DNA from: an uncultured Ruminococcus sp.
GTDB lineage: Bacteria > Bacillota > Clostridia > Oscillospirales > CAG-272
NCBI GenBank assembly: GCA_964430105.1
Contig: CAYSEF010000002.1
Span: 10,411-74,410, forward strand
Length of the DNA: 64,000 nt
Direction: 5' to 3'
Shown: positions 1 to 64,000 of the stretch, in pieces
Layout of the letters: each line of letters begins with the position of its first letter
Numbering within the stretch: position 1 is the first letter of the stretch
The notes under the pieces: generated by a model
What the model was told of the DNA's origin: nothing
Database searches by the model: none
What the model saw: the letters and a program-made list of their open reading frames with translations, nothing else
Position numbers and translations under genes: made by a program

Positions 1-423
1 TGCTTTTATCGGTGATGAACGCATTTCCTTACCGCCGTAGAAATAGGTAATTTTACCCGAATCCGAGGGCGAATCAGGTGTGCGTGAGAAGGATATCAAA
101 AATACAGCAAATGACAATAGCGTAAGGCACACAAGAACTACCAGAAAAACCAGTATTCTACCACCTATTATGCGAAGATCTTCACGAAATTCCTGTTTGC
201 GTATAGCTTTTTCCTGCTCTCGTATACGTCGTTCATATTCAATTTGAGCCTGTCTGCGTCGCTGTTCCTGTGCATATCGTCGTCTTGCATAGGCTTCACG
301 TTGCGCCTGCTCCTCAGGAGAAATACGACGATTGCCTGATCGTGCATGATTTTGGTTTCGTTTTGAAGGTTGTCCACCGTTTGAGCGTGGTACATTGTAA
401 TCATTTCGATTTCTGCGATTCAC
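1..423 (-). CDS. Membrane-anchored protein, N-terminal 141 codons only (CDS runs off the left edge)
   Basis: Own codon-by-codon translation of the minus strand. GTG at 423-421 lies 7 nt after AAAGGAG. Sequence: MNRRNRNDYNVPRSNGGQPSKRNQ...EQRRRQAQIEYERRIREQEKAIRKQEFREDLRIIGGRILVFLVVLVCLTLLSFAVFLISFSRTPDSPSDSGKITYFYGGKEMRSSPIKA, open to base 1. It is a basic, coiled-coil-like N-terminus followed by one TM helix. It is absent from the ORF track because it has no stop inside the window. Confidence 0.6.
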   Translation of the reverse strand, partial: MNRRNRNDYNVPRSNGGQPSKRNQNHARSGNRRISPEEQAQREAYARRRYAQEQRRRQAQIEYERRIREQEKAIRKQEFREDLRIIGGRILVFLVVLVCLTLLSFAVFLISFSRTPDSPSDSGKITYFYGGKEMRSSPIKA

Positions 424-454
424 CGTATCACTCCTTTCTTATGTTATTTTAATA

Positions 455-1024
455 TTACTTTGCTTTTGTTTCGATTACGATAAAAAACGGGCTTTCAGGT
501 GAATTCAGCATACGGAACTGTGCAATGCTATACTTAAATCTTGAAATTCCGCTGAAATACTTGCACAATTCCTCACCTTCAGCAGCACCCTCGGGATGTC
601 CCGGATATACTGCAACGAGAAGCACTGCATCATCAGCAAGCATACCAAGTGCAGATTCAACAGCAGGCAAGGTTGTCGAGCGTTGTGTTGTGAGCTGTTT
701 TCTTCCGACACCGGGCAAATATCCGAGATTGAACATTCCCGCCTTGATAGGCTTATGAACAAATTCAGCTGCACGATGATGAGAAGCACATATCAATCGC
801 CAGTTATCGGGACAATTATTTGCTCGCAAATTGCGTTCTGTCGATTTAAGTGCATCGGGCTGTATATCAAAAGCTATAACAGAACCACTTGCTCCTACTG
901 TTTTTGAGAGAAAAACGGTATCATAACCATTGCCCATTGTAAAATCCACCGCAGTATCACCTTCACGGAGATGTGCGAGAATAAAATGTTTTTGTAAACT
1001 GAGAAGATCCACCACTATAGTCAA
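455..1024 (-). CDS. Class I SAM-dependent methyltransferase (YtqB/MnmM-like 'putative rRNA methylase' family)
   Basis: 189 aa. The FTMGNGYDT SAM-binding loop and overall length match my memory of this family. Its start overlaps the iorB stop by 4 nt. Confidence 0.75.
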   Translation of the reverse strand: MTIVVDLLSLQKHFILAHLREGDTAVDFTMGNGYDTVFLSKTVGASGSVIAFDIQPDALKSTERNLRANNCPDNWRLICASHHRAAEFVHKPIKAGMFNLGYLPGVGRKQLTTQRSTTLPAVESALGMLADDAVLLVAVYPGHPEGAAEGEELCKYFSGISRFKYSIAQFRMLNSPESPFFIVIETKAK

Positions 1025-1611
1025 GCCTTTCGTGAAATATTATAACCGATATCAAATGCTGACAGATACACCTCTGCATTATCCTCAGACACACACGTCA
1101 AAACAGAACGACGTACAATGTCATAATCAAAGCCAAGCGAATCTGTCGCAAGTCCGAGAAGTACAGCAGTACAGGCACTTATATCGCCGGCTTTTTCAGC
1201 TATATCCTGCAAATCATATGGTCGAAGATCAACGCCGAGGAATTGTATATCGGGAATTATTTCATCCGGATATTCAGCTTCTCCGTTTTCTACTGATTTC
1301 GGCATTATCTGCTGTGTTGATGTAATAATAGTACCGCCGTTGGAAAGATATGGCAGACAACGTGCTGTTTCAAGCAGCTCAAGGCTAAGGATAACATCAG
1401 CATACCCTTTGCCGATTATCGGTGAATTCACTATTTCATCGGCTTCACCGATACGCACAAATACAGCAGTAGCTCCGCCTTCCGCAGATGCTTCATTAGC
1501 GTCGGATATTTTAACGTCGAGTGAGGAGTTCAGTGCGATCTCGCCAAGTATTCTTGATAAAAAGTGCACGCCCTGTCCGACAACTCCTGTGACAACAATA
1601 TTCTTTGGCAT
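1021..1611 (-). CDS. iorB: Indolepyruvate/2-oxoacid:ferredoxin oxidoreductase, beta (gamma-domain type) subunit
   Basis: MPKNIVVTGVVGQGVHFLSRILGEIAL... is the typical N-terminus of the POR-gamma/IorB domain. I chose the internal ATG at 1611 (M23 of the track ORF), which removes the overlap with the upstream gene. Confidence 0.8.
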   Translation of the reverse strand: MPKNIVVTGVVGQGVHFLSRILGEIALNSSLDVKISDANEASAEGGATAVFVRIGEADEIVNSPIIGKGYADVILSLELLETARCLPYLSNGGTIITSTQQIMPKSVENGEAEYPDEIIPDIQFLGVDLRPYDLQDIAEKAGDISACTAVLLGLATDSLGFDYDIVRRSVLTCVSEDNAEVYLSAFDIGYNISRKA

Positions 1612-1648
1612 ATCTGAATTTCCTGTCTTATAATAATGTTTTTGCAAA

Positions 1649-2608
1649 TCAGAAGCGTTCCGGAATAATCGCACCAATTTCGCAATAATCAGGCTCTATA
1701 CCGAACAGCATTTCTCGAAGCGTTTCTTCAGAGCATTCACCGAACATACACAGTACATCCCTGCCGATAACCTGAAGTCCATTCGACATACAGTGATTTT
1801 CGATTACGGGTGCTATTTCTTCAAGCACAATCACTGTTTCATAGTGCGAAGCAAAATCGTTTATAAGCTGTGTCGGCATTGGATTAAGCATTCCCAGCTT
1901 GAGATAAGATGCATTCTGTCCGAAAGCCTCTTTCGCATGATTCAGACAACCACCGGCTGTTATAATACCGACAGCACTTTCATTGTCCTCGATATTATTG
2001 AGCGATGCTTTTTCTGCAAAATCAGCGAAATCCATGCACAAATCAAGCTTGCCTTCATCTGCACTTCCCTCTCCGATTTCGACTACGGAAGCTGTACGAC
2101 TGATACGTGGAGTAAGACGCACGATGACAGGCACAGCGAATTTTTCCGACAAACGATATGCCAAAGCGATATAGCTTCTACACTCATCGGAATTTGATGG
2201 TTCAAGTAGCGGAAGTCCTGCGGATAACGCAAATGTTCTGCTGTCAACTTCAAACTGTACATTCGGATCATCTGTAACACAGATCACCATACCTGCCGAA
2301 ATTTTTAAGTCAGCTACAGAATCGACAAGCTCAGCGACAATATCACTGTCTGTCATTTTCAGCTCGCAGAAGGAACGCAAACCGTTTTTTGCGGTATTCA
2401 CAACAGCTTCAAGCGATTCTTTTTCGTCCTGTACAAGCTTTATGTCAATCTCGGCTTTTGCTTCGATATCTACGGAGCAAAATTGTGTTTTTGGAAAATT
2501 TTCGACAGCTTCTTTGAGCCTTGAAGTGCTTGAAGTGAAAAAATTCTTCACTCCTGCTTCATAGAGTCCGTATGCGATGCTCTCACTTCCCGAAAGCAGT
2601 TTTTTCAT
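1649..2608 (-). CDS. IorA-like protein, N-terminal half only (pyrimidine-binding and middle domains; no TPP-diphosphate or 4Fe-4S part)
   Basis: 319 aa. MKKLLSGSESIAYGLYEAGV..., VTDDPNV...DSR and PLLEPSNSDEC resemble the IorA N-terminal region. The GGAGG RBS is good. Full-length IorA is roughly 580-600 aa from memory. Confidence 0.55.
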   Translation of the reverse strand: MKKLLSGSESIAYGLYEAGVKNFFTSSTSRLKEAVENFPKTQFCSVDIEAKAEIDIKLVQDEKESLEAVVNTAKNGLRSFCELKMTDSDIVAELVDSVADLKISAGMVICVTDDPNVQFEVDSRTFALSAGLPLLEPSNSDECRSYIALAYRLSEKFAVPVIVRLTPRISRTASVVEIGEGSADEGKLDLCMDFADFAEKASLNNIEDNESAVGIITAGGCLNHAKEAFGQNASYLKLGMLNPMPTQLINDFASHYETVIVLEEIAPVIENHCMSNGLQVIGRDVLCMFGECSEETLREMLFGIEPDYCEIGAIIPERF

Positions 2609-2710
2609 ATTTTACCTCCGCACGACTTTACTTTAATAAATAATTATACTATATAAACGTGCACTCCGTCAATAACTTAGGTGTAAATTTTGTCCGAAAG
2701 AGCTATATAA

Positions 2711-4834
<2,124 letters not shown>

Positions 4835-4835
4835 A

Positions 4836-5822
4836 ATGCAGACCTTTATTATCACATTACTGATTATTGCCATATTATTCCTTATATTTGCCTTTGCCGG
4901 TGGATTTTATATGTATCGTTTTGCGACGGTACGAAATGATAAATCAAATAAAGATTACTGGACTCGTGAGCTGAAAAAAACCGACTACTTCACAGATGAA
5001 GAATTTGCTATGATAAAATCCGGTGAAAGCTTTATCAAAAGCGAAGAACGTGAAGCTGTATGTATTGAATCGCACGACGGACTGCGCTTGAGTGGACATA
5101 TAATCGAAAATCCATCACCTGTTGGCGTTATTATTATGGTACACGGATATCGCTCTCACCCTATCCTTGATTTTTCATGTGCAGTCGAACCGTATTTCAA
5201 TAATGGATTTACAATGCTTCTTATCACTCAAAGGGCGCATTGTGACAGCGGTGGAAAGCACATCGGCTTTGGTGTTCTCGAAAGATATGATGTCGTTCGC
5301 TGGGTAGATTACGCAAAAAATCGCTGGCCCGATCTGCCTATAGTTCTCGACGGTGTTTCAATGGGTGCTTCAACGATAATGATGGGTGGCGAGCTGGGAT
5401 ATCCGTCTAATGTCAAAGCGATTATATGCGACTGTGGATTCACAACTCCCGGTGCGATATGTCGCAAAGTGCTAAAGCAGTGGTTCAAATTACCACCGTT
5501 CCCGCTTTTTTATAGTGCCAAGTTATGGATAAAGCTGTTCGCAAAGTATGACCTTGAAGGCGCATCCTCTGTTGAGGGACTGAAAAAACTCTGCGAAAGT
5601 GAAAATTCACCATGTGTTCTAATCGCACACGGCAAAAAAGACGATTTTGTTCCATATAAAATGGCAGAAGAAAACAGAGAAGCTTATAAAAAGGCTGAGC
5701 GTTTGTGGTTCGTTTCCTCTGATGAAGCTGACCACGGAATGACATATTTGAAAGACAAGGATAAATACGTCACAGCTCTGTATGAAATGTTTACGGCAGC
5801 AGGAATACAAATACGGAAGTAA
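4836..5822 (+). CDS. Membrane-anchored alpha/beta hydrolase
   Basis: N-terminal TM helix, HG oxyanion motif (MVHGY), nucleophile elbow GVSMGAS and a late D...H. The start is 2 nt after the ligA stop. Confidence 0.8.
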   Translation: MQTFIITLLIIAILFLIFAFAGGFYMYRFATVRNDKSNKDYWTRELKKTDYFTDEEFAMIKSGESFIKSEEREAVCIESHDGLRLSGHIIENPSPVGVIIMVHGYRSHPILDFSCAVEPYFNNGFTMLLITQRAHCDSGGKHIGFGVLERYDVVRWVDYAKNRWPDLPIVLDGVSMGASTIMMGGELGYPSNVKAIICDCGFTTPGAICRKVLKQWFKLPPFPLFYSAKLWIKLFAKYDLEGASSVEGLKKLCESENSPCVLIAHGKKDDFVPYKMAEENREAYKKAERLWFVSSDEADHGMTYLKDKDKYVTALYEMFTAAGIQIRK

Positions 5823-5859
5823 TATTTTTAGCAAAGAGCTTCAAGGGGAAAGGTTCACA

Positions 5860-6636
5860 ATGAAAAATTCAATCCGATTCATGACATACAATATACAGCA
5901 TGGGCATATACATCTAAGCAAGCAATCAGGCGATGAAATAGATTTAACAAAGGTTGGAAGTGTTATACGCAATGCTTCTGCCGATATCATAGGACTTAAT
6001 GAGGTTCGAGGAAACGGAGCAGATGGTTACACTGCCCGAGCAAGTGCTTACACTGCTCAAGCCGAATTTCTGGCGAATTATCTGGGCTTCCACTGCTATT
6101 TCGGACGTTCATGCTATATAGGCAGGTCAAATCCATACGGAAACGCAATTCTTTCACGATATCCAATAATTGAAGCAAGGGTTATTCCGATTCCCGACCT
6201 TGCCGATCCACGAGATATGCGTAACTATGAGCCTCGCTCAATAACAAGATGCGTTATTGAAATACCTGCTGACGAAAACTCAAAGCTTAATATTGCAGTC
6301 TATATTTCTCACTTTGGTCTGCACGAAAGAGAGGCAGAAGTAGCTGTTTCAACAATCAAAGGAATTCTTAAGGATGAAGAATTACCGTTTGTTCTCATGG
6401 GTGACTTCAATCTCACACCGGAAAGCACATTTATGGAATATTTCTACAATGAACTCACTCCTACAGATGAGCTTATGCCTGAAAACGAACGCTGTACCTT
6501 CCCTTCCGATGCACCTGACAGCAAGATCGATTACATTTTTACCTCCACTGATGTGAAGCCTGTTAGCGCAAATGTTATTCGAGCAATCGCAAGCGATCAC
6601 TGTCCGATAGTTGCAGATATCGAATTTTCACATTAA
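5860..6636 (+). CDS. Endonuclease/exonuclease/phosphatase (EEP) family protein
   Basis: MKNSIRFMTYNIQHG..., LNEV, GDFN and a C-terminal SDHCP are the classic EEP motifs. The ATG at 5860 follows AGGGGAAAGG. Confidence 0.85.
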   Translation: MKNSIRFMTYNIQHGHIHLSKQSGDEIDLTKVGSVIRNASADIIGLNEVRGNGADGYTARASAYTAQAEFLANYLGFHCYFGRSCYIGRSNPYGNAILSRYPIIEARVIPIPDLADPRDMRNYEPRSITRCVIEIPADENSKLNIAVYISHFGLHEREAEVAVSTIKGILKDEELPFVLMGDFNLTPESTFMEYFYNELTPTDELMPENERCTFPSDAPDSKIDYIFTSTDVKPVSANVIRAIASDHCPIVADIEFSH

Positions 6637-6764
6637 TTTTCTTTGAAATACGACAAATATCGGGAGATTTGAACAGCCTGTCGAAAACTTTGTTGATAAC
6701 TTACTGAAAAGCTGTTGAAATAGGCACTTTTTCGCCCTCAAACTTCATCGAAACTCAAACCGAA

Positions 6765-6829
6765 TAAAAAAAGGAGACGTTTATCCTTCTCAATGATGAG
6801 AATGATAGGAACGTCTCCTTTAATTTTTA
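6765..6829. terminator. Bidirectional intrinsic terminator between convergent genes
   Basis: AAGGAGACGTT (6771-6781) pairs with AACGTCTCCTT (6810-6820). An A-run lies on the left and a T-run on the right. Confidence 0.65.
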
Positions 6830-7960
6830 CTGTTTTTTAGTTATTTTTCTTTCTACAGAAGCTTCGTAAAGTGCTTCAAGCTGTCTTGTCATGACTTTTG
6901 CTGTGAATTTTTCCTCGTACATACGTCTTGCGCCAATTTTCAGCTTCGCCATTTCATCAGGTGCTTCTATGAGCCGAATTATCTCTTTTGCCATTGCTGA
7001 TGAATCCTTTTCAGGCACAAGATATCCGTTAATTCCTTCGGTTATCATGTATGGATTACCACCATAGGTTGTTGCAATCGCAGGAACACCAACACTCATG
7101 CCCTCGGAAAGAGCAAGACAGGATGTTTCAGTTCCCCATGAACAGTTGAGATTCAAGTCAAGAATATTATAATACGGTGCGACATCGTGCAGGAAGCCTG
7201 TGAAGATGACCTTGTCTGCAATTCCAAGCGTTTTAGCCTGCTCTTTAAGCTCTTTTTCACACGACCCGCCACCCATAATCAGAAAAATCGTGTCAGGATG
7301 CTTCTCAATGACCTCTTTTGCAGATTCAAGAAGGTACGAATGACCCTTATACGGTTCAAGACGTGCTGAAATTCCGCAGACAAACGCAGATTTTTCTATA
7401 CCAAGCGAATTTTTCAGCTCGTTTTGCTCATCAACTGACGTTTTTCTTACTTCATCAACGCCATTGATTATGACTGTTATCTTTTTGGGATCAACGCCTG
7501 TATCAACAAGATTTTCTTTCGCAGCCTCTGCAACTGCAACGATATCAGTAGCAAGTGTGTTATTGATAAGTCCGTTAATTTGCTTTCCCGGAAATGTCGT
7601 GAGCTTTTTTGGCTGTGGAAACGCAGAATGGCGTGTGTAGAATCGCACCGGAGTACCACAGAGAAATGCCGCAAGCTTTCCTGAAAACGCCGAATGTGTA
7701 TGAACTATATCCGGTTTTTCACGCTTCAGAATATCGCATATTTCTCGCATTGCTTTCATATCAAAGCTCTTATCACGACCGTGTTCAGTTTCGATAACTT
7801 CCCAACCCTCGTTTTCAATGTACGGTTTCAATTCAGAATCTCGTGGAAGCACCACCTTGCCACAGAATTTTGTTCTGTCAAAATTGTGCAGATAATTCAC
7901 AAGAAGCCGTCCTGCACCACCGATATTCGTGTCGGAAAGAATGTTGATAACTTTAATCAT
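6827..7960 (-). CDS. GT4-family (GT-B) glycosyltransferase
   Basis: MIKVINILSDTNIGGAGR..., HTHS, and a C-terminal E(x7)E-type region (ETSCLALSEGMSVGVP). The ATG at 7960 follows GGAGGC and lies 1 nt after the murJ stop. Confidence 0.85.
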   Translation of the reverse strand: MIKVINILSDTNIGGAGRLLVNYLHNFDRTKFCGKVVLPRDSELKPYIENEGWEVIETEHGRDKSFDMKAMREICDILKREKPDIVHTHSAFSGKLAAFLCGTPVRFYTRHSAFPQPKKLTTFPGKQINGLINNTLATDIVAVAEAAKENLVDTGVDPKKITVIINGVDEVRKTSVDEQNELKNSLGIEKSAFVCGISARLEPYKGHSYLLESAKEVIEKHPDTIFLIMGGGSCEKELKEQAKTLGIADKVIFTGFLHDVAPYYNILDLNLNCSWGTETSCLALSEGMSVGVPAIATTYGGNPYMITEGINGYLVPEKDSSAMAKEIIRLIEAPDEMAKLKIGARRMYEEKFTAKVMTRQLEALYEASVERKITKKQ

Positions 7961-7961
7961 G

Positions 7962-9500
7962 TTAAGCCTCCGTTTTTCTGCACAATACATTGATTATTCC
8001 ACGCATTTCTTCACTTTTCATTATCGTAACAAGCAACGCATAGACAACAACACCTACAGCCACCGATATTGCAAACGATATTATACGTCCCATATCAGCT
8101 ACAGCTCCGTAAACTGCATACACCACTACACCCATACAAATTGCTGATATAATTGATTTTGCTATATCAAAAATATCTTTACGGGTAGGAGAAATGAGCT
8201 TTTTCCGGCAGGCAAAGATGAGATTAAATGCCATATTCACAAGTGCGGACAATCCTGAAAGAAGTGCGATACCACCGACACCAAGCTGATCGTGAAGCAA
8301 AGCAAGAAGTGCAACATTAAACACCATCGAACAAAGTGCTGATATCATAGGTACCTTCGTTTGCTCTATCGCGAAAAATGCCTTTGTCAAAACCTCGCAT
8401 ATACCTGCAAAAATCATTCCTACTGCATAAAAACGAAGTGCTTCGCTTGTTATTGCAGTATCGGATGCGGTAAACACTCCACGTTCGTAAATTATAGCAA
8501 TAAAAGGCTCTGCAAGAACCATCACGCCCACCGAAATAGGCGCAAGGATAAAAGTAAGCACCTTGACAGACAGCTTAGTAAGTCTATCGCTTTCTGCGGA
8601 ATTTCCTTCAGCGGCAGCACGAGAAAACAACGGAAAAAGCAAATTCGTTGCCACAAAAGAGAAAACTCCAACGATTATAACATACAGTCGATTTGAATAT
8701 CCAAGTGCATTGATAGCTCTGCCATCCTCTATAGACGATGCAAGTCGAGTATTGATAAGATTGCACACAGGTGTTACCCATGTTGAAAGCAAAATCGGCA
8801 AGGTATTTTTCGCAGCACGCTTGATTTCAGGCGTGTTTATCGGTGAAAGAAGCTTATATCTGAATCCACGCTTTAATACAGACGGAATTTGAACAACAGC
8901 TTGTGCAGCCCAGCCAATGAGCATTGCAACTGAAAGTCCGCGAACACCAAATCTATCAGAAAGAAACAGCAAATATCCGACCATTATCAAATTTGAAACA
9001 AGGCTGATAACGGCGGGAATATTGTATTCACCCTCCGATTGAAGAAATCCGACAAACGTAAACGCTAACCCAACGCAAATCACCATAGGAAAGACGATAC
9101 GAGTAAGCTCTACTGCAAGTGTCTTTGTAGATTCGGCAAGACCGGGTGCGATAAATTCAACCAAGGTCGGTGCAAAAGCTACTCCGATAACTGTCAGCGT
9201 TACGGTAATGAGCAATATCAGATTCAAATATGAATAAGCGAAATCAAGTGCAGATTTTTTATCTTTCTTTATCGATATTGAGTTGTAAATCGGGATAAAT
9301 GCAGACGTTACCACACCGCCAAGCACAAAATCGAATATTGTAACAGGCAGCTTAGATGCAGTTTCATAAGCGACAGCAGCCTCTGTTGTGCCGAAATTTG
9401 AGCCTATCATAATATCTCTGAGAAGTCCCACAACCTTCGAGAGAAGTATGATAATTCCCATAAGTGCAGCTGAGGAGGCGAGAGATTTTTGTTTTTTCAT
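7962..9500 (-). CDS. murJ: Lipid II flippase MurJ (MviN family)
   Basis: 512 aa and polytopic. The N-terminus ...LLSKVVGLLRDIMIGSNFGTTEAAVAYETASKLP is typical of MurJ. Confidence 0.9.
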   Translation of the reverse strand: MKKQKSLASSAALMGIIILLSKVVGLLRDIMIGSNFGTTEAAVAYETASKLPVTIFDFVLGGVVTSAFIPIYNSISIKKDKKSALDFAYSYLNLILLITVTLTVIGVAFAPTLVEFIAPGLAESTKTLAVELTRIVFPMVICVGLAFTFVGFLQSEGEYNIPAVISLVSNLIMVGYLLFLSDRFGVRGLSVAMLIGWAAQAVVQIPSVLKRGFRYKLLSPINTPEIKRAAKNTLPILLSTWVTPVCNLINTRLASSIEDGRAINALGYSNRLYVIIVGVFSFVATNLLFPLFSRAAAEGNSAESDRLTKLSVKVLTFILAPISVGVMVLAEPFIAIIYERGVFTASDTAITSEALRFYAVGMIFAGICEVLTKAFFAIEQTKVPMISALCSMVFNVALLALLHDQLGVGGIALLSGLSALVNMAFNLIFACRKKLISPTRKDIFDIAKSIISAICMGVVVYAVYGAVADMGRIISFAISVAVGVVVYALLVTIMKSEEMRGIINVLCRKTEA

Positions 9501-9526
9501 TGTTTTTCTGACCGTCCGAACAGCTT

Positions 9527-10765
9527 TTAGACTACCTGGAATAAATAGAATTTCAGATAATCTGTTTCGGGAATGTTTCGCATTATAGGATGATCGGGAG
9601 ATTGTGCCCGTGCTTCGATCTGTCTTAGCGATACACCTGCATCCTTTGCAGCCTCGTCAAGCATTTTACGGAACAATTCGTCACGCATGAAGTGAGAACA
9701 GCTACAGGTTGCAAGGTATCCTCCTCGTGGCAGACAGCGCATTGCACGGTAATTTATATCCTTATAACCACGATACGCATCTTTTACAGTTGAGGAAGAT
9801 TTTGTAAACGCAGGCGGATCAAGGATGATATAATCGTAATCGTGACGCTTTTCGTTGACCATTTTCGTGAGAAGCTCGAAAACATCGGCACAAAGGAATT
9901 CCATTCTATCCTCAAATCCGTTAAGTGAAGCATTTTTCTTTGTCTGCTCGATAGCACTTGCAGAAATATCAACAGCTGTAACTTGTTCGGCACCGCCATT
10001 TACGCAGTTAAGTGCAAATGCACCTGTGTGAGTGAAGCAATCGAGAACACGTCTGCCTTTTGCCAATTTTGCTGCTGCAAGACGATTATATTTTTGGTCG
10101 AGGAAGAAGCCTGTTTTCTGGCCATTAAAAATATCCACATCGTATGCAATGCCGTTTTCACGAATAGTAACATGACCGTCAGCCGGTTTATCAGGGAAGC
10201 TTTCTCCCATCCACCAACCTGTGTAGCATTCCATTCCTTCAAGTGTGCGAATGTTCACATCATTACGTTCATACACGCCACGCACAGTTACACCGTATTC
10301 CGGCAAAAGCTCACACAGCATTGTAAACAGCTTATCCTTGACCTTTTCAGTACCGAGAGAAAGAGTCTGGGTGACAAGAATATCTTCAAACAGATCGACA
10401 GTCAGCCCCGGGAATTGATCGCTTTCGCCAAAGATCAGTCTTGAGCATGAAAAATCGTATCCCATGACAGTTTTGCGATAATCAAGTGCATACTTTATAC
10501 GACGACGGTAAAAATCGTCATCAAAGTTGTCGTTAGCATTAGTAGATATGATTCTCACACGAATTTTTGAGTTTGAATTATAATATCCGGTGCCAATGAA
10601 CTTTGCTTTTCCACCGTTTTTCGGCTCTGAATAAACATGAACAAGTTCACCGTTTTCTGCAGCTCCGTCCATACGCACTACTTCACCCTCAAATACCCAA
10701 GGATGCCCTGTTTTCGCATGACGTACACCTTTTTCAGTGATAAATATAGTTGGAAGTTGTAACAT
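9527..10765 (-). CDS. PUA-domain SAM-dependent rRNA (cytosine-C5) methyltransferase, RlmI-like
   Basis: 412 aa. N-terminal GHPWVF (PUA), QKTGFFLDQ, LDCFTHTGAF, DPPAF and ATCSCS motifs. Confidence 0.85.
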   Translation of the reverse strand: MLQLPTIFITEKGVRHAKTGHPWVFEGEVVRMDGAAENGELVHVYSEPKNGGKAKFIGTGYYNSNSKIRVRIISTNANDNFDDDFYRRRIKYALDYRKTVMGYDFSCSRLIFGESDQFPGLTVDLFEDILVTQTLSLGTEKVKDKLFTMLCELLPEYGVTVRGVYERNDVNIRTLEGMECYTGWWMGESFPDKPADGHVTIRENGIAYDVDIFNGQKTGFFLDQKYNRLAAAKLAKGRRVLDCFTHTGAFALNCVNGGAEQVTAVDISASAIEQTKKNASLNGFEDRMEFLCADVFELLTKMVNEKRHDYDYIILDPPAFTKSSSTVKDAYRGYKDINYRAMRCLPRGGYLATCSCSHFMRDELFRKMLDEAAKDAGVSLRQIEARAQSPDHPIMRNIPETDYLKFYLFQVV

Positions 10766-10782
10766 AGTGTTTCCTTTTGATT

Positions 10783-10822
10783 ATAAAGCTAATCCGGCAA
10801 ATCAAAATAATAATTTGCCGGA
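10783..10822 (-). terminator. Hairpin downstream of valS (possible terminator)
   Basis: Perfect 10-bp stem TCCGGCAAAT/ATTTGCCGGA. The trailing U-tract is only moderate. Confidence 0.45.
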
Positions 10823-10859
10823 CAGATATACAAATTATGAAAAGTAAAGTTAGTCTGAA

Positions 10860-13478
10860 TTAGCCCAGCTTTTCAATAGCTGCAATAATGCTTTCTTTCT
10901 TTTCCTTATATTTTTCAAGCTTCTGACGTTCAGCATCAACTACAGCAGCAGGAGCACGTCCTACAAAGCCTTCGTTGGAGAGCTTTCCTTCAGCACGCTT
11001 GATTTCGGATTCAACAGTTTTAAGCTCACCCTCAAGTCTCTTGCGTTCTGCTTCAAAGTCAACCATATCTGCAAGCGGAATATGGATAGTCGCAGAGTCT
11101 GTAATGATTCTTACCGCTGTATCATCGTCATAAGAATCGACGATTTCAACGGAGGAAGCAGATGCCATCTTTTCAAAGAAGGATGAAGAATTTTCAAATG
11201 CTGAATTATATTTTGTTTCGATAAATACCTTAGCCTTACGAGATGGAACTACGCCCATTTCGGAACGACGTACACGAATAGCACGGATAGCATCGATAAC
11301 CTTAGCCATATCAGCAGATTCTGTTGTAAATACAAGAGCCTCGCTGTATTCAGGGTAATCCTTTATCATGATGCTTCCATCTTCACCGGGCAGACCGGAG
11401 TAAATTTCTTCGGTAATGAACGGCATAAACGGATGGAGAAGCTTGAGAGTTTCACGAAGAACGTATGCAAGTACATTCTGTGCGCACTCACCTCTTTCGC
11501 CACCTGCTGAAACGGAAGGCTTAGAAAGCTCAATATACCAGTCGCAATAGATATCCCAAACGAAATCGTAAATTGAGGACAGAGCAACACCGATTTCGTA
11601 CTTATCGAGGTTAGCTGTTACAGACTGAACTGTTTCTTCAAACTTAGTGAGAATCCACTTATCCTCTGCAGCCAGCTTATCAGCTTCCGGAAGCTTGATT
11701 TCATCTATAGTAAGGTTCATCATTACGAAACGTGCCGCATTCCACAGCTTATTCGCAAAGTTTCTTGCCGCTTCAATCTTTTCATCGGAGAAGCGCATAT
11801 CGTTTCCGGGGCTATTACCTGTTGCAAGTGCAAATCTAAGCGCATCAGCACCGTATTTGTCAATAATTTCAAGTGGGTCGATACCGTTTCCGAGAGATTT
11901 TGACATTTTTCTGCCCTGAGCATCACGAACAAGACCGTGAATAAGAACTGTATCGAACGGAATCTGATCGGTATATTCGAGAGCTGAGAAAATCATTCGG
12001 GAAACCCAGAATGTGATGATATCGTAGCCTGTAACAAGTGTATTTGTCGGATAGAAATACTTCAGATCCTCTGTTTCTTCAGGCCATCCGAGTGTTGAGA
12101 AGGGCCAAAGAGCTGAGGAGAACCATGTATCAAGTGTATCGGGATCCTGAGTCATATGACCGCCACACTTCGGGCAAACCTCACAGCCATCGGCAGAAAC
12201 TACTGTATGACCGCAGGAATCGCAGTAATAAGCAGGAATTCTATGACCCCACCAAAGCTGACGTGAGATACACCAGTCCTGTGTATTTTCCATCCAGTGG
12301 AAGTAGTTTTTATCGAATCTTTCGGGAACGAACTTGATTCTGCCGTCACGAACAGCTTCAATAGCAGGCTTTGCAAGGGGTTCCATACGAACGAACCACT
12401 GAAGACTTACCATTGGCTCAATAGTTGTACCGCAACGATAGCAAGTACCTACCTCGTGATTGAGGTCTTCGATTTCGGCAAGATATCCGCCTTCACGCAG
12501 GTCGTTTACGATAGCTTTTCTTGCTTCGTAGCGATCCATACCGGCATATTTAGGATAATTTTCGGTTATCTTTGCATCTTCTGTGAGAACTACCTCCATA
12601 GGAAGATGACATCTGCGACCTACTTCAAAGTCGTTCGGGTCATGTGCAGGAGTTATCTTAACGCAGCCTGTACCCTTATCAAGCTGAGCGTGTTCATCAG
12701 CAACGATCGGAATTCTTCTGCCAACAAGGGGAAGAACAACATACTTGCCGATCATATCCTTATAGCGTTCGTCATTCGGGTTTACTGCAACAGCTGTGTC
12801 ACCAAGGAGAGTTTCCGGTCTTGTTGTAGCAACTTCAACATATCCGCCGCCACCAACGAGAGGATAACGGATATGCCAAAAATGACCATTCTGTTCTTCG
12901 TAATCAACTTCCGCATTAGAGATAGAAGTCTTGCAATGCGGACACCAGTTGATGATTCTTTCGCCACGATAGATAAGGCCCTTATCGTAGAGCTGAGCAA
13001 ATACCTTACGAACAGCAGCGGAGCAACCTTCGTCCAAGGTAAAGCGTTCTCTTGACCAGTCGCAGGAGGAGCCCATTTTTTTGAGCTGTTCAATAATACG
13101 ACCGCCATACTGCTTTTTCCAATCCCATGCACGTTCAAGGAACTTTTCACGTCCGAGGTCTTCCTTAGTCAGGCCTTCCTTACGCATTGCTTCAACAATT
13201 TTTGCTTCAGTTGCGATAGAGGCGTGGTCAGTACCGGGAAGCCAAAGTGTGCAGAAGCCCTTCATACGCTTATAGCGGATAAGGATATCCTGCAATGTAT
13301 TATCAAGTGCATGACCCATATGGAGCTGACCGGTGATGTTCGGCGGGGGAATTACGATAGAATAATGCTGTTTTGAATGATCAATGGTGGGAGTAAACAG
13401 CTTCTGCTCACACCAATCATTGTAAATTCGCTCTTCAAATTCAGAAGGCGAATATGTCTTTGGCAGTTCTTTTCTCAT
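10860..13478 (-). CDS. valS: Valine--tRNA ligase
   Basis: 872 aa. HIGH-type motif (LHMGH), KMSKS and a C-terminal coiled coil. Confidence 0.97.
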   Translation of the reverse strand: MRKELPKTYSPSEFEERIYNDWCEQKLFTPTIDHSKQHYSIVIPPPNITGQLHMGHALDNTLQDILIRYKRMKGFCTLWLPGTDHASIATEAKIVEAMRKEGLTKEDLGREKFLERAWDWKKQYGGRIIEQLKKMGSSCDWSRERFTLDEGCSAAVRKVFAQLYDKGLIYRGERIINWCPHCKTSISNAEVDYEEQNGHFWHIRYPLVGGGGYVEVATTRPETLLGDTAVAVNPNDERYKDMIGKYVVLPLVGRRIPIVADEHAQLDKGTGCVKITPAHDPNDFEVGRRCHLPMEVVLTEDAKITENYPKYAGMDRYEARKAIVNDLREGGYLAEIEDLNHEVGTCYRCGTTIEPMVSLQWFVRMEPLAKPAIEAVRDGRIKFVPERFDKNYFHWMENTQDWCISRQLWWGHRIPAYYCDSCGHTVVSADGCEVCPKCGGHMTQDPDTLDTWFSSALWPFSTLGWPEETEDLKYFYPTNTLVTGYDIITFWVSRMIFSALEYTDQIPFDTVLIHGLVRDAQGRKMSKSLGNGIDPLEIIDKYGADALRFALATGNSPGNDMRFSDEKIEAARNFANKLWNAARFVMMNLTIDEIKLPEADKLAAEDKWILTKFEETVQSVTANLDKYEIGVALSSIYDFVWDIYCDWYIELSKPSVSAGGERGECAQNVLAYVLRETLKLLHPFMPFITEEIYSGLPGEDGSIMIKDYPEYSEALVFTTESADMAKVIDAIRAIRVRRSEMGVVPSRKAKVFIETKYNSAFENSSSFFEKMASASSVEIVDSYDDDTAVRIITDSATIHIPLADMVDFEAERKRLEGELKTVESEIKRAEGKLSNEGFVGRAPAAVVDAERQKLEKYKEKKESIIAAIEKLG

Positions 13479-13539
13479 ATATAAGAAATCCTTTCGGGTG
13501 TTTTTCGTGAAAACAAAATTTTGTGTATAATAATATATT

Positions 13540-13790
13540 CTGGAACAAAAAAACGTCCCATTTCAACTGAAACAGGACGCAAATAAGCGCGGTACCACCT
13601 GAATTTACGGAAAAACCGTACACTCAACTCCCGTAACGAGGGAAAACGCCGTATGCTATTTTAATTTGACATACGGAACTCAGGGACGACCTTCGGAAAA
13701 CTCTGCCACAGTGTTCACACCAACCACTGTTCTCTGGGCGCAGTCAACTCTCCTACTCCTTCCCGTCAATGTTTCTTTCTTATTAAGTTA
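13540..13790 (-). promoter_or_regulatory. T-box leader (tRNA-sensing riboswitch) of valS
   Basis: On the minus strand, the conserved T-box sequence AGGTGGTACCGCG (complement of 13588-13600) is followed by terminator GCGTCC...GGACG plus U7 (13546-13581). GGUCGUCC with two GUC (Val) triplets at 13684-13691 is a candidate specifier region. Confidence 0.85.
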
Positions 13791-13796
13791 CATTAC

Positions 13797-13825
13797 ATTA
13801 TAACATGAATCCAAAAGCTTGTCAA
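13797..13825 (-). promoter_or_regulatory. Sigma-A type promoter of the valS T-box leader
   Basis: TTGACA (13825-13820), a 17-nt spacer, then TATAAT (13802-13797), read on the minus strand. Confidence 0.7.
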
Positions 13826-13898
13826 GAAATTTGTCAAACAAATAATTTCTTAAACCTGTTCAAAAATTTCATCCGCAAGCTACACATGAATCGCAACA

Positions 13899-14327
13899 TC
13901 ATTGCTGTGCAAGTCTTGCCATTGCCTGTGCCTGCATCGATTCAGGAGGAAGCTGCATCAGCTCGATTTTGTTTCCGTCAGGATCGTGAGTCCAGAACTG
14001 AATGCATTTCGCCTTACCTACAACAATATCAGTGTCGATAGGTGCACCTTTTTTCTTCAAATCCTCAAAGGCAGTATTCACGTCATCCACTTCAAGGCAA
14101 ATGTGCTGGAATCCTATGATTTTATCGCCTGTTTCCTGATTTTCAACTCCATTTGGGAACAGCTCAATAAACTGCCCCGGTGCGATATAAACGTAAACGA
14201 TATACGGCTTACCGTCCGAGCCTAAAAGACGGAACGCTTCCTTGAGTCCGAGTGTTTCCGTATAGAACTTCAAGCTTTCGTCAAGATTCTTCGTGCGAAT
14301 TGCAATATGTCCGAGATTTTTTATCAT
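13899..14327 (-). CDS. VOC (glyoxalase/bleomycin-resistance/dioxygenase) family protein
   Basis: MIKNLGHIAIRTKNLDESLKFYTETLGL..., HICLEVDD. The ATG at 14327 follows AAGGTGA. Confidence 0.8.
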   Translation of the reverse strand: MIKNLGHIAIRTKNLDESLKFYTETLGLKEAFRLLGSDGKPYIVYVYIAPGQFIELFPNGVENQETGDKIIGFQHICLEVDDVNTAFEDLKKKGAPIDTDIVVGKAKCIQFWTHDPDGNKIELMQLPPESMQAQAMARLAQQ

Positions 14328-14416
14328 ATCTATCACCTTATTTTTATCATATTAATCAGAAAACGGAGATACCGTATTAAGATATCCCCGATTTTTCTGA
14401 TCAATTTTAAGCTAAT

Positions 14417-15964
14417 TTATTTATCAAGGAATTTTTCAGAATTCTTGATAAGGCTTTGCAGTGTCTTTTCTGCAACCTTGTTCATCGCCTTTGCCTTTGA
14501 TGAGAATGTGCCGTCATTATTCATAATCGGAGAAGCGTAAGTAGCTTCAAGGAAGTCACCAACATAGGAAGCATACGCAAGAGCGAACGCATTACCGAAG
14601 TTATCATGGATAATATCGATCATCTGAGCAGAGGAGGAGTCACGAGTATACTTAACCTTCAGAGAGGATTCGTAGTAAACCGGAAGTACCTGCTTATAGG
14701 TTTCACGGCAGAGAACTTCAATTACAGTGGTAACGAAGTCAATGCGATCTTCGGGAACTGTAATCGGAATAAATCCAAGCTCGGAGGTATCGTGAACGGA
14801 AGTAATATAGTTAGCCTGATTTTCGTCAAGTTTCGGATAAGGAAGTACTGCAAGACCGATATCAGCATCACGAATTGCTTCACTTTCGAGAGTACCAAGT
14901 CTTTGGTAGCCAAGGAAGAGGGACTGTCCCTGAGTGAACATTGTAACGACAGTAGCTTCATCAAATACACTGGAGCTATTATAAGGTGCATTATATAATT
15001 CAGTGAGCTTTTCTACCATCTGAACAGAGCGTTCAGTCTGAATATTCAGTGAAGGATAGCCGTTTTCATCTCTAAGGGTATAATCAGGGTCACAGCTGAT
15101 AAGGAAAGGAATCAGCGGTCCCCATGAAGTTGTCAAAATAATACCATACTGGTCGCCACCATCTGCTGTACCATCACCATTTACGTCGATATAGCCATTA
15201 GAAGTGAGGCTGTTGAGCTTATCAATAGTCCATTCGTTATTGATAACGGTGGTATAAACCTCTTCTGGGTCGCCGAGCTGGAGATTGGTATACACATCCT
15301 TGTTCATGTAGAGAGCATGGGATGTACGGAGTAGGTCAATAAAGAAGTCGCCTGCGAGAGCGAATCTAAGTTCGTTACTGAGTGAGATATCAGCCATGAA
15401 ATCATCGTACCACCACGGAGCATCGTAGTCAAAGTTCTCAATGTGCGACACATTATAGAAAAGACCTTCTGAGGATATCGGAACAAGACCGAGCATATCG
15501 TTGATAATGAGGTCGTATGTAGTGTCACCTGTCTGAATAAGTGTACGAATTTCGCCGGCAGTCTTACTCCAGCTGTAATCATAGGGTTCAAATTGAAGCT
15601 TTACATCAAGTGAATCCATAACAGTAAGGTTACGGTCATACGCAGCATCAGACGCAGCATCACCTGTGTAGGTTTCCGGACCTTCGATAAGATAGGTTGA
15701 AGCAGGCATAGTTGTTGCGGCAGCATTTACGGAATTATGTACCATAAAGGTCTTGCCGTCAAACTTTACATCAGCAAATGGATCTACATATCCTTCATAA
15801 TATGGATTTTCGGTTTCTGTTGCGGTCTCCTCGTTTACGGAATCACTACTGTCCTGAGGTCCATTACCGTTATTTGTTCCATTGTTTCCAGATTCGGCAC
15901 ATGAAGCGAGCACGGTAGGAGTGAGCATAAGGAGCGCAAGGATAAGGGACAGAGTCTTTTTCAT
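14417..15964 (-). CDS. Extracellular solute-binding lipoprotein (large CUT1-type sugar ABC binding protein)
   Basis: Lipobox LASC after a signal peptide, a Gly/Asn/Ser linker, ~515 aa, and position next to the permease pair. Confidence 0.75.
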   Translation of the reverse strand: MKKTLSLILALLMLTPTVLASCAESGNNGTNNGNGPQDSSDSVNEETATETENPYYEGYVDPFADVKFDGKTFMVHNSVNAAATTMPASTYLIEGPETYTGDAASDAAYDRNLTVMDSLDVKLQFEPYDYSWSKTAGEIRTLIQTGDTTYDLIINDMLGLVPISSEGLFYNVSHIENFDYDAPWWYDDFMADISLSNELRFALAGDFFIDLLRTSHALYMNKDVYTNLQLGDPEEVYTTVINNEWTIDKLNSLTSNGYIDVNGDGTADGGDQYGIILTTSWGPLIPFLISCDPDYTLRDENGYPSLNIQTERSVQMVEKLTELYNAPYNSSSVFDEATVVTMFTQGQSLFLGYQRLGTLESEAIRDADIGLAVLPYPKLDENQANYITSVHDTSELGFIPITVPEDRIDFVTTVIEVLCRETYKQVLPVYYESSLKVKYTRDSSSAQMIDIIHDNFGNAFALAYASYVGDFLEATYASPIMNNDGTFSSKAKAMNKVAEKTLQSLIKNSEKFLDK

Positions 15965-16036
15965 CTTTCTTCTCCTTTTGATTAAATTTAACGTTCAATA
16001 GTAAATATAAAACAAATTATAAATACTTGTTAACAC

Positions 16037-16065
16037 ATTATAGCACATATTCACAAGCGTGTCAA
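16037..16065 (-). promoter_or_regulatory. Sigma-A type promoter for the 515-aa binding protein gene
   Basis: TTGACA (16065-16060), 17 nt, then TATAAT (16042-16037) on the minus strand. Confidence 0.7.
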
Positions 16066-16178
16066 TGATTTTTTTATCATTTTGTATATTTTCCACACCT
16101 TAAAATGTTCCTTTCACCCAATTATCACATTTATTAAAAGCATACGCTCTATTAGATGAAACTGTCACCCGAAAAAAT

Positions 16179-16214
16179 ACAAAAAAGCCATACCCAAAGA
16201 ATTGAGCATGGCTT
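16179..16214 (-). terminator. Intrinsic terminator ending the long ABC operon
   Basis: AAGCCAT/ATGGCTT stem with a U-run on the minus strand (A-run 16179-16186 on plus). Confidence 0.6.
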
Positions 16215-16230
16215 GATTTTGTTAACCGTA

Positions 16231-17292
16231 TTAGTCCGCGGTAAGACCGGAGCGAGAAATACCTTCAACGATATATCTCTGACCGAAGAGGTACAGTACA
16301 ATCAGCGGAGCAATTATCAACAACGACGCTGTGTTATTAATAGCTGCTGTATACAGCGACTGTCCCGCATAGTTGGTATCAAGCGACTTCGGAACCTTAA
16401 CGATATCCGGGAGAAGCTTATCACCACCTGTGGTGAAGAACAGATCGGTGTAGAAGTTGTCAGTCCACTGCCAGCAGAATGAGAACATAAATACTGTTAC
16501 GAGCATTGTTACGGACAGAGGAATGATAATGCTGAAGAATGTACGGAATACGCCTGAACCATCAAGGTAAGCGGATTCTTCAAGTTCATCCGGGATACTG
16601 GAACGGAAGAACTGACGGAGCATGAAGATGAACAGACCGTTCTTATAACCGAGACCAGTGATCGAGAGGATGTACAGAGGCCAGTTGGTGTTAATGAAGT
16701 TGATAGAAGTTACACCGCCCGTGATATCAAGTGCATCAATTACACCACCACCGAGGAGGTTGATTACACCGAGAACGTCGAAGTAACGGAACTTCATGAA
16801 CAGGGACAACTGAAGTGTAGAGTGCGGAACTACCATCGTAAAGATTACGCACAAGAAGAGCAGATTATTACCCTTGAACTTGAACTTTGCAAAACCATAT
16901 GCAACGAAGCAGCAGATGAATGTCTGGATAAGACCACATCCGAGAGAAAGGAGGAAGGTATTAAGCAGAGCAGTAAAGTAGCCGTTGTCGGTAATAATAG
17001 CTTTGTATGTGCCAAGTGTAGGATGCTTTGGAACAAGTCGCACGGTAACGTCAACGAAGTCTTCCGGAGCCATAAACGAAGAGGAAATCTTCGAGAAGAA
17101 CGGGAAGAGGATTACGTAAGAGATACCGAGCAGAAGGAGGAAGCGGAAAATGTACCACGCAACTTTCTGGAGAGTGTAAAGGTTAATAACCTTTGCCTTA
17201 ATTCTTTCCAGTAAAGGTGTACGTTCAAATTCAACCTTGATCTTGTTCTTGGTTTCTTTTGTTACTTTAGGTGTAGTCTGAGCGTTATTCAT
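16231..17292 (-). CDS. Carbohydrate ABC transporter permease (MalG/LplC-like)
   Basis: Polytopic. EAA-type loop ...EESAYLDGSGVFRTFFSIIIP... Confidence 0.9.
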   Translation of the reverse strand: MNNAQTTPKVTKETKNKIKVEFERTPLLERIKAKVINLYTLQKVAWYIFRFLLLLGISYVILFPFFSKISSSFMAPEDFVDVTVRLVPKHPTLGTYKAIITDNGYFTALLNTFLLSLGCGLIQTFICCFVAYGFAKFKFKGNNLLFLCVIFTMVVPHSTLQLSLFMKFRYFDVLGVINLLGGGVIDALDITGGVTSINFINTNWPLYILSITGLGYKNGLFIFMLRQFFRSSIPDELEESAYLDGSGVFRTFFSIIIPLSVTMLVTVFMFSFCWQWTDNFYTDLFFTTGGDKLLPDIVKVPKSLDTNYAGQSLYTAAINNTASLLIIAPLIVLYLFGQRYIVEGISRSGLTAD

Positions 17293-17309
17293 TTATCTTT
17301 CCTCCTTTC

Positions 17310-18311
17310 TTAGTCTTTTCGCTGATAGAATACGAACGCACTGAGAATACCTGCTACAGCTGCAATGATAAGGATAACGATGAGGAAGTACATCCAAGAC
17401 ATCGCAGAGCTGAGTACGTTACCGTCTGCCTGAGAGTATACACCACTGATATACGACATTACGGCGTTATCAGATGACGTAAACGCATCGATGATTGTAT
17501 AAATGGTATTAACCAAGATCATCGGGCTTACCATCGGGAGAGTGATTTTCCAGAAGGTTTCCCAACCGGAAGCACCGTCGATAGAGCAGGATTCATAGAT
17601 AGCGGGAGAGATGGACTGAAGACCGGAAAGGAAGATAAGCATCTGTACGCCACAACGGTTTACGATATTAAAGATATTGTTAACCATGTCTACAACGTAA
17701 GTTACGATTTCAGTACCGATCATCATGTTCGAGAAGAGTCTTTCAACGTCCATTACAGATACGATCTGTGTAGCTGTTGAAGTCTGACCGGAACCATTGT
17801 CGATACCTTCACTACCTTCCATGTATTCAGAAAGGGTGTTTGCTGCGTCGATATCGGAAATAAGACCGGTAGTAAGGATAACCGGGATGAAGAAGATTGC
17901 ACGGAACGCTGCACGACCTGCGATCTTCTGGTTAAGAACGATAGCAACGAAGAGTGAGAAAATTACGATTGAGGGGATATCGAGTATAAGCTGCTGCAGA
18001 CCGGATACAAGCGTTGTTACATAAGAAGTATCAACGAACAATGCATTTGAGTAGTTCTGCCAACCTACGAATATCAGCTCATAACCACCTCCCACGAGAA
18101 TTTTAATCTCGTGGAAAGAGTATTTGATAGAGTCAAAAATGATTGGAAGGTAGATAAGTAAGAAGCCGATGATAAACGGGAGTACGAAAATCCAGCCAGC
18201 TCTTGCCTTTTTAACGTCAAGAGAAGCGCCACGACGTCTCTTTTTACCGGGAGCATCGATCTGAATCTTCTGCTTTTTTCCACCTTTGCCAGCGTCAATG
18301 TTTAAGTTCAT
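17310..18311 (-). CDS. Carbohydrate ABC transporter permease (MalF/LplB-like)
   Basis: Polytopic. ...YESCSIDGASGWETFWKITLPM... EAA loop. Confidence 0.9.
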   Translation of the reverse strand: MNLNIDAGKGGKKQKIQIDAPGKKRRRGASLDVKKARAGWIFVLPFIIGFLLIYLPIIFDSIKYSFHEIKILVGGGYELIFVGWQNYSNALFVDTSYVTTLVSGLQQLILDIPSIVIFSLFVAIVLNQKIAGRAAFRAIFFIPVILTTGLISDIDAANTLSEYMEGSEGIDNGSGQTSTATQIVSVMDVERLFSNMMIGTEIVTYVVDMVNNIFNIVNRCGVQMLIFLSGLQSISPAIYESCSIDGASGWETFWKITLPMVSPMILVNTIYTIIDAFTSSDNAVMSYISGVYSQADGNVLSSAMSWMYFLIVILIIAAVAGILSAFVFYQRKD

Positions 18312-18329
18312 GAATGCACTCCCCTTTCT

Positions 18330-21300
18330 TTAGTCTATTCTTACGAAGTTAAGAGAAGGAATGGTGTAAATTACGCCACCAACTTCAACGATAACGTCGT
18401 AGGAGTTATAGTTAAGAATGAAGTTTACGCCGCCTTCGTATTCAACACGGACAATGGAGCCTCTTACAGTTGCATACTTGTCGATGATAACCTTTTCTTC
18501 TTCAACTTCTTCGATGATTTCTTCACCGAATTCGTTTACAGCAACACCGGTTTCGTCGTCTACAACTGTTTCTTCAACAGTTTCTTCGATAGCGGTATCA
18601 TCTGTTGTAGCTTCGTCAACTACAGCATCAGCAGCGCCGTTAAGAGCTGCCATACGTTCAGCGAATTTTTGTGCTCTTTCTTCTTCAAGGCGAGCAGCTT
18701 CTTCTTCAGCGGCAATTGCTGCTGCTGCTGCTTCTGCTGCAAGTCTATCAGCTTCAAGTTCATCTGCATCGGGAACACGCTGACCGTCAAGGAACTCGTG
18801 GTCTACGATATACGAAGTCTGGAGGTCCTTAGTTGCTTCATTGAGAGTTGTGTAATACTTAACAAGGTCTTCCTTCCAAATATCATAAGATACTGAATAG
18901 TACTTGCTGAGGGAGAAGTCTTCCTTAAGCTCGTTGGTGTTCTGGTAGGAGAGGATGAAGTACATAGCCGCGCCATTTTCGATAGCGTGAAGAATGGACT
19001 CATTGATATCGCCTTCCATGTTTGTAGCGGAACCGGTAAATACCTTAGAACCGTGGTAAACCATACCAAGGAACGGGATGGAATCACTTGCCTTAACGTA
19101 CTTAGAAGATGTAAGTGAAGTATTGAGGATTATGTCAGCATAAGGAACCGCATAGGAGTTACCGCCTTCGATCATAACGCTTTCATAATCGTTGGAAATT
19201 CTTTCGAGGAGTTCTACAGTGAACTGCTTGTTATCTTCGCGGTGGTAAGGTTCATCTTCGTCAAAGTCGGAGTTGAGGTCAGTACCGAGCGTAGAAACAG
19301 AGATCGAGCTATTGCCGTATTCACTGTAAATAGGTGCGAACTTATCATAGAAATGATAGTAGTATGCGGGAGAGATCGCAATCGAGAAGGATCTGTCGAA
19401 GCTCTGGGTTGCGGGGTCATACGCACGTCTTGTTGTATAACGGTCGTCGATAGTCTTTATAGCATGCTTTCTGAGGCTAAGACCATCGAAAGCATCCATG
19501 CTGTTAGCATAAGCGAAGTCGAAGTCGGGATATACACCGAAATCATTTTCAGCTGCATAAGCTGCAAGTTCCTTGAAGCCTTCATTGCCGCCAACAACAT
19601 CGAGCCACTTAACCTTATAAGGCATTGTAGCCTGCATACCGCCGTTAGCATAGCCATTCAGCTTGAAGTTGACATTGCCTACACCAAGCTCATTGAGTTC
19701 GGACTGCATTGTCTTAATATCTTCAAAGGTTGTAAGAGGCTTATCAACGGTGATCGGGAAGGAGAATACACGTTCAACGTCTTCGATAGAACCGAAGGTT
19801 TCGATATAGAGCGGGATATCTTCCTTAGTATTTTCAAGCTTTGTGAGAACACCCTTCTGAGTGAAGTAATCACGATAAGCAAGAGCCATACCTTCCCATT
19901 CAGCTGCAAAGTATTCGCCTTCCTTAAGACCTGCTTCTTCAGCGAGAACAGGGTCACGGAGGAAGATATACTGAATACGATAGCTGTCGGTATATTTTCT
20001 CTTAGAGGTTACAGTCCATGTTGCATTACCGCTGACTGAGATAGAATCCGCGAGGTTATACTGGTCAGACGGACGAGGTGTAAACATAGGATATACTGTA
20101 TTGTACGGATGGAGAGTACCACCGCAATGAGCCATAAGAGATGCGAGGGAGTCACCTTCTGTAATTATAGCGAGGAAGCCGTTTGAAACAGTAGGAAGTT
20201 CAACTTCTTCTACTTCCTCTTCAACTACAACAGGAGCAGTAACAGCAGCGCCTGCAACAGGAAGGGGAGTAGTAGTGGTTTCTTCTTCAACTACAACAGT
20301 TTCTTCAACTTCGGGCTGAATGGTACGGTTAGTAACAACGCCGTAATAAGGCATTCTCATAACTTCAGCGTGCTGACCGCTGATTTCGTGGTAAGCGTAG
20401 TCTTCGCCGTAGATCTTACTAGCGAGGTTTACGGTAGTACCGGCAAAATCTTCAAAGCGGATGAGCGCACCGGAACCATCGGGAATTACAGAATAACCGG
20501 TGTATTCATTGCTACCAGCATCGAAGTAAGGAAGCATGGTAACAGTCTTGAACTGATAAGCGGATTCGTCGAATTCGATACCGTTTGCAGGAAGTCTTAC
20601 TTCAACGCCGTTATCATTGATGGTGTATTCGAGGGACATACGGAATCTCGGCGGAGCAGCATCATCACCGGTATACTTGGTGAGATCATGGTCGTATTCG
20701 AGTTCTTCGTATGTATATGCGGGGCAGTAGGTTTTAATGATGTTTTCAAGTTCACGAAGCTCTCTAGCACCGATGTTCGGGTCACAAACATAAACAGGCA
20801 TTTCAAGAGTGATCGGGAACTGAGCATTCATTTCAGCTACAAGACGCTCGGTAAGCTTCGGGTCGTCCTTATCCTTCTCGGTATAGAAGGAAGTGAGCTT
20901 CTGATAGTGGAAGTCATTATCGATATTAGCGAGAACGAGTTCTTCAAAGCGGTCGGTTCTGATAAGACGAGGAACAAGACGGGTAGTCTGTTCTTCACCA
21001 AGGGTATATTCTACACGAATACCCTTCTTGATGTTCTTCTGGATGATCTGACCACGGAGAGCAGCCTCTTTATAGCTCTGCATTGTCTTCTGAACTTCGT
21101 TTTCAAGGAAGGTAATGCTAAGCTGAGAGAGAAGCTCCTGCTTTACGGAATCAGAAATTGTCTGATAACCGGAAGCGATATCATAGGGGTTTGTGAAATG
21201 AGCCTGGCCGGTAACGGTATCAACGAAAGCTACTTCACCGGTGAACTCTTCATAATAAATTTGAATGCCTTTTTCTTCCTTGAGGAAGACCATGTCAGCA

Positions 21301-21461
21301 AGCTTATCTTCAGCGGTTGCGTAATTCTTGGTAAGGTAATCGATGATCGGGTCACCGTTATCATTTACCTTATCAGACCACGCTGCGTCTGCAGAAACCA
21401 CAAGGGAACCGAGAAGCATAACCAGAGTCAAGAATGCTGATACAATTCTTTTCATACTCAT
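18330..21461 (-). CDS. Large secreted protein of unknown function (~1043 aa) with an acidic/Ala-rich C-terminal linker
   Basis: Signal peptide MSMKRIVSAFLTLVMLLGSLVVSADA. The ATG at 21461 follows GGAGAAAA. There are no catalytic motifs I can name. From memory, comparable proteins in such loci are annotated DUF5696 (not verifiable here). Confidence 0.7.
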   Translation of the reverse strand: MSMKRIVSAFLTLVMLLGSLVVSADAAWSDKVNDNGDPIIDYLTKNYATAEDKLADMVFLKEEKGIQIYYEEFTGEVAFVDTVTGQAHFTNPYDIASGYQTISDSVKQELLSQLSITFLENEVQKTMQSYKEAALRGQIIQKNIKKGIRVEYTLGEEQTTRLVPRLIRTDRFEELVLANIDNDFHYQKLTSFYTEKDKDDPKLTERLVAEMNAQFPITLEMPVYVCDPNIGARELRELENIIKTYCPAYTYEELEYDHDLTKYTGDDAAPPRFRMSLEYTINDNGVEVRLPANGIEFDESAYQFKTVTMLPYFDAGSNEYTGYSVIPDGSGALIRFEDFAGTTVNLASKIYGEDYAYHEISGQHAEVMRMPYYGVVTNRTIQPEVEETVVVEEETTTTPLPVAGAAVTAPVVVEEEVEEVELPTVSNGFLAIITEGDSLASLMAHCGGTLHPYNTVYPMFTPRPSDQYNLADSISVSGNATWTVTSKRKYTDSYRIQYIFLRDPVLAEEAGLKEGEYFAAEWEGMALAYRDYFTQKGVLTKLENTKEDIPLYIETFGSIEDVERVFSFPITVDKPLTTFEDIKTMQSELNELGVGNVNFKLNGYANGGMQATMPYKVKWLDVVGGNEGFKELAAYAAENDFGVYPDFDFAYANSMDAFDGLSLRKHAIKTIDDRYTTRRAYDPATQSFDRSFSIAISPAYYYHFYDKFAPIYSEYGNSSISVSTLGTDLNSDFDEDEPYHREDNKQFTVELLERISNDYESVMIEGGNSYAVPYADIILNTSLTSSKYVKASDSIPFLGMVYHGSKVFTGSATNMEGDINESILHAIENGAAMYFILSYQNTNELKEDFSLSKYYSVSYDIWKEDLVKYYTTLNEATKDLQTSYIVDHEFLDGQRVPDADELEADRLAAEAAAAAIAAEEEAARLEEERAQKFAERMAALNGAADAVVDEATTDDTAIEETVEETVVDDETGVAVNEFGEEIIEEVEEEKVIIDKYATVRGSIVRVEYEGGVNFILNYNSYDVIVEVGGVIYTIPSLNFVRID

Positions 21462-21483
21462 ATCTATTTTCTCCTCTCTCTGT

Positions 21484-23613
21484 TTACAACCGGTAACTGA
21501 TTTCTTCAATAATATTAGTTACAAAGCTTACGATCTTTGCCATAAGGCTGGAGAAAAGAACACCGATAAACATGATGAATGCCATACCAACGATGGTAGC
21601 AAGACAAGTAAGGATATTCTTTCCGATAGAATAGTCGTGAGTAACCATCATTGCGAAGAACAGAAGGAGACCGAGCCAAATGTATGCAAGAGATGAAAGG
21701 AGAGTCAAGAAACCAGATTCATCAAGGCTCAAGAAGTTCGACGCGATAGTTCCGGGAAGAATGAGAAGCGGAAGGGGAGTGAGGCAGTAGCAGGATGCAA
21801 CGAAGATATCCTTCATGGAACCTTCACCTTCAAAGAGTGTTGTAAGACACCAGTTGGAAATTACCCAGAGAAGGAGCGGAACTACAACTGCGGAGATCGC
21901 ACCCATAATATTGAATGTTGTAGACGGGAATGGATTGAAAATGTAGCCTTTACCGATGGTATCGTAGAAGTATACGATTACGGTAGCGAGAAGGATAACG
22001 AACGCACTTCTTACAGAACCACGCTTTTCATGCTTAAGATCCCAGAACGCATCAAACGGATGGAAGATAGCATAGAATGCGTAGAGAAGTTCTTCTTTAA
22101 GGCTCTTACGACCAACCTTAAGAGCAGTACGCTTATTAACTTTAGAAGCAAATCCGAAGAATTTAGCCAAAAGTACACAAGCAACAACTATAACGATCGG
22201 AATAAGCCAGAAGTATTTGTTCGCCCATTCTTTACGGATTTCCTTATAAGCTTCGGAATAGTTTTCAGTATCATAAGCATACTGATAATATTTCATAGCT
22301 TCTTCGTATTCACCCTGACGGTAAAGAGCCTTACCGATCTGGGTATATGCAGGGCTAAAGTTATTGTTTCTCTTAAGGATTTCAGTCCAGTCATCGATAG
22401 CCTTATCATACTGTCTGTTATTGTCGTGTTCGAGAGCGGTGATAAGGAGGTCAGCGTACTCGGTACGGCGGTAGATAACGACATTATCATTTGTCTTATC
22501 GAGGAGGAGGATATCAGAACCCTGATAGCAGATAGCTTCAACGCTGTCAATGTTACCGGTCTGAGTACCGATATCACCGAAAACGAAGAGGAGGTTACCG
22601 TTTTCATCATAGGTGAACACCTTAGATCTCTTTTCGTCGATGATTGACCATGTTCCTTCAGGACCCATAGCAACGTCGATGACCTTAGAAGCACCTGTGA
22701 TATTAGCGGTAGAACGGTTAGAAACTGAAACTTCACCGGACGGCGGGTAGTAACCATTACGAGCCATTACGTCTGCACCGGAAGCATTGAGCTTCTTAAC
22801 AGGAGCAAAGTCAGAAGACTTATCTTTATTTCTAATAGCATTCTGCTGGTCGTTCGCGTCGATTGAAGATGTAGTTACATAAATGAAGTTTTTATCATCG
22901 ATAGTGATGTTATTAAACTCAGTAGAAACGTATTCTTCCTGCTGTTCTCTCTGTTCTTCAGTCTGGAAATTTCTCCAAAGAATATCGAGAGCGGAGATAG
23001 AAACCTTCTGAGCACCGATGAAACCGAAGAATTCGCCATTAGTATTAAGAACGATGATACCCTGATAAGTAGTTGAAGAAACTACGAACACACGGCCGTA
23101 ATCGTCAACTGCACAAGCAACCGGCTTATAAATGGAACCTTCTTCGAAGAGGTTTGACTTAGGCTGGGGAATAATCTTAACGTAATTACCCTCAAGGTCG
23201 AACATTACGATACGGTTATTGTCAGTATCGCAGACGTAGATGTATTCTTCATCAGCGAACACACCGGACGGATTAGTAAAGCTGTCCGGTACGCCATGTT
23301 CGTTAGTAAATGTAGTAATTTCGAACAGAAGCTTGCAATAACGGTCGCATACGATGATGCGGTTAGTGGAGCCAAGTGCGAAATAAACTCTTCCGTCGGG
23401 GCCGACCATCATATCACGAGGATCATCGAAGTCGGAAAGACCGATGTAGGAAGCGTTAACTACTGTATCCGGCACATACGCTGCGGGGGATACCGAAACA
23501 TCACCGGAGAAGTCGTATGTATAAGTCGCATAAGGAGTTGCCGCTGAAACAACGGTAGGAAGAATCATTACGAGAGTAAGGGCGATAAGGAGTATTTTAT
23601 AAAACTTTTTCAT
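21484..23613 (-). CDS. Signal peptide + NHL-repeat beta-propeller + TPR + C-terminal Yip1-type multi-TM domain protein
   Basis: NHL-like repeats (PSGVFADEEYIYVCDTDNNRIVMFDLEGN...), TPR (GKALYRQGEYEEAMKYYQYAY) and ~5 C-terminal TM helices in a Yip1-like pattern. AAGGAGG RBS. Confidence 0.75.
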   Translation of the reverse strand: MKKFYKILLIALTLVMILPTVVSAATPYATYTYDFSGDVSVSPAAYVPDTVVNASYIGLSDFDDPRDMMVGPDGRVYFALGSTNRIIVCDRYCKLLFEITTFTNEHGVPDSFTNPSGVFADEEYIYVCDTDNNRIVMFDLEGNYVKIIPQPKSNLFEEGSIYKPVACAVDDYGRVFVVSSTTYQGIIVLNTNGEFFGFIGAQKVSISALDILWRNFQTEEQREQQEEYVSTEFNNITIDDKNFIYVTTSSIDANDQQNAIRNKDKSSDFAPVKKLNASGADVMARNGYYPPSGEVSVSNRSTANITGASKVIDVAMGPEGTWSIIDEKRSKVFTYDENGNLLFVFGDIGTQTGNIDSVEAICYQGSDILLLDKTNDNVVIYRRTEYADLLITALEHDNNRQYDKAIDDWTEILKRNNNFSPAYTQIGKALYRQGEYEEAMKYYQYAYDTENYSEAYKEIRKEWANKYFWLIPIVIVVACVLLAKFFGFASKVNKRTALKVGRKSLKEELLYAFYAIFHPFDAFWDLKHEKRGSVRSAFVILLATVIVYFYDTIGKGYIFNPFPSTTFNIMGAISAVVVPLLLWVISNWCLTTLFEGEGSMKDIFVASCYCLTPLPLLILPGTIASNFLSLDESGFLTLLSSLAYIWLGLLLFFAMMVTHDYSIGKNILTCLATIVGMAFIMFIGVLFSSLMAKIVSFVTNIIEEISYRL

Positions 23614-23623
23614 TGAGTCCTCC

Positions 23624-24499
23624 TTAATCTTTCATGCCGCTGGAGCCCATTGTTTCAATGATGTTCGACTGAGAAACGACGAATACGAGAATCGGAACGA
23701 CCATCATTACAACGGTAGCGGCAGCAGATGCACCGGAACGAGCGATACCGCCGGCAGTGATCTGACCAATTGCGTAGTTTAATGTCTTAAGCTGTTCAGA
23801 GTAAATGAACGAGGATGCACCGGAGTTCCAAAGACCCTGGAAGGAATAAACGATCAGAGTCAGCCAACCCGGCTTAACCATAGGCATTGCGATGGACCAG
23901 AAGGTACGGAGTTCGGAAGCACCGTCGATACGAGCTGATTCAAGAACTTCGTTAGAAATGTTGGATTCCATGAACTGCTTCATAAGGTAAAGACCGAGAG
24001 TTGAACACCATGCGGGAACGATAACTGCGAAGTATGTATCGATCCAACCGATCATAGACATTGTGATGAAGTTTACGATACCGGTAACGGTAGCAGTAAA
24101 CATAAGGGACTTCTGAATAAGCCAGAAGAACTGCTTAGAACCCGGGAAATCGATCTTTGCAAGAGCGTAAGCACAGATGGATGCGAGAACGAGGTTACCG
24201 AATGTACCACCTACGGAAATAAGAACCGTATTGAAGATGTAACGTGAGAACGGAACCCAGGAGTCGCCCATGAGGTTAAAGAGGTCTGTAAAGTTACCGA
24301 GTGTCGGGTTTACAACGTAGAAACGCGGGGGGAAGTAGAAGAGTTCGTTCAGAGGCTTAAGCGACTGAATGATCTGATAATACATAGGAAGGAACATGAA
24401 CAGACCGAAAATGGTGAGGACAACAGTGATACCTGCGTCACCGCCTGCAGATCTGTTAAGTACGACCTGATGCTTTCTTGTTCTTAATTTTCTTGCCAT
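23624..24499 (-). CDS. Carbohydrate ABC transporter permease (MalG-like)
   Basis: ...LESARIDGASELRTFWSIAMPM... EAA loop; 6 TM helices. Confidence 0.9.
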   Translation of the reverse strand: MARKLRTRKHQVVLNRSAGGDAGITVVLTIFGLFMFLPMYYQIIQSLKPLNELFYFPPRFYVVNPTLGNFTDLFNLMGDSWVPFSRYIFNTVLISVGGTFGNLVLASICAYALAKIDFPGSKQFFWLIQKSLMFTATVTGIVNFITMSMIGWIDTYFAVIVPAWCSTLGLYLMKQFMESNISNEVLESARIDGASELRTFWSIAMPMVKPGWLTLIVYSFQGLWNSGASSFIYSEQLKTLNYAIGQITAGGIARSGASAAATVVMMVVPILVFVVSQSNIIETMGSSGMKD

Positions 24500-24500
24500 G

Positions 24501-25445
24501 TTACTCGCCCACCTTTGAAATAAGTTTAGTTACGAGCACGTTAGAACCGATCATCATAAGGAAGAGAATGAACGAAATCGCGGAAGCATAACCAACCTCC
24601 CAACGGTTGTTCTGATACTCATCCAAGTGGTGAGTCAACGTGTAAGCTACATAGTCAACGGACGGGTTGCCCGCAAGAGCTGATACGATACCACCGAAGC
24701 CGAAACCACCGGTGATAGAAAGGATAGCACCGAACATCAGCTGCGGTTTCATAGACGGCAGAGTGATGTACCAAAGTTCCTGCCAACGGTTCTTAATACC
24801 GTCGATAGCGCCTGCTTCAAAGAGACTCTTATTGATACCCTGAAGACCTGCGATAAATGACAGGAAGGAGGTACCAAGGGAGGTCCAAAGAGCAACTACT
24901 ACGCAGAGTGCAAATACATAATCCGCATTCTGGAACCATTTGATAGGAGCATCAATGATACCCATATCGAGGAGGATAGCGTTTACCCAACCATAAGCGT
25001 CACTGGAGAACAATGTTGCCCATACGAGGTATACGTTACCTGCAATAGAAGGTGCATAGAAGATAAGTGTTACGATAGCACGAATCTTCGGGGGAAGCTC
25101 ATTAATAAACCATGCTACTATATAAGAAATTATGTAGGAAGCAGGGCCTGTGATAGCAGCGAAGAGAAGTGTATTCTTCAGAGCTGTCACAAAGAGGTCA
25201 TCGTCAAGGAACAATGTGATGTAGTTATCCATGAAGATGAACTTCGGCATTTCAAGCATGTTGAACTGCGTAAAGCTCAGTACAAGAGACAGCGCAACGG
25301 GAACGATGGTGAAGATGAAGAAGAGGATCATAAACGGCGCGATCATGAAGTACGCTGTTTTATTCTTTCTCACCAGGAACCATGTCCATTCGGCTTTAGT
25401 CATCTCTTTACGAGTCTTGACTTGTTTTTCAGTATTTTTAGACAT
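24501..25445 (-). CDS. Carbohydrate ABC transporter permease (MalF-like)
   Basis: ...FEAGAIDGIKNRWQELWYITLPS... EAA loop; polytopic. Confidence 0.9.
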   Translation of the reverse strand: MSKNTEKQVKTRKEMTKAEWTWFLVRKNKTAYFMIAPFMILFFIFTIVPVALSLVLSFTQFNMLEMPKFIFMDNYITLFLDDDLFVTALKNTLLFAAITGPASYIISYIVAWFINELPPKIRAIVTLIFYAPSIAGNVYLVWATLFSSDAYGWVNAILLDMGIIDAPIKWFQNADYVFALCVVVALWTSLGTSFLSFIAGLQGINKSLFEAGAIDGIKNRWQELWYITLPSMKPQLMFGAILSITGGFGFGGIVSALAGNPSVDYVAYTLTHHLDEYQNNRWEVGYASAISFILFLMMIGSNVLVTKLISKVGE

Positions 25446-25486
25446 GTACTCTCTCCTTTGTCAGAATTTCTTTTATGACAGAGCGA

Positions 25487-28400
25487 TCATTCAATGTAAG
25501 ATTCAAGAGCATCAGCTGCCTGATTAATATATGTAGCAAGCTGAGCCTGATTTTCGTCAGCAGTGTTAAGACCTGCTGCAGCTGCTCTGAGCGCATCAAT
25601 ATCTTCCGAACCGATTGCATCGGAAACAGCATCTATAGCAGCGGAGCTTTCCATTGTGCTGATAAGCTCTGTAGCCTGACTGAGACGCTTAGAAGCGAGG
25701 GTCTGACCGATTTCAAGAATTTCGAGATCAAACTCAGTTCTCTTTCTGTTGATTTCCTTGTTTATAGTGTTGATATATTCAAGGAGGGATGCAACAGGGT
25801 CTGCCTTATTATTATAAGCGTCAAGGAATGCGAAGCTGGTGTAACGACCAAGAATGTAGGAACCGGGATAGTTTGTAATAGCAGCGGTGTGACTCATCTG
25901 CTTCATAAGCTGTTCATACTCTCTGGAAGTCCAAGGAAGTTCTTCGAGAGCATCCATGTTAGCGGTCGGGTTCTTAGCAGCAGGACCGAGGATCGCAACA
26001 AGCTCATTGGAGTAGTCAACCTGGAAGTCAGTGTCTGTATACCAGCACATATATTCCCAAGCTGCACCGATATCTCTAGCACCGGACATCATAACGAGTG
26101 CGGAGGAACCGGACATTACAGTATTGTTGATAGTTCCATCTTCCTGAACGAAACCGGGAACGGGACCGAATTCCCAAAGACCTGCGATTTCAGTAGCGAA
26201 GATGATGACGTTGTTATATGCCGTGTAGGGCTGGATAGCGATCGGCATTTCACCGGTTCTGAAACGGTTAGCAAAGTCATAGTCAACAGGGAGAGAATAC
26301 TGTGTAAACATATTACACATAGTCTCAAATGAATCGAGTGAGAGGTTTGCGTCGAGGTTGATTCTCATACCGTCATCAGCCCAGAGGTGACCACCCATCT
26401 GATACATATACATCTGATAGTCCTGAGACATACCGATTTCCATGTTGTTGAACTGGAGAACAGGGATCATAGCAAGAAGGTCATCCCATGTTTCGGGAAC
26501 TTCAAGACCAAGGTCAGCGATGATATCTGTACGATAGAACATCATGTTCCAGGTCTGAGTTTCGGGGAGACCGTATACCTTACCGTAAAGTTCAAGCGGA
26601 ACCATAGCGGCATCGGTAAATCTGCTTACGATTTCGTGATAATCACTGAATATCTCACGCATTTCAGCGTTATAAGCCTTTTCGTCTTCATCGTCGTCAG
26701 CCTGATCTTCGTAAGCTTCGGGGTTAATCGCAAGAACAGCGGAACGGATAGCGTACTGGATCGGGTCAACGCCTGTACCGGGAAGAGCAACTTCAGGACC
26801 TACACCTGCAAGAACAGACGGGAGAAGTGTACCGCCCGCAACGAGCTTAAGTGTTGCATCGATATTATGCTTAGGACCGAAGTCGTTATCCATAAGAGTA
26901 CGGATGATCTGAGCCTGGTCACGACCGGTAGAAACCCAAACTTCAATGCTGCGTTCCTTTGCATCTTCTTCGCTTGAACCACCGAGTGAGTTATAGTCGG
27001 TGTAGAAGGAAGCGAGGAACTGTCTGAATTCGTACCACAGAGCCTGAAGGAAGTTTGCATCAGCCTTCGGGAGCTCAGCAGAAGCAGGCTGAACCAGGAT
27101 ATAGTCAAGTTCAAGGGGCTGGGAGCTTACTGTATTTACCCAGTCACCGAGAGTACCGATGTCGGACTTAAGGTTTGTAAGGTTTTTAGCGATCTTGTCT
27201 TCATCTGTACCCATTTCAACAAGACGCTTTCTTACAGTTTCAAGTGATGCGGAGTTCTGAGACTTAACGTTAGCCATGCCTTCAATATAGGAAATAACTT
27301 CCGCAAGATTGAGGGACTGAACAACGAGGTCTTCAACTACATCGGGAAGAACTCTACCGAAGCCGTAGTCACGATATTTATCGGGAGTTGCACCGGTGAG
27401 CTTGATGATTTCGAGGTAGTCATTGTTAACGGAATCAAGGATCTCCTTAACCTGACGAACTACGCCACCCATTTCACCGAGAGTTACTTCAAAGCGAACT
27501 GTGTGTGTACCGGGTTCAAGGTAGAACTGGAAGGTATCTGCGCCATTGTTGAGAGCTTCAACCTGCCATCCGGTGTTATAATTGAACTTAGCATAGTTAG
27601 CTTCTTCAAAAGGAACCTTACCATCAATATAAATTCTTCTTGATGTGTAGATACCGGGAAGCTCATTCTGTCTGAAACGGGTTACGATGCTGTAAAGACC
27701 TGCTGTCTCAACTTCAAATTCGTATTCAACCCACTGACCGGGAGTTACCCATTTTTCACTACCAATGGTATTCAGACGGATCTTTGCGGAGTCCTGCGGC
27801 TCTGTAATAGCAGATTTACGGTCATAAATCGGATATACAGTATAGTCGGAGGTCTTAGTCGGAGTTTCTGCGGCAATATAGATGGGTTCCGCATTAGCTT
27901 CGCTCTTTCCGCTGATATATTCATCATAAGACAGCTTGTCTTCATAAGGATATATCGTAATGGACTTGATTACCATAGATTCACGAACGCCCTCGAGAGA
28001 GATGGTATTCTTGCCCTTTTCGAAATAGAATTCAAAAGGATTTGCATAATAACCATTTGCGTCAATGAAATCGTATTCATTCCATTCATGTGCAACAGTA
28101 GATGTAGGACGGAGCTCGTTTCCGTTGCTGTCCTTCTGGAATCTGCCTGTTTCAGTATCATATGCATTCACCCACGTCTTCTTCATAAGAAGATAGCGTG
28201 CTTCAGAGAACGGAACAACACCGTTTATGTGAAGCATACGTTCAATTGAGTTTGTTTTGTCGGTAACGGAGCTGTATTCGATTTTCATCGCATACATACC
28301 CGTTGACGGAATATCCAGCTCCCAGGTAACCTTACCGTTGTCTGATACCTTTAAAGCTTTACCGCTCATTCCTCCATAATCCGAAACAACTTCAACAACT

Positions 28401-28651
28401 GCGTCAGTCTGATCTTCAAAATAGTTGATAGCATCAACAGTTACAGAAGAGCTTCCTCTCTCCACGCCTTCATAGTCTTCCATGTACTCTGCGTAGGAGA
28501 TGGATTTAAAGGATTCGCTGATTTCCTGCAAAGTCGTTTTCTGAGTTGCAGCTTTCTCTTCGGCAGCACCAGCGGCAGTCGAGAGAGTCGGTACAACCAT
28601 AAGAAGCGACAGTAAGAGGCACGTCAGCTTTTTGCTTGTGGTTTTTCTCAT
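25487..28651 (-). CDS. Giant extracellular solute-binding protein: two CBM6/35-like beta-sandwich modules fused to a family-1 SBP domain
   Basis: Signal peptide MRKTTSKKLTCLLLSLLMVVPTLSTAAGA. There are two segments with CBM-like signatures (GKVTWELDIPSTGMYAMKIEY...INGV and GQWVEYEFEVETAGLYSIVTRF...IDGK). The C-terminal ~500 aa is SBP-like. The ATG at 28651 follows GGAGGAAGG. Confidence 0.75.
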   Translation of the reverse strand: MRKTTSKKLTCLLLSLLMVVPTLSTAAGAAEEKAATQKTTLQEISESFKSISYAEYMEDYEGVERGSSSVTVDAINYFEDQTDAVVEVVSDYGGMSGKALKVSDNGKVTWELDIPSTGMYAMKIEYSSVTDKTNSIERMLHINGVVPFSEARYLLMKKTWVNAYDTETGRFQKDSNGNELRPTSTVAHEWNEYDFIDANGYYANPFEFYFEKGKNTISLEGVRESMVIKSITIYPYEDKLSYDEYISGKSEANAEPIYIAAETPTKTSDYTVYPIYDRKSAITEPQDSAKIRLNTIGSEKWVTPGQWVEYEFEVETAGLYSIVTRFRQNELPGIYTSRRIYIDGKVPFEEANYAKFNYNTGWQVEALNNGADTFQFYLEPGTHTVRFEVTLGEMGGVVRQVKEILDSVNNDYLEIIKLTGATPDKYRDYGFGRVLPDVVEDLVVQSLNLAEVISYIEGMANVKSQNSASLETVRKRLVEMGTDEDKIAKNLTNLKSDIGTLGDWVNTVSSQPLELDYILVQPASAELPKADANFLQALWYEFRQFLASFYTDYNSLGGSSEEDAKERSIEVWVSTGRDQAQIIRTLMDNDFGPKHNIDATLKLVAGGTLLPSVLAGVGPEVALPGTGVDPIQYAIRSAVLAINPEAYEDQADDDEDEKAYNAEMREIFSDYHEIVSRFTDAAMVPLELYGKVYGLPETQTWNMMFYRTDIIADLGLEVPETWDDLLAMIPVLQFNNMEIGMSQDYQMYMYQMGGHLWADDGMRINLDANLSLDSFETMCNMFTQYSLPVDYDFANRFRTGEMPIAIQPYTAYNNVIIFATEIAGLWEFGPVPGFVQEDGTINNTVMSGSSALVMMSGARDIGAAWEYMCWYTDTDFQVDYSNELVAILGPAAKNPTANMDALEELPWTSREYEQLMKQMSHTAAITNYPGSYILGRYTSFAFLDAYNNKADPVASLLEYINTINKEINRKRTEFDLEILEIGQTLASKRLSQATELISTMESSAAIDAVSDAIGSEDIDALRAAAAGLNTADENQAQLATYINQAADALESYIE

Positions 28652-28860
28652 AGAACCTTCCTCCTGCAAATTTCTGAGCAGCATTCTGTTGACCGACAGT
28701 CGCCGCTCTACCCCATATCGAGGTTTTTATGCTTTAATACAAATAAAATGAAGTTATTTGTACGAAAAAGCATATTTTAGAGGTATTACACCGCCCATTT
28801 CGGCGTAAAAACCCCTCGGAAGCGTAAAAATTACACTACTCCCGATATTTATATGCCAAT

Positions 28861-28889
28861 ATAATAGCATAATCGTACAAAATTGTCAA
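28861..28889 (-). promoter_or_regulatory. Candidate promoter of the long ABC operon
   Basis: TTGACA (28889-28884), 17 nt, then TATTAT (28866-28861) on the minus strand. This implies a ~200-nt leader. Confidence 0.55.
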
Positions 28890-29025
28890 GCGCATACAAG
28901 TTGACTCCATGCAATTTTTACACCGAAAAAACGATAATTTACCCTCCTCTTTCCGATTCGTTCTTTCTTAGGTAATTTTACACAACATTTATCCTATTTT
29001 TTTCACATAGTCATTCTTTCGATTT

Positions 29026-29040
29026 GTAAATTCAATTTAC
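29026..29040. promoter_or_regulatory. Perfect palindrome GTAAATT-C-AATTTAC (candidate operator 1)
   Basis: Read directly from the sequence. It shares the extended left arm GATTTGTAAAT with the site at 29130. Confidence 0.4.
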
Positions 29041-29129
29041 TTCTTTTGTTTGTTTAAGGTATTTTAAGCTTATTTTAATGTTTATTTTTCGTCTTTAATT
29101 TGAACTTAATGTGAACCTGTGCTTGATTT

Positions 29130-29144
29130 GTAAATATAATTTAC
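29130..29144. promoter_or_regulatory. Palindrome GTAAAT-ATA-ATTTAC (candidate operator 2)
   Basis: Read directly from the sequence. Its centre is 104 bp (about 10 helical turns) from site 1. Confidence 0.4.
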
Positions 29145-29442
29145 CGTTACATATGTAATTAACTTAAGGGGTATGTGACTGATGTGTGTTTTGCCAATGA
29201 CTCCCTTTGAGCAATCTGCACAATTTTTGCGACGTTTTTTCTACACCTAAGCACAATGCACAAATTTCTAAAAAATCGCTTTTTTCTCGTCTTATATGTG
29301 CGCTGCAGACTCCGTGATAACCGGATCAAGCAGAAGCAACGCCCCGTATTATGCAACTTTTCTTCATTTATTATATAGTATATCAATCGGCTGATATTTT
29401 TCCGACTTGTCAGCTTGTTTTTAAAATAATCGGTATCACCTA

Positions 29443-29472
29443 TTGACAAAAATGTCATGATTCATATATAAT
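29443..29472 (+). promoter_or_regulatory. Candidate promoter of the glucokinase gene
   Basis: TTGACA (29443-29448), 18 nt, then TATAAT (29467-29472). A short 5'-UTR hairpin ATGCGG...CCGCAT follows. Confidence 0.6.
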
Positions 29473-29527
29473 ATATGCAGTGATGCGGTACAGGTTGCCG
29501 CATGAATAAGAAAGCAGGTAAATAATA

Positions 29528-30490
29528 ATGTACTACATTGGTGTTGACCTTGGCGGAACTAACATCGCTATAGGTATTGTAAATGAAGAATTTGAGATCG
29601 TTAAGAAGGGCAGCGTACCCACAAAGCCCGAACGTGGTAACGATCCTATTATCGAAGACATGGCTGCTCTTGCTAAGAAGCTCGTTGCTGAATGCGGACT
29701 TACTATGGATGATATCGAATATGCAGGCGTAGCTACTCCCGGTACTGCTAACAGCGACACAGGTGTTGTAGAATACTCTAACAACATCAAGTTTGTAAAG
29801 TATCCTCTCGCTGAAAAGCTCTCTGCTCTCCTTGACGGTAAGCCGGTTTACATTGAAAACGATGCAAACGCTGCTGCTAAGGCTGAAGCTATGGCAGGTG
29901 TTGCAAAGGGCGCACAGTTCGCTGTAATGATCACTCTCGGCACAGGTCTCGGCGGTGGTATCGTACTCGACGGAAAGGTATACTCCGGATTCAACTTCGC
30001 AGGTGCTGAACTTGGTCACACCGTTATCGAAAAGGATGGTCGTCAGTGCACTTGCGGTCGTAAGGGTTGCTGGGAAACCTACAGCTCTGCTACCGGCCTT
30101 GTAAACATCACAAAGGATCGTATCCTTGATGCTCGTGCAGCAGGCAGAAAGACCGCTATGGACGAAATGATCGGCGGTGACCTTGATAAAGTATCCGCTC
30201 GCACAGCTTTCACTGCAATGAAGGCAGGCGATGAAGTTGCAGCTGAAGTTGTTGACGAATACATCACCTATCTCGCAATAGGCGTTGCAAATGTTATCAA
30301 CGTATTCCAGCCTAACGTACTCTGCATCGGTGGCGGTGTATGTAACGAAGGCGAATACCTCACAAAGCCTCTTATCGAAAAGGTGTTCTCTGAAACATAT
30401 TCTCGTGAAGGCACACCTCAGACACAGATCAAGATCGCAAAGCTCGGCAATGATGCAGGTATCATCGGCGCTGCTGTTCTCGGTAAGTAA
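29528..30490 (+). CDS. glcK: ROK-family glucokinase
   Basis: MYYIGVDLGGTNIAIGIV..., ENDANAAA, and the Zn motif CTCGRKGCWE. There is no N-terminal HTH, so it is a kinase rather than a repressor. Confidence 0.9.
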   Translation: MYYIGVDLGGTNIAIGIVNEEFEIVKKGSVPTKPERGNDPIIEDMAALAKKLVAECGLTMDDIEYAGVATPGTANSDTGVVEYSNNIKFVKYPLAEKLSALLDGKPVYIENDANAAAKAEAMAGVAKGAQFAVMITLGTGLGGGIVLDGKVYSGFNFAGAELGHTVIEKDGRQCTCGRKGCWETYSSATGLVNITKDRILDARAAGRKTAMDEMIGGDLDKVSARTAFTAMKAGDEVAAEVVDEYITYLAIGVANVINVFQPNVLCIGGGVCNEGEYLTKPLIEKVFSETYSREGTPQTQIKIAKLGNDAGIIGAAVLGK

Positions 30491-30507
30491 TCTGATAATA
30501 CAAATTT

Positions 30508-30562
30508 CGGGGCTGTTGCATTTTGGAATTTTCTTCCTTAATGCGACAGCCTCGATTTTTTT
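30508..30562 (+). terminator. Intrinsic terminator after glcK
   Basis: CGGGGCTGTTGCAT...ATGCGACAGCCTCG stem (two wobble/mismatch positions) followed by T7. Confidence 0.65.
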
Positions 30563-30605
30563 GTAAATATAGCTTTTTATATTACCCTGATTATTTTACC
30601 AAGCT

Positions 30606-32105
30606 TCAAATTACATAAGCATTCCCTTCCCTGACAGCTTCATGGCCAAGTCTGAACCTTTTTTCAACGTCCCATTCGCTCTCTCCTGAGTCGGGAATGT
30701 ATACTCTGATCATGTTTTTCTTTGTTTTTTCCACATTCTCGGTCGGAGTAAGCCTTACAGCGATGCTTTTTGTTGTTTCTGCAAGCATTGCCAATGTTAT
30801 CGCAAGTTCAGCTGTAAGATTCAGCGTGTTTCCGTCAGCCCTTGCATTTATTTCCGTAACATCGACCTGCATACGTCCGAGAAGATGCTCTGCGTTCAGC
30901 TTCCCTGCTTCCGAGGATGCTTCACATTCGTATTTGAGTGGTATAGTTACATCGTCAAGGTAAAATTCTCCGTTTCCAACTGTTATTACATTCAATTTCA
31001 CTGCTCCGCTTACTGTCATTTTACCACTGTTTATTTCCGATTTATCAGGCACACCTGTTCCCCATGCATAAACAAATGTGCTTCCGTTTCGCATGGGTAT
31101 CGTTGCAGAGGTCGTAAGTCTGCCATTTACAGCTGAAGCTGCGGAAAGCACCTTAATCTCAGCTGTATCAAGTATGTCTTCGCTGTCCGGAAGGTACGCA
31201 TCTGTCGTTATCTCTGCAATTATCGAATGTGTGATATCGCAATCAATATCATATTCCATTTTCCAAACAAAATTTCCACCGGAGCCTTCAATATCGATCA
31301 TTACGACCTTGCCAAACGCAGTCGCAGCTACAGATTTAGTATTATTAACGTCAGTCTGCTTATCGGGCAATAATATTTCTTCATCAATCGGTGCTCGTGA
31401 GCGAGATACAACATATTCGCCATCGGGAGTCTGCATTAGTGCGTTCAAATATGCGTCTCCTTTTATGACAATACGGTTTTTATCGGAATTTTTATTGTCA
31501 CATCGCACATCGTTCAGGCAAAGATTTCCATTTGCGCAGATGAGCTTCATGCCCTCTCTCTCTCTTATCTCTCCACTCACCTCGCCCGTCTGTCTTATCT
31601 CAGTCATATAAGCAGTTGAAACATCTAAGGCACGTCTTCGTACTGTTTTTTCTGATGCTTCAGAGGTTTTCTCGATTTTCAATGATGCATCCTGTGGTTT
31701 CTGTGACAATGCCGACAGCTTCACCTTAGACGACAAAGTAAGCTTTCTCGGAGCAGTCACACGGCAATTCACGTTGTCAAGATTTGCTGACAGCACAATA
31801 TCTCCGGCAGAAAAATGCGAAATTTCACTTTCATCGCCATTTGATATCGGAATATGCCCCGTATACTGCGTAGTTTGAGAAAACTGTGCAAGAGAGCCGT
31901 CACTCGTGGTGTACAAAACCGTATAAGTCACGCCACCATCCGCTTCAAGCTCATCACCCGACAGATATTTTCCGTCAACAGTTGCGTTAGTTTGTACTGC
32001 AACTATGCGACGCACCTCCGGAAGATAATCAGGCAAGGTCACATCCTCGACAACGTCGGTCGTTACTGTCGGATCAAAGCGTTTTACAAATAATGTAGAA
32101 TTCAT
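30606..32105 (-). CDS. DUF3794-like repeat protein (sporulation-associated family in Firmicutes)
   Basis: ...EDVTLPDYLPEVRRIVAVQTNATVDGKYL...GGVTYTVLYT matches my memory of the DUF3794 signature. The ATG at 32105 follows GAAAGGA, whereas the track start at 32138 has no RBS. Confidence 0.6.
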   Translation of the reverse strand: MNSTLFVKRFDPTVTTDVVEDVTLPDYLPEVRRIVAVQTNATVDGKYLSGDELEADGGVTYTVLYTTSDGSLAQFSQTTQYTGHIPISNGDESEISHFSAGDIVLSANLDNVNCRVTAPRKLTLSSKVKLSALSQKPQDASLKIEKTSEASEKTVRRRALDVSTAYMTEIRQTGEVSGEIREREGMKLICANGNLCLNDVRCDNKNSDKNRIVIKGDAYLNALMQTPDGEYVVSRSRAPIDEEILLPDKQTDVNNTKSVAATAFGKVVMIDIEGSGGNFVWKMEYDIDCDITHSIIAEITTDAYLPDSEDILDTAEIKVLSAASAVNGRLTTSATIPMRNGSTFVYAWGTGVPDKSEINSGKMTVSGAVKLNVITVGNGEFYLDDVTIPLKYECEASSEAGKLNAEHLLGRMQVDVTEINARADGNTLNLTAELAITLAMLAETTKSIAVRLTPTENVEKTKKNMIRVYIPDSGESEWDVEKRFRLGHEAVREGNAYVI

Positions 32106-32257
32106 TGCGGTATCCTTTCGTGTGGTTTGATTGTTCATGAGATTTTATGCGTGAGAGGCTTAAATAATGCAGTGAAATTGCGTATCAATGCAGTTTTTCA
32201 ATATTTTTTCTGATGCATTTTCGCAATGTTAATGAAATCCCCATCAAAACTTTTCTA

Positions 32258-32286
32258 TTGACATACCGTGGATAGTATGTTATAAT
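32258..32286 (+). promoter_or_regulatory. Sigma-A type promoter of the CNNM transporter leader
   Basis: TTGACA (32258-32263), 17 nt, then TATAAT (32281-32286). Confidence 0.7.
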
Positions 32287-32292
32287 AGCACT

Positions 32293-32442
32293 AATTACAT
32301 TTATCCACGGAGGACGATCCACAATGGACAGCGGCGATAACGATAGTTGCCACCGAAGTACCACAATTAAATATGCTGCCTGTGATGTTTGCTTAAGCAA
32401 GGCATTCCTGCGCTCACATTTAGGGTACAGGTATGCCTTTTT
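32293..32442 (+). promoter_or_regulatory. Unclassified riboswitch-like/attenuator leader with an intrinsic terminator
   Basis: Terminator AGGCATTCCTG (32400-32410)/CAGGTATGCCT (32428-32438) plus T5. The upstream TGCCT (32377-32381) can pair with the AGGCA of the terminator's left arm, giving an antiterminator alternative. About 100 nt of structured sequence precede it. Confidence 0.5.
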
Positions 32443-32537
32443 GTGCTACCTCAGGCTTCGGTCATGATTTTTCCTGCGATTTAATCAAGCTTTTTTTATA
32501 ACACAATTAACGTAAAATTTTATCGGAGGAAAATATC

Positions 32538-33881
32538 TTGAAATCAGTTTGGTCACCGCTTCTTTTACAGGTAATTCTTATCGCATTGAACGCAATTTTC
32601 GCCTGTGCAGAGATTGCAGTTCTTTCTGTAAATGAAGCAAAAATATCAAAGCTCGAAGAAGCGGGCAACAAAAAAGCTAAAAAACTACGAAAACTTACTG
32701 AGCACCCCTCAAAGTTCCTTTCTACAATTCAGGTTGCTATCACCTTGTCCGGATTTCTCGGCTCGGCGTTCGCAGCTGACAACTTCGCTGTACGCCTTGT
32801 TGATTGGGTAGTCGGTATGGGTCTTAATGTTGACAGAAATCTTCTCCAAAGCATTGCAGTCATCATTATAACACTCGTTCTCTCCTACTTTACTCTTATC
32901 CTGGGCGAGCTGGTTCCTAAGCGTATCGCAATGAAGAAAAGCGAAACTATCGCTCTTGCACTTGCACCAATGCTCAGCGCAGTAGCAAAGGTTTTTACAC
33001 CTATCGTATGGTTCCTTTCTCTTTCTACAAACGGTGTTCTCCGTCTTATCGGAATTGACCCCAACGAAGAAGATGAAAATGTCAGCGAGGAAGAAATTCG
33101 TCTGCTCACAGATGAAGCAGGTGAAAAGGGTGTTATCGATGAACAGGAGCAGGAAATCATTCAGAACGTATTTGAATTCGATGATCTTACTGTGAGCGAA
33201 TTTGCTACGCATCGTACAGATATTTCTGTTCTCTGGCTTGAGGAAGACAATGAAGCATGGAAAAAGACTATACTCGAAACCAGTCATTCGTACTATCCGA
33301 TATGCAGTGATACCATCGACAATGTTGTTGGTGTGCTTTCAATGAAGAATTACTTCCGCTTACATAATTCCGACAGAGATACTCTCATGAAGGAAGCTGT
33401 AAAGCCTGCACATTTCGTATCGGAAGGCACTCATGCGGACGTTCTTTTCAAGCAGATGAAGTCTTCACACAATCATTTTGCAGTTGTTCTCGATGAATAC
33501 GGCGGAATGGCAGGTATTGTAACAATGAATGACCTTCTTGAACAGCTTGTCGGCGATTTCAACGGTGAACCTGAAAAAATCGAAGAAGCAGATATCCGCA
33601 ATATCTCGGAGGATACATGGGAAATCAAGGGAACTGCCGCACTCAGCGATGTCGGTAAGGAGCTTGGACTCGACATGGAAGAGCTTGATCACGACACTAT
33701 GGGCGGTTATGTATTCTCAAATTACGGCATGATTCCGGATGATGGCAGCGAATTTGAAATAGAACTTCCCCGTTTGCACATTCATGTTACTGAGATCAAG
33801 GATCACAGAATCGTGAAAATGACAGTAACTAAGCTCGCTGTAGAGGACGAAGCTGAAGCTGACAACGGAAACGAAGATTAA
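32538..33881 (+). CDS. CNNM/CorC-type hemolysin-family transporter (DUF21 + CBS pair + CorC_HlyC)
   Basis: N-terminal 4-TM DUF21 (...ALNAIFACAEIAVLSV...), CBS region (...VMTHRTDI-like ATHRTDISVL) and a C-terminal CorC_HlyC part. TTG start 8 nt after GGAGG. Confidence 0.9.
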   Translation: MKSVWSPLLLQVILIALNAIFACAEIAVLSVNEAKISKLEEAGNKKAKKLRKLTEHPSKFLSTIQVAITLSGFLGSAFAADNFAVRLVDWVVGMGLNVDRNLLQSIAVIIITLVLSYFTLILGELVPKRIAMKKSETIALALAPMLSAVAKVFTPIVWFLSLSTNGVLRLIGIDPNEEDENVSEEEIRLLTDEAGEKGVIDEQEQEIIQNVFEFDDLTVSEFATHRTDISVLWLEEDNEAWKKTILETSHSYYPICSDTIDNVVGVLSMKNYFRLHNSDRDTLMKEAVKPAHFVSEGTHADVLFKQMKSSHNHFAVVLDEYGGMAGIVTMNDLLEQLVGDFNGEPEKIEEADIRNISEDTWEIKGTAALSDVGKELGLDMEELDHDTMGGYVFSNYGMIPDDGSEFEIELPRLHIHVTEIKDHRIVKMTVTKLAVEDEAEADNGNED

Positions 33882-33905
33882 CTAAAAATTCAATATTTCA
33901 CACCT

Positions 33906-33954
33906 GGCGTATCGCATTTGCATTTGATAATGTAATTTGCGATACGCCTTTTTT
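33906..33954 (+). terminator. Intrinsic terminator after the CNNM gene
   Basis: Perfect 11-bp stem GGCGTATCGCA/TGCGATACGCC followed by T6. Confidence 0.8.
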
Positions 33955-33991
33955 CAGCCTCAAATTTGTACCCTAATTATGTGCAAAACGA

Positions 33992-34020
33992 TTGACAGAA
34001 GCTGAAAAAGATGTTATAAT
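33992..34020 (+). promoter_or_regulatory. Consensus sigma-A promoter of the TerB/ATPase/helicase operon
   Basis: TTGACA (33992-33997), 17 nt, then TATAAT (34015-34020). The track ORF 'start' at 33992 is in fact the -35 hexamer. Confidence 0.7.
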
Positions 34021-34069
34021 GATGTATTACGAACTAATGTTTGTTTTTGTCAAAAAAGAGGTACACGGC

Positions 34070-36157
34070 ATGAGCAATAATCACAAAAACAAGTCAGAAG
34101 AATACAACATTGAGCTGAATAAAACAGTCGAGGATATACTCATTAAGGTAAATGAAGTCCTCAACGATGCTCAAAAGAACAACAATACCGAAATCGATGT
34201 TTCTCTTAATCTCGAGCTTGATACACTCACGCCCACAGAACGCTCCGTTTCAGAATCAACACCTGCTCCCGTGAGAGGTGACGACAATTTTTGGGATCTC
34301 GGAAAACCAAAGCCCCGTGTATATGCACAGCCGAAATTCTCCGCCGATTCATTGAGTGTGACGGAAATTCACGACACTTCCGATATCGAGAGCAAGTCAA
34401 ATTCGTCGGATTCTGAGCAAAACAGCACAAACACAGCTAAAGCTGAGAAAATACTCCCTCGTGAGGCGTATGATTTTCGTGACAAAGAAGCTGCACGTCG
34501 TCCTGCTGACAATATTCACAGTGTCGGATCATCAGGAAAGGTCGTCAACACAATAAACGGCCCACGTTCTGTTCCGGATTCTGCAAATAGAATCGTCACA
34601 AGCTCATACCGTCGCAAGCCTCCTATAAATAAAAACCCCTTAAACGCACGAAAGCCTGCCGAAACTGTTAAGTCTTACCGTCCAGACGGTATTCTCATAC
34701 GAGAAGTTATCGTTCGTACTTGGGAAACCGATATGGAATTCTATGGAAGATTTGCTTCGGATGCACTGATAAGTCATCGTGCATCATCGAAAATTCCTAT
34801 CACAGCAGAGCCGGAGCCTGTGCCGTATTTCTCATATGTCCCGCAATACGCACACATGAACCATTCTCAGCTCGAATACTATCGCTGGGTTCGTGAATGT
34901 ATAAGAAACGGTAAGTATCCCCCCTGCGACCTGTCCTATATTCAGCTGTATATATTTGAAATAATCAATCTTCCGGGTGAAATTCTCCCAAATGACGGTG
35001 CTAATCTTTTAGCCTCAATATGGCTTCATTACCGCAAACAGCACCCTCGCCTTGACGGATATCTCTGCGAATGGTTTGCTGATTATTGTCTTATCGGAGG
35101 ATGCAATATACCATCTGAGCTTAGCTCAATACTGTACGAAATCGTTCCCAAGGCACAGTTCAAGGAATTTTACCTCAACAATTTGTCTGACAGCGGAAAC
35201 GATCTCGGAAAAACTGTACTTGAAGTTTCATCCGACTACGACTATCGCAAAAGCCGTTATTACGCCGACAACAAGGATGCCTATGAAAAATATATTCCAT
35301 CAGCTGTAACCGCTGTTTTGAACGATAGCTGTAAGCATAACCGTGGTATTTTTTCACTCGACAGAACCTATCGCATGACAAGAGACAGCTACTGTGGTGC
35401 TATAGTTTCATCAGGAATAAAACGTCGTATCGATATCGAATTTCTATCCTTTACAAGACGTGCAAACACTCGTCAAGCAGTAACAGCTATTGCAAAATAC
35501 ACTGAAAACAAGCTTCGTGCAGTACTCGGAATTAAAGCAAAGCTTGGTGTAGACAATATAGACCCGATAGATTCCGCACTGCTCGACAAATTCTTTGAGC
35601 CACTCATTCCAGTAAAGCAGAAAAAAACTAAGGATGAGCTGTATATGCCTGCCGATTACATGAAAAACTACGAATCAGAGGATTCCGGCTTTGATTTTGC
35701 GACAGCTCAGGCAATAGAAGCTCAGTCGTGGATGAACACAGGCAGACTTACGGGTGACGAAACAATGCTCTCGGAAAGCTCCGAACCTGTAGCGGAATAT
35801 ATTCCCGATGAAGAACCGGTGATAGATGGCGAAATATCCGCAGATGTCGAAGCACTTGACTGCACAGAAAATGCTGTAAATGGCGAAAGTGTTGACGATA
35901 AAAGCGTAGACGATGCAACGAAAAAAGACGATGCAAACACAGATGAATTTCTAAAAGAAGCACTTCAAGCGTCACTGATAGGCAACTTCAGAGCATTCTG
36001 CCGTTCGCATGAGGTGCATGAGGGTGATATAGCTGACCGTATAAACACTATCTTCCTTGATGAGGATGAGCTTGGAGATGTTGTACTCGAAAATACGGGC
36101 AGTGGATTTGAACTTATAGAAGATTACAGAGAGGATGTTGAAAATTGGCTGTCATAA
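34070..36157 (+). CDS. sngA: TerB-N and TerB-C domain protein (Shango SngA-type)
   Basis: The ATG at 34070 follows AAGAGG. The central ...FSYVPQYAHMNHSQLEYYRWVRECIRNGKYPPCDLSYIQLYIFEIINL... matches the TerB_N signature as I remember it. The C-terminal ...GDIADRINTIFLDEDELGDVVLE...ELIEDY... is TerB_C-like. The N-terminal third is low-complexity. Confidence 0.7.
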   Translation: MSNNHKNKSEEYNIELNKTVEDILIKVNEVLNDAQKNNNTEIDVSLNLELDTLTPTERSVSESTPAPVRGDDNFWDLGKPKPRVYAQPKFSADSLSVTEIHDTSDIESKSNSSDSEQNSTNTAKAEKILPREAYDFRDKEAARRPADNIHSVGSSGKVVNTINGPRSVPDSANRIVTSSYRRKPPINKNPLNARKPAETVKSYRPDGILIREVIVRTWETDMEFYGRFASDALISHRASSKIPITAEPEPVPYFSYVPQYAHMNHSQLEYYRWVRECIRNGKYPPCDLSYIQLYIFEIINLPGEILPNDGANLLASIWLHYRKQHPRLDGYLCEWFADYCLIGGCNIPSELSSILYEIVPKAQFKEFYLNNLSDSGNDLGKTVLEVSSDYDYRKSRYYADNKDAYEKYIPSAVTAVLNDSCKHNRGIFSLDRTYRMTRDSYCGAIVSSGIKRRIDIEFLSFTRRANTRQAVTAIAKYTENKLRAVLGIKAKLGVDNIDPIDSALLDKFFEPLIPVKQKKTKDELYMPADYMKNYESEDSGFDFATAQAIEAQSWMNTGRLTGDETMLSESSEPVAEYIPDEEPVIDGEISADVEALDCTENAVNGESVDDKSVDDATKKDDANTDEFLKEALQASLIGNFRAFCRSHEVHEGDIADRINTIFLDEDELGDVVLENTGSGFELIEDYREDVENWLS

Positions 36158-37569
36158 ATAATGCTGTAACAAAGGTTCCGCGCAGAATACTTGGCACACT
36201 TCTGTCGTCGATGTCAGCCGGAGTCGTTCCGAGAGTAGGCGCACCTTATATCGCAATAGGTCGTACTGAGGAGATCGAAGCACTTGTCAACGCACTCGAC
36301 CGTGTTGCAGATGGCGAAGGCTCTACAAAATTCATCATCGGACGCTACGGTTCGGGTAAAAGCTTCCTGATTCAGCTATCTCGTGGATATGCGCTTGACA
36401 AGGGCTTTATTACCGCTGACTGTGACCTATCTCCCGAAAGAAAATTATCCGGAAACGGAAACAGCGGACTCGCAACTTATCGTGAGCTGATGAAAAATAT
36501 TGCCTGCAAATCATCACCGGATGGCGGTGCACTTCCTGTTATACTCGGAAAATGGTTCACTAATATCGGAAGTGAGCTTGAAGCGGAAGGAATTGCCTCG
36601 TCAAGCGAAAAATATACCGTCGAATTCGGCCATCGCATTATGAAAAATCTGCGTGAGCTTGAAGCTGATGTCGGTGGGTTTGATTTTGCTTCAGTCCTGC
36701 GTGAATACTACTACGGTTGGCGTGACGATGATGATATGAAGCAATCAGCTTGCCTGAAATGGCTCCGTGGAGAATACAACACACGCACAGAAGCTCGTCA
36801 GGCAACAGGAATACGCTCGCTGTCTGTTATAAACGACGATAACTGGTACGATTACCTCAAGCTTATAACAGCCTTTGTTCGACTTGTAGGCTATTCCGGA
36901 CTTTGCGTTTACATTGATGAATGTGTAAATCTTTACAAAATACCGAACAGAATATCGCGTGAAAATAATTACGAAAAAATACTTGCCATGTTCAACGACA
37001 CAATGCAGGGACGTGCTCCCGGAATGATGATCGTTTTTGGCGGTACTCCACAGTTTCTCGAAGACAGCAGACGTGGGCTTTACAGCTATGAAGCTTTGCG
37101 AAGTCGTTTAGCTGACGGTCGTTTCGGCGGAGGAGAGCTTCGTTCACTGATGCAACCCGTAATAAGACTTCGCAGACTTTCCGACAGTGAGCTGTATGCA
37201 CTTGTAATTCGTCTTGCGTCACTGCACGGTGAATATCACAAATGGCAGCCTCGTGTAACGGAAGAAAATATGCGTGACTTTCTCATGGGTTCTCTCTCCC
37301 GTGAAGGTGCCGATTCAATGATAACTCCCCGTGAGGTAATACGAGATTTCGTAACGCTTCTCGATTTGCTATATACAAACACAGATAAATCCTTTGAGGA
37401 TATTGTCGGCGCAGTACAGCGAACAAGTGTTTCAAGAGATATCGATGATGCAGATGATGACACGAGCATGACGATAGCCACAGCCCAGGCGAACACTTCT
37501 GCAAATGCTAATTCTGCCAACACAACTCCGACTAAACCGAAAATTACTCTTGACGATATCGAGTTTTAA
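36145..37569 (+). CDS. sngB: DUF2791/BrxD-like P-loop ATPase (Shango SngB-type)
   Basis: Walker A GRYGSGKSF and Walker B LCVYIDE. The N-terminal ...AGVVPRVGAPYIAIGRTEEIEAL... is typical of DUF2791. TTG start (the only in-frame start after the TGA at 36139) overlaps sngA by 13 nt. Confidence 0.7.
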   Translation: MAVINNAVTKVPRRILGTLLSSMSAGVVPRVGAPYIAIGRTEEIEALVNALDRVADGEGSTKFIIGRYGSGKSFLIQLSRGYALDKGFITADCDLSPERKLSGNGNSGLATYRELMKNIACKSSPDGGALPVILGKWFTNIGSELEAEGIASSSEKYTVEFGHRIMKNLRELEADVGGFDFASVLREYYYGWRDDDDMKQSACLKWLRGEYNTRTEARQATGIRSLSVINDDNWYDYLKLITAFVRLVGYSGLCVYIDECVNLYKIPNRISRENNYEKILAMFNDTMQGRAPGMMIVFGGTPQFLEDSRRGLYSYEALRSRLADGRFGGGELRSLMQPVIRLRRLSDSELYALVIRLASLHGEYHKWQPRVTEENMRDFLMGSLSREGADSMITPREVIRDFVTLLDLLYTNTDKSFEDIVGAVQRTSVSRDIDDADDDTSMTIATAQANTSANANSANTTPTKPKITLDDIEF

Positions 37570-37627
37570 TTCAACAATGCACAGCTTTGATTGTGCCTAA
37601 ATTTTAATTTTCACAATGGAGGCTCCA

Positions 37628-39844
37628 ATGTCCGTATTCGACAAATATTCCCCTTTCATTCGTGAATATATCTATTCCCACGGCTGGGACTCACTTTCTC
37701 CCGTACAGGTTGCGGCCGCTGAGATACTTTTTTCATCTGACTGCAACCTTCTTCTGCCTTCTCAAACTGCATCAGGCAAAACAGAAGCCGCTTTTTTCCC
37801 GATACTCTCCGAATTTTACGATGATATGCCAAATTCCTTCGGTGCTATCTATATAGCTCCGCTGAAATCGCTTATCAATGACCAGTTCGGGCGAATATCT
37901 GAGCTTTGTGACGAAACCGGTATACCTGTCTATCATTGGCACGGTGATGTGGCAGCCTCACACAAGCAGAAGGCTCTTAAAAATCCACGCGGAATTTTAC
38001 AAATCACGCCGGAATCGCTTGAAGCTATGCTTATCACACGTTCGTCAGACCTCATTCGACTTTTCGGTGATCTAAGATATGTAGTTATCGATGAAATTCA
38101 CACGCTCACGGGAGTTGACAGAGGAAATCAAATAATCTGTCAGCTCAGCAGACTTCGTGAAAAAACAGGTGTATCTCCAAGACGAATCGGGCTTTCCGCA
38201 ACTCTCGGTGATATGGAAAGAGCAGCGTCATGGCTCGGTGCAGGAAGCGGTCGAGATACAAAAATTCCTGCTATTCCTCCGTCAAAGGTAAAATGGCGAC
38301 TCGGAATGGAGCATTTCTACATCGTCGATAAGGATGTAGCAGAATCCATGACACCCGAAAACAACCGTCGTGAGGAGCATATTTCCCTCGACAAAGGATA
38401 CGAATATATCTACGATGCCACAAAAGGCAAAAAAGCTATTGTTTTTTCAAATTCACGAGAAGAAACGGAATACATCTGCGCTACTCTGCGAGAAATTGCG
38501 ACATACAGAGGTGAGCCTGACGTTTTCCTGATACATCACGGATTTCTTTCGGCAAGCATACGAGAAGAAGCTGAGCTGAAAATGAAGGATGATGACATTA
38601 AAGCTGTAGCCTGTGCAACCGTTACAATGGAGCTTGGCATAGATATAGGACGGCTTGAGCGTGTGATACAGCAAGGCTCACCCAATACAGTATCGTCATT
38701 CCTGCAAAGGCTCGGCAGATCCGGCAGACGTGGTGATCCGCCTGAAATGATGATGGTATTCCGTGAAGAAAATGCACTTCCGAATACTCCCCTTCCACAG
38801 CTAATACCGTGGGAACTGCTGAAGGCTATTGCTATTGTACAGCTTTATATTGAGGAACGCTTTATAGAGCCACCTATGCTTCGTCGCTGTCCGTTCTCAC
38901 TTCTTTTTCAGCAGACCTTATCTGTAGTTGCCTCATCCGGTGCTATAACCGCAAAAGAGCTTGCTCAAAAGATTCTCTCACTCCCTCCGTTTGCATATAT
39001 CGAAGAAAACGACTACAAAACGCTCCTTCTTTCTATGATAAACAACGACTGGCTCGAATTAACTGACGAACGTGAGATTATCGTAGGTCTGCGTGGCGAA
39101 CGTCTTGTAAATTCGTTCAAATTCTATGCTGTATTCAAGGACAGCGAGGATTACACGGTTCGCTGTGAATCTGATGAGATAGGCGTTATAACGACTCCAC
39201 CTCCGGTAGGTGACAGATTCGCACTTGCAGGTCGAGTTTGGGAAGTAGAGGAGCTTGATATTCCACGACATCTTATATATGTAAAAGCAGTTCAGGGCAA
39301 AATGGAAATATCGTGGCCCGGTGACTATGGCGAGGTTCACACTCGAATACTTGAAAGAATGCGTCAGGTACTCTGTGAAGATACGGAATATCCATACCTC
39401 CGTGAAGGGGCACTTCAAAGGCTGAGAGTAGCTCGTGCAGTCGCTCGAAATACCGGTCTTTGCAATTCATGTATACTTCCACTCGGCGGATACACATGGG
39501 CATTGTTCCCGTGGCTCGGTACACGCAGTTTCAGAACCTTACGCAGATATCTCGTAAGAAATGCAGGCAAATTCAAGCTTACCGGCATGGATTTTGAAGG
39601 TTGCTATTATATGACCTTCAAGCTTGAGGGCGGTCGTGGTGATGATCTAATGAAAATGATAGCAGAAAAGATCGGCAATGAAGGAATTGATCTCGACTCA
39701 CTCATAAATCCAAACGAAACCCCTGTTTTTGACAAATACGACGAATTTATCCCAAGTGAACTTTTACAAAAGGCATATCGTGAGGATAAACTGCGCTCTG
39801 ATGAAATTCTGAATCGGCTTGAAAATTACGGCTTTAAGCTGTAA
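37628..39844 (+). CDS. sngC: Lhr-like DEAD/DEAH-box SF2 helicase (Shango SngC-type)
   Basis: Motif I SQTASGKT, motif II VIDEIH, motif III SATLG and motif VI QRLGRSGRRG, with a long C-terminal extension. The ATG at 37628 is 5 nt after GGAGG; 37616 is an alternative start. Confidence 0.8.
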   Translation: MSVFDKYSPFIREYIYSHGWDSLSPVQVAAAEILFSSDCNLLLPSQTASGKTEAAFFPILSEFYDDMPNSFGAIYIAPLKSLINDQFGRISELCDETGIPVYHWHGDVAASHKQKALKNPRGILQITPESLEAMLITRSSDLIRLFGDLRYVVIDEIHTLTGVDRGNQIICQLSRLREKTGVSPRRIGLSATLGDMERAASWLGAGSGRDTKIPAIPPSKVKWRLGMEHFYIVDKDVAESMTPENNRREEHISLDKGYEYIYDATKGKKAIVFSNSREETEYICATLREIATYRGEPDVFLIHHGFLSASIREEAELKMKDDDIKAVACATVTMELGIDIGRLERVIQQGSPNTVSSFLQRLGRSGRRGDPPEMMMVFREENALPNTPLPQLIPWELLKAIAIVQLYIEERFIEPPMLRRCPFSLLFQQTLSVVASSGAITAKELAQKILSLPPFAYIEENDYKTLLLSMINNDWLELTDEREIIVGLRGERLVNSFKFYAVFKDSEDYTVRCESDEIGVITTPPPVGDRFALAGRVWEVEELDIPRHLIYVKAVQGKMEISWPGDYGEVHTRILERMRQVLCEDTEYPYLREGALQRLRVARAVARNTGLCNSCILPLGGYTWALFPWLGTRSFRTLRRYLVRNAGKFKLTGMDFEGCYYMTFKLEGGRGDDLMKMIAEKIGNEGIDLDSLINPNETPVFDKYDEFIPSELLQKAYREDKLRSDEILNRLENYGFKL

Positions 39845-39854
39845 GCCATGGAAA

Positions 39855-40366
39855 AACATATTCAGCCACACTATTTTTAATATTACATCTCCCAAAAGGA
39901 GTTTATTATGCCTGATTATATCTCTATACGCGGTGCGCGTATGAATAACCTAAAAAATATTTCTATAGACATACCGCGTGATAAGCTTGTGGTTTTTACA
40001 GGTCTCTCCGGTTCGGGAAAATCCTCTCTTGCTTTCGACACAATATATGCAGAAGGTCATCGACGCTTTGTTGAATCACTCTCGTCCTATGCTCGTATGT
40101 TTATCGGTCAAACATATTCAGCCACACTATTTTTAATATTACATCTCCCAAAAGGAGTTTATTATGCCTGATTATATCTCTATACGCGGTGCGCGTATGA
40201 ATAACCTAAAAAATATTTCTATAGACATACCGCGTGATAAGCTTGTGGTTTTTACAGGTCTCTCCGGTTCGGGAAAATCCTCTCTTGCTTTCGACACAAT
40301 ATATGCAGAAGGTCATCGACGCTTTGTTGAATCACTCTCGTCCTATGCTCGTATGTTTATCGGTCA
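39855..40366 (+). repeat. Perfect tandem direct duplication, 2 x 256 bp (39855-40110 and 40111-40366)
   Basis: Base-by-base comparison found no mismatch. Each unit contains the uvrA 5' UTR, the RBS AAAGGAG and uvrA codons 1-68. Confidence 0.95.
39908..40171 (+). pseudogene. Duplicated uvrA 5' fragment ORF (68 UvrA residues including Walker A, plus 19 residues read from the duplicated 5' UTR)
   Basis: [18 protein letters not shown]...GLSGSGKSS...MFIGQ is identical to the uvrA N-terminus, and is followed by [19 protein letters not shown]. The stop at 40169-40171 overlaps the true uvrA start by 8 nt. Confidence 0.85.
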
Positions 40367-42998
40367 GCTCGACAAGCCCGATGTTGACTCGATAGAAGGG
40401 CTTTCACCGGCAATTTCGATAGATCAAAAAACCACATCGAAAAACCCTCGCTCCACTGTCGGAACAGTTACAGAAATTTATGACTACCTCCGTTTGCTCT
40501 ATGCACGTCTTGGAGTACCGCATTGTCCTGTATGTGGCCGTGAAATTCGTCAGACCTCCGTTGACCTGATTATCGACAAGCTCATGGAAATGCCCGTTGG
40601 CGAAAGATTTATGATACTCTCCCCCGTTGTTCGAGGAAAAAAAGGCAGACAGGAAAAAATTCTCGCTGACGCTAAGAAAAACGGCTATGTTCGTGCAAGA
40701 ATCGATGGAATTTTATATGATCTCACAGAGGATATCGAGCTTGACAAAAATCTCCGTCATACAGTCGAGCTTGTTATTGACAGACTTGTGATGAAGGAAG
40801 ATCTACGCAGTCGTCTTACCGATTCAGTTGAATGTGCTTTGCGTGAATCTGACGGATCTGTACTCTGTGTAACTGTCCCTCGTGATGGTGAGTCTGTAGA
40901 AACTGAATTTTCAACAAACTATGCTTGTCCTGAGCATGGTATCTCCTTCGGTGAGCTGGAGCCTCGTATGTTCTCGTTCAATAATCCGTTTGGTGCCTGC
41001 CCGACCTGCAGCGGACTTGGTGTTCTGCGTTCTGTTGATCCACGCAAGATTATTCCCGATAAGTCACTTAGCCTTGGTGAAGGTGCCATTGCTGTAAACG
41101 GCTTCAAAACTCTTACCGATGACTCATGGAACGGCCCTTTGATTCTGGCAGCTCTCGAAAAATACGGAATAACTCTTGATACTCCTATCAAGGATTTCTC
41201 AAAAAAAGCATATGACACTCTCCTATACGGTTCACCTGAGGTTCTTACCGTCACACGTTCTTTCGGCGGTCACAAGCAGCTTCAAACTACTGCATACGAA
41301 GGTCTTATCAAAATGATTGAAAAGCGTTCTCAACCCGGTGGCGGTGCATGGGAGCACGAATATTACGAGCAGTTTCTTACCGATGTTGACTGCCCTGACT
41401 GTCATGGTGCAAAGCTCAATCAATCTGCACTCGGCGTAACTGTCGGTGGTAAAAATATCCATGAATTTTGCATGATGTCCGTTAAGGATTCTCTGAAATT
41501 TACAAATTCGCTCACTTTCTCGGATATGGAAATGCAGATTGCGCATGAAATACTGAAGGAATTACGCAGTCGTCTTGGTTTTCTTGTATCAGTTGGGCTG
41601 GATTATCTCTCACTTGCAAGAAAATCTGCTACTCTCTCCGGTGGCGAGGCTCAGCGAATCAGACTTGCAACTCAGATAGGCTCATCTTTGGCAGGTGTGC
41701 TTTACATCCTTGACGAACCTTCTATAGGACTTCATCAGAGAGATAACACAAAGCTTATCAAAACCCTGCAAAGTCTGCGTGATCTCGGAAATTCTGTTAT
41801 AGTTGTAGAACACGACGAAGAAACCATGCAGGCGGCAGATTACATCGTTGATATCGGTCCGGCTGCCGGTATACATGGTGGTGCTATTGTGTCACAGGGC
41901 ACTCCGGCAGAGGTTTCAGCTGACCAAAATTCAGTTACAGGTGCATTTTTATCAGGCAGACGAAAAATCGAGGTTCCGACTATCAGACGTGCCGGAAACG
42001 GAAAAAAGCTCACTATAGTCGGTGCAAGGGAAAATAATCTCAAAAATATCGATGTAGATATACCTCTCGGATGCTTTGTTTGCGTTACAGGTGTGTCAGG
42101 CTCGGGTAAATCATCTCTCGTAAATTCGATTCTCTATCGTTCACTGGCGGCAAAGCTGAATCGTGCGATAACCTTCCCGGGTGATCACGACAGAATAGAC
42201 GGTGTAGAAGCACTCGACAAAATAATCGCAATCGACCAGTCCCCTATCGGACGTACTCCACGTTCAAATCCTGCTACCTACACAGGTCTTTTCAACGATA
42301 TACGAAACCTGTTTGCTCAAACTCCCGGTGCGAAAATGCGTGGCTACAGTAGCGGACGTTTTTCGTTCAATATCAAGGGTGGCAGATGTGAAGCCTGCGA
42401 GGGTGATGGCGTAAAGAAGATAGAAATGCATTTTCTCCCCGACGTATATGTGACCTGCGATGTATGCCACGGAAAACGCTACAATCGTGAAACACTTGAG
42501 GTTAAATACAAGGAAAAATCCATTGCGGATGTACTTGAAATGACAGCTGACGAGGGAGTTGAATTCTTCCGTGATCTTCCAAAAATCGCAAACAGACTTG
42601 AACTGCTCTGCAAAGTCGGTCTGGGATATATCAAAATAGGTCAAGCCTCAACAACTCTTTCAGGCGGTGAAGCACAGAGAGTAAAGCTTGCGACCGAGCT
42701 TTCAAAGCGTTCCACAGGTCGAACACTGTATGTTCTCGATGAACCTACAACGGGCCTTCATACAGCTGATGTTGAAAAGCTTATCGCAATACTGCAAGCA
42801 CTGGTTGACGGAGGTAATACTGTCGTTGTTATAGAGCATAACCTTGATGTTATCAAATGTGCGGATCACATCATAGATATGGGTCCCGAAGGTGGAGATG
42901 GCGGTGGTATGGTTATCGCACAGGGTACACCGGAGGAAATTTCTACGGTAGAAGCTTCTTACACAGGACAGTACTTAAAAGACAAGCTGAAATTCTAA
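40164..42998 (+). CDS. uvrA: Excinuclease ABC subunit A
   Basis: 944 aa. Two ABC modules (GLSGSGKSS and GVSGSGKSS), LSGGEAQR twice, and Zn-finger CxxC pairs. Confidence 0.97.
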
Positions 42999-43021
42999 TC
43001 AAATCTTAATCTGCCCATGCC

Positions 43022-43051
43022 TTGACACGATAAATAGATTCGTGCTATAAT
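43022..43051 (+). promoter_or_regulatory. Candidate promoter of the downstream membrane protein gene
   Basis: TTGACA (43022-43027), 18 nt, then TATAAT (43046-43051). Confidence 0.6.
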
Positions 43052-43098
43052 TTTCATACAGTCATTTGAACCGTTTATACAAACGAAAGGACACTATC

Positions 43099-44763
43099 AT
43101 GAAAAAACGCACGACCGCTGTTATTGTTTATCTTATCGCAGCAGTCCTTCTCATTTGCGGAGTTTATTATGTAACGCTCCCGCCAATATCGATTTATTCC
43201 GGCGCATTTTGGACTTTCATGTTCTTTATTGATGCCGTAATATTCGTTTCTTACTTTATAATCGGCCTTATCACGGGGAAATTTTTCACTGAAACTGTAA
43301 AAATGCCCTCAGGTAATATAGATTTTCGCACATCAATGAACGGTCATAAGCCGAAATTCTATAAAGTACAACTTGTTTTAACTATTGCAGTTATCGTTTT
43401 CCTCGTTATCGGCTCGCTGATCGGCTCAGAAGTTTTCCGTGCAAAAACCTATTCCTCACTCATAAACGTACAGGAAAAGGATTTCGCAGATACTATTGCA
43501 GAAACTGAATATGTTTCCGATATTGCACTCATGGACACAGCTTCCGCAAGGATAATCGGTGCAAGAACACTCGGTACACTCTCCGATCTTGTATCGCAGT
43601 ATGAGGTTGCATATGATTACACGCAGATAGCAATGACCGACGGTGCTTCATCTAAGCCGTACAAGGTAGCTCCTCTTGAATATGCTTCATTTATCAAGTG
43701 GCTCACAAACAGCAGTTCAGGTATACCGGGTTATGTAAAGGTTGATGCAGTTGAATTTTCCGCTGAATTTGTCCGTCTGTCAGATTCTTATATCAAATAC
43801 AGCCCTTCCGCTTATTTCAGCCAGGATTTGTACCGTGCACTCAGATTTGCATATCCGACTAAGATTTTCGGCAGTATCTGCTTTGAAGTCGATGACAACG
43901 GACATCCGTATTGGGTAGCTTCTACCATGAAGCCAAATGCAGGTCTTTTCGGTGCAATGGACGTTGACACAGTTATCACACTTGACGCTTGCACAGGAGA
44001 AACTGTTGAATATATCCCATCCGAATCTCCTGACTGGATCGATATCGTTTATTACGGCAATCTCATTACTCGAAAATATGACTGGTACGGTATGCTGTCG
44101 GGCGGTTACCTCAATTCTGCCTTCAGTCAATCGGGATGCGTTGTTACAACAGATGATTACGGTTACAAAATCATTGGCAATGACGTTTATATTTTCACAG
44201 GTGTGACTTCGACCGCAGGAGATGAGGCAAACATCGGCTTTATCCTTGCAAACAGTCGCACAGGCGATTATCTTTATTTTGCAGTTCCGGGTGCTGAGGA
44301 ATATTCCGCAATGTCAGCGGCAGAAGGCTCGGTTCAGCAATACGGCTACAGAGCTTCATTCCCGTCTCTTGTAAATGTAGGCGGTGAGGCAACCTATATC
44401 ATGGTATTAAAGGATGCCTCCGGTATTGTAAAAATGTACTCTATGGTAAACATGGAAAACTACAACATTGTAGTTACAAGCGATACTCAAGATGATGTTT
44501 TCCGTAAATATAAAGCCGCACTTCGTCAAAACGGCTCTAAGGTTTCCTCAGATGAGCTAATTAACGAAGTGATAACAGTTGATGAGATACTCTACATTAC
44601 GATGAGTGGCGAAACTACTGTTTATATAAAGGCTCCAACAGGCATTTATGGCATGGAATTTGACGAAAGTGTATTATTCATCGAAGAAGGTGACAAAATC
44701 ACCGTAGCATATTCCGAGAAAAACGAAAATGGCGTGACACGCATAAACAATATCGTAAAATAA
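43099..44763 (+). CDS. Membrane protein of unknown function (3 N-terminal TM helices + ~430-aa extracytoplasmic domain)
   Basis: The ATG at 43099 follows AAAGGA. MKKRTTAVIVYLIAAVLLICG... No family recognised. Confidence 0.7.
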   Translation: MKKRTTAVIVYLIAAVLLICGVYYVTLPPISIYSGAFWTFMFFIDAVIFVSYFIIGLITGKFFTETVKMPSGNIDFRTSMNGHKPKFYKVQLVLTIAVIVFLVIGSLIGSEVFRAKTYSSLINVQEKDFADTIAETEYVSDIALMDTASARIIGARTLGTLSDLVSQYEVAYDYTQIAMTDGASSKPYKVAPLEYASFIKWLTNSSSGIPGYVKVDAVEFSAEFVRLSDSYIKYSPSAYFSQDLYRALRFAYPTKIFGSICFEVDDNGHPYWVASTMKPNAGLFGAMDVDTVITLDACTGETVEYIPSESPDWIDIVYYGNLITRKYDWYGMLSGGYLNSAFSQSGCVVTTDDYGYKIIGNDVYIFTGVTSTAGDEANIGFILANSRTGDYLYFAVPGAEEYSAMSAAEGSVQQYGYRASFPSLVNVGGEATYIMVLKDASGIVKMYSMVNMENYNIVVTSDTQDDVFRKYKAALRQNGSKVSSDELINEVITVDEILYITMSGETTVYIKAPTGIYGMEFDESVLFIEEGDKITVAYSEKNENGVTRINNIVK

Positions 44764-44769
44764 TAAAAC

Positions 44770-44824
44770 AACGCGGTATTCACTCTGCTCTTACACTGAG
44801 CTGTGAATATCGCGTTATTTTTTT
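44770..44824. terminator. Bidirectional terminator separating the membrane protein gene from the phage-like cluster
   Basis: AACGCGGTATTCAC/GTGAATATCGCGTT (one mismatch), with a T-run on the right and an A-rich left flank. Confidence 0.7.
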
Positions 44825-44898
44825 GACTCTTTCTCTTGATAAATTATATGCTGATTCTCATTGAACTATACCTGAATTTTCAGGAAATAAGATTATAT

Positions 44899-45993
44899 TC
44901 ACCCAACCTCAACAAGTGGTGTCACCTGCTTTACTTCACCGTCTTTTCCGATATACAAGCCCGATGCAAGCCTTATTTCACCATTTACACCGATATAAAT
45001 ATTCGACAGTATCGTTTTAAGAAGCTCGCTCGTTACATAACACGATCTGCTTGATGTTGCACGACCTACTGCACAAACTCTGTATTGTACAGTTTCAGCG
45101 CCAAGTGGTATCGTATCTGTAAATGAAGTCGAAGTACCCGCATAAATCAGCGTATAATCTCCTCCGTCAAGTGATCTTTCAAGCACAAATCCATTGGTTG
45201 CAGGGTAGTTTCCGTCTTCGATATACTTCCATGTGAGCTTTGACGGGGCACGAACAATGGGTGTTTCGCACTGAAGCTCAAACGGTGGACGTGGTCTGTT
45301 TTGATATGACACCACATAAAACGGACTCTCTACCTCAACCAGCTCGATATAATCCTCTCTTGCATCGTTTGCTGATTCGTATACACCCATATATAAAGTA
45401 ACGTAATACATCGAGCCTACAGCATGACTTTCAGATACATATCTGCTTACCGAAGCACTTGTGAATTTAGCAGTATAGACATTTGACATCGTCCAATAAT
45501 TCACATCAGCGTTTTTATAATGCTCTATCAGCCCAACACCGGCAGTAGGTCTTCCAAGCGGATCTTTTATACTCCACGATATAGTATGTGCCATCTGATT
45601 TCTCGGGCCGGGGCAAGTCAATGTGACCTCGGGACTAACGCTATCAAACGATGTACGCCAGGTGAAATCCATACCGTCAGTAGAGGCTTCATCTATTTGG
45701 CGATCGTCATAAAAAACGTACATTCCCGAAAGATTCACAGTTTTCACGTTATCGTTATACGGAAAAGTAACGCTCTGCTTTTCTCCAAACGGCTCTGCGT
45801 TTATCAATCTCGTATATCCGTTGTATTTCAGCGTGAGCTTAACAGATCCGTTGTAAAACTGTGCTGTTGAGCTTTGATAACCGAGTGTGACATACAATGT
45901 TTCGCCATCTGTTTCAACTCGCAGGTATCCTGAAAAATCGCTGTACCTTGAACCAAGCTTTAATTGCTCAACACTGCGAAATAACAGTTTCAT
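44899..45993 (-). CDS. Phage tail fibre/receptor-binding-like protein with an FN3-like domain
   Basis: It is the last gene of the tail module. The FN3-like segment is ...PSKLTWKYIEDG...GFVLERSLDGGDYTLIYAGTSTSFTDT...YRVCAV. GGAGG RBS. Confidence 0.55.
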   Translation of the reverse strand: MKLLFRSVEQLKLGSRYSDFSGYLRVETDGETLYVTLGYQSSTAQFYNGSVKLTLKYNGYTRLINAEPFGEKQSVTFPYNDNVKTVNLSGMYVFYDDRQIDEASTDGMDFTWRTSFDSVSPEVTLTCPGPRNQMAHTISWSIKDPLGRPTAGVGLIEHYKNADVNYWTMSNVYTAKFTSASVSRYVSESHAVGSMYYVTLYMGVYESANDAREDYIELVEVESPFYVVSYQNRPRPPFELQCETPIVRAPSKLTWKYIEDGNYPATNGFVLERSLDGGDYTLIYAGTSTSFTDTIPLGAETVQYRVCAVGRATSSRSCYVTSELLKTILSNIYIGVNGEIRLASGLYIGKDGEVKQVTPLVEVG

Positions 45994-46008
45994 CTTTATC
46001 CTCCCACG

Positions 46009-46713
46009 TTAATTCTCGGACAGCAGTACAAACAGCTCACCATCACCTAAAGATGAAGGAAGTGACGTACCGTAACCGATATTTCTGACTACCTGCTTTC
46101 CTGTAGCATCAGCTGCCGCACGAAGCTCACCCGTCATTGAGCCACCTGAACGAAGCAGATAATTCATCGCCGCGACTCCACCAAGCATATTTGCATTTTC
46201 AGCAAGTCCAACCGTCGCAAGAGCATCTACAGCCGAGGTTACGATGCCACATTTGTTTCTGTCAGTTCTTGTGTCTGTTATCATATCTGACGTTACTTCT
46301 ACAGCTGAAGCAGGTACAGTAATCTCAGCGATAACAAGATCCTTGATGCTGTCATTATTCAATGCACCACCATCTGTTAAGACAAGCTTAAACTCTCCTG
46401 CCAACGAATTGAGCCTGAGCATAACGGAATATGTTACTCCCTTTGCAAGAGTGAACGTCTGTGCAGTTTTCTGCCATGCCATATACCCTCTTATCCATGC
46501 GATTCCCGATGATATTTCAACAGTATATCCTGATTTTGGCACAACCTTGAAGCTGTCCTCACCACATATACCATCCTTATAAAAGCACTCTATCATCTTC
46601 GCAAAGAATACCGAATCAACTGCCTTATCCCCTCTCGGAAAGCCTCCGACAGTTTCTACTACCTCCGTTGAATCGAACATACCGCCATACACCGGCAAGG
46701 TTATTTCTGCCAT
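46009..46713 (-). CDS. Phage tail fibre-like protein
   Basis: MAEITLPVYGGMFDS... is an N-terminus common in siphophage fibre/baseplate proteins, and the C-terminal LLRSGGSMTGEL is a fibre motif. The ATG at 46713 follows GAAAGGAG. Confidence 0.55.
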   Translation of the reverse strand: MAEITLPVYGGMFDSTEVVETVGGFPRGDKAVDSVFFAKMIECFYKDGICGEDSFKVVPKSGYTVEISSGIAWIRGYMAWQKTAQTFTLAKGVTYSVMLRLNSLAGEFKLVLTDGGALNNDSIKDLVIAEITVPASAVEVTSDMITDTRTDRNKCGIVTSAVDALATVGLAENANMLGGVAAMNYLLRSGGSMTGELRAAADATGKQVVRNIGYGTSLPSSLGDGELFVLLSEN

Positions 46714-46789
46714 TGTAAAACTCCTTTCTAATATTGTATTCGAGGACACATCTGCAAAAAATGAGCCTCTTTGAATTTCTTAATTTCCT

Positions 46790-47821
46790 TCACACCGACA
46801 TTACACGTTTGACACGTCTTATTTCTTCACCAAATGACGGGCATATCAGGCAAAGTCCGTTTTCGTAAACTGTATCCACTGCTGTAAGTCGCAAAGCATA
46901 GGACAAACCAAAGCCCTCATCAACAACGTCACAAATATCTCCTATCAAATAGTCTTTACCATATCTTGGTAGCGCATCTGTGTCCGTTTCAGCAGTCACA
47001 TACAGTCCCCTCGGATATTTTGCCAAAGTTTCCGTACCTCTGATCCTCAGCGCAGTCTGATATTCCGTTTCATCGGCAAATTTTGAAGGTGCAATATCGG
47101 TTGCTTTTTTATAAATCTCACGCTTTTCACCGTTTTCCGATCTATCGACTGTTACAACAGTACCATCGCTTCCCTCAACATATGCTACATTTTTGAAATC
47201 GCTCGAATCCTGCTCAAGTGATATCGAAACTATATTTCCAAATGATGCCGAAAATATAGCAGGCTGTGTCGCTTCAATCGACTCCGAAGACCTATCGATT
47301 CCCTGCACTATACGGAATATCGGCTTCATTCTCTCACTGTCAAGTGTTATTTTATACGATGCGCCGTATGGTTTTAGCACAGAATACACCCAGTCAGACA
47401 GATTATCCCACTCATAAGGCAATACTGCTGTATCGGATATCACTGCCGATTCACCGATAATTATATCAAGTCCTCGTAAATTTGCTTCTACTGCTGACAC
47501 TACCGCCTCTGTTACAGTTCCGCTGTACGATGCCTTGCCTATCATTCGTCTGTCACTTAAAAGCACCTCAAGAAGATGCCCACCAAGCTCACAGCTGTTG
47601 TCCTCATCGCTTACAAGATACTCTATTCTCCCACATCTTTCTCCATCCGTTACATAAACAGCCTTCTCGAACACAGCTATCATTTCTCGCGGAAAATGCA
47701 GAGTGAATGAGCCGATTTCAAAATATCTTTCCGACCATACTACAGATGTAAGTGAATCTATCGGGCCAAATATCAGCGAAAAATCCTTGTCCAAAAGGAA
47801 TATCTCAGTCTTTTGATGCAT
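46790..47821 (-). CDS. Siphovirus ReqiPepy6 Gp37-like tail protein
   Basis: MHQKTEIFLLDKDFSLIFGPIDSLTSVVWSERYFEIGSFTLHFP matches my memory of the Gp37-like N-terminal signature. The ATG at 47821 follows GAGGTG. Confidence 0.65.
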   Translation of the reverse strand: MHQKTEIFLLDKDFSLIFGPIDSLTSVVWSERYFEIGSFTLHFPREMIAVFEKAVYVTDGERCGRIEYLVSDEDNSCELGGHLLEVLLSDRRMIGKASYSGTVTEAVVSAVEANLRGLDIIIGESAVISDTAVLPYEWDNLSDWVYSVLKPYGASYKITLDSERMKPIFRIVQGIDRSSESIEATQPAIFSASFGNIVSISLEQDSSDFKNVAYVEGSDGTVVTVDRSENGEKREIYKKATDIAPSKFADETEYQTALRIRGTETLAKYPRGLYVTAETDTDALPRYGKDYLIGDICDVVDEGFGLSYALRLTAVDTVYENGLCLICPSFGEEIRRVKRVMSV

Positions 47822-47829
47822 ATTGCACC

Positions 47830-48696
47830 TCACATTCCGTAATACAGTGGCGTGAATGTTATCTCTGCATCAACAAATTCCTCACCGCTGTCACAAGTAA
47901 TGCTGACTGAATTATCTCCCGGAATAAGACTGAAAAATCTGCTGTTTTTATCGAACACAAAGCTTCGTTCGCCATTTTTAGTGATATTTTTTCGTGCCTC
48001 TCTCGTATCTATTATAAGAACATCTCCGTCATCAAGAGTTATCGGACATTTTACAAAATCCTCTCCGCATACAATACCCGGATGAACGACAGCACCTCCT
48101 GAAGCAGCGATCTTTGCAACCAGTCCACATTCACCGTCACCGGTATTTTTGAGTACAGCGCTGTCTGTTGTGCGATACATACCTGAAACAGAGCCTGAAC
48201 CGGCCATAAAATTCATCGGAAATGTCAGCATCGGTGCAACGTCACGGAATGGAACAACAACATCCTCTGCGTCACGGAAAAATACTCCTGGTGCGATAAA
48301 CAAAACATTCACCTCTGTACTGTCGTAAAATGTACCACGATTAAATTCAGCTTCGTCATACGGTATAACAGATATTTTCCTGTGTACGCCACCGAACGCA
48401 ACATCAAGCTCACATTCAGCCTCAGGGTCAAGCATTGATACAATAAGTCTGCGTACTTCATCTGCTCTTTCAGGGAGAATTTCAAAGCTAAGTCCTATTT
48501 CACGCTCTGCAAAACGCTTTTTCTGTGGATATCCGCCTACCCTGCTTGCGTACGGTGCAAGTACCACATCAAATCCTGCCGAACCGAATCCTGTCATTCC
48601 ACCTTCAATAAGACGGCAATCTGCTGTAGGGGATATCTCAAGCTCTCGAATTCGCCCGTACTTCTTTGAAATCAGTTTTATTAAGTAGTCTGTCAT
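47830..48696 (-). CDS. Distal tail protein (Dit, Sipho_tail-like)
   Basis: It lies directly after the TMP with a 4-nt overlap. Size and beta-rich sequence are typical. Confidence 0.6.
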   Translation of the reverse strand: MTDYLIKLISKKYGRIRELEISPTADCRLIEGGMTGFGSAGFDVVLAPYASRVGGYPQKKRFAEREIGLSFEILPERADEVRRLIVSMLDPEAECELDVAFGGVHRKISVIPYDEAEFNRGTFYDSTEVNVLFIAPGVFFRDAEDVVVPFRDVAPMLTFPMNFMAGSGSVSGMYRTTDSAVLKNTGDGECGLVAKIAASGGAVVHPGIVCGEDFVKCPITLDDGDVLIIDTREARKNITKNGERSFVFDKNSRFFSLIPGDNSVSITCDSGEEFVDAEITFTPLYYGM

Positions 48697-49481
48697 AAAC
48701 GGAATATCGCCTCACTTTCACGTCGTATTCTTCTTGCAATCCTGTACGGTGAGTTTGTTTCATCACGAAGATAAATATTCTGCGTTACAGCTCTGCCACT
48801 TCCCTGACCGACAGATGAAACACCTCTCATCGCTGTAACTCCATAAACAGAATTCATTGCTCCGCTTACAAAAGGCGAACCGTCCAAAATACCTTCTGCG
48901 ATACCTCGTGATATCATAACTCCGACCTCATCTCTCATAAGCCTTGACGGTGATGATATTTGATAATATGCCTTCAAAGCTGTATTTGCTTCCTCTGCAA
49001 CCTGTTTTATCGCAGAAACGACCTCAGCCCCCGCCGAACGTATACCGGAAGCTACTCCTGACATGATATTTCCACCAATAGATGACCACCCACTTGACTG
49101 AAATGCTGATATTGCCTGTGACGCTATCAAGCTGACCGCAGAGGTTACAGCACTGCCACCTGATGACACACCGCTTGATATTGCAGAAACCGCCTGTGTG
49201 CCTGCCGAAGACCAACCTGCTCCTGTAAATGAAGCTATCGCAGCTGTAGCAGTATTCTGCATCGTTGAAGAAATATTTTCTGCCATTGCCGTAACGGATT
49301 CAGATACTCCCGACAACGCTTGTGCCATGGAAGCAGATATTCCGTCAGCTGCAAACGCCTGTGCCATAGAGGTATTTATTCTTGTGCCAAGCTCGCGTAT
49401 CTGAAATTCAAGCGAAGTTGCCGATGCCGAAAAGGATGAAGTATCTAACGCAACTCCTATAACAATCGATCCATCTGCCAT
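48693..49481 (-). CDS. Tape measure protein, unusually short (262 aa)
   Basis: It sits between the chaperones and Dit. The Ala/Ser/Gly-rich repetitive sequence (…SASMAQA…, AVSAISSGVSSGGSAVTSAVS…) is typical of TMPs. Confidence 0.65.
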   Translation of the reverse strand: MADGSIVIGVALDTSSFSASATSLEFQIRELGTRINTSMAQAFAADGISASMAQALSGVSESVTAMAENISSTMQNTATAAIASFTGAGWSSAGTQAVSAISSGVSSGGSAVTSAVSLIASQAISAFQSSGWSSIGGNIMSGVASGIRSAGAEVVSAIKQVAEEANTALKAYYQISSPSRLMRDEVGVMISRGIAEGILDGSPFVSGAMNSVYGVTAMRGVSSVGQGSGRAVTQNIYLRDETNSPYRIARRIRRESEAIFRL

Positions 49482-49496
49482 AGTTTTTCTCCTTTC

Positions 49497-50108
49497 TTAA
49501 GGCTTGTTTGAATTATTCTGTATTTGCTCTCTCTTTGGCAAACGAACTGCCGCTCTTGCACGTCTTAACTGCTTTCGCAAGCCATCGTCCGCTATTTTCG
49601 TCACGTCAATGCTCCTCAATTCAACCGTCTGCATAAATGCACAATCTCGTGGCAAGCATCGCAATAATGCCATAAATTTCCACCAATGCATATTGATCTC
49701 GTTCAAATCTATGCCATACACAGCCATAAACGATGCAAAAATACGTTCGCTGTCTATCTCAAAATCGAATACAGGCATATTTTTTGACGAGCTTTGTGCG
49801 TGTTTTGCGTTATTTTCACTTGTATACAAAGCATCACCGCATAGTGCAAAGCATCCGGCTTCACGAATAAATTCCTCTGCCAACGAACGATTCTTACACA
49901 AAGCCGAACGGATGGCAGGACAGACCAGCATTGCCGCACAGTCTGCCACTGTTAAACCATCAAGTTCTGTTTCAAGCAACTCGGTAAAGAGTATCCAGCG
50001 ACGAAAATCAGTTATAAGCTTGTACGAAATACCACCAACCGTGATACTGCTCGGCAATCTGTCGCAAATTAGCGATGCTTTTCCACTCACCTCACCGACT
50101 GACATCAC
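49497..50108 (-). CDS. Phage Gp15-family tail assembly protein
   Basis: ...ITVGGISYKLITDFRRWILFTELLE... resembles Phage_Gp15. It lies immediately upstream of the TMP. Confidence 0.6.
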   Translation of the reverse strand: MMSVGEVSGKASLICDRLPSSITVGGISYKLITDFRRWILFTELLETELDGLTVADCAAMLVCPAIRSALCKNRSLAEEFIREAGCFALCGDALYTSENNAKHAQSSSKNMPVFDFEIDSERIFASFMAVYGIDLNEINMHWWKFMALLRCLPRDCAFMQTVELRSIDVTKIADDGLRKQLRRARAAVRLPKREQIQNNSNKP

Positions 50109-50515
50109 ATTACCACCGCCTCAGCACCGCCAAGCTCAGCGATACGAGTGGCGAATTTTTCGGTCACACGCTTATCAACATCCTCACGGAATTTTTTCAA
50201 AGCTTCAAGCTGTTCATTCACGAACATTATAAAATCAACATACGCTCCCATGTGTGCCTCAAAACTGCTTCTGTCACCACAAATAACCACTACCTTATCT
50301 TCTCCGAAAACTGCTTTGAAAAATTCACCTATCATTCCACATACACGCTCTATTTCTTCAGGTGTATTCTTTTCGCTTCCATCTGTAGCTTCATAGTTTT
50401 CACGCAATTCCTCAAGCGCAAGGTTTATTCGCTTCATACATTCGCTGTCACTGATATCAAAGTAGTGTTCGGCACCATTCCAGCTCCATGTGTGGTTTCT
50501 TATCGTGTTTTCCAT
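50105..50515 (-). CDS. Tail assembly chaperone-like protein
   Basis: Acidic ~136-aa protein between the tube gene and Gp15. The ATG at 50515 follows AAGGAGAG. Confidence 0.5.
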   Translation of the reverse strand: MENTIRNHTWSWNGAEHYFDISDSECMKRINLALEELRENYEATDGSEKNTPEEIERVCGMIGEFFKAVFGEDKVVVICGDRSSFEAHMGAYVDFIMFVNEQLEALKKFREDVDKRVTEKFATRIAELGGAEAVVM

Positions 50516-50541
50516 CGTTGCTCTCCTTTCCGTTATTTGAA

Positions 50542-51021
50542 TCAATCAGCAGTAAATACACCGCTGGCTTTTACAAAAGTTCCTGTAATAATATCGCTTA
50601 CCGCCTTCATCGTGCCTGTATAGCATAGTGCATCTGTGCCTTCACCACATTCGTCGGGAATAACGGAATAGGTTCGCTTTACAGCATGATATACTCCCTC
50701 TGTAGAAGTAACATCGAACAAATCTACAGCTATAATATCAACCCTTGCCTCCTCGCCTACAAGCTCACGATCTGTTATAAGACGTATCTTATCGATAACG
50801 GCGTTTCCGGCGTAAACCTCAAGCTCATAATCGATTTCAGGTGCATAGCCCGTCACATCTGTTCGCTTTGTTATCTCATGAATATATCGTCGTGAATAAT
50901 TGATCGGATTTTTTGTTTCCATAAATTCGGTAAAGCCTTCGCCTATCAAGGACCAAATCGGGCTTTCCGCAGTTCCTGTGTTCATGTAATGCTGTCTGTC
51001 AGCTCTTTTTACAATAGCCAT
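50542..51021 (-). CDS. Major tail (tube) protein
   Basis: 159 aa. Assigned by position and by the N-terminal ...YMNTGTAESPIWSLIGEGFTEF... pattern typical of siphophage tube proteins. Confidence 0.6.
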   Translation of the reverse strand: MAIVKRADRQHYMNTGTAESPIWSLIGEGFTEFMETKNPINYSRRYIHEITKRTDVTGYAPEIDYELEVYAGNAVIDKIRLITDRELVGEEARVDIIAVDLFDVTSTEGVYHAVKRTYSVIPDECGEGTDALCYTGTMKAVSDIITGTFVKASGVFTAD

Positions 51022-51038
51022 TGTTTACTCCTTTATTT

Positions 51039-51431
51039 TTAATTTTCACAAAACCAACTGAGTCTGTATGATGCACGATACTCCTCCTCGCCATTTTCGT
51101 AGACCGCAGATTTTGAAGCACCGTTCATTATCTCAACCTTGCCGTCAACCAGAGAAGACAGCGAGGTTTCCTTTATATATCCGGAAATATCTGAAAAAAG
51201 CTTCACTGCATCAAGCCTGTCACTAACCGAACGTCCTGCACAGCGTACCCGTATTTCAAACGGTATTCCCATAATGTACGAACCGTCTATGTATTCACGC
51301 AATCTTTCTCCACCGCCGATAAGCCATATCGTTGCACAATTTTCACGCCATACCTCAGGAATAAACGTCACTTCTCCGTCAATTCCATTGAAGTAATCGC
51401 ATAATAGCTCAGGTAATCTTATTTCATCCAT
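51039..51431 (-). CDS. Head-tail joining/minor capsid family protein (tail-terminator position)
   Basis: Assigned by position. 130 aa with a GGAGG RBS. Confidence 0.5.
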   Translation of the reverse strand: MDEIRLPELLCDYFNGIDGEVTFIPEVWRENCATIWLIGGGERLREYIDGSYIMGIPFEIRVRCAGRSVSDRLDAVKLFSDISGYIKETSLSSLVDGKVEIMNGASKSAVYENGEEEYRASYRLSWFCEN

Positions 51432-51814
51432 ATTTTACCTCCTGCATTGACCGTGCGATTTTTCCCTGACGATGATGAAGTAAGAGCAGAACCGGCTATA
51501 TTCGCCCATTTTGCACCATCGATTGCCTTTGCTGCTTCAAACCAACGTGCACAAGCGTGTGGATGATGCTTTCGATTAAATTCACGATCTGCATAGTAAC
51601 ATTTGCTTGCATGATTGGCAGACCACGTCACTTCACCTCGATTTCCATCACCTGAGGCGTGTCCTGAATTACATAATGCACCCGTATTGTACGGTACAAA
51701 TGGTTCGCAGGATGCAAGTATCGCTGATTCTAACGCTCTAAGTGCTGTCGGAACTCGCCCATCAATAGAATGAATGATCGCGCCAAGCTCTGTCGTAATA
51801 TTGATATTTATCAT
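51419..51814 (-). CDS. Minor capsid/HK97 gp10-like head-tail joining protein
   Basis: ...FVPYNTGALCNSG...VTWSANHASKCYY...KHHPHACARWFE... resembles the minor-capsid family signature. Confidence 0.55.
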   Translation of the reverse strand: MININITTELGAIIHSIDGRVPTALRALESAILASCEPFVPYNTGALCNSGHASGDGNRGEVTWSANHASKCYYADREFNRKHHPHACARWFEAAKAIDGAKWANIAGSALTSSSSGKNRTVNAGGKIWMK

Positions 51815-51824
51815 CCACAGTACC

Positions 51825-52172
51825 TCACTTTAATTTCAAGCGAATATGCCCTGTATCAGCACCGCCGTTAAAATATCCTACTTCATTTACTCTCGCCACA
51901 ACTTCATCAGCTTCACCTGCACGAAGTACGCAAATATCACCGTAATGCGCCATCGGAAATTTGCAAGGCTCACCGTTTTTATCATAGCATCTGCTTCGGC
52001 CCGTAAAATAGTACACCGTCACTCCCGCTTCCTTTTGCATATCAGGCTCTACTGTAAATATCTCTCTTACGAGGACATCCTCGAGGGTGTATGAATCGTA
52101 AGATGCTTCATAACCCTCATCCTCGCCGAGAAAACGTCTGTATTCGATCCTCCCGTTAAGAAAACCGTTCAT
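51825..52172 (-). CDS. Head closure/head-tail adaptor-like protein
   Basis: Assigned by position. The ATG at 52172 follows GGAGG. Confidence 0.45.
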   Translation of the reverse strand: MNGFLNGRIEYRRFLGEDEGYEASYDSYTLEDVLVREIFTVEPDMQKEAGVTVYYFTGRSRCYDKNGEPCKFPMAHYGDICVLRAGEADEVVARVNEVGYFNGGADTGHIRLKLK

Positions 52173-52202
52173 ATTAAACCTCCGTTTCCCGTATTTTGCC
52201 AA

Positions 52203-52499
52203 TCAGAACCATCTTGTAAGAAGTCCGCATCGCATAAGACGATTGTACGCCTTTGGAGAGATACGAAAGCCTCCGACAGAATGCTTCCATGTATCGGCAT
52301 AAGTAACACTCACATCCCCTACAGATTCAACCTTTACCGCTGTATTTTTGCTTCCCTCGGCTGAATCCATAAAATCAAGCTGTTCATGCACCGCAAGCTC
52401 AAACTGATCACGCTGTTTATCTGTCATATCAGCTTCTGTAAGCGGATATATGAACGACAGCAGTGTATCTCGCCCTCTCTTGTCTGTTTTTTCAGCCAT
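52203..52499 (-). CDS. gp6-like head-tail connector protein
   Basis: 98 aa, directly after the MCP gene. The helical N-terminal part is typical. Confidence 0.5.
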   Translation of the reverse strand: MAEKTDKRGRDTLLSFIYPLTEADMTDKQRDQFELAVHEQLDFMDSAEGSKNTAVKVESVGDVSVTYADTWKHSVGGFRISPKAYNRLMRCGLLTRWF

Positions 52500-52520
52500 A
52501 GCTTCACCTCATCAGATAAA

Positions 52521-53612
52521 TCAGCCGATATAGCGCACTGCAAGCTCAGGATAGATAGTCTTGAATGCATAAAGCACATCCATTGAAAGTATCTCACGCT
52601 TGAACTTCATATCATAGCCTCGTACAACACGGAGAGATATACCGTTGTATGTTGTAACATAGGATTCAACGCCTGCCGGTGTCTGCAATGGTCTTGTGAT
52701 AAAAGCAAATGCATCCGGATGGAATACAAGATTTGCTGAATGGCTCGGCAGAAGCTTAACCTCAGCATTTGCAGAAACAGTCGCATTCGGGTATACCTTG
52801 ACCGTCACCTCATTACCGGAAATCACGGCATTTTCAACAACTGCAAATGTTGCACCTGCGATACTCAAAATATCCCCCTTTGTAAGTGTACCTTCTGTGC
52901 TTGCTTTAAGAGTTATAGCAGAAGCATTTACAGCATTGTTCTTGACCGTCAATGTTCCACTATATGAAACTGAATGTGTTGGAACAGCCTGAGACATATA
53001 GTTTTCAATGCCAAATACCTTACCTATAGAGCCTGTACGAAGCGCAGTGGAAGAACCACACTTTTCAGCGTTAACAATAGCCGGTACCTGCTTGAGCTTT
53101 GAGGCCGCAAGTGGATTCCAAACTGCACATCTTGCACCTGCAGGTACCTTCTGCATATCAAGTGCATAGGATGCCGCCGCAATATCGTCAAGTCCATCGG
53201 GAGTTTCGCCTGCTGTACCCGCAAAGGTCGGAATATCCTTATAAAGGGAAAGTCCCTCTGTGTTTATCTTCTCAGCAAGAGCAGCGGCAGCCGGTTCGAT
53301 AAACATACGGATAACGGAATCAAAATCACACGCCGCCTCAATAGCTCCAACCTGCATATCAACCGTTGCAAGATGATCGAGCTTTACATCGACAGTGTCA
53401 TTTTGCATATTCTGCGGAGTAACTCCGGAGGACTGATCAAATTCGCTTGCAGTAAGCTTTACAGGACATCTTACCGACACTGTATCGCCCTGCTTTGCCG
53501 CACCTCCATCGATATTTTCCTTGTAAATCAGATTCGGAAAAACGAGATTGTCGATAAGTCTGGGGAGAGTTTCTCTTGCGACCTGCTTAACTGAAAATTC
53601 AAATTTTGCCAT
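52521..53612 (-). CDS. Major capsid protein (P22-coat-like/HK97-fold family)
   Basis: 363 aa, after the scaffold gene. ...LPRLIDNLVFPNLIYKENIDGGAAKQGDTVSVRCP... resembles the P22 coat family. There is no protease gene, which is consistent with scaffold-type assembly. Confidence 0.7.
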   Translation of the reverse strand: MAKFEFSVKQVARETLPRLIDNLVFPNLIYKENIDGGAAKQGDTVSVRCPVKLTASEFDQSSGVTPQNMQNDTVDVKLDHLATVDMQVGAIEAACDFDSVIRMFIEPAAAALAEKINTEGLSLYKDIPTFAGTAGETPDGLDDIAAASYALDMQKVPAGARCAVWNPLAASKLKQVPAIVNAEKCGSSTALRTGSIGKVFGIENYMSQAVPTHSVSYSGTLTVKNNAVNASAITLKASTEGTLTKGDILSIAGATFAVVENAVISGNEVTVKVYPNATVSANAEVKLLPSHSANLVFHPDAFAFITRPLQTPAGVESYVTTYNGISLRVVRGYDMKFKREILSMDVLYAFKTIYPELAVRYIG

Positions 53613-53650
53613 AATTTTAATCCTTTCTTTAATTGAAAATTTTTCCTTGA

Positions 53651-54079
53651 TTATATTTTTTTAATGCGTTTATAAAAATCTCTGTCGTTCATGCTGTCAG
53701 CATCGTTTGCTTCATTTTTGTGTGGCATACCTATACGCATTTTGGACAGTGCTGACTTCGACTGTGCTTTGTCCTCGAAAAGATATGATGCGTTCGTTTT
53801 CAGTGCTTCTATCTGCTCGGAAATACCGTGTATACCATCCTCATCGTATGTCACACTCTGCATATCTACAAGCTTCATGACAAGCTCACGATTCTTTACT
53901 CCCGCATTGTCAAGCTCACGTTCCATCTCATTCTGTACACGCACTGACATTATCTCGGCTTCATGCTGTTGCTTAAGCTCAGTCATATCACCGATATCCA
54001 TACCGTTTTCCACTGCTTTTGCAAGAAATTCTTCATATGACAGCTTCTCACTGCCAAAAATCTCCGAAATATCCGGCAT
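53651..54079 (-). CDS. Capsid scaffolding protein (GP20-like)
   Basis: 142 aa, helical and charged, lying between the portal and MCP genes. Confidence 0.6.
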   Translation of the reverse strand: MPDISEIFGSEKLSYEEFLAKAVENGMDIGDMTELKQQHEAEIMSVRVQNEMERELDNAGVKNRELVMKLVDMQSVTYDEDGIHGISEQIEALKTNASYLFEDKAQSKSALSKMRIGMPHKNEANDADSMNDRDFYKRIKKI

Positions 54080-54103
54080 ATTTTAATCCTCCTTAAAATT
54101 CAT

Positions 54104-55492
54104 TTAATAGCTCGTAGCCATTTCGTCTGTTATCCATTTTTTTCGGTATTCCTCCGCTGTTCTTACGCCTGCTTCAAGCTCACTTAAATCTCTTGCACGA
54201 TGTGTTTCGGAATCTATGAAATAAGAATCATCAAAGGTCACGCTTACTTCTGTATCCACATCGACCGGAATATCAAACAGCTCTGCACCTGCCCATAAAA
54301 TCGCTCGAACTACACTGCGAATAAAGGCTTCAAGCTTTTTTTGATGCTTGACTGCGTTCTGTCGCATATCCTGTCGTTCACCCATGTATTGTGTTGCAGT
54401 GAGCCTTGTTCGACCATCAAGTCCACTGAAATTATAGTGATGTGTGCCAAGACCACAGCGGAACGAAAGATAATTTAGCTGTGCCTGTACTGCATCGCTG
54501 TTTTCCTGCGTTCTCAGCTCAGGATTATGCTCCATTATCATTGGATGCTCCGAAAAATCACCATCGCCAAGAGGCACGAAAAGCTGTTGTGCTACATCAT
54601 CAGGTGTAAGAATATTCCCGTTTTCATCACGCGATATGAGCGACTGGTTGAGAAAAACCTTCTTTCCACCAAGCTTTATATCTCTGCAAAAATTGTTGAA
54701 CGCAAGATCTACACCCTTTAGACAGTCGATAGCATCAGCAAAAACCGAAACTCCCAAACCGGTGCTGTCGTCATAATTGTTCTGAATATTCGGGCTGAGA
54801 ATCGCAAACAACGGAACAAATGAGCCTGTATGTATTTCGGAAGCCGTAAATTCCATATCCCTCTGCACAAGCTCGCCATTTTCACGAAAATAGAATTCGT
54901 TTCTTATGACATATCCATCATTTTCCAGCTCGTGCGTTTCGATATAAACATATTCCTCACCATGCAGTATACCCTCGGATATAAACGCTGCTTCTGTAAT
55001 TTTGCCGTTACGCACACTCAGCGGTATGATATGTGAAGCATCGACCCATTCAAACGATATTGCACCGTCACCATCGACAAAAAGCGTACCGTCATCACCT
55101 ACAGTAAGTCCGTCAAGACGAAGAATAGCGGCACCTGTTCCAACAGCAAATGCTTTTTCCACAAGACGGTTTGCCTGTGTCATAAAATCTGTTCTGCGGA
55201 AAACCTTACCTACAAACTCTGCACCGGCTTCATCCTCAACTCGTATAACAGTACGGTCATTAAGAAGCAACGATGCCCAGTCCTCGGCAATTTTCTTTGC
55301 CATATTCATACGATACAGCTCTCTTTTGACTACATTTCCACCATTCGTATTTTCGTAAAATTCGTGAAATGAGCGTTCATGCCCCTTCCACCATGCTTCC
55401 CATTCGGCGATTTTTTCGTAATACGCAGAGCATAGCGAAAAATCTTCCCCGTATCTTGCGCATAAAATTTCTCTGATCTCCTCGCCGATCAT
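54104..55492 (-). CDS. Portal protein (SPP1 Gp6-like)
   Basis: 462 aa. ...WEAWWKGHERSFHEFY...RELYRMNMAKKIAEDWASLLLNDRTVI... is typical of this portal family. Confidence 0.8.
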   Translation of the reverse strand: MIGEEIREILCARYGEDFSLCSAYYEKIAEWEAWWKGHERSFHEFYENTNGGNVVKRELYRMNMAKKIAEDWASLLLNDRTVIRVEDEAGAEFVGKVFRRTDFMTQANRLVEKAFAVGTGAAILRLDGLTVGDDGTLFVDGDGAISFEWVDASHIIPLSVRNGKITEAAFISEGILHGEEYVYIETHELENDGYVIRNEFYFRENGELVQRDMEFTASEIHTGSFVPLFAILSPNIQNNYDDSTGLGVSVFADAIDCLKGVDLAFNNFCRDIKLGGKKVFLNQSLISRDENGNILTPDDVAQQLFVPLGDGDFSEHPMIMEHNPELRTQENSDAVQAQLNYLSFRCGLGTHHYNFSGLDGRTRLTATQYMGERQDMRQNAVKHQKKLEAFIRSVVRAILWAGAELFDIPVDVDTEVSVTFDDSYFIDSETHRARDLSELEAGVRTAEEYRKKWITDEMATSY

Positions 55493-55528
55493 TTTATCAA
55501 CTCCTTTCTTTTTGTTTGCTTGTTACCA

Positions 55529-56824
55529 CTACAAATACTTTTTCATATACCTCTCGATAGAATATTCCATCGCATCAAGTATATCGATATCCGAGGTAAA
55601 ATTGTCAAGTCGCTTATCCGTCGTTGACTTTTCATCCCATACAGCGGATGCCAAACCCTCTCGCAGGATACTGCATTCTCGAAGAAGCTTGAATCTCCCC
55701 GTTGATAAAAGCGAATTGACAAATGCAATACGATCGGCAATAGGGCGTTTAGCACAATCCATCACCGTTACTGTATCACCCCTCGCAGCCAAAAATCGTC
55801 GAAGGCCCGTAATAAGATACTGTGCTTCACTGTCTGCAAAAACATAACGCACCTGTACATCTCGCCATCGCTCACGAATTCCTTCAAGAAAATGCAGAAA
55901 TTCGTTGTTTATCCTCGTCGGATCGATCTCGCCTTTATCCCCTGCAACTGCACGTTCACTGATAACACACAGCTTTCGCTCTTTTACAAACGCTGTCGCA
56001 ACGAATGTAGTTTTTGATCTGTTACCGCCAAAATCCACGCCAATGTTAATAAATTCCATTTCATCGACTGAAATATCATCTACCGTAAATAATGCGGGAG
56101 CATCGGCAAATTTGCGATAAATCAAGCCCTCTGCCGCACATCGCTGTCCAAGAATATCTCTGCGATACCAGACGGAATCCTTATCATATTGAGCCGTTAT
56201 TTCCGTTATTCTTTCCTGCGGAATAAGCGGATTATCAAAAATGGTGAAATGTGCGTAATTATAATAATTTCCGCCAAGGCTTTCTTCTGATGCATATCTG
56301 TCAAGGTAATCCTTATATATCGGATGCGACGGATTTGATGGATTGAGATCCCAAAATATACGCCGTTTTTTTGCCGCAAGCTGACGGTTACACGCCTCTT
56401 TGATGAACGAATCTGAGTGTAGGTTGATTTCTGTGGCTATCCACATACCATACGAATTACCACGAATACGCTTGTAAGAATCAGAATTCTTTCCGCCCGA
56501 AAAAATTACTATCCTCTCTCCGAGTTTTGTATTCACAATAAGCGCATCGTTTCCTCGATATCGTGACCACCTGCATCGACCTTCAAATATATTGCACAGA
56601 CCAAGCCCGTTGCAGTCGCCAATATTCAGCTTTGCATTGCCGAGAGTTGAACCGCTTGCAAGGTGATATTTGTCAGGTGAAGCTTCAAGTAACGCAGCAA
56701 AGACAAATACATTGTCAACTGTTTTTCCCGCACGCACCGCACCTTCTGCAACATTTATCGTACAATCATACGCACGTCGCATATATTCACGATGCTTGTC
56801 GCCGAAAACATAATTCATGCTCAT
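55529..56824 (-). CDS. Terminase large subunit (PBSX-type)
   Basis: Walker A GAVRAGKT, a C-terminal nuclease-like region, and an ATGA overlap with TerS. Confidence 0.85.
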   Translation of the reverse strand: MSMNYVFGDKHREYMRRAYDCTINVAEGAVRAGKTVDNVFVFAALLEASPDKYHLASGSTLGNAKLNIGDCNGLGLCNIFEGRCRWSRYRGNDALIVNTKLGERIVIFSGGKNSDSYKRIRGNSYGMWIATEINLHSDSFIKEACNRQLAAKKRRIFWDLNPSNPSHPIYKDYLDRYASEESLGGNYYNYAHFTIFDNPLIPQERITEITAQYDKDSVWYRRDILGQRCAAEGLIYRKFADAPALFTVDDISVDEMEFINIGVDFGGNRSKTTFVATAFVKERKLCVISERAVAGDKGEIDPTRINNEFLHFLEGIRERWRDVQVRYVFADSEAQYLITGLRRFLAARGDTVTVMDCAKRPIADRIAFVNSLLSTGRFKLLRECSILREGLASAVWDEKSTTDKRLDNFTSDIDILDAMEYSIERYMKKYL

Positions 56825-57198
56825 GACCCATCCCCCTCGAAGATATCCGCACGCAGAGTTTCTATCTCAGCAGAAGCTGTCACTGCACGACGTGATTTTC
56901 TCCCGAATATACCATGCACATCGAACAGCTCGAAATACAGCTTTATCGCCGGAACACTTCCCTTCATGGCTGTTTCGACAAGTGAATGAAGCATATACGG
57001 TGCATAAATACCACTCATGCGAGAAGTCATATTTCCCGCACATTCCGCAAATGAATCATCAAGTATCCACGAGGTAAATTCTTCCTCAGAAATGCCATAT
57101 TCTTCAAGCAGCTCCTCAAGCGAACGTCCACTTTGCAGCATCGCATATGCAAGAAGCATTTGCTGTGATTTACAGTTCAGCGAAGATTGTATCTCCAT
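56821..57198 (-). CDS. Terminase small subunit-like HTH protein
   Basis: The ATG at 57198 follows AAAGGAGG. MEIQSSLNCKSQQMLLAYAMLQSGRSLEELLEEYGISEEEF... contains an HTH, and it lies directly upstream of TerL. Confidence 0.6.
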   Translation of the reverse strand: MEIQSSLNCKSQQMLLAYAMLQSGRSLEELLEEYGISEEEFTSWILDDSFAECAGNMTSRMSGIYAPYMLHSLVETAMKGSVPAIKLYFELFDVHGIFGRKSRRAVTASAEIETLRADIFEGDGS

Positions 57199-57482
57199 CG
57201 TTTTCCTCCTTTCGTTTCTCGCTGTGCCTATATTGTAGCATGATGCAAGCATATCCTTCGCCCCGTAAAATTCCCACAAGCTTCCCACGAGTTGTTCACA
57301 ATTCCAAAAACAAAAAATGGAGGATAAATCCCCCATTTAATGACATTTTTCAAATATTTTATTTCTAAAATCCCACTTTTCACCGATTAGTGGTGAATCA
57401 GCACCAATTTACCCCAACCACCTCATCTTTGCCGAAAAAACGCAAAAGAATTTCGTTACAATTTCGTAATAATTTTTGATAC

Positions 57483-57537
57483 AAAAAAATCCCGTCACAC
57501 GACCGAGCATCAAGCCGATGACTGTCGTAATGACGGG
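57483..57537 (-). terminator. Intrinsic terminator upstream of (insulating) the phage-like cluster
   Basis: On the minus strand, CCCGTCA...TGACGGG with an inner ACGAC/GTCGT extension, followed by U7. Confidence 0.7.
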
Positions 57538-57661
57538 TGTAAGAGGAAGGCTAAATTAAAACTACACTATTACCAGTTGTATTATACTCCACATTTTGTG
57601 TTATGTCAAGCATTTTCTTCAATATATTGAAAATAATTACAATTAAAATTAAATTAACTGC

Positions 57662-58375
57662 TTAAAGTACGACAGCATCAACAGTCATAATAGTACGTTG
57701 TTTATCTGCTCCACGCATTTCAACCGCATAATCAAGCTCCATCGAACCACCACATTCAAAATCGAAGCTTCCCCTGCATTTTTTCGTGTATACAGCCATC
57801 TCAAACGCCATTATGGGAGTCTGATAAACTGAAATATGGCGTACTCCTTCTTCACATACGATATTGTTCAGCACAGAGCCTGTACGATATATCGAAACAG
57901 AATTCGGTCTTGCCGGATCGTAAACTATTACAGATTCGGTTTCATCCATAGATTCGCCCTCGATATACGATATCTCAATAATTTCACGTCCGCCTTCTGT
58001 TCTTCTGCGAAGCTCGCCGATTGTACGGTAAACGTAAACATCATCCTCATCTTCCGGTTGTATTTCCTGAAGCTTCTGCCATATTTCCTCAAACATCTGA
58101 CGTTCTTCATCAGACATATTTTCGCTTTCGTCGGATTCATCTTCGCCTGCGTTGTATATCTCTGTTTCAGATAATCCCGCATCACGATCAAGCATATCCT
58201 GAACAGTAGCGTACATCTCCTCAGGATAATCCTCAGGATTAGCGTGCTTTTCTTCCTTAAACATATCGCGCTTATTTGAAAAGAACGACTGCGTAATCGC
58301 ATTAGTTCTGTTGTCAGGTAAAATGTGCTTTGACGTAAGTGTCAGCTTAACCATTCTTTTATCTGCGTTATCCAT
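57662..58375 (-). CDS. DUF1934 (YwiB-like beta-barrel) protein with a long acidic insertion
   Basis: ...IEISYIEGE...VIVYDP...VSIYRTGSV...ISVYQTPIMAFEMAVYT...MELDYAVEM... matches the DUF1934 pattern as I remember it. Confidence 0.55.
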   Translation of the reverse strand: MDNADKRMVKLTLTSKHILPDNRTNAITQSFFSNKRDMFKEEKHANPEDYPEEMYATVQDMLDRDAGLSETEIYNAGEDESDESENMSDEERQMFEEIWQKLQEIQPEDEDDVYVYRTIGELRRRTEGGREIIEISYIEGESMDETESVIVYDPARPNSVSIYRTGSVLNNIVCEEGVRHISVYQTPIMAFEMAVYTKKCRGSFDFECGGSMELDYAVEMRGADKQRTIMTVDAVVL

Positions 58376-58393
58376 AATTTACCTTATCTGCTC

Positions 58394-59842
58394 CTATTTG
58401 ATTTCTGTTTTGTCATGAACATCAGTCATGCTATTGAGTTCATTTACGTTATTGTTTGAATTTGCGTTATTCGCTTCCATTTTTCTTCTGACCTTCGGGA
58501 ATACAACTGCACAAGCGGGTACAAGAAGTACGCAAGCTGCAAACCAAGCACACGGATCGGCGTAACAAGCAGCATCAAAGCCATACTTATCGACAAATCC
58601 AAGTGCAACGATAGCTCTTGCGAACATTTCAAAAATACCGGCAAACATTGCTGTAACACCATATTCAAGTCCCTGCAAAGCGAATCTGCATACCATCAAT
58701 ACGCCAAGCGGGATATAAAGAACGCTGTTTCTGCGTAGATATGTGCGAACATACATGAGAAGCGTATCGAGTCTGGGGTCCTCACGATTGATAAATATCA
58801 GTGAAACGTACTCACCGGCGAGGAAAATGACTGCACCGATAACAACGCTGTATACGACTGCAATAAGCATACCGCCCCAGAAGCCACGCTTAACTCTGTC
58901 GTATTTTCCTGCACCGATATTCTGACCGCACCATGTAGATATTGTAACACCAAGCGTTGAAAACGGAAGATGTACAAATGACTGTACCTTATGAGCGGCA
59001 GTAACAGAGGCGATTATATCAGTACCAAGACCGTTTACGGAAGTCTGAACAAGTACAGAACCTATAGCTGTAATAGAATACTGAAGTGCCATAGGAAGTC
59101 CGGACATAAGCAAACGCTTAGATACAAGCATATTGAATCTGCGTTCTTCAGCCTTCACACGGAACACGGTATAGTGCTTACGGATATAGATAAAGCACGC
59201 AACCGCAGACACGATCTGTGAAATAATAGTTGCAATAGCAGCACCCTGAACACCGTTTCCGACGATAAATACAAATACAAAGTCAAGAACGATATTAACA
59301 ACAGATGCAACAATAAGAATTATAAGCGGAGTACGGCTGTTACCCATTGCACGCATAAGCCCCGCCTGAGTATTGTAAGCGATAGTGGCAGGTATTCCAA
59401 GGAATATCACTCTAAGATAGTCAAAGGCATCTGAATAGATATCCTCACCGAAATTCATGATATCAAGTATCGATCCCAGTGCCAATGATGTTGCCGTAGT
59501 AAGTACCACTGCAAAGAAAAGGCCAAGCCAAACGATATTCCATACACATTTGACTAACATATTTTTATCATTTGCACCGAATGCCTGAGAAACCGGTATA
59601 CAGAAGCCGGCACACATACCGTCAACGAAGCCTATAACAAGGAAGGTTATCGAACCTGTAGCTCCGACAGCCGCAAGAGCATTCGTTCCGACTCCCTGCC
59701 CAACGATAGCCGCATCGACCATATTATAAAACTGTTGCATAAGGTTTCCGAGAAGTATCGGCAAGCAAAACCTCAGCATCAACGACAGCACAGGCCCGTT
59801 AGTAAGGTCAAGTGTTGCCTTCTTTTTTGTAGCAGTCGCCAT
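58394..59842 (-). CDS. MATE-family efflux transporter
   Basis: ...LDLTNGPVLSLMLRFCLPILLGNLMQQFYNMVDAAIVGQ..., 12 TM helices. The ATG at 59842 is M22 of the track ORF. Confidence 0.9.
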   Translation of the reverse strand: MATATKKKATLDLTNGPVLSLMLRFCLPILLGNLMQQFYNMVDAAIVGQGVGTNALAAVGATGSITFLVIGFVDGMCAGFCIPVSQAFGANDKNMLVKCVWNIVWLGLFFAVVLTTATSLALGSILDIMNFGEDIYSDAFDYLRVIFLGIPATIAYNTQAGLMRAMGNSRTPLIILIVASVVNIVLDFVFVFIVGNGVQGAAIATIISQIVSAVACFIYIRKHYTVFRVKAEERRFNMLVSKRLLMSGLPMALQYSITAIGSVLVQTSVNGLGTDIIASVTAAHKVQSFVHLPFSTLGVTISTWCGQNIGAGKYDRVKRGFWGGMLIAVVYSVVIGAVIFLAGEYVSLIFINREDPRLDTLLMYVRTYLRRNSVLYIPLGVLMVCRFALQGLEYGVTAMFAGIFEMFARAIVALGFVDKYGFDAACYADPCAWFAACVLLVPACAVVFPKVRRKMEANNANSNNNVNELNSMTDVHDKTEIK

Positions 59843-59926
59843 AATGTTCTCCCTAATGAACAAAAATGAAGGGCATTGTGATAATTCATAACGCCCGTAT
59901 CTCATTTTTTAACCAATTTTTTATTT

Positions 59927-60703
59927 TTATAGCTTAACTTCTCTCAGTGTAGGATTAAGATTTACCTTTGCACCGTATTTTTCTGCCAATTCAACGGCAA
60001 AATTGAACGACTTCAAATCAGCGGTAACATCAGCAGAATGTGCGTCACAGCCAATGCAAACCTCTGCGCCTATTTCACCGCAAAGCTGAATAAATCTTTC
60101 ATGAGGATAGTGTCTGCGATCTCGAACACCGAGCAGATTTATCTCAAGCGGAATATTCTTTGATTTTGCAAATTCAATAAGTCTTGAATAATGCTTGTCG
60201 AATATCTTTTCATCTCCGACAAAATGCATATTATCGGGGTGAGCAGCGTATGTGAAAACTCCCGTTCCAAGTCCTTCTATGACCTGATTTACAAATTTTT
60301 CGAGAATTGCTTCATTGTCCGTTCCGCCAACGTGCATACTTCCTATTTCATTATCCAGAAAATGCTGACCGAGAATAAGATAATCTACCTCACGGCTTGT
60401 TATCTGCTTGAGCATATCCTCAAAAAACTTAGGATAATACTCCGCTTCGTAACCGATCTTAATATCTATCTTGTCCTTGTATTCCTCTTTCAGCGCAAGA
60501 AGTGTGTCAACATAATCATCCATTTCATTGCACAGCATTCTAAAGCCTGACTGATATCCGTTCGGGAAAGGATACGGCACATGATCTGCAAATCCGAGCG
60601 TTGTAAGTCCACCTGCAATGGCATTTTCGATATATTCTCTTTCTCTGCCTGACGCATGACGACATCTAAATGTGTGCGTATGCAGATTAGTAATCATTTT
60701 CAT
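59927..60703 (-). CDS. HisJ-family PHP-domain histidinol-phosphatase
   Basis: NLHTHTFRCRHASG at the N-terminus, plus HPD and DAH motifs. Confidence 0.8.
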   Translation of the reverse strand: MKMITNLHTHTFRCRHASGREREYIENAIAGGLTTLGFADHVPYPFPNGYQSGFRMLCNEMDDYVDTLLALKEEYKDKIDIKIGYEAEYYPKFFEDMLKQITSREVDYLILGQHFLDNEIGSMHVGGTDNEAILEKFVNQVIEGLGTGVFTYAAHPDNMHFVGDEKIFDKHYSRLIEFAKSKNIPLEINLLGVRDRRHYPHERFIQLCGEIGAEVCIGCDAHSADVTADLKSFNFAVELAEKYGAKVNLNPTLREVKL

Positions 60704-60866
60704 AACAAAATCCTCCTATAAATTATAAAATTATAAGACCGTCACTAATTTTATCATAATCTCGACGAACTTACAATAGCAGAAATGTGCAATTATTATG
60801 TCGTGGAATGTAAAGTTTTTGGAGTGAAATTAGTCTTACCGTGACATAATACATCATTTATGCCTC

Positions 60867-60895
60867 TTGACAAAATATTTATCGTGTGCTATAAT
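60867..60895 (+). promoter_or_regulatory. Consensus sigma-A promoter of the small plus-strand module
   Basis: TTGACA (60867-60872), 17 nt, then TATAAT (60890-60895). Confidence 0.7.
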
Positions 60896-60950
60896 ACCAG
60901 CACCATGAACATTCGTTCTTGTTCCGCCCGAAAATTTATACGAAGGAGTT

Positions 60951-61259
60951 ATGGAGCAAAATAAGTTTATAAAAAAGCAAAAAATAATTGCATATTGCGA
61001 GGCTTGCGGAAATGCACTTTACGATGGTGATACAGCGTATAAGCTGATGTGGCATATATATTGCCCACCCTGCATTGACAGTGCGCTTATCATATGTCGT
61101 AACGCAGATGAAACAGCAAAGCCTAAAGCACATTTTTCGGAAAAAGGAGTGACTATCGCAAATATCCCACACAGAGAAATATATGTAAATACGAACGAAA
61201 TTACGCTTAAAAACACTGCAAAACAGCAGAATTCAGAAAGGATGAACCATATTGACTAA
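60951..61259 (+). CDS. Small zinc-ribbon protein
   Basis: CEACG...(19 aa)...CPPC. AAGGAG RBS. 8-nt overlap with the next gene. Confidence 0.5.
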   Translation: MEQNKFIKKQKIIAYCEACGNALYDGDTAYKLMWHIYCPPCIDSALIICRNADETAKPKAHFSEKGVTIANIPHREIYVNTNEITLKNTAKQQNSERMNHID

Positions 61260-61608
61260 AGATTACTATAAGAAAAAAGCTGAACAATTACTCAAAAATA
61301 TCGAAGCATATAAAATCTCTGTGGAAATAATGAGGGAGCTTGAAAGCTGTGGTGGACTTTCTCTGAGAAAAGCAAAAACAGCGCATATAAAAAGAGAGCA
61401 TTACGAAAAACTGATAAGCGCAACAGAACGTGCAATGACACTTCTGACTCCTACAGAACGCCGGATAATAGAGGAATTATATTTCAGAAATGATGAACAT
61501 TCGTTCTTTGACGTGTGCGAAATTTGTGCAATGGAAAAAAGCAGTATTTACCGACATCGTGATAAAGCACTGAACAAAATCGGCAAAGCAATATTCACTT
61601 TAGGCTGA
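61252..61608 (+). CDS. Sigma-70 region-4-like HTH protein (ArpU/RinA-type phage late regulator-like)
   Basis: ...LTPTERRIIEELYFRNDEHSFFDVCEICAMEKSSIYRHRDKALNKIGKAI is a region-4 HTH pattern. TTG start after GAAAGGA. Confidence 0.55.
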   Translation: MTKDYYKKKAEQLLKNIEAYKISVEIMRELESCGGLSLRKAKTAHIKREHYEKLISATERAMTLLTPTERRIIEELYFRNDEHSFFDVCEICAMEKSSIYRHRDKALNKIGKAIFTLG

Positions 61609-61683
61609 TCCTGCCACGCTTGACTTCATGTTAATCATGTGGTATAATTATTCTACTTTAGAAAAACAGGAGCTTCTACTTTT

Positions 61684-62355
61684 ATGAAAGAATCTATGAG
61701 AAGAGTGCGTGACGTCGTTTCGATAAAGCGTACTATTTGGTCAAATTATGATAAATTCCGTACAGTAGGCGTTTTTTATCTCGAAAAAAATGCTGTGCTT
61801 AATAAAGTGCTTGGCGAAAACGAAGAAACTATCGCAAAAATCGCTGATGAATGCAGAGATGGCGGCGTTCGCTGGAGAGGATTTCAGAAGTATCTTAACA
61901 AAATCGAAAAAGCTATCGTTGGCGATAAGGAAATAATCGACCTTTCGAAAACAGAAGAAAAAGCACTCGATACCGTCGCAGGTATTCCTGTAGCTGAGCT
62001 TGTCAAGGTCATAGATGATCCGGCAGGCGTGAAGGTTTCATTCGCTCTGAATGGCACATTTGACGTACTCTGCAAGGGTAATCGCAATGGTTGCTTTGAA
62101 GTAAAAGGCATGGGTATCACTCCTTCCACTGAATTTACACTTGTAAATGAGCTTAACGCCTTCTGGGAAGACCGTTATTCAATCGCACTGAAAAGTGATG
62201 AGCTTTGCGTTGCTCTTTCTGCTGAGGACCCCGGAACAGGTAAAAAAGGCTCCTCCTGCGTTCGTATCTACGTTATCGAAGGTGATAAAATAGTGATCGA
62301 TGACCTCGGAAAGTATATCGACACCACCGACCTTACTCTTTGGATAAATCCGTAA
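61684..62355 (+). CDS. Hypothetical protein (223 aa)
   Basis: It has its own TTGACT-17-TATAAT promoter (61630-61658 region) and an AGGAG RBS. No family recognised. Confidence 0.55.
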   Translation: MKESMRRVRDVVSIKRTIWSNYDKFRTVGVFYLEKNAVLNKVLGENEETIAKIADECRDGGVRWRGFQKYLNKIEKAIVGDKEIIDLSKTEEKALDTVAGIPVAELVKVIDDPAGVKVSFALNGTFDVLCKGNRNGCFEVKGMGITPSTEFTLVNELNAFWEDRYSIALKSDELCVALSAEDPGTGKKGSSCVRIYVIEGDKIVIDDLGKYIDTTDLTLWINP

Positions 62356-62409
62356 TCTGTTTCAGATATTTTTATAATTTGGCATAAAATTCCTGAATTT
62401 GAGGTATCT

Positions 62410-63039
62410 ATGGGACATACACCATCCTCACCAACGACTGATATAGATATTCTAACATTTGCAGATGCACTTTCCCCTTCTCAGAAATCGCAATACGACA
62501 GATCACGCTGGTTATATGTTCCCGATTTCTATTCTGAATATCGTTACATACTCGGAACACGCGGAAATTCACCTCTTATAGCGATAGGTATAAACCCCTC
62601 TACCGCAGCACCTGATGCTCTCGATAATACACTGAAATCTGTTGAACGTATCGCTCACGGCAATGGCTATGACAGCTTTATTATGTTCAATGTCTATGCT
62701 CAACGTGCTACAGATCCCGATGCAATGGAAGCTGAATTGAACACAGCACTGCATCGTGAAAACATGAAAGCATTTGAATATGTCCTGGATATCGCAAATC
62801 AGAACGGAAAACAGCCGTCTGTTTGGGCTGCTTGGGGTACTATCATAAAAAAACGTGCATATCTCCCCGATTGTGTGCGTGATATGATAAATATCGGTGA
62901 ACGATATGGTGCAAAATGGTATACCTGTGGCGCAAGATCAAAGGTTGGAGGACATCCGCATCACCCGCTTTATCTTCGCAAGGATTCAAAGCTCGAACCG
63001 TTCGATGCAAGCGAATACTTAAAGCAGTTTATAAAATAA
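62410..63039 (+). CDS. DUF1643 domain protein
   Basis: ...IGINPSTA...D.T...V..., FNVYAQRAT, WAAWG, GGHPHHPLY match the DUF1643 signature as I remember it. Confidence 0.7.
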   Translation: MGHTPSSPTTDIDILTFADALSPSQKSQYDRSRWLYVPDFYSEYRYILGTRGNSPLIAIGINPSTAAPDALDNTLKSVERIAHGNGYDSFIMFNVYAQRATDPDAMEAELNTALHRENMKAFEYVLDIANQNGKQPSVWAAWGTIIKKRAYLPDCVRDMINIGERYGAKWYTCGARSKVGGHPHHPLYLRKDSKLEPFDASEYLKQFIK

Positions 63040-63047
63040 GCAATAAA

Positions 63048-63097
63048 CGTGACTATCTCAGTGAAAGCATTTTTCACACGAGATATGCCACGTTTTT
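63048..63097 (+). terminator. Imperfect hairpin + T5 after the DUF1643 gene
   Basis: CGTGACTATCTC...GAGATATGCCACG followed by TTTTT. Confidence 0.5.
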
Positions 63098-63262
63098 CTC
63101 TATAATTTTCGCAAGTTGGGGTATATTTATCCGTTAAAATCACAAAAAAATCGTAAAATTTTATCATTCCTCTTGCCAATTGCACCGAATTGTGGTATCA
63201 TAATTATTAGAGAAATTCCACTCAGACCAATACAGCAATTTACCCCGAAAGGAATGATACAT

Positions 63263-64000
63263 ATGAAGAAGAAAATTTTATTCGCACTTGTTCTCAGCGC
63301 CTCAATGCTTTTCTCAGTGAACGTGTCTGCGCTGGGCATATTTGACGATCCCAAACCCGAAGTTGTTGAAGAAATCGCCGAAGAAGTAGTAGTAAAGGAA
63401 ATCGAACCTCTTGAGCTTGACGGAATGACACGCATTGTCGTTACCACATCCGATTCCACTATTGCAGGCTCCTCTGAAAAGGTTGCAACAGAAAATTTCT
63501 TTGATGGCAAATCCTCAACAGGATGCACTATCATTTTTGAAGATAGCGAAGCTGTAGAAGAAGACGGTGAGCTTGCTGATTGCGAAGTTTCCGCTCCCAA
63601 AACCTTCTCTATCTACACTGCAACTCGTGTTCCTGAAGCTGTAGAATCTATCGCTGCTCTGTTTGACGGCGAAAAGGGTACAGTTCTCGCTATCAACGTA
63701 TATGCAACAAACGATTCTCTTCTTCTCGACTGGAAACAGCTCACTCTTGAGAATCCGCTTTACACAGATGGCAATTACGATATCATCAACATTGCCAATT
63801 ATCCCCAGAAGTACAGCTTCTATCGCATTGACATCACTGTAGAAGAAGGTACATACTTCACTCTTTCCGAGCTTCTTCTCTACAAAGATGCATCTGACGA
63901 CTCATACTATTATTACGCTCATGTTGAAGAACTTGAACCGGGCGAAACTCCCGAGCTTATCGAAGTAAAGAAGCCCAGAACTACAGTATTCAGCAATTTC
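63263..64000 (+). CDS. Secreted protein, N-terminal 246 codons (runs off the right edge)
   Basis: Own translation: ATG at 63263 after GAAAGGA. MKKKILFALVLSASMLFSVNVSALG... is a signal peptide, and the frame is open to base 64000. ...ENFFDGKSSTGC... hints at a discoidin/galactose-binding-like domain. It is absent from the ORF track, whose antisense ORF 63127..63600 is probably spurious. Confidence 0.6.
   Translation, partial: MKKKILFALVLSASMLFSVNVSALGIFDDPKPEVVEEIAEEVVVKEIEPLELDGMTRIVVTTSDSTIAGSSEKVATENFFDGKSSTGCTIIFEDSEAVEEDGELADCEVSAPKTFSIYTATRVPEAVESIAALFDGEKGTVLAINVYATNDSLLLDWKQLTLENPLYTDGNYDIINIANYPQKYSFYRIDITVEEGTYFTLSELLLYKDASDDSYYYYAHVEELEPGETPELIEVKKPRTTVFSNF

Follow-up and report, generated by a model that had tools for sequence, protein, structure and literature searches.

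A perfect 256-bp tandem duplication of the 5' end of uvrA, seen in a single assembly

Most documented spontaneous tandem duplications are gene amplifications of kilobases to megabases under selection. Perfect direct repeats of 256 bp, the length described here, are a substrate for both RecA-dependent and RecA-independent deletion. Leader peptides and other upstream ORFs coupled to the following gene are conserved when they are genuine. In evolving Pseudomonas fluorescens, tandem duplications have been reported with 0-1 bp of microhomology at the junction and with no signature of recombination (bioRxiv 10.64898/2026.05.22.727201). Direct duplications may also be written by software: long-read metagenome assemblers are documented to produce false ones that the reads do not support, often numerous, with per-sample averages from 600 bp to >4,000 bp and 88-96% identity (bioRxiv 10.1101/2025.04.22.649783).

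Here, we analysed a 64-kb stretch of DNA, called the window throughout, in which the 5' end of uvrA is present twice behind the genes of a Shango anti-phage system (Table 1). When the sequence was compared with itself directly, w[i] = w[i+256] held across 257 consecutive positions, the first being 39854, and TRF reported 39854-40366 as 2.0 copies of a 256-nt period with 100% matches and no indels. The repeat finder also returned the two copies with 100% identity, and this pair was the sole direct or inverted repeat of at least 40 nt that it found within the window. The bases flanking the matched run differ on both sides (39853 A versus 40109 C, and 40111 A versus 40367 G). The boundaries given in Table 1 are equivalent to 39855-40110 and 40111-40366, the ambiguity at the junction being 1 nt (A). 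A perfect repeat of 256 nt cannot have formed by chance. Reading of the sequence, TRF, the repeat finder, and the string comparison together bear out the perfect 256-bp tandem duplication that the first-pass annotation had described, and the string comparison also bears out the single nucleotide of microhomology (A) that it had placed at the junction.

Table 1 Coordinates of the duplicated unit, the overlapping ORFs, and the upstream Shango genes in the window (SD, Shine-Dalgarno sequence)
Feature	Position	Strand	Description
sngA	33992-36157	+	TerB_N; PADLOC SngA E=3e-39
sngB	36145-37569	+	BrxC/D-type ATPase; PADLOC SngB E=4e-158
sngC	37628-39844	+	DEAD/Helicase_C; PADLOC SngC E=7e-241
Duplication copy 1	39854-40109	+	Last 54 nt of the sngC-uvrA leader, SD AAGGAG (39896-39901), the first 67 codons of uvrA plus 2 nt of codon 68; copy 2 matches it at 100%
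Chimeric 87-aa ORF	39908-40171	+	UvrA residues 1-68 with Walker A GLSGSGKS, then 19-residue tail from the duplicated leader
Duplication copy 2	40110-40365	+	Identical leader and SD (40152-40157), then the start of intact uvrA
Intact uvrA	40164-42998	+	944 aa, own SD; UvrA_inter, UvrA_DNA-bind, and ABC_tran domains

The two copies adjoin head to tail with no spacer and share one new junction, which is the arrangement of a tandem duplication. At this junction (40109/40110), the sequence reads TTTATCGGTC, then the ambiguous A, then AACATATTC, and the sequence specific to the duplicated form is GTATGTTTATCGGTCAAACATATTCAGCCAC. The borders of the unit in the single-copy (wild-type) form are GCCATGGAAAAACATATTCAGCC on the left and GTTTATCGGTCAGCTCGACAAGC on the right. 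No long repeats flank the unit, and the microhomology of 1 nt falls within the 0-4 nt taken to define its class of formation. There were no Ns or gaps at the junction; hairpins at the breakpoints were not significant (z = -1.35, -0.11, and -1.31), and the repeat finder detected no inverted repeats there. The unit had been annotated as starting 10 nt past the helicase stop codon and as comprising the 5' UTR, the RBS, and the first 68 codons of uvrA. The stop codon of sngC lies at 39842-39844, which gives an offset of 9-10 nt, and the extent was reproduced, the unit comprising 67 codons and 2 nt. Codon 68 at the end of the unit is CAA in place of CAG and encodes Gln either way.

Subsequently, the reading frames of the region were considered. 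The upstream ORF starts at an ATG (39908) that follows the SD sequence AAGGAG by 6 nt, and its TGA (40169-40171) overlaps the uvrA ATG (40164) by 8 nt; an own RBS and a stop codon overlapping the downstream start are both features of a regulatory upstream ORF. Its 19-residue tail is the duplicated leader translated in frame. A Pfam search with the 87-aa sequence gave only a sub-threshold match to the N-terminal part of ABC_tran, and the signature motif, Walker B, the zinc module, and the DNA-binding and UvrB-binding regions are all missing from the fragment. As the first P-loop is all that it keeps of the UvrA domains, the fragment is most likely inert and degraded. The following uvrA gene is full length, every UvrA domain was found in it, and the exact 944-aa UvrA also occurs in single-copy Logan contigs. 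Translation thus reproduced what had been annotated from the letters: an 87-aa upstream ORF composed of the UvrA N-terminus with its Walker motif and 19 leader residues, which ends 8 nt inside uvrA, and an intact uvrA with its own RBS. Because ribosomes that finish the upstream ORF would stop 5 nt past the uvrA ATG, translation of uvrA is probably coupled to the upstream ORF by reinitiation, and the output of UvrA would probably be little changed.

The genes upstream of the duplication were assigned by PADLOC and Pfam. SngA (TerB), SngB (ATPase), and SngC (helicase) occur together and in this order, in agreement with the sngC-type helicase of the first-pass annotation. From the sngC stop codon to the first ATG there is a gap of 63 nt, and simple scans found no terminator-like site between sngC and uvrA, as had been noted for the defence operon. 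Promoter-like matches within the unit overlap the SD sequence and the ATG and are as frequent as in the background. No LexA/Cheo box was present within 1 mismatch in the duplicated leader or near uvrA.

The place directly upstream of uvrA belongs to uvrB in about 60 of 80 related Clostridia genomes. The present species and its nearest relatives to as low as ~73% nucleotide identity (L003, L004, L090, L091, and L094) have sngC there instead, and the sngC-uvrA gap measures ~43-64 nt. The sngB gene is also found upstream of sngC in the relatives wherever the contig extends that far; the window has the full sngABC set, and uvrB is missing from its 64 kb. Judging from gene order, the clade conserves the linkage of Shango with uvrA, and the Shango genes and uvrA are possibly co-transcribed.

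Several other features of the window were recorded. Just downstream of uvrA are genes for a 565-aa protein (43066-44763, plus strand) and a 364-aa protein (44899-45993, minus strand), for which there were no Pfam or PADLOC matches. Both are conserved in conspecific contigs. In L003, the 565-aa protein recurs with 75% amino-acid identity, and a 357-aa ORF occupies the corresponding place on the minus strand. Two perfect LexA/Cheo-box-like sites, GAACATTCGTTC, are located at 60907-60918 and 61495-61506. The first lies just past a TATAAT (60891-60896) and 33 nt before a 102-aa ORF (60951-61259), which is the first member of a small cluster on the plus strand, the last being a DUF1643 protein (62410-63039); the cluster is possibly an SOS-regulated operon. 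GC skew is -0.13 to -0.26 from ~46 kb to ~59 kb and near zero upstream, and the negative stretch falls together with a long series of genes on the minus strand (44899-60703). Gene orientation and the replication strand probably account for it.

We then compared the locus with its relatives. The host is an uncultured gut bacterium of the Oscillospiraceae/Eubacteriales. Conspecific metagenome contigs, recovered through look-ups with exact proteins, showed 99.4-99.9% nucleotide identity to the window (runs SRR17221322, SRR17221325, SRR17221338, SRR17221339, SRR17221340, SRR17221342, SRR17221343, and SRR19576319). Six of them, one per run, extend across the site (L001, L002, L083, L084, L085, which is the same as L089, and L088); each carries one copy of the unit and a sngC-uvrA gap of 63-64 nt. 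BLAST split each conspecific spanning contig into two pieces, both of which abut position 40110 of the window. The contig L084 equals the single-copy version of the window at 1501 of 1501 positions (39300 to 40800). One copy was also found in L094 (~97% nucleotide identity), in L090 and L091 (~82%), and in the species-level relatives L003 and L004 (~73-75%), where sngB-sngC-uvrA is present. Of the 11 related contigs that reach across the site, with nucleotide identities between 99.9% and ~73%, none (0 of 11) has the duplication. No duplication of the uvrA 5' end was seen among 80 species-level relatives, and the UvrA of the closest species-representative genome is 85% identical. On the evidence of these contigs, both the six conspecific ones and the more distant ones, the single copy is the ancestral state, and the duplication sits on the terminal branch of one assembly.

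The first-pass annotation had attached significance to the zero divergence between the copies. This premise is weak: strain divergence is 0.1-0.6%, from which 0.3-1.5 differences per 256 nt are expected, and gene conversion would erase those. We infer that identity of the copies needs no special cause and is unremarkable even for a duplication as old as the strains.

Other variable features lie close to the site. Strain polymorphisms occur just past the sngC stop codon, namely G/A at 39845 and a T indel at 39849 (CCATGG versus CCATTGG). The Logan contig L087 ends at 39847, near these two sites, and L086 ends at 40002, directly before a T/C strain SNP at 40003; neither end coincides with a border of the duplication. 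Tandem repeats of other kinds were seen in the relatives. In L007 (MAG Oscillospiraceae SIG635), positions 3627-3972 hold 2.9 copies of a 118-bp repeat at 97% identity, which spans the 3' end of uvrB and the intergenic region to ~30 nt before the uvrA ATG and is unrelated to the duplication in the window. This repeat is probably real because its copies have diverged. L019 (9232-10074) and L027 (9648-10218) have tandem repeats with periods of 359 nt and 130 nt, respectively, several kilobases downstream of uvrA; these too have no relation to the duplicated locus.

The deposited record was also searched. Among ~15 billion proteins, the chimeric 87-aa product is a singleton cluster whose only source is NCBI, from one contig of 82,475 nt. 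Besides Logan assemblies, an NCBI contig of 82,475 nt carries the exact UvrA, SngC, and SngB of the window, and three control small proteins from elsewhere in the window were likewise traced to an 82,475-nt NCBI contig. Since the 87-aa product exists only with the duplication and is on record, we take the duplication to belong to the deposited assembly and not to be damage to the window. Exact searches gave 0 matches for the junction 37-mer in the JGI metagenome and IMG/VR collections and 0 matches for the leader 43-mer in genome and metagenome contig collections; the source is apparently outside these collections. The partial products predicted from contig breaks at a fixed duplication (UvrA 1-67, 1-68, and 58/59/60-944) are absent from the protein collection. 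The look-up found no Logan run with both the exact SngC and the exact UvrA, and in the stretches that were aligned no run reached 100% identity to the window.

Taken together, these findings lead us to favour, with moderate confidence, a genuine duplication that is very young, private to the strain, and without selected function. The anatomy is that of a simple illegitimate duplication, with one junction, 1 nt of microhomology, and no flanking repeats. The window is otherwise free of Ns, and short-read contigs covering 33628-45999 of it show no indels relative to it except for one strain-polymorphic intergenic T, and the 118-bp unit beside uvrA in L007 indicates that natural tandem repeats occur in this clade. 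A short-read de Bruijn assembler writes a junction only if the junction k-mers occur in the reads. In the proposed course of events, a homology-independent event would have joined nucleotide 203 of uvrA to a point 10 nt past the sngC stop codon, either by template switching or fork slippage or by end joining between sister chromosomes, and 256 bp would have been copied head to tail. uvrA would keep its full ORF and its own Shine-Dalgarno sequence, while the first copy would become an upstream ORF with an equally good one. Unless selected, the duplication would be lost again through recombination between the copies. Because such repeats are unstable, the duplicated form is presumed to be a transient state, which agrees with its absence from all relatives. 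If the assembly was made from short reads, the true copy number could be above two.

Several observations weigh against a real duplication and are shared with the leading alternative, namely that the organism has a single copy and the second was written by the assembler, so that the 87-aa ORF is a spurious call. This could have happened, for example, through unmerged overlapping ends of contigs or reads, through a mis-traversed loop, or through a long-read metagenome assembler that duplicated sequence. We regard it as a serious possibility, although one that we would not expect to prove correct. The duplication is seen in exactly one assembly, whereas all 11 related spanning contigs are single-copy, one of them from a strain identical over 1.5 kb. 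The junction sequence is absent from the other collections searched, and the contig-break pattern expected of a fixed duplication in k=31 assemblies appears in no Logan contig. Perfect identity combined with essentially no junction homology is equally typical of false duplications. The period of exactly 256 (2^8) may be a coincidence, yet it is slightly likelier for a computational artefact.

Some features may speak against an assembler error. The site is internal to the window, its junction shows neither Ns nor gaps, and the window contains no second repeat of this kind; unsupported repeats at least 40 nt long do not recur within its 64 kb. Furthermore, the breakpoints are off the strain-variable sites (39845, 39849, and 39875; 40087 and 40144), 4-34 nt away from them and with no consistent k offset. 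To our knowledge, neither 256 nor 257 is the k or k-1 of common assemblers. As a rule, a repeat is collapsed and not expanded by short-read de Bruijn assemblers. Two particular forms of assembly error were tried and rejected: a contig glued from two strains at the junction, as the density of SNPs relative to each reference contig is similar left and right of it, and breakpoints at a fixed k-mer distance from strain-variable sites, as the offsets are inconsistent.

A selected regulatory duplication, in which the upstream ORF is coupled to uvrA and tunes UvrA or in which the 87-aa P-loop fragment has a role of its own, is very unlikely. The strong SD sequence of the upstream ORF and its TGA 5 nt past the uvrA ATG give a geometry compatible with coupling; sngC and uvrA are not separated by any terminator-like site, and the clade conserves the position of Shango beside uvrA. 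However, none of the 11 spanning relatives has the duplication, including strains that are >99.9% identical, the 87-aa product is a singleton among ~15 billion proteins, and its tail is merely the leader read in frame behind a fragment without the signature, Walker B, DNA-binding, and UvrB-binding parts. The upstream ORF is accordingly not conserved in relatives. A maintained device would be expected in strains >99.9% identical and is absent there; hence we reject the active maintenance or regulation of uvrA that the first-pass annotation had offered as one option, the comparison with related strains that it had proposed having returned a single copy in 11 of 11. There is likewise only a slim chance that the duplication is a strain-specific adaptation, whether termination-reinitiation coupling changes the output of UvrA or a free N-terminal P-loop peptide modulates UvrA dimerisation. 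The setting of such an adaptation would be a uvrA that in this clade has lost its usual uvrB partner and its promoter and lies behind Shango without a terminator. If true, the adaptive reading would describe a regulatory element caught at birth.

Corruption of the window itself, that is, a 256-base block repeated in data handling after download, would suit the power-of-two length and the perfect copy but is scarcely credible, as the duplication-dependent 87-aa ORF is on record from a contig that carries the exact UvrA, SngC, and SngB with it, which refutes such corruption, provided that the protein collection does not itself derive from that corrupted copy.

In retrospect, the first-pass annotation described the locus accurately and listed the right options, leaving the choice between them open; from these, maintenance and a data artefact in the sense of a corrupted window are now removed. 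Events, or errors, of this type are already well known, and nothing points to a function. A real duplication would be one snapshot of how short, unstable tandem duplications constantly come and go in bacterial genomes, here with uvrA retained. An artefact would be a minor fault of a public assembly, and one that has already placed a spurious 87-aa "protein" in databases. Annotation and scanning pipelines should treat a tandem repeat that is perfect, private, and accompanied by a truncated paralogue ORF as unverified until the reads have been checked.

As for known systems, the surroundings correspond to Shango, whose three genes all occur in order and match strongly in PADLOC. They are context only, being outside the duplicated unit, which begins 9-10 nt past the sngC stop codon. 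Leader peptides and coupled upstream ORFs resemble the 87-aa ORF in its own SD sequence and in a stop codon that overlaps the uvrA start by 8 nt, but genuine ones are conserved, whereas this ORF is absent from every relative and consists of the uvrA N-terminus and leader. With the published false duplications (bioRxiv 10.1101/2025.04.22.649783), the locus shares a direct repeat private to one assembly and an extra spurious ORF; it differs from them in being single, short, and 100% identical in 64 kb. Relative to the documented amplifications, the uvrA case involves only 256 bp and no whole genes, shows no sign of selection, and is known from assembly sequence alone. The resemblance to spontaneous homology-independent tandem duplications lies in the head-to-tail order, the one junction, the 0-1 nt of microhomology, the perfect identity of the copies, and the single copy in the closest relatives.

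Follow-up and report, generated by a model that had tools for sequence, protein, structure and literature searches.

Gene content and boundaries of the cluster

The window analyzed here is a 64-kb stretch of DNA, in which positions 44899-57198 of the minus strand hold 17 ORFs of the same orientation, read from 57198 to 44899 over 12.3 kb. Together with the terminator that separates them from a convergent gene for a 565-aa protein, these are:

56821-57198, minus: TerS, 125 aa (PHROG 24579 terS, 2.8e-6; start at 57198 with an AGGAGG RBS)
55529-56824, minus: TerL, 431 aa (Terminase_3; NCBIfam PBSX-family, 108 bits against a cutoff of 105)
54104-55492, minus: portal, 462 aa (SPP1_portal, 2.1e-14; A118-type portal, 3e-47, under the curated cutoff)
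53651-54079, minus: scaffolding protein, 142 aa (Phage_scaffold, 6.5e-15)
52521-53612, minus: major capsid protein of the P22-coat type, 363 aa (P22_CoatProtein, 5.9e-41)
52203-52499, minus: head-tail adaptor, 98 aa (PHROG 541, 7.9e-12)
51825-52172, minus: gene 07, neck/connector protein by position only, 115 aa (synteny conserved; no family match in Pfam or PHROG searches)
51419-51814, minus: Minor_capsid_2-family neck protein, 131 aa (PF11114, 7.3e-11; PHROG 556, 4.5e-22)
51039-51431, minus: gene 09, candidate neck protein or tail terminator by position only, 130 aa (synteny conserved; no family match in Pfam, PHROG or NCBIfam searches)
50542-51021, minus: tail tube, 159 aa (PHROG 3099, 2.2e-43; PDB 11ok 'Phage tail tube protein', 6e-10)
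50105-50515, minus: DUF6673 protein in the tail-chaperone position, 136 aa (PF20378, 1.1e-9; PHROG 4450)
49497-50105, minus: Phage_Gp15 protein in the second chaperone position, 202 aa (PF06854, 1.4e-30)
48693-49481, minus: miniature tape measure protein (TMP), 262 aa (PHROG 1686, 5.6e-25)
47830-48696, minus: Dit, 288 aa (SPP1_Dit, 6.8e-8)
46790-47821, minus: Gp37-like, Tal-type tail tip, 343 aa (Sipho_Gp37, 7.6e-33; Prophage_tail below threshold)
46009-46713, minus: gene 16, distal tail/baseplate protein, 234 aa (PHROG 9534 and 1220 'head protein')
44899-45993, minus: gene 17, distal protein, 364 aa (PHROG 10993 'Hoc-like', residues 159-331)
44770-44824, bidirectional: terminator (fold of -26.8 kcal/mol, z = -7.1)

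Each of the 17 ORFs starts with ATG and is preceded by a GGAGG-like Shine-Dalgarno sequence; gaps do not exceed 76 nt, and overlaps occur between TerS and TerL (4 nt), genes 08 and 09 (13 nt), genes 11 and 12 (1 nt), and TMP and Dit (4 nt). These data agree with the description in the earlier note of 17 intact, co-oriented, tightly coupled genes. The note had also given every gene a particle role, and domain matches support most of these roles, genes 07 and 09 being without one. Its claim that the cluster lacks integrase, replication, holin, and endolysin genes was confirmed by domain searches of the cluster and of the other window ORFs tested, and no lysis genes were found across the whole 64-kb window. 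Likewise, no att-type direct repeats bracket the cluster. The flanks are host genes, as had been proposed: the 565-aa membrane protein and uvrA on one side, and DUF1934, MatE, and PHP-domain proteins on the other. Of the two terminators said to delimit the cluster, both fold, the one on the TerS side as a hairpin with a U-run at ~57478-57535, but the latter ends a promoter-to-terminator unit (57609-57478) and is not simply that of the neighboring gene.

The head and packaging genes have well-defined signatures. The Walker A, WIATE, and nuclease Asp motifs of TerL are invariant in 49/49 distinct homologues. The coat protein has more than 1,400 homologues grading from 100% to 59% identity, and its nearest solved structures are the 'Gene 5 protein' chains 7sp4 and 5l35 (3e-6). 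The positional counterpart of the scaffold in a phage relative, L087, reaches 255 aa. TerS matches HTH_Tnp_1_2 below threshold in the Pfam-type domain search; given this weak HTH-like match, packaging may be sequence-specific.

The tail appears to be strongly shortened. The tape measure assignment of the earlier note holds for the C-terminal region: the protein aligns only to the C-terminal ~200 positions of tape-measure PHROGs that span 1,000-1,600 positions, and its length is 262 aa only. Across the family this length varies from 236 to 289 aa, the protein at the same position in L087 has 885 aa, and some relatives that retain head and terminase genes have lost the tape measure. Tail length follows a rule of thumb of ~0.15 nm per tape-measure residue, and a 262-aa protein would thus correspond to a tail of roughly 40 nm. 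The two proteins previously called fibre-like are indeed present at the distal end, but that label derives from their position, and the PHROG labels are 'head protein' and 'Hoc-like'; for the 234-aa protein, a tail role is suggested by its placement after Tal. The 364-aa protein is the least conserved (52% identity with the sister species against ~80% for the core; dN/dS 0.18), and it is missing from a subfamily that has holin and amidase genes at that position. It is a candidate receptor-binding protein.

Regulatory elements near the cluster

The regions upstream of TerS and beyond the adjacent host genes contain several further features:

57478-57609, minus: promoter (57609-57581, score 12/12), ~95-nt sRNA-like or leader transcript, and terminator hairpin
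57315-57338, minus: further hairpin followed by a U-run, located after the sRNA-like unit and before the TerS promoter region (conserved in L093 with changed stem bases)
57232-57288, minus: TerS-proximal control region with two GTGGGAA repeats and a -10-like TACAAT (57237-57232)
60869-60918, plus: promoter TTGACA-17-TATAAT (60869-60897) and LexA-type (Cheo) box GAACATTCGTTC (60907-60918), both read from the sequence
60951-61259, plus: CxxC...CxxC (Zn-ribbon-like) protein, 102 aa, first gene of a pair
61252-61608, plus: sigma-70-region-4-like late activator, 118 aa (RinA/ArpU/DUF1492-like; PHROG 248, 8.3e-10; PHROG 36, 5.4e-9)

The earlier note had seen nothing else phage-like and no regulator around the cluster, which is incorrect for the locus as a whole, since the late activator and the CxxC protein lie nearby, 3.6 kb from the cluster, with three host genes in between in this lineage. 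Neither Pfam nor PHROG searches placed the 102-aa protein in a family; a homologue (E = 3e-10) is the small protein encoded upstream of the activator and TerS in the related locus L026. The activator is homologous (2e-7) to the L026 protein encoded directly 5' of TerS, which itself matches Sigma70_r4 and DUF1492. In that subfamily, the homologous pair directly precedes TerS and holin and amidase genes are retained in cis. The activator has been kept beside the cluster in L093, L096, L001, L004, L006, L011, L017, L018, and L053.

The 64-kb window has just two perfect GAAC-N4-GTTC sites: the box at 60907-60918, which overlaps the predicted transcription start of the regulator pair, and an identical box inside the activator gene (61495-61506). 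The orthologous pair is preceded by the same promoter and a box that is perfect in L093, L004, L006, and L017 and has one mismatch in L001, L011, and L018. Among 45 non-redundant loci, perfect sites are 24-fold enriched in the 1.3 kb upstream of TerL (Poisson ~1e-33), and most boxes elsewhere in these loci are at the relocated regulator pair. The cluster is thus apparently switched on by DNA damage via LexA-type boxes, where the putative assignment to LexA follows the Firmicutes consensus. In alignment with relatives, the TerS-proximal LexA-type box of this genome is degenerate; therefore, LexA control would operate here only through the regulator pair.

The GTGGGAA repeats (57288-57282 and 57277-57271) are 11 nt apart and represent a putative binding site of the activator; at the equivalent TerS-proximal site, relatives have (A/T)TGACA-GAACnnnnGTTC-...-TAyAAT. 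The upstream ~95-nt transcript is predicted to fold into a single-stranded CCUUCCUCUU (anti-Shine-Dalgarno) motif followed by a hairpin (loop GCUUGAU) and a run of U. This unit matched no Rfam family; it is conserved in L093, L017, L018, and L070, with compensatory changes at 6 stem pairs.

Distribution, chromosomal position and selection

A relative of the coat protein was found in 58 species-level genomes, ~45 of which have the compact cluster, and the same synteny was seen in many metagenome contigs. The family is spread over uncultured Oscillospiraceae/Ruminococcaceae-type Clostridia of animal guts. The earlier note had proposed to compare the chromosomal position across related species, and this position is shared: in at least 10 species, the cluster lies between PHP-MatE-DUF1934 and the 565-aa gene-uvrA. 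Elsewhere in the family, it occupies different housekeeping sites, such as between pyruvate kinase and TRAP DctM or with Jag-YidC upstream, giving three or more conserved clade-specific positions.

These observations bear on the possibility that the locus is a still-mobile satellite or mini-phage, resembling cfPICIs with added tail genes, that packages itself and obtains recombinase and replication functions in trans from a helper. Its size of ~12 kb and its content of activator, TerS, TerL, and capsid genes resemble capsid-forming satellites, a resemblance that was also seen by the authors of a preprint on a 12.7-kb candidate (bioRxiv 10.64898/2026.07.08.737213), and IMG/VR classes the cluster as viral. 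However, (i) searches of the window and of more than 40 loci turned up neither an integrase, primase/replicase, or excisionase gene nor att repeats, and no integrase was seen in the flanks tested; (ii) the same site with the same host genes is occupied across species whose uvrA differs by 13-21%; (iii) divergence within the species is equal in the cluster and flanks (dS ~0.012 and ~0.013, respectively, for a near-identical strain); and (iv) the regulator pair stands apart from the operon behind three host genes, which is a poor fit to a single excisable unit. We consider self-packaging mobility very unlikely.

Distances between clusters follow the ranking of uvrA distances and correlate with those of the host gene next to the cluster, which encodes the 565-aa protein (Mantel r = 0.96, exact p = 0.004, n = 6). 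For the PHP and DUF1934 flanks, the alignments of which are partial and nearly saturated, Mantel r is ~0, a result not supportive of co-divergence. The fixed position and linkage to the neighbor could instead have arisen if homologous recombination transferred the entire region.

An inert prophage remnant in which decay is yet to come could explain why lysogeny and replication modules, and in this genome also lysis modules, are absent and why the TerS-proximal box is degenerate. In contrast, all 17 ORFs are intact, with conserved lengths and no decay, in ~50 loci spanning 55-100% coat identity, so the frameshifts in relatives that the note had named as contrary evidence are not observed. The regulatory sites are conserved too, and dN/dS, which the note had asked to be tested, is far below 1 in every gene with an estimate: against the sister species it is 0.03-0.21 for the 13 of 17 cluster genes with estimable dS and 0.05-0.06 for the flanks. 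A remnant is thus highly improbable.

Relatives whose coat identity is 55% or higher were never found inside a full prophage, an arrangement that the note had listed as contrary to its reading. All IMG/VR entries at or above this level are at most 14.2 kb long and consist of the cluster alone. The nearest full phages (30-37 kb) have 48-51% coat identity; compared with their tape measure (885 aa), TerS (299 aa), minor capsid protein 2 (516 aa), and longer scaffold, the proteins here are reduced or missing. The best coat match among 50,697 sequenced phages has 33-38% identity.

Particle function and comparison with known systems

The locus is very likely a domesticated, selected element, and probably a chromosomally fixed, phage-derived particle locus of the GTA kind (a 'viriform'). 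GTAs are defined by the packaging of random host DNA into particles too small to hold the whole locus and by its transfer to recipient cells. Every computational test that the earlier note had proposed favors this GTA-like reading. We suggest the following scheme. Without damage, host LexA would occupy the GAAC-N4-GTTC box at the 60869-60918 promoter and, in most relatives, also a box within the TerS promoter, as judged from the motif and its conservation. DNA damage would strip LexA, the Zn-ribbon protein and late activator would be made, and the latter would act at the promoter just 5' of TerS, leading to transcription of the 17-gene operon. TerS and TerL, the latter with its conserved catalytic motifs, would fill P22-type capsids via the portal; as the locus encodes neither replication nor excision functions, the host chromosome would be the only abundant substrate. 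The neck proteins would join the very short non-contractile tail, which would end with Dit, Tal, and the pair of distal proteins. Rapid evolution of the final one would suit a receptor-binding protein. Release would need lysis genes located elsewhere in the genome; in one subfamily of this element, holin and amidase genes persist at the 3' end. DNA-filled particles carrying host DNA are, on balance, the expected product, whereas productive gene transfer to recipients is possible but less likely than not.

SOS control is usual for prophages, PBSX, and pyocins, and not for the best-studied GTAs; being typical of the former, it counts against the GTA-like reading. The same feature would suit a domesticated defective phage of the PBSX kind, whose particles kill rivals by tail adsorption, packaging being a by-product without DNA delivery. 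Such a killer particle would also agree with the assignment of TerL to the PBSX terminase family, with the small sigma-like late activator, analogous to Xpf of PBSX, and with the fast-evolving distal protein, expected for strain-specific targeting. However, no sheath or contractile-tail gene is present, and we know of no killing mechanism of a ~40-nm siphovirus-type tail comparable to that of R-type particles. Moreover, capsid, portal, and terminase are conserved as strongly as the tail genes, with invariant catalytic motifs, making a dispensable DNA-filled head hard to explain, and the relatives devoid of a tape measure still hold head and terminase genes. This explanation is therefore unlikely, although the authors of the FpGTA study raise it for their element (PMC12946183).

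In favor of the GTA-like reading, host-DNA fragments of 4.6-8.9 kb, indicative of GTA-like packaging, were observed in gut Ruminococcaceae/Oscillospiraceae, with FpGTA as the only locus identified (PMC12946183). The locus described here is a strong candidate for the genes behind such packaging, because it is fixed across dozens of related species, selected, and apparently damage-induced.

The earlier note had seen in the cluster the hallmark of RcGTA-type agents. The architecture is indeed alike: RcGTA of Rhodobacter capsulatus is a morphogenesis-only head-tail cluster of ~12-15 kb and ~17 genes, in the order TerS, TerL, portal, capsid, neck, tube, chaperones, short tape measure, distal tail, hub, and fibre, without integrase or replication genes, vertically inherited under purifying selection, with a short tail and with regulator and lysis functions at other loci. 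The likeness is one of analogy and not homology, as RcGTA has an HK97-type coat and a prohead protease, whereas this locus has a P22-type coat and a scaffolding protein, and no RcGTA chains are among the PDB matches of this coat. RcGTA also belongs to another phylum (Alphaproteobacteria) and is controlled by CtrA, GafA, and quorum sensing, in contrast to the apparent SOS/LexA and phage late activator control here; it packages host DNA, whereas this locus is known from its genes.

PBSX of Bacillus subtilis, also a defective phage-like Firmicutes element, shares with this locus a PBSX-family TerL and a small sigma-like late activator. It is induced by the SOS response and fills its particles with random host DNA (13.4 kb). 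It differs by its ~28 kb, contractile tail, Xre repressor, and own lysis genes, whereas the present locus has 12.3 kb, a siphovirus-type miniature tail, no repressor gene, and apparently direct LexA-type boxes. The cfPICIs are similarly small and share TerS, TerL, portal, scaffold, coat, and head-tail connectors, but they come with att sites, an integrase, and replication genes and without tail genes, the reverse of the situation here.

Two elements come from related gut bacteria. The 12.7-kb candidate of Butyricicoccaceae QXXE01 has activator, TerS, TerL, capsid, holin, and endolysin genes; its host contigs are abundant in the VLP fraction in murine transductomics, and the authors leaned to a satellite-like reading (bioRxiv 10.64898/2026.07.08.737213). 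Compared by description only, it matches the subfamily of L026-L036, L042, and L047, whereas the lineage of the window lacks lysis genes in cis and has displaced regulators. The statement that no such locus was established in Clostridia-type Firmicutes is out of date in view of FpGTA of Faecalibacterium prausnitzii (preprint 2024, Nat Commun 2026), for which particles, ~9 kb DNA, and proteomics provide experimental support (PMC12946183). FpGTA is likewise a GTA-like element of Oscillospirales-type gut Clostridia without integrase, with a ~10 kb operon opening with TerS, TerL, portal, scaffold, and MCP, and possibly with lysis genes at a second locus. However, its coat is annotated as N4-gp56-family, whereas the coat here is P22-type and scores 21.9 bits against that family (cutoff 60). 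Its podovirus-like operon I comprises 10 ORFs, and a second operon carries the baseplate and fibre genes, whereas the present locus, known from its genes, counts tube, tape measure, Dit, and Tal among its 17 ORFs. The two elements are of different phage lineages.

Gene content and bounds of the cluster

The phage-derived cluster occupies 57198 to 44899 on the minus strand (12.3 kb) and consists of 17 ORFs in one orientation. After refinement of the starts, all 17 genes begin with ATG and are preceded by a GGAGG-like Shine-Dalgarno sequence; intergenic gaps are at most 76 nt, and the genes overlap at four junctions. Thus, ORF and start refinement confirmed the claim of an earlier note on this DNA that the genes are co-oriented, intact, tightly packed and served by GGAGG-like sites. 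By profile searches, the gene content is restricted to packaging, head and tail functions.

Products of the cluster with an assigned function (all within 57198-44899, minus strand)
TerS: PHROG 24579
TerL: Terminase_3; NCBIfam PBSX-family, above cutoff
Portal: SPP1/A118-type profile
Scaffold, 142 aa: Phage_scaffold profile
Coat protein, P22-type: P22_CoatProtein, 5.9e-41
Head-tail adaptor: profile search
Neck protein: Minor_capsid_2 profile
Tail tube protein: PHROG 3099; PDB 11ok at 6e-10
DUF6673 protein and Phage_Gp15 protein: profiles; the two occupy the chaperone positions
Tape-measure-like protein, 262 aa: matches tape-measure profiles
Dit: profile search
Gp37/Tal-type tip protein: profile search

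Most of the roles proposed in the earlier note were recovered by profile. The exceptions are genes 07 and 09 (numbered from TerS), for which profile searches found no family, and genes 16 and 17, which match PHROGs with uninformative labels and presumably act in the tail, judging by their position. In the PDB, the coat protein matches exclusively P22/Sf6-like "Gene 5 protein" chains; the portal, searched there by sequence, gave no match. The tape-measure-like protein covers just the C-terminal ~200 positions of profiles that are 1,000-1,600 positions long, and its "shortening" is judged from gene position and PHROG profile coverage rather than from alignment to an ancestor.

The terminators at both ends of the cluster fold well, and the flanks are host genes, as the earlier note had described: uvrA and the gene of a 565-aa membrane protein to one side, and those of DUF1934, MatE and PHP-domain proteins to the other. 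Its observation that the locus lacks genes for integration, replication and lysis, as well as flanking repeats, also held: (i) no integrase, replication gene or lysin was found among the window ORFs tested, the others being housekeeping genes or a defence system, (ii) a direct-repeat search of 43900-58000 returned short chance repeats only, none of them bracketing the cluster, so no att repeats are present there, and (iii) the window contains no tRNA gene usable as an att site.

These features, together with the gene content, bear on several known classes of elements, and the exclusion of a tailocin, a cfPICI and a 35-50 kb prophage in the earlier note agrees with our assignments. An intact temperate prophage (30-50 kb) was rejected, as no integrase, att site, lysogeny switch, replication module or lysis module was found. 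A tailocin was rejected because capsid, portal and terminase genes are present and conserved. A phage satellite, including the cfPICI type, is unlikely, since tail genes are present and no integrase, replication module or att sites were found.

Several features lie near the cluster or elsewhere in the window. The 565-aa protein (43066-44763, plus strand) is convergent with the cluster, carries N-terminal transmembrane segments and could be placed in no family of Pfam, NCBIfam or PHROG; it also adjoins the cluster in six of the related loci compared (L001, L017, L053, L071, L093 and L096), at 70-86% identity. The uvrA 5' region and first 68 codons form a perfect 256-nt tandem duplication (39854-40109 and 40110-40365, 100% identical) that yields an extra 87-aa ORF (39908-40171) and is either a real recent event or an assembly artefact. 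Immediately upstream of uvrA is a three-gene Shango anti-phage defence system (33992-39844, plus strand; SngA 3.4e-39, SngB 4.4e-158, SngC 6.9e-241), and SngC adjoins uvrA in locus L010 as well. A T-box leader (13570-13778, minus strand, 128.7 bits) precedes an 872-aa ORF (10860-13478) that presumably encodes an aminoacyl-tRNA synthetase. The SipL/SPOCS domain (8.6e-9) of a 510-aa protein (30606-32138, minus strand) suggests that the host is a spore-forming Clostridia-type organism.

Relatives, chromosomal site and inheritance

A protein search retrieved more than 1,400 coat homologues, with identity graded from 100% to 59% and lengths nearly always of 361-369 aa; the source is in every case a MAG labelled Oscillospiraceae, Ruminococcaceae or Clostridia. 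A collection of 50,697 sequenced phages contains no close relative, the closest coat having 33-38% identity. The IMG/VR entries with at least 55% coat identity are all no longer than 14.2 kb and correspond to the cluster alone; thus, what the earlier note had named as fatal to its reading, close relatives inside a full prophage, was not found there. The IMG/VR entries at 48-51% coat identity are phage genomes of 30-37 kb.

The 32-kb phage relative L087 carries, in this order, a Sigma70_r4 activator, a 299-aa TerS (HTH and Terminase_2), TerL and portal, followed by a 516-aa Phage_min_cap2 protein, a scaffold of at most 255 aa, coat, tube and Gp15, and an 885-aa gene fills its tape-measure position. 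Compared with L087, the compact family lacks minor capsid protein 2, and its TerS, scaffold and tape measure are much smaller. When the TerS and the tape-measure-like protein of the window were aligned pairwise with the L087 proteins at the same positions, no significant similarity emerged, and the comparison is therefore one of architecture and not a traced deletion. The short scaffold (142 vs at most 255 aa) may hint at a small capsid.

Two kinds of variants were observed within the family. In the first (L006, L010 and L064-L067; ~10.5 kb), the Gp15, tape-measure and Minor_capsid_2 genes are missing, and a single 51-aa, very basic ORF stands between the DUF6673-like gene and Dit (as at 12643-13149 of L010); the tube protein is divergent (34-43% identity), and the head, terminase and distal tail genes are intact. 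In this variant, tail reduction seems to have gone one step further. In the second (L026, L028, L029, L031-L036, L042 and L047), a Phage_holin_4_1 holin and an Amidase_2/Amidase_3 endolysin immediately follow the gene-16 homologue (for example, L034 11704-12886), gene 17 is missing, and two regulators are located immediately upstream of TerS. This subfamily, too, is flanked by housekeeping genes (YidC-Jag, Ddl, Zn transporter), and no integrase was found beside it; no homologues of its holin and amidases were detected in the window.

The distribution scan, which covered one genome per species, yielded 58 loci, about 45 of which have most or all of the 17 genes in the same order. The exact site of the window (PHP-MatE-DUF1934, cluster, 565-aa gene and/or uvrA) is shared by at least 10 species, in agreement with the synteny that the earlier note had proposed to look for; among the carriers are near-identical strains that come from other samples and a sister species whose coat is 83% identical. 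The cluster is located between pyruvate kinase and a TRAP transporter in a second clade, downstream of YidC-Jag in another and beside Ddl in yet another. No integrase was found in the flanks of related loci, each flank gene tested being a housekeeping gene.

The ORF lengths are conserved across ~50 loci (236-289 aa for the tape-measure-like protein, mostly 361-373 aa for the coat and mostly 428-465 aa for TerL), and the gene calls are intact in the sister species and the near-identical strains; the frameshifts that would have spoken against the earlier note were thus not seen. Its expectation of dN/dS well below 1 was likewise borne out: in the comparison with the sister species the values are 0.03-0.21 for the 13 cluster genes with estimable dS, which are rough upper bounds because dS is saturated, and 0.05-0.06 for the flanks. 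A near-identical strain differs within the cluster by 34 synonymous and 12 non-synonymous substitutions, with dS of ~0.012, equal to that of the flanks. In TerL, the Walker A motif, the WIATE motif and the aspartates of the nuclease do not vary among 49 distinct sequences. The pairwise distances of six cluster proteins track those of the neighbouring 565-aa host gene (Mantel r = 0.96, exact p = 0.004, n = 6) and keep the ranking of the full-length uvrA distances. A Mantel comparison of the cluster core genes with the PHP and DUF1934 flanks gave r ~0 and no support for co-divergence, which we attribute to partial HSPs and near-saturated, star-like distances. The cluster is inherited vertically with its host and is under purifying selection; that it is an inert remnant is unlikely.

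Regulatory elements

The earlier note had described nothing else phage-like beside the cluster, overlooking a regulator pair and two boxes at 60.9-61.5 kb. The two boxes are the only perfect GAAC-N4-GTTC sites in the 64-kb window, where one-mismatch sites occur at chance frequency. GAAC-N4-GTTC is the core of the LexA/DinR "Cheo box" of Firmicutes, and the assignment of the boxes to the host LexA rests on this consensus rather than on SOS genes of these organisms. A search of the window and the related loci for lexA and recA, intended to validate the boxes, found neither gene and returned S24-type repressor-like matches only, in unrelated loci.

Regulatory features on the plus strand
60907-60918: first box, 10 nt 3' of a perfect TTGACA-17-TATAAT promoter and just upstream of the two small genes that follow
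60951-61259: 102-aa CxxC protein
61252-61608: 118-aa protein matching phage "transcriptional activator" and sigma-factor PHROGs
61495-61506: second, identical box inside the activator gene; 16 nt are the same as at the promoter-proximal site
61621-61649: strong TTGACT-17-TATAAT promoter with a TG extension, downstream of the activator
61621-63039: stretch with this promoter and the genes of a 223-aa protein without a family and a DUF1643 protein matching PHROG 3230 (4.6e-23)

Nine other group-A loci have this promoter, box and regulator pair together with the cluster. A box is also found inside the activator gene in L004 (2816) and L017 (546), where the half-sites are kept despite changes in the central four bases, which suggests selection at the DNA level. 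In the subfamily with ~60% coat identity (L026-L036, L039, L042 and L047), whose loci end with a holin and an amidase, a homologous pair (E = 3e-10 and 2e-7) directly precedes TerS, and its promoter has one box in the spacer and a second ~37 nt downstream. In many other loci, the promoter right before TerS has the form (A/T)TGACA-GAACnnnnGTTC-...-TAyAAT. Counted over 45 non-redundant loci, the 1.3 kb upstream of TerL hold perfect boxes at 24 times the density of the remaining sequence (33 in 55 kb vs 17 in 684 kb; Poisson ~1e-33). Of the boxes inspected in the remaining sequence, the majority lie at relocated regulators or at copies of the same promoter that are further away. The TerS-proximal box of the window is degenerate (CGAAGGATATGCTTGC), and the TACAAT -10 element and a GTGGGAA direct repeat with 11-nt spacing persist; we infer from the degenerate box that LexA would act here through the activator only. 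Several relatives also keep the 223-aa and DUF1643 proteins beside the regulators.

The main rival explanation is that the locus would encode a PBSX-like killer particle. SOS-type control and a TerL of the PBSX family favor it; the predicted tail, non-contractile and miniature, and the equally strong conservation of the head and terminase genes speak against it. A PBSX-like defective prophage was rejected, as searches found neither a sheath nor a repressor or lysis gene and the locus measures 12.3 kb vs ~28 kb; PBSX shares only the TerL family with it.

A perfect sigma-70 promoter (57609-57581) between DUF1934 and the TerS control region starts a further unit (57478-57609, minus strand). Its predicted ~95-nt transcript is sRNA-like: a CCUUCCUCUU anti-Shine-Dalgarno motif is exposed, and the terminator hairpin has a conserved GCUUGAU in its loop. 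The unit is kept in four other group-A species (L093, L017, L018 and L070) with compensatory stem changes. The promoter spacer holds a small palindrome (ACACAAAATGTG). The unit has no Rfam family: an E-value search of 57150-57700 gave chance-level matches only, and at the gathering threshold the sole match in the whole window was the T-box leader, with nothing in or around the cluster. The transcript may act in trans to reduce translation of genes preceded by GGAGG, or it may be a leader subject to attenuation.

Interpretation and comparison with known systems

The locus is most likely a GTA-type particle locus that derives from a phage and is now owned by the host, given (i) its full packaging, head and tail set, (ii) no means of self-propagation, (iii) a fixed chromosomal position, (iv) selection on every gene, and (v) conserved regulatory input. 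This GTA-like candidate reading is supported by its agreement with every in silico test that can be done. The locus would add a new lineage, and a widely distributed one, to a known kind of system, and DNA damage is proposed as its specific and testable means of induction.

Packaging of host DNA fragments of 4.6-8.9 kb into capsids is a prominent feature of Ruminococcaceae and Oscillospiraceae of the gut, where this bacterial group commonly moves DNA in capsids, and the sole locus identified for gut short-fragment packaging is FpGTA of Faecalibacterium (PMC12946183). These published cases in the same families lend indirect support to the prediction that particles of the locus would carry essentially random host DNA. 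A broader reading, offered tentatively as a possibility, is that the family is a third independent domestication of a tailed phage into a GTA, after the RcGTA type and FpGTA, that it is fixed across a large radiation of uncultured rumen and gut Oscillospirales as the genetic basis of short-fragment packaging in Ruminococcaceae and Oscillospiraceae, and that it is wired to SOS via LexA boxes and a captured phage late activator. In this scenario, a damaged cell would turn its chromosome into short-tailed transducing particles, from which kin would receive repair templates or new alleles. The family may also record a stepwise reduction, from phage to a compact form that retains lysis genes in cis, next to a split locus and finally to loss of the tape measure. 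Its members would make up a natural series in which the reduction of a phage to an organelle-like device of its host could be studied. The 17-gene family is recognizable by its diagnostic coat, miniature tape measure and LexA-type boxes, a signature that would let candidate GTA producers be called directly from metagenomes. If the SOS link is true, gene flow among rumen and gut Clostridia would increase as a direct effect of antibiotics and other genotoxic stresses.

Among known systems, membership in the RcGTA family (Rhodogtaviriformidae) was rejected because the locus has P22_CoatProtein and Phage_scaffold proteins, not an HK97-type coat with a prohead protease; no prohead protease was found in the cluster by profile search. 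A 12.7-kb cluster of a Butyricicoccaceae host, which comprises an activator, TerS, TerL, capsid genes, holin and endolysin, was described in July 2026, and DNA of that host is abundant in VLPs (bioRxiv 10.64898/2026.07.08.737213); likened by description only, it has the same architecture as the holin/amidase subfamily reported here. The locus was set apart from FpGTA by annotation, family score and published description. The FpGTA coat is annotated as N4-gp56 family; the coat of the locus falls below the cutoff of that family (TIGR04387, 21.9 bits vs 60). FpGTA is podovirus-like, with a ten-ORF head operon lacking tube and tape measure and a second operon that holds the baseplate, fibre and lysis genes, whereas tube, tape measure, Dit and Tal are combined here in one 17-gene operon.
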